64,000 bases of DNA from Callorhinchus milii. Taxonomy: Eukaryota. Under the pieces are notes generated by a model that was not told the DNA's origin, searched no databases, and worked only from the letters and a program-made list of their open reading frames with translations. The stretch covers positions 5,332,001 through 5,396,000 of the forward strand of contig NW_024704759.1 of NCBI RefSeq assembly GCF_018977255.1. Reading direction: 5' to 3'. This document shows positions 1 through 64,000 of this stretch, piece by piece; the stretch's first letter is position 1, and each line of letters begins with the position of its first letter. The position numbers and the translations under genes were made by a program.

Positions 1-1362
1 CTTCGCTATGGCATGGACTTGCCTTGCTCTCCCTGTTTTGTTGCTTTTAAACAAAGTTAGAAATACAGAAATGTGTAGGTAACTAAAGATCCTCCTCTTC
101 GACCCGTGCCCTCAGTCACCCTCCTACCCCTACCCTCCCTGCCCTCCACCCTTCCTGATCCCAACCACCAGCTTGGGTGCGGATCCCTGACTGTCCAGCG
201 CCTTGGGACGTCCTCCTAATGTGAAATGCGCTAAACAAATGTAATTTGTTGTTGTAGCAGTGTGACCAACCGTAACCATTCCTACTCAGGTCCATCCACA
301 TCCCACCTCAATCCCAACTTTTAATTGTGTTGGTAATGTTCAAAGATCAGGCAGGGAATTGGTGTCTAAGAAAGATCTTTATAGAAAAAAACAAGCTTCA
401 ATTGTACTGGAGATTCAAGCACAGCTCTGACTGTCCACAGTTCCAGGACCTGACCAACGATTTTTAAATAAAATGATTTGAGAAATTTATTTTTTAAGAA
501 ACAATATTGTAATTTTTTTTAAAAAGAAGAAAGGCCTGATGACAAGGACTGGATGACTCAGGCTCAGGGTGCGCGTGTCTCTCTGTGTGTTTGGGTCTGG
601 ACCTCTCCCTCTCAAGCTCAATGTCTCTCTTTCTCTATCTATCAGGATTTGCATCCCTCTCAGCATATCTTTTTCATTGTCTCCCAGAGTCTGTGTCTTT
701 CAGAGCTTGAGTCTCTGTCTTGTGTTTGTCTGTTTCTCTCTCAGGGTCTCTGTCTCTCTTATGGTCTCTCTCAGCGTCTGTGCCTCTCTGAGGGTTTGCT
801 TTTCTCAGAGTTTCTCCCTCGCTCAGGCTCTGCGTCTTTCTTGCTCTCATGGTCTTGTTAAATACTACACAACTTAGAAAGAGGCATCTCTGCCAATGCC
901 AGGATCCAGCCAGAGGGCTCTGATATGTGAGCTTGCCTATAACTACACGGTAAAAATCATGTGAAGCACTTTGAAATGACTTCATTTGCTCCATATCAAA
1001 TATAAGGATTATGATTACTAGATGCATTTAGAATCTTGGCTGCAACCGGGGTAACAGTGGCAACTCAATATACCAGGATGGTATATTGTTTTTATAAAGG
1101 AAATGAAAGAAGGACAGGAGAAAGCGTACTAATGAAAGGCTGAGTGGCATTAGCACATGGAATCAGAAAACAAGGAGGTTATAATGGGAGATTTTAACTT
1201 GGATCTTGATTGGAAGAAGAATAATAAGTGAGAGCAAGATAGATTCAATGTCTTCAGGATAATTTGCTGCAAGATGTCTTAAAATGATTTTTAAAACCAT
1301 TCTCTGTTTACAGCTAATCAACTAGGAATACTTCATTTGGCAGTAAGGGAAGGTCTTGTTAA

Positions 1363-1535
1363 TCATAGAATCACACAACACAGAGGAGGCCATTCGGTCC
1401 ATCGTGTCTGTGCCCGACTCTTTGAAAAGAGCTGCCCAAATCAATCCCACTGCCCCGCGCTCTCCCCACAGCCCTGCAGACCTGCCCTCCCCAAATAATT
1501 ATCAACTCTCTTAAAAGTTGTGATCGAATCGGCGT
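1363..1535 (-). mobile_element. CR1 LINE 3' fragment
   Basis: CATAGAAT tail and GGCCATTCGGTCCATC 3'-end motif shared with the 11089 and 42917 copies. Confidence 0.6.
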
Positions 1536-1712
1536 TGAATAAATAATAAGTAATCGGCAAGTTCATAAGATAGCTCTTACGTTTATTTGATAGTGAAACA
1601 GCCGCCGCCAGTTTTAGGTCCCGGGAAGGAACGGGAGGGTTTTGCTGACAATGGATAAAACTAGGATTCTGACTTACGAGGAGTGCGAAAAGATGACATA
1701 AATGTAGTTATG

Positions 1713-1716
<4 letters not shown>

Positions 1717-1744
<28 letters not shown>
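1717..1744. repeat. (TA)n microsatellite
   Basis: Direct reading. Confidence 0.9.
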
Positions 1745-1748
<4 letters not shown>

Positions 1749-1939
1749 ATGCATTTCGTTTCAATGTGTGGGAGGACATCCCAAAGGGCTGAACAACATT
1801 GGTTGGACGGTCAGGGGGTGGAAAGATGACCTGAAGGGTCATCAAAGACGTTACTCTTGTGACAGACCCTTCAACAAGTGACTGGAACAGACACAGCTCT
1901 TGATGTACACAACAAGGGGTGAACCCCCCCCTAAAAGGC

Positions 1940-2235
1940 GCAGGTGGTATTGGCGAGGTCCAATAACCAATGGCGACTGCAGCTGCGCGTGGGGCGGGAT
2001 TTATGTCGGCCAAACCCCCTACCCCACCCTTTAATGGGAAGGAGTGACGTCAGGGAGGCGGAGTCACAGAGGAGCTACCGCCAGTCACGTGGCGGCCCCG
2101 GAAGTGGAGGCGCAGTGTGGCGGTGGCGGCACGTGGAGCGGCCGCGGCGAGAGGCTGTGATCGCGGGCGGCGGGCGGGGGTGGGGGAGGGGGGAGGGTGG
2201 ACGCCATGGCTCGGCCAGCGCCGGTCACAGCGTGA
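1940..2235 (+). promoter_or_regulatory. CpG-island promoter/5' leader of the PPP1R3D-like gene
   Basis: CpG-rich. CCAAT boxes at 1949-1953 (reverse), 1960-1964 and 1967-1971; GC box ~1992; perfect CRE TGACGTCA 2045-2052; GTCACGTG 2084-2091; ETS CCGGAAGT 2098-2105; CACGTG 2130-2135. Confidence 0.7.
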
Positions 2236-4020
2236 ATGGCTTCAGCTTCCCACAGCGTGGGGGAGCCCCGCACCGGCACCGGCACCGCCCAGGTGCGGAG
2301 CGCGGCAGCTCGGGCAGTCCGGGCAGTGCCGGGGGCTCGGGCAGAGCCGCCCCACACGCGTTACGCGGGGTTCAAGCAGCAGATCCGGCACGTTCTCGGC
2401 TGGAAGAAAATCCTGAATCAGCAGATGCCTTCCCCGGGAGGCGAGGCAGCGTACGGGGGTCAGTCCCACACTCACCGGCCCGGCCCGGATCAGAGGGTGG
2501 GATCGAAGCAGAGTGACCAGAGCCTGGGGTCTGAGCACAGCAAACCGCTGGCCCCGAGTCAGGGCAGCGCATCAGATACCTGTGTCCAACCTGCCCCGGG
2601 TCACAGGGCCGGACCAGAGCAGAAAAGCCGGCCTGGCCTGGACCAGAGCTCAGGGCCCGGGACCGACAGCCAACCCGCACTGGATCCGGTGTCGGCGTCG
2701 GAGCACAGTTACCAGCCTGTACTGGTTCGGGAAAAGGGTACAGAACTTGGCAGTCAGGCTCTCCCGGATGAGAACGGAGAGTCGGAGCACAGTGGCCAGC
2801 CCACCCGGGATCAGGGCATGGAATCGCAGGCCAATAACCAGGCAGCTCTGGACCAGAGGCCGGTATTAGGGGCCAGTAATCAGCCTGTCCTGGAACAGAG
2901 CATTGGGTCAGTGAAACAGTACAGGTTTCTTATCAGTGGGAATGCTGGATCTCTGAAGCAGTTCCCGCCTGTTAGGTCAAAGCTGGTTCAGGAAGTGAAT
3001 TTGGAATCCGAGCAGCAGGTCCCGCATATTGTGGACCCAAATACAGAACCAGAACAGCAATCCCCATCTGTGCAGACACAAGACCTTAGGTCAAAGCAGC
3101 ATAACTGGCTTCGGGATGTGAAGTCAGTCCAACACATACCGCCTTCCATGGGAGGGAACAAGAGGTCACAGCAGCGCATTCAGCCTTTTAAGTACCATTT
3201 CCGGCCTGTCCTTGCTCATAGCACAGGGTTAGAGCACCAGATCTTCTTTACTCTGACCCGGAACCTGGGGTACATTTCAGATCTGTACAATAGTGTGAAT
3301 CTCATCCAAGAGAATCAGCAGCCAGGCCCAGGAGATGGATCGTATATCAGTCCGGGTAAGAGAGACTCTGTCCGTTGGCCAGTTGTGAGAAAGCGGGCAA
3401 AATCCTGCCCAGGGTCTCCCGAACGGAAAACAAAGCGAGGCAACAGGGTGAGATTTGCTGACTCGCTTGGGTTAGAGTTAGCTGTAGTTCGAAGTTATAG
3501 CTTAGCAGATGAGCCAGAAATTCCTGCACATGTCTTATCTAGTCTTGGTGGCAGGAGCAATGATGACAACAAGGTGTGGGTACAGTCCTTTAAGCCAAGT
3601 TTCCCAGCGCCTATGGAAGCAGCAAATTTCCTTGAACGACTACGGAAGCAGCAGGTTTGTTTGGAGAGAGTATCCGAATCAGATCTAATCATCAGTGGGA
3701 CCATTCTGGTCTTGAACATGGCATTTGAAAAAGATGTTACTGTCCGATATACCTGCACCAACTGGAATCTCTTCTCTGATGTTCCTGCTCTGTTTGACAA
3801 GAGCCTCGGCAACAACACAGACCGCTTCACTTTTACTCTGAGTCCATCAGTTTATATGCTGGAGCCAGGCTCCTGCCTTGAGTTTGCTATTAGGTATTCA
3901 GTCAATGGAGTGCATTTCTGGGACAACAACAATGATATCAATTACAAGATGATCTATAACATTTATCGGGTCAGTGAATCAGTGTCAAACAGCCAGAGTA
4001 CCTCAGCCAGTTTTGTCTGA
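2236..4020 (+). CDS. PPP1R3D: Protein phosphatase 1 glycogen-targeting regulatory subunit 3D-like (single exon, 594 aa)
   Basis: Intact ORF. RKRAKSCPGSPER and RVRFADSLGLELA (PP1-binding RVxF) resemble human PPP1R3D RRARSLPSSPER...RVRFADALGLELA. CBM21 domain (VCLERV...GTILVLNMAFEKDVTVRYT...FWDNN). The start codon and the D-versus-E paralog assignment are less certain. Confidence 0.85.
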   Translation: MASASHSVGEPRTGTGTAQVRSAAARAVRAVPGARAEPPHTRYAGFKQQIRHVLGWKKILNQQMPSPGGEAAYGGQSHTHRPGPDQRVGSKQSDQSLGSEHSKPLAPSQGSASDTCVQPAPGHRAGPEQKSRPGLDQSSGPGTDSQPALDPVSASEHSYQPVLVREKGTELGSQALPDENGESEHSGQPTRDQGMESQANNQAALDQRPVLGASNQPVLEQSIGSVKQYRFLISGNAGSLKQFPPVRSKLVQEVNLESEQQVPHIVDPNTEPEQQSPSVQTQDLRSKQHNWLRDVKSVQHIPPSMGGNKRSQQRIQPFKYHFRPVLAHSTGLEHQIFFTLTRNLGYISDLYNSVNLIQENQQPGPGDGSYISPGKRDSVRWPVVRKRAKSCPGSPERKTKRGNRVRFADSLGLELAVVRSYSLADEPEIPAHVLSSLGGRSNDDNKVWVQSFKPSFPAPMEAANFLERLRKQQVCLERVSESDLIISGTILVLNMAFEKDVTVRYTCTNWNLFSDVPALFDKSLGNNTDRFTFTLSPSVYMLEPGSCLEFAIRYSVNGVHFWDNNNDINYKMIYNIYRVSESVSNSQSTSASFV

Positions 4021-6965
4021 AAATGGATCATTAGAAATACTTGTTACAGCCAGGAACTGTTGGGGAAAATAACGTGGGAGAGGGGGACAACAGAGATATC
4101 TTTCCCTGGGGGAAGGGGAGATCCAAACTCCAGGGAAGCACATGAGATTCCTAGACACTGGTAATAAATTAGAATAGCAGACATGAAGCTAAACATTGCT
4201 GAACAAATGATCTTTGAATCAACAGGACAATTATAAACCCGGTGTCTGAATTTAGCTGACACTGAAAAATACATAGCAAAAGCTACTAGACTTGTCTGGA
4301 ATTGACTATGACTGGGCAAGGCAGTAATAACCACCTTAAGAAAAGAGAACTTCAAAATAGGACAGAAAATATTAACCAATAGTAAATAGTGCTCACAGGA
4401 GAAAATAGGTACATTCAATGTGAAACTTGATTTAATTAATACTGAGAACTATTCAGTTGCTGGATAAATTAACTGAACCTGTGCTGCTTTAAGTGATTTT
4501 TCTCTTCTGCACCTTAGCAGGCTCCAATCTAGGGCGAAAGATGCTGGTGGGAGTACATTTGTCACACAGCATTTGTTAGTATTAGATACCCTCTTAATGA
4601 AAAACACGGGATGATTACACATTTTGATGTTGAAATTGATAATTAAAATGTTAATTGCTTCAGTGAGGGTCTCGCAATACTTATTTAGACTAACTCCAAT
4701 AAAGCCAACTCAACCCAACTTTGACTGAAGGTAGTAAAGTACATTATGTGCTGCAGATGTGTGTGGCAGTGTGCAGGGTATGTCAAGACCTTTTACAATT
4801 TCATATTTGTACTTCATTTATTTTCAGACCTTTCCCTAAATCCTTTTGAAATACCGATTTGCAGGATTTCTTGCTCAGACATTGGCACAAGAATTTTCAG
4901 GCATTTGATAAAGTGACTTGTTGAATATATTCTACACACACTAATATATTTCTGATAAAGCCCGTGACACTAGTGGTATGTGCCTCACAAACCATTAGTG
5001 TACATTTTATTTTATTTAATAAAATTTAGAAAAAGATGTTGCAATTTCTTGTAGCTTCCGAAAGTGTTAAATCCTGTGAGGATCTTGGCACCAAAGAGAT
5101 GTTTTTTTAAATGACGTAAGCTGCATGCATCCAGGTGCCTGAAACCACTCGTAAAACTCAAACATCTTTTCTCTCTCAAAACATCCAGAAAAATTATGTA
5201 AAAAAAAACACAAAATACTGCAGATGCTGGAATCTGAAACAAAAACAGAGAGAGCTGGGAAAGTGATTTAATGGCTCCAATAGAGAGTGTGTGTTATGGC
5301 CATAATATGGTTCAATATTTGTGTTGCCTCTATAAGCCTATCAGTAACAAGAAAGCTCCAGCACCCAAGCAATGAAAACCACAAACACACCAATGAACAA
5401 TTGCTGCTCATAAATGCCATCCACGACAAGCAGTCTGAATGGCCAAAGTTGGCTCCTGAGGTGGAATCACAGTTGTAATTACTCCTGTTGTAATCGTTTT
5501 GAGGTAACGAAGGTAGGAATGTACAGGACCAGAAACAAATTGTAGTCCTTGTGATTATACTCTTTAATCACTTTTCTAATGTCACTGCCATCTGCAGTTT
5601 GTTACAATCAGCAACCTGAAGCTTTACAGGACAGGTTCACATGAATAAGGGCATTTTGGCTTTTTGATCCAGAGGTAATTGTGCTAACAACTAGGCCAAA
5701 CTGACATCCAATGCAACTAACTACATTATTATCCATTAGCATTGTAAACGACATTCTCATAATATAGTTTGTAAGGTACTTTGGTATAGCACTGGCTGGT
5801 GTATCTCACGTGTGGTATGATTTTGGTGACTGTCTAGGTTCCTACACACAGCTGACATCTGGAAACACTGGCGAGTGTGGTTACTGGCTTTCTTTCTACG
5901 GCAGGAAGGGAAGTCAGCCAAACCTGATAAACTGCGAGGCAGGCATTTTTGTAATGTGCCCTGTTGCAACATGGGGACTAATTTTATGGGCCCAAACAAT
6001 TATAATGGGAGTCTGATTGTATTGTATTAGTGACTAAGTTTTTGCCTATTAAGTCAGCTTCCTTCACCACGTGCTTTCTGCACAAGTTAAAGTGTAGTGC
6101 ATTCATTCCACTAATCTTTGCAATTTGAAAGAACACATGAGCAGAAACGCCTTTCGAATAGTGCACAGGATCTTTAATGTCTGCCTGAACAGGATACAGG
6201 TCCTCAGTGTAACATCTCAATCACTCCAGTGCAGTGCTAGGGGAGTGCTATATTGCTGAGCCAGTCTACACTATGAGCTCAAAGCTACAATATCTGCCAT
6301 GAACTTTCTGACTCAGAGTAGTAAGAGTGCTGAGCCAAACTGACACTCGAAATATTTTACATTATGAACCACTTTCCCCTGGTATTTTTTTCAAATCCCA
6401 GAACTAAGTTGGCAGCTCTAACATAACCAATATGTTCCAAAATGTTTGTTTCAAAGACACAAAACAACTGTTCTCAAATGTTTTTTTCCCGGAATTATCT
6501 CATATGAAGATTGAATCTTCAATTGAAATGACAACTCAAATCTCTGAAACTTGTCACTTTCCTCCAGTGTAGCTGACAGCAAAATAATTTACCCAGAGTG
6601 TACAACAGGCACCATGTGGCTGAGAATGTTACTGTGAGTTTGAGAGCATGTAAAAGGGCTATGACACGTGACAGAGTGAGGTAAGAGTGTGTGAGGCTGA
6701 AAGCGTGTGATGGGACCATGTGGCTGAGAGCATATAACAGATCGTGACTGAAAGCAAGACTGTTATAAAGTCTTGACAGAAAGTGAGTGATGAATTGTAT
6801 GACACTGCATAGCTTAGAACATAAAACAGGACCATGTGATTTGAGACAGTGTGACAGGAGCTGTGTGACTGGATACATCTGCATTACAGCACATTACAGT
6901 GTGTATCAGTTACATCCTCTGTCGTTGTATTCAAGGCAAGAAATCTTAAGAATTATTACCAATGG

Positions 6966-7152
6966 GAAAAAAAACAATAATAAATTGGTCATTTTCAGTC
7001 CACGACTGTTTGTGGGACACTGCCTTACGCAACTGGCTGCCGCGTTTCGCCCACAAATATACAGTCAATTCACTTTACGGTCTATTCTGTGAAGCGCTTT
7101 GAGATGTCGAGAAGACGTGAAAAGCTCCATATCAAATGCGAGGATTATTATT
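6966..7152 (+). mobile_element. 5'-truncated tRNA-derived SINE
   Basis: Matches the 3' half of the full copy at 32870-33190. Confidence 0.75.
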
Positions 7153-7346
7153 GTGACTGAATGAATGTACTACAGCATGATGCTTGGGGCAGGTGAGTGA
7201 CAGTGTGTGATAATTTTGTATTACTGTGTGGTATATACAGTAGCCTGATGCCTTGTATTAGTGTGTATTACAGTGTATTAGGCTGATGATGAAACAAGGA
7301 TACAGGTGCACAGGGTCTTCCTTTCCAGTGTTGATGGCAGTCACTG

Positions 7347-20060
<12,714 letters not shown>

Positions 20061-20089
20061 CTGTCAATAAAATTCACAACCAGTCACCC

Positions 20090-20800
20090 AACAATAACAA
20101 AAAGAACTTGTATTTATATAGTGCCCTTCACATAGAATAATGTTTAGGAGCGCTTTACAGTGGCAGAGTTGCATGATAAGCAAGGGAAGAGGGAGTGGGG
20201 GGGGGGTTGAACTTAGGTGTGGGGAGGGAAGGAGGAGATGACCATGTACATTGTTGAAGAGGTAGGTTTTAAGGCAGGACTTGAAGATTGACAGACCGGA
20301 GGAGTGACATAAGGGTTGAAGGAAGTAGTTGCATTTATGCAGTGCCTTTGTCGCAGGGTAGTATTTCATAATGTTTGCTTTCAAAAGATTGCGATATAGA
20401 ATTGGAAAGTTCAGCCACCAATAGTGAAGCGCGAAGGACAGGGAACGCACAACAAGCCTGAGTTAGCCGAACAGATGAGGCAAGTGGAGGAGTGGGATAG
20501 GAAATCAGACATTGAACAACAATAACAACTTGCCTTTATCTCAGAGCATGTAACAGTGGCATGACTCCGAGCCAAAATGGGAGGGGAGGTGACTGAGGGC
20601 ACAGTCAGAAAGAGGAAAGTCTTCAGGTGTGGTTTGAAGATGGGCAAGAGGAGGCAAGATTGAGGCTAGAGGTTCGGAGTACAGTGATTGCCAATTGTGG
20701 AGCAGAGAGAATGAGGGATTTGCAGAAGACCTGAGCCAGCTAAGCAAAGGTGGTGGGAAGAAAAGTGGGTGTACGAAGATCAGAAGAGTGGGTGTATAAA
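20090..20800 (-). mobile_element. Fragmented L2 3' ends
   Basis: FKSCLKTYLF / FKPHLKTFLF / TIGG motifs and tails. Confidence 0.55.
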
Positions 20801-21619
20801 GAACAGAGGAGTGCAATATTGTTGGGAGTTGCTTGCCATCCTTCAGATAGGCGTTAAATCAAGTCTGCCTGTTCAGGTGGACATTAAAGAAACCATTACA
20901 CTTGTTCAAAATGAGAAGTTACCCTGTGTTCTCGCCAACAATCCCTCAAAAAATGTTATAATCAGTCTTCCAGCTGAGACAGTGAGGGTATTCCCTCCCT
21001 CCCCTCCCCTCCCTCCCAATCTCTTTCTCACTTATTCTCTCTCTATACTTTGCTGTTATGGGATATGGGGGTGTGGGGTGTTTGGGGGGGAAATCACTCT
21101 GTCTCCTTCTTCCTCTGTCTCTCTCACTTTCTCTGACTCGGTGGGAGATGTCTCAATGCCAGTCTCAAGCTGCCACTGAGACATACTCACATGTAGTGTT
21201 GTGCGCCCAATCTCAGTGCCTCGTGTGGAGCTCTCTCAAGCTCAGTACCTTGCCAGTGCGGGACATGGTACTCTCTGCAGCTCTGGGAGTCTCTCGACTC
21301 GAGTGTTCTTTCGGGCTCTCACGCTGACTCAGGCTCAGTTATACCAGTCTCAGCTTCTCTGTGTCTCTGTCTCTATCAACGTGTGGGGTCACTGTGTCCC
21401 TTTGAATTCCTTGCTGGTGCGTGACATGGCTCCGAGTACGAATCTTTGTGTGGCTCAGTGTTTCAGGCACTCTCAGTGTGAGGGTCTCTTTCTGCACTCC
21501 TTTCCCTCGCGCTCTGTGAAGCCTCTCTGCGTGACAGTGGGTAAACGTCTCTCCGTCTCTCACTCACTGTGAGACAGTGCAGGAATTGTCTCAACGTGAA
21601 CCTCCCAATGTGAGTGTCT

Positions 21620-22495
21620 CAATGTGTGGTTCCCTGTGTGTGAGTGTGTGTGAGTGTCTCCCTGTGTGTGTGTGAGTGTGTGTGAGTGTCTCCTTCTGTG
21701 TGTGTGTGTCTCTCTCAGTGAGTGTCTCCCTGTGTGTGTGTGTGTGTCTGTGTGTGTCTCTCAGTGAGTGTCTCCCTGTGTGTGTGTGTGTGTGTGTCTG
21801 TGTGTGTCTCTCAGTGAGTGTCTCCCTCTGTGTCTCAGTATCTCAGTGAGTGTCTCCCTCTGTGTGTGTGTGTGTGTGTGTGTGTCTCAGTGAGTGTCTC
21901 CCTCTGTGTGTCTCAGTATCTCAGTGAGTGTCTCCCTCTGTGTGTGTGTGTATGTCTCAGTGAGTGTCTCCCTCTGTGTGTCTCAGTATCTCAGTGAGTG
22001 TCTCCCTCTGTGTGTGTGTCTCAGTATCTCAGTGAGTATCTCCCTCTGTGTGTCTCAGTATCTCAGTGAGTGTCTCCCTCTGTGTGTGTGTGTGTCTCTC
22101 AGTGAGTGTCTCCCTGTGTGTGTGTGTGTGTGTGTCTGTGTGTGTCTCTCAGTGAGTGTCTCCCTCTGTGTGTCTCAGTATCTCAGTGAGTGTCTCCCTC
22201 TGTGTGTGTGTGTGTGTGTCTCAGTGAGTGTCTCCCTCTGTGTGTCTCAGTATCTCAGTGAGTGTCTCCCTCTGTGTGTCTCAGTATCTCAGTGAGTGTC
22301 TCCCTCTGTGTGTCTCAGTATCTCAGTGAGTGTCTCCCTCTGTGTGTCTCAGTATCTCAGTGAGTGTCTCCCTCTGTGTGTCTCAGTATCTCAGTGAGTG
22401 TCTCCCTCTGTGTGTCTCAGTATCTCAGTGAGTGTCTCCCTCTGTGTGTCTCAGTATCTCAGTGAGTGTCTCCCTCTGTGTGTGTGTGTCTCTCG
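21620..22495. repeat. Minisatellite with 34-bp unit TCTCAGTATCTCAGTGAGTGTCTCCCTCTGTGTG and variable (TG)n
   Basis: Near-perfect units at ~22230-22480, more variable to the left. Confidence 0.9.
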
Positions 22496-22499
22496 GTGA

Positions 22500-23300
22500 A
22501 TGTCCCTCAGTGTGCGATCGCCGACGTAAAGACGTTCCCTCTGTCGCTCTCTCTGGACTCGGGTCGGCGCCGCTCTCTCGTTGCCGTGGAAACCGCGGCC
22601 CCTTTCCCTCCCCTCCCCCCCCCCCCCCCGGCACCCCGCACGCACACGCGCGCGCGCGCGCACACACGCACACGTCAGTTCCGGGCGCCCGCCCGAAGCG
22701 GTGACGTCGCGCGCCTTCCGGCCGCCCGTGCCCACGCGGCTGTCCGGGCCACGCGCTGAAGCTCGGGCCGCCTCGCGTCGTGTGTATGGGGCAGCAGAGA
22801 GCCCCTCCTGTTGCTTTCCCTCCGGGAGAACGCGCCCCGACAGCCCTCCCACTCCCCCAAAACAAGTAACAAGTCGCCCACAAACCACACACACACACAC
22901 ACACGTTCACCCACTTGATTTATTATAGAGACGACACGTGACACCCTCCCCCACCCCCCACCCCCTCCCCTGTGCTGCTGCCCTGAGGCGTGTCCCGGTG
23001 GCGGTTGGCCGGCGCCGCCATGGCCTCTCCCGCTTTGCCGGCGGAGCTGCGGGCGCTGGAGCAGCACCGGGCTGCGCTCCTGCGGGCCGCGCCCCAACGC
23101 CCCGCCGCCGCCCCGACCCCGGCGCGGGCTGAGGCTTTTGCCAGGTACCGCCGTCGCCGCCGCCGCCGCCTCGTGGGCTCCGTTGTCGGCGCCCCCCCCC
23201 CCCAGCGCTCGCGTTTCGCGTGGCTCGGTGTTTGCGCCTGGCGGCCGACGGGGAGGCCGAGGGCGGCTCAAACCGAGAGGGCGAGCGCGGAGCCGGCACC
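22500..23300. promoter_or_regulatory. CpG island / probable bidirectional promoter between TTLL9 and SPO11
   Basis: Very CpG-rich. RFX X-box GTTGCCGTGGAAAC 22580-22593; TGACGTC 22702-22708; ETS CTTCCGG 22715-22721; E-box CACGTG 22935-22940; Kozak GCCGCCATGG at the SPO11 ATG. Confidence 0.7.
23020..23144 (+). CDS. SPO11: SPO11 exon 1
   Basis: Perfect Kozak ATG; [21 protein letters not shown]; CAG|GTACCG donor. Confidence 0.85.
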
Positions 23301-26300
23301 TTTTTTTTAATGGCTTGTTTTTGTGAAGCCAAAGGCATCAAAGAGGAAGGTCTTGAGGTGGACCTGAAGGCACACCGATGGCCGGGGGAGTTGTGGGTTG
23401 CACTGCAGACCTGTCCCAGCCTGACCAAAGGGGGTGGGCCGAGGATTGAGGTATGAGCAGGTCGGAGAGGTAGGGTGGTGCTCGTGTGTGATGGGATTTG
23501 TATGTGAAGGTGAGGATCTTGAAATCAATGATTTGGGAGACGCAGTCAGTGGAGCATGGCCTGGATTGTGCTGATGGCCGTGCAGAGTTTGATATGGGTG
23601 AGGACGTGAACAGTGGAGTTTTGGATAAGCTGGACCTTGTTGATGGTGGAATTGCAGAGTCCAGTGAGGGGTGCATTGGAGAAGTCGAGGCGGGACGTGA
23701 CAAAGACTGGATGAGGGTTTCAGTGGGGGTTGGATTGAGATAGAGTCGAAGGCGGGCAATTTAGCAGAGGTGGATAAAAGCAGTCTGGTCAGGGACTATA
23801 TGTGGGTGAGGAAGGACAGCTGGTGGAACCGGACACCAAGGTTGTTTACAGGTTCAGTGAGATTGAGAGAGAGGCCAGAGAGAAGAGACAGAGTTTAAAC
23901 CCTGAGGTACATCGCAGGTGATCATGCAAGGGCGGTAGGAGAAACCTTTGGAAGAGAAAGTGGAAGCAATGGGTCAGGAAGGAATTAAACTATGAGATTG
24001 CACTCCTAATGGAAGTGGATGAGGGAGGAGAGACAATTGAGGAGGATGGATAATCATAACGCACTATTCAAATGCAAGTTCTTGAATATAATCAATCATT
24101 TTCTGATTTTTCTGGTCATTTTTACCAACCATTGTCAATACAATGTATTTTATTAAAGTTCTTGCCTTAGATTTCTTTTTGTCTAAGTAATAAATTTATA
24201 TCACCTTCCTTGTTTCAGTTCTAATGTTCTTGTAGCAATCGAAAGTGTCATCAAAGAGGTACTGACATATTTTGCGAAGGGAGAAGCAGCAGTTATCACG
24301 TTGGACAAAAGATCATCATGGGAAAATATTTGGTATATTCTAATATTTATGTGATTCTTCAAGTGTTATAAATTGCATATGATTATTTAGTATGCTTATT
24401 GATAGTTGGAATGTAATTACAAAGTTGGAGCTCATTTAAAGGGTCCAGAAGATGATACAAGTTGTGGAACTTGAAAATTTTCACACACCTTTCTGTCTCA
24501 CACTTCCTCTAGAACTTTTGCACTCACACAAACCTCATTTGGTAACTTCTGCAGGATTTAACCTACATACCCTGTGAGAGATTTTCATATTGGGTTGGAA
24601 TTTACTAAAGGAAATTCAGAATCCCTAATGGAGATTGCTGCTGCTTTATGGTAACCAGGTCGGTAGGGTTGAAGGGGATCGCAGAGATTGGGGTGAGATG
24701 TAGAGAGATTTCAAAATGAGAACTGGGATCTTGAAATTGATCATCTGGGAGATAAGACAGTTAAACCAAGCTAGGATGGGGATGACAAGCTTGTAGAGTT
24801 CACTGCAGGAGAAGATTCAGGCTGCAGAGTTCTGGATAGTCTACTGCCTATGTAAGGAAGAGCAGGGGAATCTGGCACACAGCGCATTGGCATAGTGGAA
24901 CCTGGATGTGATAAAGCATGGATGGATCTAGCCCGAGGGAAAAGGCAGTGGCAATGTTTCAGAGGTGAGAAAAAGCTGAATAGGCAAGAGCAAAATAACT
25001 CGCCAGCTTGTTCTGTTGACATGATGTATGTGGAACTTTGAAACTACAAGAAAAAAAGGACATTCATTGTAAGATATACTAATTATTCTATTGTTGCATG
25101 TTAACAGGTTTGATGACACAGTTGGCTTGCAGATGGTATTTGATTGCACTGTAACCAAAGTGAAGTGTGAGAATCTCAAATCAATGCAACGATTTGGTAT
25201 GTATTGTATCAGATTTTCTCATTGATGTGTAGCATGTCATGCATGCATTTGATTTCATCACATCAAAATGCTTCACATTCTGGAAGGAGTAAGGAGTGGG
25301 GAATAAATACTGACACAGAATGGTTGGGCCAAATGGACTGTTTCTGTGCTGTACAGTCTACGTAAGTGTGATTCTCGGCAAGCAAACATAATATCTGATT
25401 TGTACCAGCGCAGTTCTACAAAAAGGAAGAAGTAAACAAATACAATAGCAGTGATATTGCCTGAATTGTGTCTGTGAAACCTTGATTGTGCAAATTGGCT
25501 GCATTTACCTTCAAATAGTTAGTCACTATGTTTGACAGTAAATATCCATGAACATCTCTAACAAAGTGACCTCAAAATTGAGAGAAAGTGCTCTGTGAAG
25601 CTACTATTTAGTGAACAGTGACATTTAGCACCCATTGTGGGGCTGTCAGAGGATAAGACACTAAAAACAAAATTATTGTCTTGTCTACCAATTGCCAAAA
25701 CTGGATCACCATACCCTGCAGAGGAGAGCTCTCTATTAAAAAATCTTGTAGGAAAACTACCTCGTCAGAGAAAGTAGAGTTAGTACTAGGATCAAGGAAC
25801 TAAGACAATAAAGACATAACTAAAATCCTCATAGGAAAACTCTTTAAGAGAAACAGCTGATACTAAAGTAAGATAGAACTATGGAGGAAGGACATTCCGA
25901 GCAAATTCTTGTAAGTGCCCAGGAGTGGGCGGTGTTATCTTCTACATTTGTCCTCTGCTCCCTCCCTCCCTCTCTCCCTCAGTCCTTCCTTTCTTCTCTC
26001 CCTCCTACCTCACTCACTTACAACGCTTTTGCTGTGCTTTGCTATTTTTTCTCCTCCTGCATCCCCCCACCCCATTGCCACCCCCCCCTCCCACACGCCC
26101 TCCCCAACAGCTCGGGTGCTCAGGTCCAGTGTGAAGCAATTTGAGAATGTGAAACGTGCTATAGAAGTGTAAATTGAATTGTATAGTAATAAATGTTTTT
26201 CTTCCAGCTTTAATACTTAAGATCCTATCGATGATCTACAAGCTGGTGCAGAGCAACACGTATGCAACTAAGAGGTGACAGAACATTAAATCAGTTACTG

Positions 26301-29300
26301 TGATCTGAGTGTATGTATGACTGTAGAATACCTTTTGGTATGGAGGACATGGAGGAACATGTATTAGCCTGGCTCATCAATGTGTGCCAGAACGGCTTTG
26401 TTTGCTCGTGCGTGGCGTGGGGAGTGTTGGGATCACGAGTGGAAAATCAGCTTTGTCTGCTGGTGAGTGAACCACGATAGAAAGACAAGCTGCGTGACAC
26501 TTATTTGCTCTGTGCCCAGCCTAAACTGAGCTATTCAAATTAACATTTTTGTATACTGTACAATTCAAATTAACATTTTTAGTATTTTAAACATAGCTAC
26601 ATGTCTAGTATTTTCAATAAAGTGAAAAACTGTAGCTTAGAGAATGAGAAAATCTGATATAATACATACCAGCAAAATGCGTCTCTCAATAGCACCAATC
26701 AACCCTCCGCAATTCCCTGCAAAATTTATCACACCTCCGCCACAATTTCCTGTACTCCCAGGGGTCAAATGACCCACAATTTTTGGTAAATATTTCCGCA
26801 ATTTTCTATTGGCCCAACTTATAACTTATCACTACATGCTGAAATATAATTGGGGCACTACAATAATGCATACCTTTTAGGTATAAGTTAATTGAAGTTT
26901 TTTAACTTAGTTAGCTGGGAGTAGTTTGAACTGAAAAGTATTCTTCCCCAACTTACCTCTCCTTCAGGAATATTTGATTGTGAGAGAAAATCGGATCCCA
27001 GCATTTCACTATCTGGTGGATTACATTGCTTCAGTTTGGAGTATGTGTCTCTATCAAGAAACTGGGTGCATTTCATAGTTTAATTAATAAGACTGTCAAA
27101 AATATAGTCTACTTTTCTTACTCGGATGCTCTTTATTGCAGAGACTTGTTTTACAGTGACACACAAGTGTTTGGCTCACAGAGCGTCCTGGATGCTATTA
27201 TCAATGATATATCGTGCCTGCTAAAAGTGCCACGCAGGTATCTTCATATTGTAAGTACTTACTGCGCTCACATTTCTTTTCCTGCATAACATATGGATAT
27301 ACATTAAAAATATTTTAAAACACGTAGTTTAGGAACTCGTTTCAGTGAAATAACAAAAAAGTTTCAAAAGAACTGGAGTATTACATTCGTGACTTTTTAA
27401 GCATTTAATGTGATAATTAACCCAGCAATAATTTAAGCGCCTTGGGATGTCTCCCGACATGAAAGGCACTTTACAAATGTAATTTTATATTGTATCAAGA
27501 GCAAAGGGAGTTGAATCATTGAATTTGTGATCAGGACTCTGAATCCATGCTTCTCATTTGCTTAAAAAGAAATCTTGGCAGTGAACAAAGTGGTTTTAGA
27601 TTTAAAATTATTGCCAGCTGTGGGTGCAGATTTAACCCTGTTTCACCAGATAGTGTTTTAAAATTAAAAAGATTAAAAACTAAAATAAAAAGTTAAAACT
27701 CCTAAGCGGCCTGAATAAAGGCTTTTCTAATCCTTGCTACAATAGATAGGTTTTAAGGTCATATTTTTATTGCATTTTCTGTTCTTATAATTATCACCAA
27801 CAATTTATCACACCAGCAAGTGCATTTTCTCCTCATCTGTTAAAAAAAGATACAATTTTGATCCTATGCTTCTGCAAGATTGGATTTTTTTTAATGCAAA
27901 CCTTGAATTTCTCAATAATTGCTAATACATACATTTAGGTGAAGACAGAACAGTTGATTGGGTTGTGAAACGTTTGTAGTGTGAATGAATAGGTAGACGT
28001 GAGCTTCATGATTTGGACCATATGACAGTAAGCCAAGATATAAATTTATTTATGTATTGGGATATACAATTAACTTTTTCACTGAAATGACCAACACATG
28101 GAAATTAGTGTATTGCTCTCATTTCCATATTATTTTAGAAATCCTAAAAGTAATTGTTGGAATTCTGAAAATAAAATAAATTCTTAAAATCTCACAACAG
28201 GGCAATCAGCATCAAAAAAGGTTAGCATTTCAGACATGGTCATTCATTAGAAATGATACTGATTGATTGACAATCTAGATTTTCAGCATTTTGGATGTAT
28301 TAGTGTTCTGTTTTATGAAAAATAATCCTGGCATTTGATGTAGCGCTTTTTCACATCTTCGAGACGTCTCAAAGTGCTTTGCAGAATATACTGTAAAGTG
28401 AATTGACGGTATATTTGTGGGCGAAACACAGCAGCCATTTGCACACAGCAGTGTTCCACAAACAGTCGTCGATTGAGTGACCAAATTATTATTGTTTTTT
28501 TTTTCTTGAGGGATTATTATCAGGCGTGTGGAGTAAGGAAACTTGCCCAAGGTTTTGCCCTGCCGGAAATTGAACACATGTCTCGCTTGCGAAGTGAATG
28601 CTCTGACTACTGAGCTACAGGACTCAATTTTTCTTTGTATTCTTTGTTTCAGTTATCTACCGCTAGAGGTTACATTGCTGGCGATCTATATTACACTGAA
28701 GAAGATGGGACTAGGGTGAACTGTTCCTGCAACTCTACTGTAAGTGGCCAAACAATCATATAAAGGGGAATAATAATAACAACAATTAGTGCATTAGCAT
28801 TTTGAATACTTTTAGCAAAGAGCATTACTTCTAAACTTTGTCTCCTTCAAAAATAAATCACCAGAGCAAACAACTCTGACCCTATTATGACATAATAATA
28901 TTTGCATTTGATATAGCGCCATATCAGGTCATTCAAGAAAAAAAAATTCTTCTCACCTCCCCTCTTTCTTTTAACAACACTTTCAAATCAGTGCCCTCGG
29001 GATCCTGACCCATTTGTCAGTGGAAATAGTTTCTCCTCGTTCACCCTATCGAATAACTTCAGAACTTTGAAAACTTCTATTAAGTCTCCTCTTAATTTTC
29101 TCTGCTCGAAGAAAATCCCAGCTTCTCTAGCCTCTCCTGATAACGGAAATCCTTCATTCCTGCTTCCACCCTCAACTCCAGGACCACTGCTGTCCTGACA
29201 GACTGCCTGTCAGACATCAAGTCCTGGATGAGGGCAAATTTCCTACAGTTGAATGTGAACAAGACTGAGGCCCTCCTGATTGGCTCACGCCAGCGCCTCT

Positions 29301-32300
29301 GCACCTCAGGCTCTGGCAGCATCAACCTCCATGGTTGCACACTTTAATTCACCAGCCAGTCAGGAACCAAGGTGTCTTGTTCGACTCTCAACTGTCTTTT
29401 CTTCCCCACATCCAAGCCATGACTCGCTCTGCCTTCCCTCACCTCCGTAACATTGCCCGACTCCGCCACTACGTCACTTCAGGCCGCTGAAACTCTTGTT
29501 CATGCCTTCATCACATCCAGACTCAACTATGCAAACCCCCTGCTTGTCGGCCTTCCCAACTCCTCCCTCCACAGGCTGCAGATAATCCCCCATTCTCGCC
29601 TGACTCCATTGGCTCCCTATCCTTCAGAGGATCTAGTTCAAGATCCTGGTCCTCACCTACAAAGCCCTCCACGGCCTCGCCCCACCCTAACTCTGCGACC
29701 TCCTAACCCCCTACTAACCCACCCGCTCAGCCAGCTCTGGCCTGCTCCACGTCCCCCGACCCACCCGCCCCACCATTGGCGAGAGAGCCTTCAGCCACTC
29801 TGCCCCCAACCTCTGGAATTCCATCCCCCAATCACTCCACCTCGCCCCCTCCTCAGCTCCTTCGAGTCCCGTCTCAACACCCTCCTCTTCAACCATGCCA
29901 TCGGCCACCCATCTTCCCTTCCCCTCCCTTCTGCCCCCCCCCCGACCCCTGCTCGAGTCTGAAATGTTGTACATTGTCCAGAGACTTGGGACACCCTCCT
30001 GACATGAAAGGAACTATACAAATGTAATCTTCTTGTTGTTGAGAATGCTCATTTGCCAGGAATTCTTAATTGTTGTAAAGAAAAATATCTGTAGACTGAC
30101 TCCAAAAAGTTAATACAGGGTGACCAAAACGTTGTGATGCCATTACAATGTCTAATAAGTCTTAAATAAATGATATATATATTTTTAGATAATAGGGTAA
30201 TTATCACAATTTTTTGGTCACCCTGTACTTGTAATACCTTAAGAATTATGATATTGAAAAATATGAAGTACTGAATTTTAGTTCAATAAAAATTATGACT
30301 TTTATATTCCTAGGCCATTCTCGTACCATCCAATGTTGACGGAGTAAAATGTATCCTTTATACAGTATATGTATATTTAGCGTTTCGTGTAGCGTTTCAT
30401 TTATGTGGAAAGAATTATTTCATGAGTAAAATGTGCTTGGATTTCTCATTTTATGATTAGCACCTCAATAGCTGTATAGAACAATTAAAAGATAATCACA
30501 AATACATACATTATTCAAATATCTTAAGGTTCACTGAGGTATATGGTGCATTGGGGTGGGAAGGTGGTGAGGTCTCACCTCATTCCAAAGGCAAGATCAT
30601 TTTTTATATTTTGGGTAAAAACGTACAAATTTATTTCTGTTGCAGGTAATTTTGTGTGCAGTTATTGCATTAAATCAAATAGTATTAATAATTTTATGCT
30701 TTGTCTCTTGCCTGGATACGTGTTTCATATCATCCCTGCGTCAACTGACAGGGTCTCCCTCATCTCCAAACCTGAGTCAGTCTATCCCCTACTCCTCTGG
30801 CTCTTTCTCCTCCTTCAATCGCCTCACCCTTTACCATCCTTTCTTTCTCTCCAGAAGACCATAAGACATAGGAGCCATTCGGCCCCTCGAGCCTGCCCTC
30901 TGATCTTCTAACCTAATTCCATTTACCCGCACTATCCCCATATCCCTCTATCTTTTAGAAATCTCCTTGAAAATCTTAGTAATCTCAATTGCATGTAGAC
31001 ATTTGCAGCACATGGGACCATGCCAGAAGGGACAAGAAGTGTCTGTGCAACTGCTAACCATTTTCTTTACCATAACCTGCAAGATTTAAATTCTACTGCT
31101 AAATTTGTTCTCATTGTTGAGAAAGATGCCACCTTCCAGAGGCTGTTGGATGATGCGTTTTGCACAAAATTGTCCCCATGTATAATTATAACTGTAAGTG
31201 CCAGAAAATATATGTCATACTGCTGCTGAGAGAGATGGTTCTGATGCAATTAATCAATAGACGTAGACTTTTGGTGCACATTTTAAATTGGCAGAAGGTT
31301 AACCAAATTTCACATGAGGTTTACATTTCAAACTGTTACGCTGATCTCTATTGTTTACAAGCACTTTTTTGTAACCTCTTTTATATGCCAGCTGCTCATT
31401 GCTTCATTTCTTGACTTGCTGAATCCTCGATCTGCTTGGAGTATAATTATATGCACGCCACAGATCTTTTATACCTTTACAATATGAATTAAGTCAAGAC
31501 TGCTTTCCATTATCAATTAATGTTGACATCGGAATGGAATACTGATACATCCAAGAGGAAATATTGTGGCTACATTCCAATACCTAAATCCTATATTCCT
31601 GTGGCAAATACTTGTCTTTATTTGACAACAGCCCACAGTGCCATGATTGAAATCAATATTAAGAATGACCTAGGGAACTGATCATTGTTGAAGCACTCCA
31701 GAGGGAAGCTTTACTATGCATCTAGCTTATGGGATACATGACTTGGAAGAGCTTGATGCTGATACTGGATTATTCATTTTCATATACAGTTTATCAGAAT
31801 TGTTTTGTGTTTTTTTTTAAATTGCCTATGTTCACTGTGGCTTTTAGGGGAAAGGAGTACCAGATCTAAACACCAGACTGATGGTCCGAAAGCTGTGGGA
31901 CACACTCCATATTCCTGTTTTTGCCCTTGTGGATGCTGACCCATATGGTAATTGCTATTATACATAAATACTATCTGTTTTTTAAAAAAAACTTGTATTT
32001 TTATAGAGCCTAATCATGTTAAAAAGCCTCAAAGGTGACACAGTTAATACAGTCAAACTCTGTTATACCACAAATCAGTATATGTGCAGCAGTGAGGAGG
32101 GGAGAATTTGTTTATATCTTTGTGAATCTGTGTTACACCACATGTTAGGTACAGTGAACTGAGCTGGTTGGCTTTCTGTGCATGGTGTGCAGGTGCAGAG
32201 GCCTGCAAACATCCTAGTGACCACTGGAAATGCTCGCAAAAGCATTGGACACAATCGGAGTGAGTCGATCAGTTAAGACTAGAAGCTGGAAATGACATCA

Positions 32301-35300
32301 GCAGTGACCTAACAACCTGGAACCACTGACCAGTGTCCAATTTTATAATGTAGCCCTATAACAAGGGTCTGATTTCATGGACCCAGACACCAGTGCTATA
32401 AAGGAGTCTGATTACATTAATACAAACTAGCATGTTTTGGAGCTAGTTCAAATTGGATGTTTAAATTTTTTCTACAAAGCTAGATTACGCAAAGGGGACT
32501 AATACTACAGAAGAAAGCCTAGCATGTTCGCATCTGTTTTAGGAAATACTTTATATTCTTTGTAATAAATCATTTAATTATATTTTGGTTGTGTTTAGGT
32601 ATTGAAATCATGTGCATTTACAAGTATGGCTCAATGGTAAGTGTTTATTAAACCAACATATGTGATTGCTGTTTATATTTCAACATACTTCCCTGAATAA
32701 AGAAGATACAGTGAAATTTGTTTAATTAAATATCAGATAATTGAACAGTTTGGTTTATTGAATGGAATTTAGAAGTCCCAAACCATTTGTTCGCCTAATT
32801 TCGGGGGTGGGGGTGGGCGGGCGAGCGAGCATCTTAGAGCACTTAAAAAGGGTGATAGATATACAATATGGAGTCCTGTAGCTCAGTGGTTAGAGCACTT
32901 GCTTTGCAAGTGAGAGACCTGAGTTCAATTCCAGGCAGGGCGAAACCTTGGGCAAGTTTCCTTACTCCACACAGAGCCTAATAATAATCCCTCCAAAACC
33001 AAAAAAAAACAATATTAAAAAATTGGTCATTTTCAATCTACGACTGTTTGTGGGACATTGCTGTGCGCAATTGGCTGCCGCGTTCACCCACAAATATACA
33101 GTCAATTCACTTTACAGTTTATTCTGTGAAGCGCTTTGGGACGTCCTCCCGACGTGAAAAGCGCTATATCAAATGCAAGGATTATTATTAATATCTCTTT
33201 TGGTATTTATGTATATAGAGGAATAGTGAGGAATTAAGATTTAAATATCTCTCACGACCTAATAAAAAATTGGCAGAACAGGCTTGATCGTTACATATCT
33301 TACTCCTGTTCCTGTGTTCCTAATACGTAAGGATATTCCAAATTAACTTGGGTTTTGGTGTTACATGTACTAAGAAACCGTTAATTCTATTTTTTGTTTT
33401 TCACCTATTAGTCTATGTCTTTTGAAGCCCACAATCTCACTGTTCCAATTATCCGCTGGCTGGGCTTACTTCCATCTGATATTCAAAGGTCAGTAGCTTC
33501 AATAGCTCTGTTAAGCCAAACACAAAATACTGCAGATACTGGAAATCTGAAAACAAAATCCGAACGCTGAGTGTCCCCAGCGACTTCTGTTTTCGTTCTC
33601 TGTTAAGCTGGTTTGCTACAGTACTCATATTTCTACTGAGAATGTTTTTTGTGTGCTATTGGGGTTAAAATTTGCAACCTAAATTAGCTAATTACAACTG
33701 TGTTACAACTCCTGTTGGTTTCCTGATAACTCACCAGAGAGCAGCTTCAACATGCCAGAAGATAGACACATTTCTGGTTGTGATTTGGAGTTGCTATTTA
33801 GTGCTGTACGCTTTAACCCTCAAAGGCATACATTGATTCTGATTTAAGGAGTGCTGGAATGAATTTATCATGTTTCAGAAATTCAGGGCCGAATGGCCTT
33901 CTTCTGTGCTGTGATTGTCTGTGGTTCCATATTGCAGATTCACTGACAGCATTCATGTTACATTATTGTAGAAGGGCACAGTTTTGTGTCAATTACATAG
34001 AATTACATACACTGTACAGCACTGAAATAGGCCTTTTGGCCCAAGTAGTCCTTGATGTTTTTTGTATTCCAATGAGTCTGTGCAAAGAAGTTCCTCCTGA
34101 ATTCTCTTTTATTGATCTTCTAGTCGCTATCTAATATTTACATTTGACAACAACAAATTACAAGAAATAATATCATACTTTATTACTCAATGTAATGGAT
34201 ACAGAACTAGCTGGCACACAGAAATGAGAGAGTGATGAACGGTTGTTTTTCTGACTGGAAGGAAGTGTGCATTGGTGTACCCCAGGGTTTGGTATTGGGA
34301 CCACTGCTGTTTTTGATCTATATAAATGACTTGGACTTGGGTATAGGGAGTACAATTTCCAAGTTTGCAGATGTTACTAAGCTAGGAAAAGTAGTAACAG
34401 TGAGGAGGATAGTAGCAGACTGCAAGAGGACATAGACAGACTGGTAAAATGGACATGTGGCAGATGAAGTTTAATGTGGAGAAATGCAAAATGATGCATT
34501 TTGGGAGGAAGAATGAGGAGAGGCAATATAAGCTGATGGTACAGTCTTAAAGGGGGTGAAGGAACAGAGAGACCTGAGGGTTCATATAAGTAAATCTTTG
34601 AAGGTGGCAGGACAGGGAGATAAAGCTGTTAAAAAAGCACACGGGATACAAGGCTTTATAAACAGGGGCATAGAATACAAAGTCAGGAAGTTATGATGAA
34701 CCTTTGTAAAACACTGGTTAGGCCTCAGCAAGAGACTGTGTTCAGTTCTGGGCACCATACTTTAGGAAGGATGTCAAGGCATTGGAGAGGGTGCAAAGGA
34801 GATTTACCAGGATGGTACCAGGAATGAGGGACTTCAGTTATAAGCAGATGCTAGAAAAGCTGGGATTATTCTCCTTGGAGCAGAGATGGTTAAAGGGAGA
34901 TTTAATAGTGTTCAAAATTAATAGAATGTTTAAAATTACAAGGGGGTTCGTTGGGGTGAAGAAGGAGAAACTATTTCCACTGGCGGGTGGATCGGTAATA
35001 ATAATAATAATAATAATCCTTGCATTTGATATAGCGCTTTTCACGTCGGGAGGACGTCCCAAAGCGCTTCACAGAATAGACTGTAAAGTGAATTGACTGT
35101 ATATTTGTGGGCGAACGCGGCAGCCAATTGCGCACAGCAATGTCCCGTGGACACTGATTTAAAATAGTTGTTAAAAGAAACAGAGGGGAGGTGAGAGAAA
35201 TTTTTTCACACAACGAGATCTGGAATACATTGCCTGAAAGGGTGGTTGAAGCCGATTCCATAACTACTTTTAAGGGAGACATAGATAATTATCTGGGGAT

Positions 35301-36576
35301 GACAAGTTTGCAGGACTATGGGGAGAGAGCGGGGGAGTGGGATTGATTTGGACAGTTCTTTTCAGAGAGCCGGCGCAGACACAATGGGCCGAATGGTCTC
35401 CTGTGCTGTATGATTCTATGAAAAGGCTATCTTCAATCTATGCTGTGTGCATTTGGCTGATGTGTTTCGCCCACAAAATTATAATATATTCTGTGAAGCA
35501 CTTTGAGACGTCTCGAAGATGTGATAAGGCACTTTATCAAATGCAAGGATTATTATTATATTATTGACTGAATTGGATTTTATACAAATGATACAGTTTG
35601 CCTGTATCTCGGACTGCGCATAAGTCACATTAAATGTTATGGTCCCGACTGATACGACTTGTGTGAGTTTTGCTGCACATTAAATTGTTTGTACTTCTTC
35701 TAATATTAAAATAAGAGCCAGGCAAATAACTTATTTTTTGTAACCATGTTGTCTTCAGACTAAATGTGCCTAAAGAGGTGCTGATTCCGCTAAATAAAAG
35801 AGACATAAGCAAGCTGACCATTCTGCAGAAAAGGCCCTTCATTGACTGGCAACCTCAATGGAAAAATGAAGTATGAGACTTTTTTTTGTTAATCAGTAAT
35901 ATATTTTCTAATCTTTGTGAAATGGATAACTTTCTATGTTGCACTAAGAAATTGAATACAATTTACACTAATATAGCATATACGACCTTTCTTGTCGGGT
36001 GGGGCGGGGGGCTCCAAAAACTACTGACAAATCTGGCTGGGCACAGGAGCTGAGGGAATGAGGAGAAAGATAATCGAACGCATAGTCAAAGAGATACATC
36101 AGGTTGCAGAAGTAGAGTAGGACGAGTGCATGGAGGGATTTAATGTGAGATTCAGGATCTTGAACGTGATCTGTTGAGGGATGGGGAGCCAATGGTACTG
36201 AGCAAGGATGAGGGGTGATAGGCTTGTGGAGCCTTGGACAGGAGAGGATGTGAGCTGCAGAGTTCTGGTTAGTCTGCAGGCTGTGCAGAGAAGAGCTGAG
36301 GAGTCCAGCAAGCAGTGTTGGTGTAATGCATGAAATGCACCAGTTCTTGTTTTAGTGACTGAGCGAGAAACTCAAGTAAATATATTGCACCACTTGATAC
36401 AAAATCAATACCATTGATACAATACCAATACTATTGCAATAACTTCTTTTTTTTAGATGGAAATAATGGAGAAGTGTAAAATGAAGGCTGAAATACAGGC
36501 CCTGGCATCAATTTCTTCTGACTATCTTACAAGAGTTTACTTACCAAACAAAATCAAGTTTGGAGGTTGGATATAA
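23020..36576 (+). CDS. SPO11: Meiotic recombination protein SPO11 (13 exons, 394 aa)
   Basis: Exons 23020-23144, 24219-24332, 25108-25196, 26208-26274, 27142-27250, 28653-28739, 30314-30350, 31084-31193, 31848-31947, 32599-32636, 33412-33488, 35759-35870 and 36457-36576 join in frame (1185 nt). Motifs TKRDLFY, VEKDATF, GKGVPD, DADPYG and KAEIQAL; ends FGGWI*. Confidence 0.97.
23325..23850 (-). mobile_element. L2 LINE fragment in SPO11 intron 1
   Basis: [26 protein letters not shown]. Confidence 0.7.
24219..24332 (+). CDS. SPO11: SPO11 exon 2
   Basis: 114 nt, [11 protein letters not shown]...RSSWENI. Confidence 0.92.
25108..25196 (+). CDS. SPO11: SPO11 exon 3
   Basis: 89 nt, FDDTVGLQM. Confidence 0.93.
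26208..26274 (+). CDS. SPO11: SPO11 exon 4
   Basis: 67 nt, [21 protein letters not shown]. Confidence 0.95.
27142..27250 (+). CDS. SPO11: SPO11 exon 5 (catalytic Tyr)
   Basis: 109 nt, [13 protein letters not shown]... Confidence 0.95.
28320..28625 (-). mobile_element. Full-length tRNA-derived SINE
   Basis: Homologous along its length to 32870-33190. Confidence 0.85.
28653..28739 (+). CDS. SPO11: SPO11 exon 6
   Basis: 87 nt, [24 protein letters not shown]. Confidence 0.94.
28935..29160 (-). mobile_element. CR1 3' fragment
   Basis: [15 protein letters not shown]; homologous to 11330-11550. Confidence 0.75.
29161..30040 (+). mobile_element. L2 LINE 3' fragment
   Basis: [24 protein letters not shown]; L2 tail ...AAATGTAAT..TTGTTG. 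Confidence 0.85.
30116..30225. mobile_element. Tc1/mariner-type MITE (110 bp)
   Basis: TA|CAGGGTGACCAAAACGTTGTGAT ... ATCACAATTTTTTGGTCACCCTG|TA; 23-bp TIRs (21/23 match) with TA TSD. Confidence 0.85.
30314..30350 (+). CDS. SPO11: SPO11 exon 7
   Basis: 37 nt, [12 protein letters not shown]; followed by U12 donor GTATCCTT. Confidence 0.92.
31084..31193 (+). CDS. SPO11: SPO11 exon 8 (Toprim)
   Basis: 110 nt, [19 protein letters not shown]. Confidence 0.94.
31848..31947 (+). CDS. SPO11: SPO11 exon 9
   Basis: 100 nt, [10 protein letters not shown]...VDADPY. Confidence 0.95.
32050..32414. mobile_element. Decayed Tigger/pogo-like MITE
   Basis: TA|CAGTCAAACTCTGTTATA left end and degenerate TATAAAGGAGTCTGATTA right end. 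Confidence 0.45.
32599..32636 (+). CDS. SPO11: SPO11 exon 10
   Basis: 38 nt, [12 protein letters not shown]. Confidence 0.94.
32870..33190 (+). mobile_element. Full-length young tRNA-derived SINE
   Basis: A box TAGCTCAGTGG, B box GAGTTCAATTCC, Deu-like body and (ATT)n tail; possible AATAT TSD. Confidence 0.9.
33412..33488 (+). CDS. SPO11: SPO11 exon 11
   Basis: 77 nt, [25 protein letters not shown]. Confidence 0.95.
33517..33597 (+). mobile_element. Short insertion flanked by an 11-bp TSD
   Basis: CTCTGTTAAGC at 33506-33516 and 33598-33608; related sequence at ~5199-5262. Confidence 0.7.
34215..35420 (+). mobile_element. CR1 LINE 3' portion (RT C-terminus) with nested SINE at 34996-35146
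   Basis: [25 protein letters not shown]; [13 protein letters not shown]; tail TATGATTCTATG. Confidence 0.9.
35759..35870 (+). CDS. SPO11: SPO11 exon 12
   Basis: 112 nt, [15 protein letters not shown]...WKNE. Confidence 0.93.
36457..36576 (+). CDS. SPO11: SPO11 exon 13 (stop)
   Basis: [16 protein letters not shown]...KFGGWI*. Confidence 0.95.
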   Translation: MEIMEKCKMKAEIQALASISSDYLTRVYLPNKIKFGGWI

Positions 36577-37940
36577 GCACAACAACTTACCGTTATATAA
36601 CGACTTCAACACATGGTAGCGTCTCATAGCACTCACTCGAGAAAAGGACTCAAGTAACTGATTCCTATTCCATTTGGAGGGATGTCTGGCTCAGCTCGTC
36701 GCACTCTCGCCTTTGAGCAGAAAGATGTTGGAATTTGGATTCACATTTATTGTTGAGATATTGCTTGAGACATTAAACCGAGGTCCTTTCTGTCTGTTTA
36801 GGTGGATATTAAAGATTCCATGGCACAACCTGAAAAGAGAAGGAAGTTTCTCTGGCGTCGTATCCCCTAAAAATCCCCCAAATAAAATTGGGCATTTATG
36901 TCATGGCTGTTTGTGACATGTTGCTGTGCACTCGCCCACAAAATACACAGTGACTCCACTTCACAGAAAATTCCATGAAGCGTCGCTCCAAGGCCAAAGG
37001 CCAAACAACGTTGGACACAACCTTATTGTCCTTGGTGACAGACACTATAGTTAGTCTGTCGTGTCACTTTACATGTTTTGTTGGTTGATTGCTAGTTTGC
37101 GTTATAAGCTTTTACAGTGCAGCAGGTGTTTTTTCAGTCAGCATATTCCAGATTTGGGGGATTCTGGTTGTGCCGCTCTCATATTGTTGATGGTTGACAT
37201 GCTACAAGGCAAGATTTGTGTCCCACGCTTAATGTGTTAAACAACAAAACCAAATTACATTTGTATAGCACCTTTCACATCTCCCGGTGTCATGGAAGTC
37301 TCACTTGTGTTAACAAATGAACATTAACAGCGGATGAAGTTTATGGTGAATAAAATATTAATTTTCACAATTTGTTATTTATTTATTTATTGGATAACGC
37401 TAACAAGTGTCAAGGGAAGGTTATTCAATATGATTAAATGGTCACTTTTTCACAAAATCCCTGACGCCTAATTTCGGTGATTTCACCGTTTCGCAATTTT
37501 ACCGGAAATCTCAGGGATTTCAGGTTTAGAATAATTTCAGGGACTTTGCGAAATCCCTGGTTCCGCAACTTCACTGCGGCGGCCGCGCGATTCCGATAAC
37601 ACGCGTTGCAACCGCTGTATTGAGTGAAATGACACGATTGGCCGTTGATTTCAGTTTACGCTCATTTGTGTTTCCTCAACTGTGCCGATCGGGGGTCGGG
37701 GGGGTGGGGGGGGGGAAAAAACAACACCGCAGCACGACAACAACCACACAGGGGGCCGCCCCCTCTCCCGCCGCGTTTCACCCGCAAGGCACGCGGTCGG
37801 CCAACGCGGCGCACTCCGTGAAGCGCTTCGAGACGTCGCGACGACGCGACGCCCACTCTCGGACGACTGGCGGATTCACGGTTATCGCAAACCCGTTCCG
37901 CTTCGAGGAAGGCGGCCGTTAAGGTTCACCGGTTCACTGA

Positions 37941-38272
37941 TAATAAATAATAATAATAATAATAATCCTTGCATTTGATATAGCGCTTTTCACGTCGGGA
38001 GGACGTCCCAAAGCGCTTCGCAGAACACACTGTAAAGTGAATTGACTGTATATTTGTGGGCGAACGCGGCAGCCAATTGCGCACAGCAATGTCCCACAAA
38101 CAGTCGTGGATTGAAAATGACCAATTTATTATTGTTTTTGGTTTTGGAGGGATTATTATTAGGCTCTGTGTGGAGTAAGGAAACTTGCCCAAGGTTTCAC
38201 CCTCTGCCTGGAATTGAACTCAGGTCTCTCGCTTGTAAAGCGAGTGCTCTAACCACTGAGCTACAGGACTCC
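37941..38272 (-). mobile_element. Full-length young tRNA-derived SINE just upstream of the RAE1 promoter
   Basis: Near-identical to 17866-18185. Confidence 0.9.
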
Positions 38273-38339
38273 TTAAATGATAAACATTTAAGTAACTTTG
38301 AATCGAACGGTGATTTTTTTTCCCCTTTCCCCTCACTTT

Positions 38340-38845
38340 TAAGATTGCACCGCAGCGATTGGGCGGTGACACGCGCTCAGCGGAACCGAACGGCGGCGGC
38401 GGCGGCGACCGGGGGGACGTGTTTGCGGGGGGGACACACGTGTGTGCGGCGGGGAACCGGGGGACGGGGACGGACGTCTCCAAGTCGGAAGTGCGTCATC
38501 CGCGTCACACCCCCCCGCTGGCTTCCTGCGTTCATTCACGGCCGCCGGGACGGTGCGAGGAGAGGCCGCGGGGTGAGGGGAGCCGCCCGGCCACAGGTGG
38601 GTAGTACCGGCGGCGGCCTCCACGCCGGGGTTTATTGGCTTCATGTGGTAATGCCCGAGCGGCCTCACCCCCGGTCAGGCCCCCGGTTGGCTCCCCCCGG
38701 GGGTAGGGGCGGTGGCAACTCTTGAAGCGCCTGTAACGTGTGGTGACCGTTTGTCACTGAACGCAGCAGTCGGTTTTGGTCAGGAATGAAGCCACTGCAA
38801 CATCGTTGAAGCCAGTGATCGGTTCTATCCGCGGGGGACTGTTGG
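38340..38845 (+). promoter_or_regulatory. CpG-island promoter and probable non-coding exon 1 of RAE1
   Basis: CpG-rich. ATTGG plus GGGCGG ~38358-38366; ETS CGGAAGT 38486-38492; candidate donor CAG|GTGGGT after 38596. Confidence 0.65.
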
Positions 38846-39169
38846 NNNNNNNNNNNNNNNNNNNNNNNNNNNNNNNNNNNNNNNNNNNNNNNNNNNNNNN
38901 NNNNNNNNNNNNNNNNNNNNNNNNNNNNNNNNNNNNNNNNNNNNNNNNNNNNNNNNNNNNNNNNNNNNNNNNNNNNNNNNNNNNNNNNNNNNNNNNNNNN
39001 NNNNNNNNNNNNNNNNNNNNNNNNNNNNNNNNNNNNNNNNNNNNNNNNNNNNNNNNNNNNNNNNNNNNNNNNNNNNNNNNNNNNNNNNNNNNNNNNNNNN
39101 NNNNNNNNNNNNNNNNNNNNNNNNNNNNNNNNNNNNNNNNNNNNNNNNNNNNNNNNNNNNNNNNNNNNN
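38846..39169. other. Assembly gap (N run)
   Basis: N bases. Confidence 1.
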
Positions 39170-40370
39170 TTTCCTCTCTTTTTTTTTTGGAATGTAGCTG
39201 TGAATCTTTTCACATCCGTCCGTCCGCCTTCCCGTAACGGACAGACTTGGTTTGACATCTCCCACCAGGGATGGCTCCTCTTGGCAACACCGCAGCGCAT
39301 CACCCCCCCCCCCCCCCCCAGCGCAGATCCGCAACGCGGGCGGGAATGTGGTCACCGAGACACAAGCAGTCAGCAGTGCCCCGGAGAGCTGAGGATCCGC
39401 CTGGTACAACAAGTTACATTTATGTGAGCGCCTTTCACGCCGGAAGGACGCCCCGAGGCGCTGGACTGCTATGGGTCAGCGCCCGAGCTGGGGGTTCAAA
39501 TCAAGAGGGGTGGGAGGGTGGCCAAAGGCACAGTCGAAGAGGAAGGTCTCGAGGTTGGAAGCTTGAAGGCTCAGGAACGATACAAAATTACGTCAGGAGA
39601 ACGTTCCAAAGCACTGGACAGTCAGTGATTTGGGCCCGAGCTGGGGTTCGGGTTCGGGGAGGGTCCCCCTATGACGGACCAAGATTGTCGTAGAGGATTT
39701 ATTGCTTCTGAACCCAAGTGTGGTACCTTACCATTCTTGTCCCTGCCCCTGGAAGGATATCTGTGTCAAATGCAAGGATTATATTAGTTTTTGTTCCACC
39801 ATCAATGGTGCTGGTTGTTACACGTGCCTATCGTGCTTTTACTGAAACACTGAAACATTTCCAATTCTCTTTCTTTGCCCTTTATATTGGGGATTGAACC
39901 TTTTTTTATAAATGTGTTTGTACAAGATAGAAATGAATATCTTACAATACAATTACATTTGTATAACGCCTTTCACGTTGGGAGGACGACCCAAGATTCG
40001 GAACTTAATCCGAATTCGAGCCCTAAGTCGGGAGTTTAAGCCTTGGCCCAGGCTGACATTACAATAAAGTGGGGTACGTATGCGTTGCACTGTTGGAGGT
40101 GAAGTCCTTTGGTTGTGACATTAAACAGATCCTGGGTGGTCCTAGTTGGACAAGCAGGGAGCTTACCGGATAGTGCCCTCAATGGCAACCTACTGCTCCA
40201 GCAGCATCCCAAAGAACACTGTGGGGGTAAACTGTATGTAATTTTAATGTACCCGTTATTTATCCAGTGTAGCTGTTTTGTATGGAGAAAAACACTTGAT
40301 TGTGGCTGTAAAGAGCTTGTTTCTGGTTGTTACAATACACTGACATAAATCATTTCATAGCAGAGCCAAA

Positions 40371-40454
40371 ATGAGCATATTTGGAACAAGTGGAGGGTTC
40401 GGAGCAGGGAGCATGTTTGGAGGCACGACTGCAGACAACCACAATCCTATGAAG
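40371..40454 (+). CDS. RAE1: RAE1 first coding exon
   Basis: [28 protein letters not shown]; TAGCAG tandem acceptor upstream. Confidence 0.93.
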
Positions 40455-43400
40455 GTACGGTACATTGGATGTGGGTACAGTGGGCAGTCATAGGGATCAA
40501 AGCAGTTTTTATTCTGGAAGTTTTGATGTGTAGAGGAGTGACTGATAGTGCTGGTATCACTACTGTGGCACGGCAGAAGCTGGACTGGAGCAACTCGAGC
40601 AGGGAGTGAGGGGGAATGGCTGAGTGGCAGGTTGGAGATGGGTCGGCTGCTAACCCCTTATCAACCTGTCTGCTCCCTCAGCTCAGCAGGCTCCGGGCTG
40701 CTCCATGTCCCCCACCCGGCGCCCCCAAAGTTGGAGGTCGGCCTTTCAGCCTCTCTGCCCCCACCCTCTGGCACTCAATCCCATATTCCCTTTGCCACGC
40801 TCCCTCCCATGCCTCCTTCAAGGCACACCTCAAGACCCTCCTCCTCGACTGTGCCTTTGGCCACCCTCTTTGCCCTCCACCCTTTCTGATGCCAACCCCC
40901 TCATGCTCGGATCCAATCGCTGACTGTTCAGCGCCTTGGGACATCCTCCTGACATGAAAGGAGCTTTACAAATGTAATTTTGTATTGTAAATGTGGATAA
41001 ATGCATGTGAGTGTTTCCTACAATCTTGCTGTTCATTGAGTTCTAGGCCCTATTGGAGATCGATGAAAACCTTAACCTTTTATTGAATCACTTTATACTA
41101 GTTTAATAATATTGTTTTCACAGGACATTGAAGTGACGTCTCCACCTGATGATAGTATCAGCTGTCTCGAATTTAGTCCTCCCTCGTTACCCGGCAACTT
41201 CTTGATCGCAGGTTCTTGGGCCAATGATGTGAGTAAAAGGTCCAGAATGCATTGATATAAATGCTTAGAAATATCTTCCACCCTTCCTCATCCTTTTTTT
41301 TTAAACAAATTGTTTGATTTTTGAAGGTTCGATGTTGGGAGATCCAGGACAATGGACAGACTGTCCCAAAGGCACAGCAGATGCACACAGGTCCCGTCCT
41401 GGATGTCTGTTGGAGCGATGTAGGTACATTTTTATTCATATTTTTAAAAAAAATTATTGTTTCAATACAAAAGTTTTTGCTTTTAGCACTAGTTTCAAAG
41501 AACCTTCTGTCATGAGCAAATCTGAAAGATTAGTTAAAAACCTAGAAGTAAGAGTACGTTAATGACAGTCGAAGCAAATGGGAATTTGGAAAATCTAAAG
41601 GTTTTTTGTTTTTTTGTCTGACAAATGCAGAAACCCATCACCACGCGTAAGAGTATCCAAACCAGACCGAGTTCTGAATATACCGTAAGCATTTGGAAAT
41701 TCCCGTGTCTGGAATGAAAGGCGCACTCTCCCCAAAGAGACGTACCCTGCTTACCTAATTCTGGAGAGTATTAGGTGCAGGTTGGCAATAGCCATGGGGA
41801 CCCGAGTGTGCGTGTTGGGGAACTTTGACCAGCTATAACTGTGTAGCTTTCCATTGAAAGTGCTCTGTTGTCAAGCTTCTTGCTGCATGTCCAGCTTGGA
41901 TCACCCTGTGAATGCCAAATTTGGTTATTCACTTCATGGCTGTAAACTTGTAATTTATTTTGTGACTGTTTGTGGGACATTGCTGTGTGCAAATTGGCTG
42001 CTGCTCTTGCCCACAAAACGCACAGTAACCACACTTTACAGTGTATCCTGGGATCTCCTCCTGACATGAAAGGCACTATGCCAAATATAAATATTATGAT
42101 TGCTCGTTAGGGCTTTGATGTGCAGGTTTAACAGGAGCTGAGTGGGAATAATCGCTGCCCCTGAAAATTCTGCTGGTTAGCCAGGCTGGCTGGTCTGTCA
42201 TCAGCAGGACTCTGGAACTGGACTGCTGAGTATTGACTTGATTCCAATATTGCATTGTCAAGTTTGTCCTCTTGGAACCACTTCAGCTCCATGGAGACCT
42301 CGCTTACCTCCTCTGCAGGAGGATAGATAGGCTTATTGCAACAAGTTGAAGAATCTAATGTTGTGAAACAATGTTTGTTTACAGGATGGCAGCAAAGTTG
42401 TCACAGCATCGTGCGATAAAACTGCCAAGATGTGGGATCTCAACAGTAACCAGGCTATACAGATTGCACAGGTGATTGGAAGAGAAATTCCTGCTAGCAG
42501 GGACGTACAGAATAAAGCACATCCAAATCAACAGAGCTTCCTTATACTATTTCTGATTTAACGTACTTATTTCTTTAAAAAGTGGAGACTAAGCAAGCAA
42601 AATGACAAACAAATGGTTCAAATGTTAATTGAAAAATTGTGCTAATGCTTAATGCTTTTGGGACTGAACACACTCAGCTTCGGTGCCCTAGCTTACAATC
42701 CCTCAATTTAAATTGGTCATTTGCTTCATGTTTGTGAGACGTAGCGGTGCGTAAATTGGCTGCTGTGATCACCTACAAAATATACAGTCATTGCGCTTTA
42801 CAGTAAATCATGTTCCTCACTCTATCCACCCCACCTGTGGCAGGTAGACTTTCAACCATTCTGCCCCATTCTCTAGCCTGGAGTCCCTCCAACTTGCTCC
42901 CTCTTCTTTCAAGGAACATAGAATTATACAGCAGAGAAGGAGGCTATTCGGCTCATTCGTGTCTGCTGGTTCTTTGAAAAGAGCTATCCAAATCAATCCC
43001 ACTCCTCTCTCTCCCCATAGCCCTGTAAGCTTGTCCTCCACAAATAATTATCAACCTTTCTCTTAAACGTTGTAATCAAATCGGCTTCGACCACCTTTTC
43101 AGCCATTGCTTTCCAGATGCGAACAACTCGCTGTGAGAAAAAAATTCTTCTCACCTCCCCTCTTTTAACAATTATTTTAAATCGATGCCCTCAGGTTACC
43201 GACCCACCCACCAGTGGAAATAGTTTCTCCTTGTTCACCCTATCGAATCCCCTCATAATTTTGAAAACTTCTATTAAGTTTCCTCTTTACCTTCTCTGCT
43301 CCAAGGAGAATAATCCCGGCTTCTCTATCCTCTCCTGATAACTGAAGTCCCTAATTTCTGGTACCATCCTGGTAAATTTCCTTTGTACCCTCTTCAATGC

Positions 43401-46400
43401 CTTGACATCCTCCCTAAAGTGTGGTGCCCAGAACTGAACACAGTGTCTACCTGAGGCCTAACCAGTGTTTTACAAAGGATCATCATAACTTCTTGACTTT
43501 TATATTCTATGCCCCTATTTATAAAGCCTAGTATCCCATATGCTTTTTTTTTTAAACAGCTTTATCTATTTGTCCTGCCACCTTCAAAGATTTACTTATA
43601 TGAACCCCCGGGTCCTTCACCCCCTTTAAGATTGTACCATCAGCTCATATTGTCTCTCTTTATTCTTCCTCCCAAAATGCATCACTTTGCATTTCTCCAC
43701 ATTAAACTTCATCTGCCCCGTGTCTGCCCACTTTACCAGTCTGTCTGTCCTTTTGCTACTATCCTCTACAACGTTTACACCATTTCAAAGCTTAGCATCA
43801 TCTGCAAGTTGTACTCCCTATACCCAAGTCCAGGTTATTTGCATACCTTGAGCACCGTCAACCTTTTTTGTACCTCCTCTCTGTTTATTATCTTATCCAA
43901 TTTCTCTACCCTCTCTTCCAACACTGTAGCATTGTCTACATGCTCTTCTTTTGTGGAGACAGATCCAAAGTACTCATTCAGTACGTCAGCTATGCACTCC
44001 TTCCACAAGAAGGTTTCCTCTTTAGTCCCTAATTGGCCCACCCTACCTTTGACTAACCTTTTATTCTTTATATGCTGATAAAATACCTTAGGGTTCCTTT
44101 TTATCTTACCCGCTAATCTTTTCTCATACAGACTCTCTGCCCCTCCTATTTCCTTTTTCAGTTCTCTGCACTTTCTGTATTCTATTTGATTATCTTCTGT
44201 ATTTTGGACCTGACATATATTGTAAGACACCTTCTTTTGTATGTTTTTTTAATTCCAATTTCCTTAGTTATCCAGAGAGGTTTGGATGCCCTACCTTTCC
44301 CCTTTGTGGGAATGTATTTGTTCTGTCCCCGAACTATCTCCTCCTTGAAGGCTCATTGCTCGTTAGCTGTTTTACCGGCCAGTCTTACTTTCCAATCCAC
44401 CTTGGCTAGGTCACTTTTTAACTCACTGAAATTTTCAAGTTGAGTATCTTCACCTTTGATTGTTCCTTGTTCCTTTCCATAAGTATTCTAAACCTAATGA
44501 TATTGTGATCATTGTTGGCTAGATGCTCTCTCACTGAACCCTGCTCCACTTGCCCCACTTCATTATTTCCTTAGAACTAGATCCAGCACTGCTTCCTTCC
44601 TCGTTGGCTGGAAACATATTGATCCAGAAAGTTATCCTGCACACATTTCAGGAATCCTTCCCCTTCCTTTGCCCTTTGCCAGTCTATATTAGGATAATTG
44701 AAGTCCCCCATTATTACTACTCTATTGATTTTGCATCTTTTGGAAATTTGCTTGCAGATTTGCTCCTCTATCTCCTTTCCACGACTTGGTGGTCCATAGT
44801 ATAGACCTAACAGAGTAACAGCTCCTTTTCTGCTCCTTAACTCTAACTAAATAGATTCTGTTTTGGGTCCCTCTTGCACATCGTCCCTTTCTCGGGCTGT
44901 AACCATGTCTTTAATCAATATTGCCAGCCCCTCTTTTTTTCCTTCCCTATCTCTCCTGAATACGTTGTAGCCAGGAATATTCAGCTCCCATTCCTGCCCT
45001 TGTTTGAGCCAGGTCTCTGTTATTGCCACTACATCATAACCCCAAGTGGTAATTTGAGCCGCACCTCACCAACTCCGTACATTTACTCACATACATTCCA
45101 AGACCGATTTAATCTGCTCTTTTTCTCCTCTCTGATGCTGCATCCTGATTCTCTTCCCCCCTCAAAATTAGTTTAAACCCTTCCCCTGAGCACTAATTAA
45201 CCTCCCTGTAAGGAAGGATATTTCACGTGTAACCCATCCACCTTGTACAGGCCCCACCTGCCCCAGAACTGACCCCAATGTTCCAGGAACCTGAAGCCTT
45301 TCTTTCTGCACCATTTCTCCAGCCATGCATTCATGGGTTTGTTCCTGCTGTTTTGATACTCATACGATGCACTGGGGATAATCCAGAGATCACCACCTTT
45401 GAGGTCATGCTCATTAGCATTTTCCGTAGCTTCTGATACTCTCCCTGTAGGATCTCAGCCCTTTTTTTCCCCTAAGTCATGGATCCCAACATGGACCATG
45501 ACTTCTGGATGTTCCCCTTCTGCCTGTAGAATATTTTGCACCCGTTCCGTGAAGTCTTTAACCATGGCACCAGGGAGACAACATACCATGTGAGAGGGAT
45601 GTCCTCCAGTGCCTTGGGATGTCCTCCCGACATGAAAGGCGCTCTATAAATATAATTTTGTCGTTGTTGAGAGTCACATCTTTGGTTGCAGAAACGCCTG
45701 TCTACTCCTTTCACCATTGTATCCCCAATGCCAATTGCATTGACACTCTTCCCTGTCGTCGTCCCCCCCCGTGTATCCATTTGCTTTTGACCCTTGCTCA
45801 CACTACTTAATACTTAACACCTACTTCCCCAGGAATGTTACCATTGGTTTAGGCGCCTCCGTGTCTAGACACACCAATATAAATATGTAAACAATTTATT
45901 TATTATCACCTTTTGTCCCTCGCTCACACCCCTTAATGCTTAACATCTACTTTACATCTACTTCCCCAGGAATGAAAACAAAGTTCTCACTTGCACCTCC
46001 TTCCCCCTCTGCATAGAATTCCCACTCTCACCAAATTCCTCAACAGAAGCCTCAATCTGTTCCACCTCACTCAGTTCCCTCCTCATTCTGCTGAGCGCTG
46101 GGCTCTCTGCTCTCAGAATGTACCACTTTGACCAGGCTTTTGATCATCATTCTCCTCCCACTTCCGCACTTATTGTTAAGTGCTTTGAGACATCCTCTTA
46201 ATGTGTAAAGTGGAAATTGTAAATAAATGTATAATTGTATTATAAATCATGTGAAGTGCTTTGAGATATATCAGATGCAAGGCTTATTTTATATTCTCTA
46301 ACTTTAATATCACATTGTCAAAACACCTAGCTTTAAGAGATTACTTAGTTTTGTTTCAAATGGAAGAGAAGGAATACCAAATGGGTGGATTCCCACTCAA

Positions 46401-49400
46401 GGTAATTTGTGATGTACAGAATCATACCTGCTGCAGGTATATGTGAAGTGGCCGCTAATAGCATCTGTTTAACCGCAGCACGAGGCACCCATCAAAACTG
46501 TGCATTGGATTAAAGCACCGAACTACAGCTGTGTAATGACAGGCAGCTGGGACAAGACGTTAAAGGTATGAGCTGAACCTGTGTTTGTGGAAATTTAACT
46601 CTTTGTAATCTGTTGTGTGGTACCATCCCACTAAAGGCCTGAGGAAAGTGACATGTATGGTATCAAGATCTCCATTGGTCAAACTGAACCCAGTGAGTGT
46701 TGGCAAGGTTACTCATCACAACCGATTTTATCCTCCCTGTAAAAACATCCAACAGAAGTCACTGAACGTCAATCCTGATTCAGGAGCCTAACGGCAGTGA
46801 TCCTATTACCTCTGGCTGAGATCAGAGGAGCTCTTGATATCATCCGTGTCAATTTCCTGGTTTACGTAGTTAATGTTCAAACGGGCCAGTCACTACCACA
46901 GGAAGCTCTGTGTGATACTGTTCTGGGATAATTCTGAGGGAATGTGGCACTGCGTGAGCCCAGTATTTGTACAGGAATCACCGACTTCCTGAAGTGCACA
47001 TGGTTACAGTTCCAAACGTGCATAATTTCCTCTTACGTGCTAGTCTTATTCATAAAATAATGTACATATATCGAGTCTGCACAGTCTCCTGAATCCAGCA
47101 AACTGTTGCTAGCTCCAAGCTCAGTTAAGAAAGTTTCTGGGAAAGTCAAGAAAATGCTCTTGCTGTAAGCACTAAAGTTTCAGGGTAGTCAATGACTGAG
47201 GCGAGTTTCTTTCCTAGTTTGCTCTCTTGGACCCATGTTGAGGCAACATCCAATGCATTCATCTCAACATTACTCAGCTTTACTGTGCAGTCTGTAACTA
47301 TAAAGAGCTGTAATCCTTCCTTTTCTTTACAGTTCTGGGACACGCGATCTCCAAACCCCATGTTAACGTTGCAGCTGCCCGAGAGATGTTACTGTGCTGA
47401 TGTTGTAGGTATTCGTTCTTGTCCCTGCTTTCACATCTCTCTTAAAAACGTATCTCTTTGACTATACCTTTGATTAACATCCCCAATTATCCCACCATTT
47501 CCCAGTGTTTGGTGATTCTAAATGCTTTTGAGATATTCATCTCATTCATTGAGCTTCCGATGAAGTGGCCAGGAGCTGAGGTAAAGATGGCTAACTTTCA
47601 GGTCATCAGATTGCCACTGACGTCACTTCTTGTGCGCTGGACTTGCTCAGGGCACGTTGAAAGTGGTGTCAGTGGTGACCGGTGGTTGTCTGTTTAATGT
47701 GGGGAAACCAGCTATGTACATGCTCAGTGATTGCCCACACCCTATCTGTGTAGTGTTTAACAAAGAGCATTATAACAAGGCGGCACTGTATAGACGACAA
47801 AGGAAAAACGTGGAAGCGAATCATGTCAGCAAATTCAAGAGGGAATTAGGTAATTTAGTGAAAAGGTTTGATTGAGCAAATATGAGAGCAGCAGCAACAT
47901 AGGGAGTCATTGTGTACATTGCTGTGTTTCTGTGCACCGTTTCCGTGAAATGAGGACAACAAAAATGTTGTTTTAGAAATTGGGAAAAATATTTATGAAA
48001 TTGTGGGATGAGGGAGAGCTTAACTGTTTTCCTCACTATAATAATTCACAGATGTAAATATTTTTAAATACTTCAGGAGTCGCATAATTGGAAATTTATC
48101 TTGAGATTATAGTAAATGAGGTAGGAGCATGTCAGAGTGAGGAACATGTTTAGATCTGGGGACTACCGTGGTTAGGATTTCATTTGGGTTACTCTTGTAC
48201 AGGCCTTTCAGCCCATTGTTTATAATGTCTCTTTTGTGTGTATATTTTCAGTTATTTCCCATGGCTGTGGTAGCCACTGCCGAGAGGGGATTAATAGTAT
48301 ATCAGCTTGAGAACCAGCCCTCAGAATTCAAGAGAATAGACTCTCCTCTCAAACACCAGGTAAAATGACACAATCCTGGCAGCTCATAACTAAGAAAAGT
48401 ACATAGCATTTTCAGAAGGAAAGATCAATTTTGATTACGAGTTTACCTGTACAATAGTCATTCATTGTGTTCACTTTTGTGGATAATGGCTATCATATTA
48501 TTTATATAGAGTATATGAAATCTGGACCTGGCGTATTAGACATTAATGCACCTTGGACAGAATTTTTAACCCATTCTTGTATGTGTTGTATAAGCCATCT
48601 CTACACCATACATCTTAATCTTACAGCAGCGCCTTGGGATATCTTCCCGACATGAAAGGCGCTATACACATGTAATTTTGTATTGTACACTATGTACAAC
48701 TCTCCGAGATGATTAGAAACTATTTTGAACAATAGCCTCAAAGGTTTATCTTGTCTGTCCAGACTAATTTCTCGAGTAACTGTCAAAGGGACCTTTCATC
48801 CCTCTGTCTGTAATGGATTCAAACACTGTCTGACTGTTTGTTGCTATTTTTCAGCATCGCTGTGTCGCCATCTTCAAAGACAAGCAGAACAAGCCCACAG
48901 GGTTTGCCCTTGGTAGCATTGAGGGAAGAGTCGCCATCCATTACATAAACCCCCCCAACCCGTAAGTAGCAACAACATAGGCTTTTTGTCCCTGTTGTTT
49001 ATTTTGTAATTTTCACTAGTTTAATAATGCGAACATTTTACATTTTTAGTGCAAAAGACAATTTCACCTTCAAGTGTCACCGCTCCAATGGAACCACTAA
49101 TACCTCAGGTCCTCAAGATATTTATGCTGTAAGTATTAAGCTACAAAGTTGAGTTTTGGTTGTGATTTGTGTTCGTTTGGGACAGTTACCTGAAAATCCC
49201 ATCTTCAGATGGTTAAAGTGAGCAGCGTGCGAGAGCAGCCGTCTGCTGATCCGACACACCAACCCCAGACAGAAAGCTGTTGTGGGTGCGAGACTACCTG
49301 TGGAAGGCTACAGTGTCAGAATGAATTAGTTGCTGACACTTTTGCCACTGGATCAGAGTTTGAAGGGTTCCTGTCTACAAAAACAGACATTTACAACATA

Positions 49401-51212
49401 TGTTCTGGTTGTCTCAAGAACCTCCCGATTTAGTCCTGCGCTCCTGCCTTTCCCCCTCTTATATTTCTTCTCTTAATTTTTTTAAATTCTCTATTAAAAG
49501 TGAATATGGATTCTACCTCAACCACTGTTTGGTGTAGGACATTCCATGTCTTAACTCTGACCTGTGTTTCCAACGTGTAGTCTTAATTGCTCTGTTGACT
49601 GAGCTAATCTAACAGCACAGCCTGCAACTCAAGCCTCGCACCTTCCCAGCCTGATTCAGTCACTTCTGATAAATCCTGAGCTCTCACAGGATACCCTCAA
49701 ATGGAAATTGAGCCATGATTCCCAATATCATTCCTTGATTTCTAGCGCCGTTTACATTTTGGAGCAGAGGATTTTAGTCTGTTTTTTGGTGTCACTGTCT
49801 GCCTTCGGGCATTACTGACAAGTTTTGTTGCCTGGAATGTCTGTTTGGCACTATGCAAGAAGGTAATGGTTGTAATGTCAGTGGAAGTTTCCTGAGAAAT
49901 GAGAACCGTCAGAGTATTGATCCAGTACCTTGGGACATCCTCACGATGTGTAAGGCGCTGTGCAAACGTAATTTGTTGTTGTTGAAATATTGTATTCTAC
50001 CAGTTAGGTGTGGTTAAAAGAATTAGCTGCACTTTTGGATACTTTCACATTGTCTTGTCACTAGTGACTTCAAATGAAGTCTAAGAAGTGGGGAAAAAAA
50101 GAAATTTCATCCTTGGTTTTGAGAGTGACTATGAGAATTTGTTTCTGTTATGATACAAACACTTGTTGAATTGTACAGTTAAAATCATGGAGTCGTGTAG
50201 CATATTGGTTAGAGCACTCGCCTCACAAGTGAGAGGATCTGGCTTCAATTCCCGGCCATGGCAAAATGTTAGGCAAGTTTTCTTACTCCAAACGCCTCTG
50301 TTTACCTAGCAGTAATAGGAACCCGGTTGTTAGTCGATTGGCGGACATCGTTCCGGGGGTAATAATCCCTTTAAAAAGATGTGGTCACTCAGTCCACGAA
50401 TGTTTGTTGGACACTGCTTTGTGCAATTGGCTGCTGCGTTTTGACCACAAAATATGCAGTTAATCCATTTTACAGTACGTGTTGTGAAGCGCTTTGAGAC
50501 GTGTCAAAGGCATAAGGCGCATTTTGATATATTAAATGCAAGGATTGTTATTATGAAATCTGTATATCTCACGACTTACGACAGTTGAGCTTTCTCATTT
50601 TACTCTCAACTGGAATGAAACATGGTTGCCATCCATTTTCTGCAAAATAGCGTAATCCCTTTAATTATTCTCTCCCGTCAGGTTAACGGGATTGCATTCC
50701 ACCCAATCCATGGCACACTCGCCACAGTGGGATCCGACGGCAGGTTCAGCTTTTGGGATAAAGACGCCCGCACCAAGCTGAAAACCTCTGAGCAGCTGGA
50801 CCAGCAGATCACTGCCTGTGGCTTCAACAACAACGGCAACATCTTCGCCTACTCCTCCAGTTACGACTGGTCAAAGGTAGGGAGGAGTTTGCTCTGGGTG
50901 TGGCTGCCTGGATCAATGGTGACCATCAAGGCCAGACGAAGGGATGTGGGGGCCCTTTGTACTATGCAACAATACCTTTTTGTGGATGACAGTCACGTTG
51001 ATATTTAATCTGACTATGTAGATGTCTCAACGACATGATAAGGCACTATATAAAATGCAAGGGTTATTATGATAAGGTTAAAATTAGTTTCTCAAAAAAT
51101 TCCTGCATCCGTTTGTTTTCAGGGTCATGAATACTTTAATCCTCAGAAAAAGAATTACATATTTCTGCGTAACGCAGCAGAGGAGCTGAAACCCAGGAAC
51201 AAGAAAGGGTAA
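40371..51212 (+). CDS. RAE1: mRNA export factor RAE1 (WD40; 11 coding exons, 368 aa)
   Basis: Exons 40371-40454, 41124-41228, 41327-41419, 42385-42471, 46479-46565, 47333-47404, 48252-48359, 48855-48961, 49050-49128, 50682-50876 and 51123-51212 join in frame (1107 nt). Near-identical to vertebrate RAE1 ([42 protein letters not shown]). Confidence 0.97.
40650..40985 (+). mobile_element. L2 3' fragment
   Basis: [18 protein letters not shown]...LKTLL and tail. Confidence 0.75.
41124..41228 (+). CDS. RAE1: RAE1 exon ([10 protein letters not shown]...GSWAND)
   Basis: 105 nt, AG/GTGAGT. Confidence 0.95.
41327..41419 (+). CDS. RAE1: RAE1 exon (VRCWEIQ...VCWSD)
   Basis: 93 nt. Confidence 0.95.
42385..42471 (+). 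CDS. RAE1: RAE1 exon ([19 protein letters not shown]...IAQ)
   Basis: 87 nt. Confidence 0.95.
42917..45790 (-). mobile_element. Long, internally deleted CR1 LINE (ORF1 esterase, endonuclease and RT 3' remnants)
   Basis: [13 protein letters not shown] and VCCLPGA (ORF1); [27 protein letters not shown] (APE endonuclease); [10 protein letters not shown]; CR1 tail. Confidence 0.85.
46479..46565 (+). CDS. RAE1: RAE1 exon ([10 protein letters not shown]...GSWDKTLK)
   Basis: 87 nt. Confidence 0.95.
47333..47404 (+). CDS. RAE1: RAE1 exon ([10 protein letters not shown]...YCADV)
   Basis: 72 nt. Confidence 0.95.
48252..48359 (+). CDS. RAE1: RAE1 exon ([13 protein letters not shown]...SPLKHQ)
   Basis: 108 nt. 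Confidence 0.95.
48855..48961 (+). CDS. RAE1: RAE1 exon ([10 protein letters not shown]...YINPPN)
   Basis: 107 nt. Confidence 0.95.
49050..49128 (+). CDS. RAE1: RAE1 exon ([14 protein letters not shown]...DIYA)
   Basis: 79 nt. Confidence 0.95.
50189..50553 (+). mobile_element. Full-length older SINE subfamily with a longer central region
   Basis: Same head and tail as the 32870 copy plus an extra internal segment (CTCTGTTTACCTAGCAGTAAT...). Confidence 0.8.
50682..50876 (+). CDS. RAE1: RAE1 exon (VNGIAFHP...YDWSK)
   Basis: 195 nt. Confidence 0.96.
51123..51212 (+). CDS. RAE1: RAE1 last coding exon ([10 protein letters not shown]...KPRNKKG*)
   Basis: Stop at 51210-51212, or the equivalent stop after splicing 51208 to 52068. 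Confidence 0.92.
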
Positions 51213-52562
51213 GTGCTACAGAAGGGCTTCATCTGCACATTCAGTACATAAACTCTAAACGTTTATAATTCAGCTTGTAAATGAACCAGGGAGAAAAGCT
51301 CTCTGATGGTCAGAATTACTTTTGCACAATACAGTTAATATGCTTGAGTGTAAATTTCCTTTATCATCTTTTTTTCTCTTGATAATTTCTAAAGTTGTTT
51401 GACTTCTTTTCCTTCTACTGTGGGATAGTTGCACAGATACTGCCTGTAGTAACTCTCTGTTGTTATTATGTTTGTATGAGTTTCAATATTGCGTATTGCA
51501 AACTACCTTGGCATGCAGAGGACATCATAACTAAACCTGATCCTGTCCTCACCCAACACAAAGTTCATAGCACTCTCGCCTCTTGAATCAGAAAGTTGTA
51601 AGATCAAGCATCATGTCAGGATTTTGAACCCATATAGTCTAAGATGACATTCCAAATGCAGTGCTGGGGGAGCGCTGCATTGTGTAGGACGGGATAAGGT
51701 GCTATATCAAATGCAAGTATTATTATAAACATGGCAGCCAATTTGTGTACAGCATAGTTAAGAGTTGCCGATGTTAATATCCTACATTAGGAAGAGATGT
51801 TAAACCAAAGTCCTGTTTGTGGCTGTCAAAGATTCTATGGCGCTATCCGAAAAGAGAAGGGGATTTCTCACGGTGTCCTGGGCAATAATTGTCGAAATAA
51901 AATTGAACATTCATGTCATGGCTGTTGGTGGGACATTGCTGTACACAAATTGGCTGTTATGTTTGCCCACAACGTACGCACTCACTCCAATTTGCAGTGA
52001 AGTACTATGAAACATTCTCTTGCATGGGTGCAAGTTGTGTTGTCCTTTAATATGACCTTGCTTACAGGTAACTTACTGGAGTCACGTTACAGTGGAGCCA
52101 TCGATTGCTGCATCATATTTGAGATTGTTATGGTCAGGTTCATGTATTAGTCACAAGGGGGCGCATTTTCACTAGAGATGCTGCTTGGATATTTAGCATG
52201 TTTTATTGATACAACTTACAGACCCAATCACACTGAAAAATCATTTAGCAATAATATACTTGAAGAATTATAGAAAGTATGCAGTTCAGTGAAAGACAAA
52301 TGTCTAAGAAGTGTTTTTGTTTCTCTCCTTAGGATTTGAATGGTTGCAACAGCTGAGTTACTGAAGATAAAAGCAACTATTAATGTATAGAGGTGTCTGT
52401 CTGTGTGTCTGTCTGAGTCAATGTGCTGGATTAGATACTGTTTCATATATTTTCCCATAATAAAATTTTCATTTAATTCCAGTTTGTTCCTGAACCAAGC
52501 TAAGATGTGGAGGAAGGAATTCAAATAGCCTTTAGACTCTTATTTCTTGTCTGCCTCTAACA

Positions 52563-52756
52563 TAATAATAATCCTTGCATTTGATATAGCGCTTTTCACG
52601 TCGGGAGGACGTCCCAAAGCGCTTCACAGAACACACTGTAAAGTGAACTGACTGTATATCTGTGGGCGAACGCGGCAGCCAATTGCGCACAGCAATGTCC
52701 CACAAAGTCGTAGATTGAAAATGACCAATTTTATTATTGTTTTTGGTTTTGATTAT
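52563..52756 (-). mobile_element. 5'-truncated young SINE
   Basis: Near-identical to 17866-18060. Confidence 0.85.
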
Positions 52757-53117
52757 TACATGACACATGTAATGACACATGAAACGACAGGTTTTGAACA
52801 TGACACAATTGCGCTAATGTGTATTGCATTGAGTATTACAACAAAAACGTTAACTCTATTCCCAAGGTTGAGGGTCCCAATCTTGCTTGTTCTCTACAGT
52901 TCCATTAATGTTGGCAGCTGTCGGGCTGGTTATATTCATGGCCGCACCAGTTTTTACATTGAAAGTTATCTCCCTGGAAGAGGTGACTTAAGGAACTGGA
53001 ATATTCTATTCCCGACCAATCCCCAGCCCCAGGAATCTAATATTATTAATTATAATACTAATTTGCTTCAGATTTTGAAAATGCAAAATAAAACTGAAAC
53101 TTATGTGTGAAATATAT

Positions 53118-53510
53118 GTCAACCTGACTTAGTTGGTAGCATTCTCGCCTCTTGAGTCAGAAGGTAAAGATCAACGTTGAGACTTGAATCGCAGTCTAAA
53201 CTGACTCTCCAGTGAAGTGCTGGGGTGGGGGGTGGGAGTCTTTTCAGGAAGTACCAGCAAGATGAGAGGTTAAATTGTGGTTCAGGTGTATGGTAAAAAT
53301 TCAGTGGCACTACTCGAAAAGAGAAAGTTTCTCCCAGTGTCCTGGCCAACAATCCAACAACTAAAATTAGTCATTGGTCACTCACTTCATGGCTAGTGGT
53401 GGGACATTGCTGGGCACAAATTGGCTGGTTCACCCACAGTATATTCTGTGAAGCGCTTTGGGACATCTAGAAGACGTGAAAAGCGCTATATCAAATGCAA
53501 GGATTATTAT
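53118..53510 (+). mobile_element. Older tRNA-derived Deu-type SINE
   Basis: GTCAACCTGACTTAGTTGGTAGCATTCTCGCC head and shared tail; similar decayed copies at ~15301, ~36674 and ~51568. Confidence 0.6.
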
Positions 53511-54581
53511 TTTTATTTGTGAAGCACTTTGAGATGTCCTGATGTGAAAGGCGCCATATCAAATCGGAGTATTATTTGAAGGTACTACACATTATGAAAA
53601 CAATATTTTGTTTGATTGAATCATCTTATTTTTTAAAAGTATAATAAGTAATCCTTCATCTGATATAACGCTTTATCATATCGACAGATGTCTCACAGTT
53701 CATCTTGGGATTTTCAGCCCTGTGGTGACTGTTTATTTGTAAGTGAATGCAGCAGCCAATTGATGCACCATGTCCTACAATGTAGCTTACCCCCAGCACT
53801 GACTGGAGTGTCAGCCGAGACTACACAGGAATATAAGAAATGCTAGACGAAAAAAGACCGAGGTCCATCTAGTTCGCCTTCCACCTTCCTGGTGGTCGCA
53901 TGCACATGCGTTCCAAACTACCTTTGTACTATATCCCATAATGTTATTTCCTAAAAGAAAACGATCTATTCCGTGTTTGAAAGAATCAACACTTGCTGCT
54001 TAAACCTTCTCCCGAGGAAGACTATTCGGTCACATAGACTGTTAGTTTAAAGTTCTGATCTGGGGCTTGAATCCACAAACTTCTGACTCTGAGGCGAGAG
54101 CTACCAACCAAGTCAGGCTGACACTTAAAACAAAATTAAATAATATTATGTTAGAAAGACTTCAATATTTAGCCAATGCAGAGTGGCTAATTAGGAACAA
54201 CAAAGTGAAGGAACAGGAGTGACTGAGGACTGGGATGCCATTGGACACAATTGTTGTGTTGACTGAGTCAATTACAGCCCGATAGCAGAGCAAAGGTTTA
54301 GAGAATGCTTGTATTTCACTGATATCGCCATCTGTCTGTCCATAAGTCGGGCTATTTTGCATCAGACAAGCTAGAGAAGAATCCAGTTAACCTGGAAGAA
54401 TGCCAGTTACTAAACTTGAGAAATTCCTAATGCATTTCCATAATCCAGCAAGGACAGTGCATGAACTGAACTGTCAAACACTCTGGGGGTACCCTGTGTG
54501 AGGGGGGTTATATAAATGCAACTTGCTGTTGAATCTAAAGCTTGGTAAATCACATCAGTGACATTGCCTCCAGGCCATCAG

Positions 54582-55690
54582 CAACAACACCAAAATTATA
54601 TTTGTATAGCACCTTTCATGTTGGGAGGATGTCTCAAGGTCTGCTTGACAATCAGTATTTTGGACACAAGCTGGGGGTTGGGATTGGGGAGGGTAGAGGG
54701 AAGGAGGGTGACCGAAGGCACAATCGAAGAGGAGGGTCTTGAGATGGGTCTCCCAAAGGAGGGGCCGAGGCGGAGGAACTGCGGGATGGAGGTCCAAAGT
54801 GAGGGGGTAGAGTGGCTGAAGGCCCGACCACCAATGGTGGGGTGGACAAGGTGGGGGAAATGAAGCAGACCGGAGCCTGCTGAGCGGAGAGCGCGGGCAG
54901 GTTGGTAAGGGGTTAGGAGGTCGCAGAGGTAGGGGAGAGTAAGACCAGGGAGGGCTTTGAAAGTGAGGACCAGGATCTTGAACTGTATCCTCTGTGTGAT
55001 GGGAAGCCAGTGGAGTCGGGCAAGGATGGGGGTGATAGGGTGGCGGAGCCTAGTGCAGGAGAGGACACGGGCTGCAGAATTCTGGATGACCTGCAGCCTA
55101 TGGAGGGAGGGTTGGGGAGGCTGACAAGCAAGGAGTTTGCGTAGTTGAGCATAGATGTTATGAATGCATGTATGAGGGTCTCGGCGGCCTGTGGTGTGAT
55201 ACAGTGGCAGAGCCGAGTGATGTTGTGGTGGTGGAAAGGCAGATTCGGTCAGAGCACGGATGTGGGGTAAGAAGGACAGTTCGCTGAGAGCAGAGGCGGT
55301 GCATGAAGCTAGAGTGGTCGACGGGGTTGAAGGCAGCAGAGAGGACAAGGAGGCACAGAGAGCCCTGGTCGCAGATGTTCAGAATGTCGTTAGTGAGTTT
55401 GACCAGGTATGTTTCCATGCTGTGGGCAGCACTGAACCACGATTGGAAGGGTTCAAAGCAGGGAATGGCAGGAGAGGAAAGAGCGAAGCTGGGACCCGAC
55501 AGCTCATTCCAGGCCTTGGAGAGGAATGGGAGGTTGGAGATGGGGCAATAGCTGCAGAGTAGGGATGGGTCCAGGGAAGGTTTATTGAGGATGGGGGTGA
55601 TGACAGCTGTTTTTAGGGTGGGAGAAACAGTGCCAGTGGGTAAGGAGAGGTTGCTAATGTGGTTAAAAGGGGCCAGCAAGGCTGGACCAA
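54582..55690 (-). mobile_element. L2 LINE ORF2 3' fragment
   Basis: LQVIQNSAARVL..HWLPITQRIQFKIL..TIGGRAFS; KTAVITPILNKPSLDP..PISNLPFLSK. Confidence 0.9.
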
Positions 55691-56634
55691 CTGATAATAA
55701 ATGCTTTAAAACTAAAATAATTATTTGTGGAAAGAATCGTGGTTAAGTGAGAAAATAATCCCAGTAATATTCAAACCTTACATTCATCCAATCCCAGTTT
55801 GGTGCACAGTATATCAGCTCTGAGTCAAAAGACTCAGAAGCTCATTCTATCGTAGCTTAAGGTTTGTGGCACACAACTGAGACAGGATAATGAATTACCT
55901 ACACAAGGCACAAAATAACCCATCACCATCTACACTGTTAGAGTTCGAAGGATGCAAACTTCTCCCAAGACACTGGGAGAAAAATACTTGTATCGTGCGA
56001 TGGGATCTGTAACATCCACCTGAATGGGCACGATAGGGCCTTAATAATAATAATAATCCTTACATTTGATATCGAGCCCTATTACGTCTTCAAGAGATTT
56101 CACAGGATATACTTTGATATGATTTCTTCCGACCTCTATATTCCAATACAAAGTAACTGTTAAGAGGCTTCATGGAGATGGCAGTTCATGCTGCTGCTGC
56201 TGAACTTGGCTTCAAGCTGCAAACCTGCGTTTCCTGTCTTCACTCAACCATCAACTCCTTTCAGATGTTCAGTGTCTGAGCCGAGGTGATTGTATTTGTG
56301 CAGGAAGCCTGTTGGTCTTTGTGCCAGTGTAGTTCATTCTCAATACTTGGGTCACACTGTTCCTGGAATGACAACTGATGTTTACTCTGATGTTTCAGAG
56401 TTGTTCTCTTGCCAGGAGGCACCGGCTTACATTAGCTATTGCTCCCTCATTGTTATTTCAGGATGGATCTGCAATGTTGTCATGTCCCCAAACCAGGAGC
56501 CAGTTTCGCCTCCAAATCCAATTTAACTGAGTAAAATGAGCCATATCAATGATTCATTTACTTAACACACTGTTCAACACACTATAACTCAGATATAATC
56601 ACAACACTCACTCTTCTACACCTTGCTGTATTAC

Positions 56635-58075
56635 TCAGATGTAACCCGCAGAGTTCTGAATGAGCTGGATTTTTTGATAGTGGACCTGGGGAGACCAGCG
56701 AGGAATATGTTTGAGTAATCCAAGTGGGGGGTGACAAACACATGCACGAGGGTTTCGGCTGCATTTGGGGTAAGGTACGGTAGGAGGCAGACAATGTGCC
56801 GGAGGTGGAGGAAGGCGTGGTCGACTGTGTCGAATGTAGCAGAGAGATCCAGGAAGACAAGGAGGCAGAGGGAGCCCTGGTCAAAGAAAGAGAGAATGTC
56901 ATTTGTGACTTTGACAAGCATTGTCACTGTGGACACTCAGGGCAAAAACCAGACTACAGGGGCTCGAGGAGGGAGTGGAGGGAGAGTGACTGAAGTTGAC
57001 CTGCAGCAGTGTTCCAGGACTTTGGCAAGGAAAGATAGGTTGGTAGTGTGAGAGATTAGAGGGATTGAGGGTGGGTTTTTTGAGGAGGGGGGTGATGACA
57101 GCGGTTTTCAGGGGGAGTGGAACAGACCCTGAGGAGAGAGACTGGATGATCATGTCGGCCAGCAGGTGGAAGAGGAGAGGGAGTTGAGTGACCTGCAGCT
57201 GAGCGGGTGGGGGGGGGGGGGGTCGAGGCAGCAGGTGGTGAACTTCACCCGGGTGATTGTGGTTGAGAGGGAGGAGGGAGAAAAGGAGTGTAAGAAGGGG
57301 GTAGTGGCAGGAGCCATGGCAGAGGGAGAAGGCGGTGTGGATGGTCTGGGTGGGGTGGAAGGGAACATGGCGGGGAGGACGATGCAGCCAAGTGGATGTT
57401 TTAAATTTTTGAGGTGAATAAATCTAGCACCTCTGTGCACTTGGCTTTTGACGTGAGGATAGAGGGGACTTGAGGGGGTGCACAGAGGAGGTGATGGACA
57501 GTGGAAAACAGTGTCTTTGGATTGCTGTTTGCCTCCAGGATGACTTGGAGAATAGACAGTTTTGCCCTGTGAAAGGGAGAGGCGGAAAGTGTGGAGGTGC
57601 TCGAGCCACAGCTGGAGGTGAATCGTGAGGCTGGATTTCTGCCATCTCTGCTCGAGGGTCCGGGCTTGTGTTTTGAGTGAGTGGAGATGACTGTTGTACC
57701 AGGCGGAGCGGGTGGGTTTGGAAACAACCCTGGATTTCAGGGGAACCAGGGATTGAAGATTGTGGAGAGATGCTCATTCAGCAGCTTGACGGCTGCATCA
57801 GGATCGCTGCGGGTGAAGGGCCAGAGGGAGAGGAAGTCCGAGGAAGAGAGGGCATTTGTGAGGGACTCGGGGAAGCTTTTTCCAGGGGCGGAAAAAAATG
57901 GTGGAGGGCTTGGAAGAGGGGATGGGGATTTGGGAGGAGAGGGGATGAGGAAGTGGTCCGAGATTACCTTGTCCATGATAGACAGATCAGAAATGTCGAA
58001 GCCATGTGTGATGACGATATCGAGGGAGTGGCCACAGTTGTGAGTCGGCGAGTTGATGTGGAGGGTGAGGCTAAT
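56635..58075 (-). mobile_element. L2 LINE ORF2 internal fragment
   Basis: LDLSATFDTVDH, KTAVITPLLKKPTL and PTHNCGHSLDIVIT..SDH. Confidence 0.85.
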
Positions 58076-58869
58076 TAATTGCACCTCATAATTTTAACAA
58101 TCTCCTTCAGGTCTCGCCCTCAACCTTCTGGGATCCAGTGGAAATAAGACCAGCTCCTGCAGTCTGTGCAAAATCTTGGCTTCCTTGCCAGGTCCCACCC
58201 TTGGTTATTTCCATCCCCACTCATCCTCTCTCTGGTCTGAAGTCATTCAGTTGAACTCATAAACAAAGTTCAGGGAAACCTGTGCTCAGCGAGCCTGTAC
58301 TTACTTACCAGGTTTTGCTGTGATTTATTTATTTTCCAGGGTGTGTTGTCAGGTGCGGTTTGTGCTGAGATAAACCTGATGGTGGCTTTCCCGCTCCATC
58401 TCCCACTCTGTGGCCTCTTATCAGATTGCCTGAGTCGGAGACAAACTGCAAATCAGATAAAGTTTAAAGTTCAAAGTGTGTAAAACGGAAATGTTATGTT
58501 AATTAATTATTAGACATGTGGAAACATTAAACAGGAAAAGGCAGTACTTTACAGATTGCAGCTACATATTTACAGTCACTGTATGTACAATATGTTCTTA
58601 TGTTGAGAGACAAACATTTTTATATTTAAAAAATCTATAAAATATGGGTTAAATCCTGAACAATGTGAATCAATTGTTGTTTGCTTGGTTTACTGGAGTC
58701 GGCATTAAAACCGAATGAGGAATCACACCAGATATCCTGTGTGGTGTAACCCCACTGGCCTTTGTTTGCTGCGAACAAGCTGAGCTCCTGCCTTGTCTAG
58801 CTGATCATAAGTGTGTCAACAGGCACACTATTTGTGTTGTGTTGACTGCTATCCTTCTGCTACCTTGTC

Positions 58870-60160
58870 CTCCTTCGTTTCCCTCCCTGTCTCTGGTACC
58901 CAAGCCATGATCGCCATCCCCTCTCTCCCTTCCACACTCCGCTGTCTCCCGTAGCCCACAGGCTGATGCTGCCCCATTGATCACTCGCTCCAGGTCTCTG
59001 AGTGTACGTTTTGGCCTTGGTTATCCCAGAGTAGCCACCCCAACTGTCCCATAGCTCACTCTCTCCACACCAACGGCCTCCGAAAGACAAACGCCCCTTC
59101 CCCCTCCCTCATTCTACTATCTCCAACTTTCTCCACTCCTCAAACTCCACGGTCATTTCTCCACCACCAAATCCTCTCTATACCACTCTCTCCTCCAGGC
59201 CCCCACTCCCTCCCACCAGCAAACCTATCTGCATCGCCCTCCAAAATGTCCGCTCTCACTCCAACAAAGCCCTTACTATTCATGACCTCATCCTGGATGA
59301 GCACATTGATATTCTTGGGCTTGCGGAAACCTGGCTCTCCCCCAGTGACCCCGTCCCCCTCGTTGAAGCCTCCCCTCCTGGTTACACTCTTCACACACTC
59401 CACGCCCCAACCAACATGGCAGCAGGGTGACCCTCATTTCCCAAGCTTCCCTTGGTCTATCCCCCTATTCTTCTGACTGTTTCCCCTCCTTTGAGCACCT
59501 CACCCTTTATCATCCATACGCTCTCTCCCCCAAAATTCTCTGCCACCTCAAACCATCCCTGTCCCTCTGCGCTGAACACCTGCTCATAATTCAACCTCCA
59601 CCTTACCTCTTCTTGCACCACCTCCTCAGATTTCACTGCCCTCTTCTCCTCCCTAAACCTCACCCTCCATATCAACCTGCCACCCCCTCAACCTCGTCAT
59701 CACACATGGCCTTGACATTTCTAACCTGTCTATCACGGATAAGACCACCTCGGGCCACTTCCTCATCTCCCTCTCCTCCCACATCCCCCTCCCCTCTTCC
59801 AAGCCCTCCACATTTTTTCCACCCCTGAAAAAAGCTTCCTCCTGAGTCCTTCACAAATGCCCTCTCTTCCTCGGACCTCCTCTCCCTTTAGCCCTCCACC
59901 TGCAGTGATCCTGATGCAGCCATCAAGCTGCTGAATGATCATCTCTCCACAACCTTCGATTCCCTGGTTCTCCTGAAATCCAGAGCTGTTTACAAATCCA
60001 CCAGCTCCCCTGGTACAACAGTCATCTACACTCACTCCAAACCCAGACGGATGCTCGAGCGCAGATGGCAGAAATCCAGGATCACGATTCACCGCCATCT
60101 GCGGATTGAGCACCTCCAAACCTACTGCCTCTCCCTTTCACAGGCCAAAACTGACTATTG
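58870..60160 (+). mobile_element. L2 LINE endonuclease-region fragment
   Basis: LQNVRSH..IDILGLAETWL; inverted homology to 57505-58070. Confidence 0.8.
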
Positions 60161-60364
60161 TTGCCGGTCAACTTTGTTCACACCTTTCTCTCCACCCAGC
60201 TGACCAAAAAAATGATCACTGCCTTCGGTTGTCTGGAACCAGTTGATCTCACTACCTTGCTCCATGTTCAAAACCTCCTAAAACATTACATGGTGGACTG
60301 TGCTTTGGGTTAACAACTTTAAATCTCTTATTTCACTGGTGCTATTCAAGTTGAGATATTCTTT

Positions 60365-60746
60365 TGGAGAAGAGAAGGTTAAGGGGAGATTTAACAGAGG
60401 TGTTCAAAATTGTGAGGGCTTTTGATAAGAGTAGATAGGGAGAAACTGTTTGCACTGGCACTTAGGATGGACACAGATTTAAGATAATTGACAAAAGAAC
60501 CAGAGAGATGAGGAGAATCTTCTTTTCACTGAGAGTTATTACGGTCTGGAATGCACTACCTGAAAGGGTGGTGAAAACATATTCAATAGCTTCCAAAAGG
60601 AAATTGGATAGGTTCTTGAAAAGGAAACATTTGCAAAGATATGGAGAAAGAGCAGGGGAGTGAGACTGATTGGGTAGCTCTTCCAAGAACCGGCACAGGC
60701 ACGAAGAGCGGAATGGCCTCCTTCTGTGCTGTAATATTCTATGATT
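60365..60746 (+). mobile_element. CR1 3' fragment
   Basis: RRLRGDLTEVFKI; tail ATTCTATGATTC. Confidence 0.8.
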
Positions 60747-61269
60747 CTTTTACATGAAAATAACTGAATATTTTATTGGAGTTCATTGTGCTGATGAAGG
60801 TTGGAAATTACAGTAACTGTTGAATATCTGTCAGTAGGTGGTGGTAAAGTGCTAGAGACAGCAGAGTGAGAACTTTATAGAGGTTTGTGAGTGGGTGAGG
60901 AGCACCTTTTGGGTGTAGATGGGGGGAGTATATCTGTCAGGTGTGGATGGGAGAACTTGTTGGGTGTTGGGGGGGGGGGGGATTGCCTAATGGGCGTTTA
61001 AGTTGATGGTACTTTGCGAATGGTCCTTTGTTGTTCGTGTGGAGAAGCGCTCTGGGACGCTACCCCACGTGAAGAGCGCTATATAAATTCCTGCTGTCGT
61101 TGTTGTGTGGTGCTGATAGCAATGATCTCAAACCCGGAGAGAGCAGAGAGCGTGAGACGTGGGCCTGGGAGAATCCAGAGAGTTGGAAAAGATGGAGTCA
61201 CGAACACCGGCTGCTGGTGAGACACAAAACAATAAGATTCTTTGCGATGGAAAAACTTAAACGTCGATG

Positions 61270-61670
61270 TGATGCAGCTTTCGGAACATCCAGGCTTGAC
61301 TATGTCAACGCTCTGCTCGCCAATCTTCCCAACCCTTCCCTCCACAAACTGCCGATTATTCAGAACTCTGCAGCTCGTTTCCTCTCCCGCACTAAGCTCC
61401 GTGAGCCTATCACTCCCACCCTCGCCGGCTTCATTGGCTCCCCATCCCCGCCCAGAGGATCAAATTTAAAACCCTTGTCCTCACCTTGAAAGCCCTCCAC
61501 GGCCTTGCTCCTCACTACCTCCCTGACCTCCTAAAATCCTACCAACCTGTCTGCTCTCTCGGCTCGGTGGGTACCAGCCTGCTCCACCTGCGGCGGTTGG
61601 ACCTCCGGCTTACCGCCCCCACCCTCTGGAACTCCATCCCCGAGCCCCTGTGCCTTGCGCCCCCATATGC
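61270..61670 (+). mobile_element. L2 3' fragment
   Basis: SRLDYVNALLANLP..IQNSAARFL; APTLWNSIP. Confidence 0.75.
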
Positions 61671-61849
61671 TGTGCCACATCTCAGGGGGAACCAACTGGC
61701 AGCCCGCAAGCCCAACCCGGCCCCAAGGATGATTTCGCTGCCCGCGGATCCCATCCCCAGCTCTCAGGTACCCAACTGCTTCTCACACACTGATCTGCCA
61801 CTTGTCCCATCATTTCTCCAGCAATTCCCTCCTGAAGTCCTAATAATGG

Positions 61850-62335
61850 CCCCCCCTCCCCCCCCCACTCCTCTCCCCCCCCCCCTCCTCCCCCCCCACT
61901 CCTCTCCCCCCCCCACTCCTCCTCCCCCCCACCCCCTCCTCCCCCCCCACTCCTCTCCTCCCCCCCCACCCCTCCTCCCCCCCCCCCTCCTCCCCTCCAC
62001 CCTCCTCCCCCCCACCCCTCCTCCCCCCACCCCCTCCCCCCCCTCTCCTCCCCCCCCACCCCTCTCCCCCCCACCCCCTCCTCCCCCCCATCCCTCCTCC
62101 CCCCACCCCCTCCCCCCCCCCTCCTCTCCCCCCCACCCCTCCTCCCCCCCCTACTCCTCTCCCCCCACCCACTCCTCTCCCCCCCCACCCCCCCTCCCCC
62201 CCCCCTCTCCCCCCCACTCTCCTCTCCCCCCCACCCCTCCTCCCCCTCCCCCCCTCCCCCACCCCCCTCCTCCCCCACCCCTCCTCCTCCTACTCCCCCC
62301 CCCACCTCTCCCCCTCCCCCCCCTCCTCTCCCCCA
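61850..62335. repeat. C-rich (poly-C/CCT) low-complexity tract
   Basis: Almost only C/T with sparse A on the + strand. Confidence 0.9.
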
Positions 62336-62539
62336 ATATTACAGTCTCAGTGTGCAGTGTAATTGCTGTTGGATGTCGCCGGTTAGTGTGAAGGCAGTGG
62401 GAGGGGCGCTGTCAGCCCTGTGGGTGTCGGAGTGCCGCCCCCCCCCCCCCCCCTGTGCTGCTGTGTGTGAGGGACTGCGAGAGGTTGTGTCTGTGAGAGC
62501 CTTTCTGTCCTCTCTCTCTGCGCTGTGTGTGCGAACAAC

Positions 62540-62810
62540 TGGGGGAGACTGTCTGTGTGTGAGGGGGGGAGACTGTCTGTGTGTGTGTTCTGTGAGGGGG
62601 GGGAGCCTGTCTGTGTTGTGTGAGGGGGGGGGGGGGGAGCCTGTCTGTGTGTGTGAGGGGGGGGGGGAGCCTGTCTGTGTGTGTGTGTCTTTTCTGTCTG
62701 TCTGAGTGTCTGTGTGTGTGTGTCTGTCTGTGTGTCTGTCTGTGTCTGTCTGAGTGTCTGTCTGTCTGTGTGTCTGTGTGTGAGTGTCTGTCTGTGTGTG
62801 TCTGAGTGTC
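62540..62810. repeat. (TG)n/(TCTG)n compound microsatellite with G-runs, running into a gap
   Basis: Direct reading. Confidence 0.85.
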
Positions 62811-63464
62811 NNNNNNNNNNNNNNNNNNNNNNNNNNNNNNNNNNNNNNNNNNNNNNNNNNNNNNNNNNNNNNNNNNNNNNNNNNNNNNNNNNNNNNNNNN
62901 NNNNNNNNNNNNNNNNNNNNNNNNNNNNNNNNNNNNNNNNNNNNNNNNNNNNNNNNNNNNNNNNNNNNNNNNNNNNNNNNNNNNNNNNNNNNNNNNNNNN
63001 NNNNNNNNNNNNNNNNNNNNNNNNNNNNNNNNNNNNNNNNNNNNNNNNNNNNNNNNNNNNNNNNNNNNNNNNNNNNNNNNNNNNNNNNNNNNNNNNNNNN
63101 NNNNNNNNNNNNNNNNNNNNNNNNNNNNNNNNNNNNNNNNNNNNNNNNNNNNNNNNNNNNNNNNNNNNNNNNNNNNNNNNNNNNNNNNNNNNNNNNNNNN
63201 NNNNNNNNNNNNNNNNNNNNNNNNNNNNNNNNNNNNNNNNNNNNNNNNNNNNNNNNNNNNNNNNNNNNNNNNNNNNNNNNNNNNNNNNNNNNNNNNNNNN
63301 NNNNNNNNNNNNNNNNNNNNNNNNNNNNNNNNNNNNNNNNNNNNNNNNNNNNNNNNNNNNNNNNNNNNNNNNNNNNNNNNNNNNNNNNNNNNNNNNNNNN
63401 NNNNNNNNNNNNNNNNNNNNNNNNNNNNNNNNNNNNNNNNNNNNNNNNNNNNNNNNNNNNNNNN
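62811..63464. other. Assembly gap (N run), probably covering the RBM38 promoter/5' end
   Basis: N bases; a further small gap lies at 63743-63767. Confidence 1.
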
Positions 63465-63499
63465 CCCCGCAGTGTGGGGAGTGCTCGGTGTCGGGGACG

Positions 63500-63679
63500 A
63501 TGCAGTCCGGGTCCGGGTCGGGGCAGAGGGACACCACATTCACTAAGATCTTCGTGGGGGGACTTCCCTACAGCACCACTCACTCCTCCCTCCGCAGCTA
63601 CTTCCAGGGCTTCGGCGACATCGAGGAGGCGGTGGTCATCAACGACCGACAAACCGGAAAGTCCCGCGGCTATGGCTTT
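63500..63679 (+). CDS. RBM38: RNA-binding protein 38, first coding exon (RRM N-terminal part); gene continues past the window
   Basis: [16 protein letters not shown]...[23 protein letters not shown]|GTAAGT. DTTFTK and FGDIEE fit RBM38 better than RBM24, and synteny matches SPO11-RAE1-RBM38. The frame is open upstream to the gap at 63464, so the true start may lie further 5'. Confidence 0.88.
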
Positions 63680-64000
63680 GTAAGTAGCGACAGACACACC
63701 CCGGGGGGGGGGGGGGGGGAGAGACCCGGGGGGGGGGGGGGGNNNNNNNNNNNNNNNNNNNNNNNNNCTCGTGTGAGTTCCCCAAGCTTTGGCTCTTGAC
63801 AGCGTGTGCCTAATACTGTCCAGAGTTAGGTAAGCAGGGTGCGTCCCTCCAGGGAGAGAGGGTGCATTCCATTCCAACAATGTATAGGTGGGACGCATGG
63901 AATTCTCAGCTTGGTTTGTAGGCTCTTAAATGGTGATAGGTTTCCGTATGTTTCAGACCCCCGGCTGCCCCCCACCCCCAAAGAAAAAAAGATAGCTCTT

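Follow-up and report, generated by a model that had tools for sequence, protein, structure and literature searches.

The window analyzed here is a 64-kb stretch of DNA from a holocephalan, the elephant shark Callorhinchus milii, and all comparisons among copies of SINEs and other repeats were confined to it. It carries, in order, a PPP1R3D-like gene, SPO11, RAE1 and an RBM38-like gene. SPO11 was identified by one exon (not the last) matching TopoVI-A (E 8.6e-05), and RAE1 by the exon at 50682-50876, which matches mRNA export factor (E 1.6e-37). The single-exon PPP1R3D-like ORF at 2236-4020 shares ~40% identity with PPP1R3D-like proteins of sharks and skates, and its 90% cluster includes two C. 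milii proteins, one of which departs from it at 1 of 594 residues; its product of 594 aa has a long low-complexity N-terminal extension, its shark and skate relatives being 454-866 aa long and the amphibian and coelacanth matches ~330-340 aa. SPO11 (23020-36570) has an island of its own at 22301-23540, with a long TG-rich tandem array ahead of it (~21600-22480).

The subject of this analysis is an old SINE fragment, referred to below as the fossil, which lies between SPO11 and RAE1. It begins ~490 bases beyond the end of a run X2 contig (RNA by guess only) that carries the last SPO11 exon. The next donor-like site, at 38595, lies ~750 bases downstream of the fossil, a distance that was ~410 bases before a young SINE was inserted. 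The features of the interval are as follows.

36457..37280, plus strand: SPO11 last coding exon and probable 3' UTR (from translation, with a stop near 36570; the run X2 contig spans 36457-37280)
37491..38870, no strand: CpG island region (blocks 37491-38050 and 38161-38870, split inside the young SINE; the island resumes beyond an N gap and continues to ~39740)
37770..37849, plus strand: the fossil, an old SINE 3' body fragment from the region common to CmiSINE and SacSINE1-CM (GC 0.71, 18 CpG, shifted from A/T to G/C)
37850..37878, no strand: CpG-rich DNA outside the fossil, with no SINE homology demonstrable by shuffle test
37941..38272, minus strand: young full-length tRNA-headed SINE that separates the fossil from the putative promoter core within the island (96% identity to the copy at 17855-18185)
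38330..38601, plus strand: proposed promoter and non-coding first exon of RAE1 (donor-like site at 38595; GC 0.72; CpG o/e 1.12)
38731..38843, minus strand: the second fossil, a SINE body piece more decayed than the first, inside the island in probable RAE1 intron 1 (weak alignment)
39406..39558, minus strand: L2-type 3' tail copy with a weak shift (11:9)
40371..40454, plus strand: RAE1 first coding exon (putative ATG at 40371)

The island at 38330-38600 is taken as the putative RAE1 promoter from its composition and position; run X2 gave no contig over 38310-38849, a blank that does not count as evidence. In a run X1 contig this island carries insertions of 21 letters (at 38423) and 9 letters (at 38455) that resemble local duplications (one contig, depth 5.45), and the length of this putative promoter may therefore differ between individuals. 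Both X1 and X2 depart from the window sequence at 36699-36776, within the SPO11 3' region; these several substitutions and small indels, some of them common to the two runs, are either alleles or assembly errors. Repeats within 37280-37940 were short and unremarkable; a low-copy repeat at 37400-37560, with short internal inverted repeats (37448-37464 and 37537-37553), is possibly a decayed non-autonomous DNA element. A structured or known ncRNA was rejected as a candidate, Rfam having matched only the tRNA head of the young SINE and one weak hit far below the gathering score.

Identity and extent of the SINE fragment

The initial annotation had placed SINE 3' body sequence across 37770..37878. 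By sequence comparison, homology to the SINE 3' body of C. milii holds for 37770-37849 and is not demonstrable for the rest of the proposed segment: over 37850-37885 nothing rose above shuffled sequence, 207-1449 of 2000 shuffles reaching the observed score. Upstream extension to 37730 was likewise rejected, there being nothing above shuffles in 37730-37769. Against the copy at 7039-7120 the fossil gave a blastn E of 4e-5, and nhmmer with an HMM built from 12 copies gave an E of 1.3e-3 on its 3' half (37815-37849). Its alignment score was equalled by 0 of 1000 dinucleotide shuffles with each of four reference copies, under both ordinary and transition-tolerant scoring, and the GC-shifted 5' half (37770-37814) was significant by itself (0, 1, 2 and 7 of 2000 shuffles for the four references). 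A separate MAFFT alignment gave the same register. When 182 control windows were drawn from other GC-rich parts of the window, their best scores were 27-43 as against 72-86 for the fossil; for two of the references the top-scoring control was the second fossil at 38731-38843.

The CmiSINEs (SINE2-1_CM, SINE2B-1_CM) and SacSINE1-CM, as described in PMC5499810, have a tRNA head, an L2-type tail and a common 3' region of 160 bases, which is the anatomy of the SINEs in this window. The fossil has neither the tRNA-derived head nor a CORE or Deu body. Since it lies in the 3' part common to the CmiSINEs and SacSINE1-CM, and has no head or diagnostic body, its family cannot be named. Its raw divergence of 23 in 77 columns is one-directional and exceeds the family means reported in the same source, 12.6-22.4%. 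The main text of PMC5499810 contains none of the terms GC content, CpG and gene conversion.

Direction of change and contribution of CpG sites

Changes were polarized against the majority of 15 older copies in the window, which are of mixed subfamilies and stand in for a curated consensus. Over 77 columns the fossil showed 20 weak-to-strong (W>S) changes, 18 of them transitions, with 2 strong-to-weak (S>W) and 1 neutral; the visual estimate made earlier, of roughly 20 against about one in reverse, was thus close. When each of these 15 was left out in turn and scored likewise, the pooled count was 57:99 (Fisher p=1e-6 against 20:2). Per site, the W>S rate was 0.50 in the fossil and 0.12 in the older copies, the S>W rate was 0.05 and 0.24 (2/37 versus 99/410 in other copies, p=0.004), and GC* was ~0.90 and 0.32. 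Against six young copies the count was 20:5, a figure inflated by subfamily differences. All six carry C at 37772, so the change scored there is probably an artefact of the decay of an ancestral CpG in the reference.

A strict set was restricted to columns in which most of the young copies and 80% or more of the old ones agree in class, with 27 of 80 positions dropped as ambiguous. In this set 16/33 W sites and 1/20 S sites had changed in the fossil, as against 30/395 and 39/225 in the others (p=1e-4), and none of the other 15 copies had more than 5 W>S changes. The W>S changes are spread over the whole 80 bases, with about half of the A/T sites changed, and are strand-symmetric, at 9 A>G and 9 T>C. 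This equality on one strand excludes editing of a single-stranded RNA, and editing of a SINE transcript was accordingly rejected as a source of the pattern. The one-way shift is real and well beyond chance, at one locus that was chosen because it is extreme.

Exclusion of CpG sites had been set beforehand as a check, and under it the bias was weakened but kept, at 6:1 and 9:1 by two rules. By the first, following the convention of PMC11161765, every site that is CpG in either sequence was dropped; this left 6:1 in the fossil and 39:58 in the others (p=0.025, or p=0.06 against an even split), on small numbers. As that rule preferentially discards changed sites, sites were re-classed by the context of the reference. 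Outside CpG-prone reference contexts 9/23 W sites and 1/20 S sites had changed in the fossil, as against 24/282 and 34/220 in the others (p=0.005), again on small numbers. The non-CpG changes noted by eye in the initial annotation are present at 37788, 37789, 37790, 37801, 37812 and 37814. A model with free age and background bias and no added bias was rejected (LRT p=1.3e-4). Given this rejection and the shift outside CpG-prone contexts, greater age or loss of methylation alone is insufficient. The added bias was estimated at B = 2.7 (CI 1.2-5.5), or 2.9 with all strict sites; the median within human hotspots reported in PMC4510005 is 2.67.

Changes that make a CpG were in excess, at 14 of 20 where random placement predicts 7.8 (P=0.002), and at 10 of 16 where it predicts 6.3 in the strict set (P=0.016). 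CpG-prone sites had changed at 7/10 and other sites at 9/23, a difference that was not significant (p=0.14). Human GC-biased gene conversion (gBGC) is, according to PMC4510005, not stronger at CpG. Plain gBGC does not predict the excess, so that selection, CpG-context repair or a source partly richer in CpG may have contributed.

Other repeats and islands in the window

Repeats beside the fossil gave a mixed picture. The second fossil (38731-38843) had 15 W>S and 6 S>W changes (p=0.0009 versus distant repeats), and 10:6 outside CpG (p=0.038), on an alignment that is weak (nhmmer E 0.011; score reached by 2, 9, 23 and 191 of 1000 shuffles). Among the matches listed to genome-wide contigs (40 of 122 rows), the low-copy repeat at 37435-37487 had 4 W>S changes and 1 S>W, and the repeats of the SPO11 3' region had 3:5. 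An L2-type tail on the far side of the island (~39410-39465) had been described as shifted in the same way as the fossil; what stood of this was a weak lean over 39406-39558 that was not significant (11:9, p=0.057; outside CpG 7:9, p=0.38). In the other 15 of the 16 such copies W>S does not exceed S>W, and this one reaches 7:1 only in the ~90 island-proximal bases, a subset picked after the fact. The young SINE, with its tRNA head matched at 38204-38266 (E 9.6e-08), had been called unshifted; with 3 W>S and 2 S>W changes as its 5 differences over 309 sites, it has too few for that call.

At the other islands, L2 pieces just inside SPO11 intron 1, beside the SPO11 island, showed ordinary AT-ward decay (3:9 and 7:16), and an L2 tail at the edge of the PPP1R3D island (1730-1821) gave 7:11 pairwise. 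A tail at 1361-1533, which we take to be a CR1-like 3' tail, lies ~300 bases from the PPP1R3D island and gave 10:3 against five other copies (p=0.003), having been chosen after the fact. A SINE/L2-type tail at 61026-61088, ~2.4 kb upstream of an RBM38-like exon, gave unpolarised pairwise counts of 13:6 and 8:5.

For a test of distance to islands, 113 tiles were scored; 31 that were tandem repeats or young copies with almost no change were set aside. Among the remainder, 22 near and 60 far tiles did not differ significantly (p=0.23), several of the "islands" being merely GC-rich L2 bodies; W>S exceeded S>W in 9 of 82. Seven promoter-near tiles pooled to 37:48 as against 283:524 (p=0.078; outside CpG p=0.28). 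No additional fossil with a strong shift emerged from a transition-tolerant scan of nine island-side regions with five reference copies. Strong at the fossil itself, the shift is patchy in its surroundings.

Interpretation and comparison with known systems

The best reading of the fossil is long-lived gBGC at an unmethylated CpG island, to which a probability of roughly 0.6 is given. Of the case made for it in the initial annotation, a local, strand-symmetric and long-acting bias toward G/C that survives exclusion of CpG sites has held, and the side evidence from the L2 tail and the young SINE carries little weight. Both halves of the pattern, raised W>S and lowered S>W, are as gBGC predicts; it is the standard cause of such bias and, fitting the estimated B of ~2.7, is likely to be the cause here.

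The proposed history is as follows. An AT-rich SINE 3' end was inserted between SPO11 and RAE1, as its homology shows. The fragment would then have come to lie in hypomethylated island chromatin, where new CpGs were not erased; this is suggested by 18 CpG in 80 bases, a density pointing to germline hypomethylation of the island, and by the methylome of the species, described in PMC5437953 as vertebrate-type and hypomethylated at TSS. Meiotic recombination has probably come back many times to the island upstream of RAE1, itself probably unmethylated, and heteroduplex repair that repeatedly favoured G/C would have raised the fixation of W>S and lowered that of S>W changes, with B ~3. The younger SINE, seen in place between the fossil and the putative promoter core, was inserted later, too recently to record the bias.

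The duration of the bias can be roughly gauged. Background W>S change amounts to ~7-8% of sites per copy, on SINE copy ages put at 100-230 Myr by a strict clock (PMC5499810). Turnover of half the A/T sites needs several times that background, and a hotspot of ~1 Myr, the lifespan given in PMC4510005, would by rough inference be insufficient even at B 15. The bias would thus have been long-lived or recurrent, which fits hotspots of the promoter type.

Selection is an unlikely explanation, though one with some evidence in its favor: the fragment would have been recruited to regulation upstream of RAE1, with G/C or CpG-making changes favored for an open island or for binding sites. The excess of CpG-creating changes, a CpG o/e of 1.78 in the fossil (~1.5 in its flanks) and the patchiness of the shift, which follows no smooth gradient, speak for such recruitment. 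Change at about half of the A/T sites across all 80 bases looks, on the contrary, like a site-blind pressure; the second fossil leans the same way from what is probably the first intron; and GC peaks at TSS are ascribed mainly to gBGC and mutation in PMC11323403 and PMC13712754.

Distinctly unlikely is an origin from an older source gene that was richer in GC and CpG, whose CpGs were kept in an unmethylated island while those of other copies decayed. That 14 of the 20 changes sit in CpG agrees with this, as do mixed states among the old copies that fit an ancestral CpG at 37772, 37790-37793 and 37817, with 27 of 80 columns ambiguous. Against it, 16 of the changed sites are A/T in at least 80% of the old copies and in most young ones, and several of these lack the TG/CA mixture expected of a decayed CpG (A in 11/11 at 37799, T in 10/10 at 37829 and 37847). 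Nine changes lie outside CpG-prone contexts. A GC-rich subfamily matching the fossil was sought among the copies in the window, and 0 of 21 have its pattern; the three described families are, according to PMC5499810, 94-97.5% alike in the 3' region.

A local bias of mutation or repair acting outside meiotic recombination, such as repair of T:G to C:G in islands or transcription-linked hypermutation, is highly doubtful. Hypermutation linked to TSS exists in humans (PMC13712754), and 18 of the 20 changes are transitions, many of them CpG-making. Such a bias does not account for the lowered S>W count (2/37), which a fixation bias predicts. Moreover, a tenfold W>S excess is not known from any mutational process in vertebrates.

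In the comparison with other sequencing runs, which covered 4 of the 24 listed, the bin that contains the fossil had summed depths of 2942 (X1), 23 (X16) and 36 (X17); these could not be separated into individual copies and were left out. Runs X16 and X17 yielded no ortholog, a blank that likewise carries no weight as evidence. An artefact of assembly or sequencing in GC-rich DNA near a gap is very improbable: the N gap lies at 38846-39169 and, among contigs listed from these 4 of 24 runs, no unique contig from another run spans 37764-38248, but on both sides of this stretch the sequence of run X1 matches the window, with 2 other letters in 425 as far as 37763 and again from 38249, and sequencing errors do not give 16-20 one-way transitions in the register of a repeat.

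With gBGC as the preferred reading, the fossil is likely a further case of a known process, from a lineage not studied before. As a single locus it is a clean example of that process, and its value is as a lead, a possible stable PRDM9-independent promoter hotspot at this site being the testable claim. A literature search, beyond whose reach most subscription papers lay, found no chondrichthyan recombination map and no holocephalan study of gBGC or repeat consensus sequences. The ~520,000 SINE insertions of C. milii with a common 3' end (PMC5499810) would let GC* be mapped against promoter islands from one genome, and so test for stable promoter-type hotspots in the deepest branch of jawed vertebrates. 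It is conceivable, though doubtful at present, that recombination in C. milii has stayed at the same CpG-island promoters for at least 100 million years, with about half a million SINE copies forming a passive genome-wide record of hotspots and CpG-favouring conversion building islands from repeats. Among the "shark" mRNAs of PMC11323403 there is a 5' GC peak, but the flanks of first exons are near genomic GC, which argues against a strong genome-wide effect.

Accounts of PRDM9 in C. milii differ: in PMC5519329 it is partial, with KRAB-SET but no SSXRD, no rapid zinc-finger evolution and no detection in RNA-seq, whereas PMC8892340 counts it as complete. The gene lies outside the window. A positive result from GC* mapping would not by itself prove PRDM9 inactive. 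Nor is the footprint in the fossil diagnostic of PRDM9 loss, since 33 of the 52 mammals surveyed are reported to have promoter-type hotspots, and in many of these Prdm9 is intact (Joseph et al., PMC11161765). The default hotspots of placentals in that study resemble the fossil in having a GC* peak at promoter-like hypomethylated DNA, scored there too as WS/W versus SW/S with CpG excluded. That study pools thousands of loci orthologous to mapped DSB hotspots, and its main text does not contain the word "shark"; here there is one locus.

Rewriting of island DNA by gBGC is also established in birds (PMC12047795) and in the dog, where the W>S frequency of CpG islands is raised 4-fold and new islands are made by gBGC (Berglund et al., PMC4350167). 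The dog work has a recombination map, a dead PRDM9 and polarity from three species, whereas here polarity comes from repeat copies, for one 80-base repeat in a species of disputed PRDM9 status. The pattern in the dog after loss of PRDM9 is like that proposed for the fossil: raised W>S change in islands, retention of CpG, and a new island arising through low methylation and gBGC.
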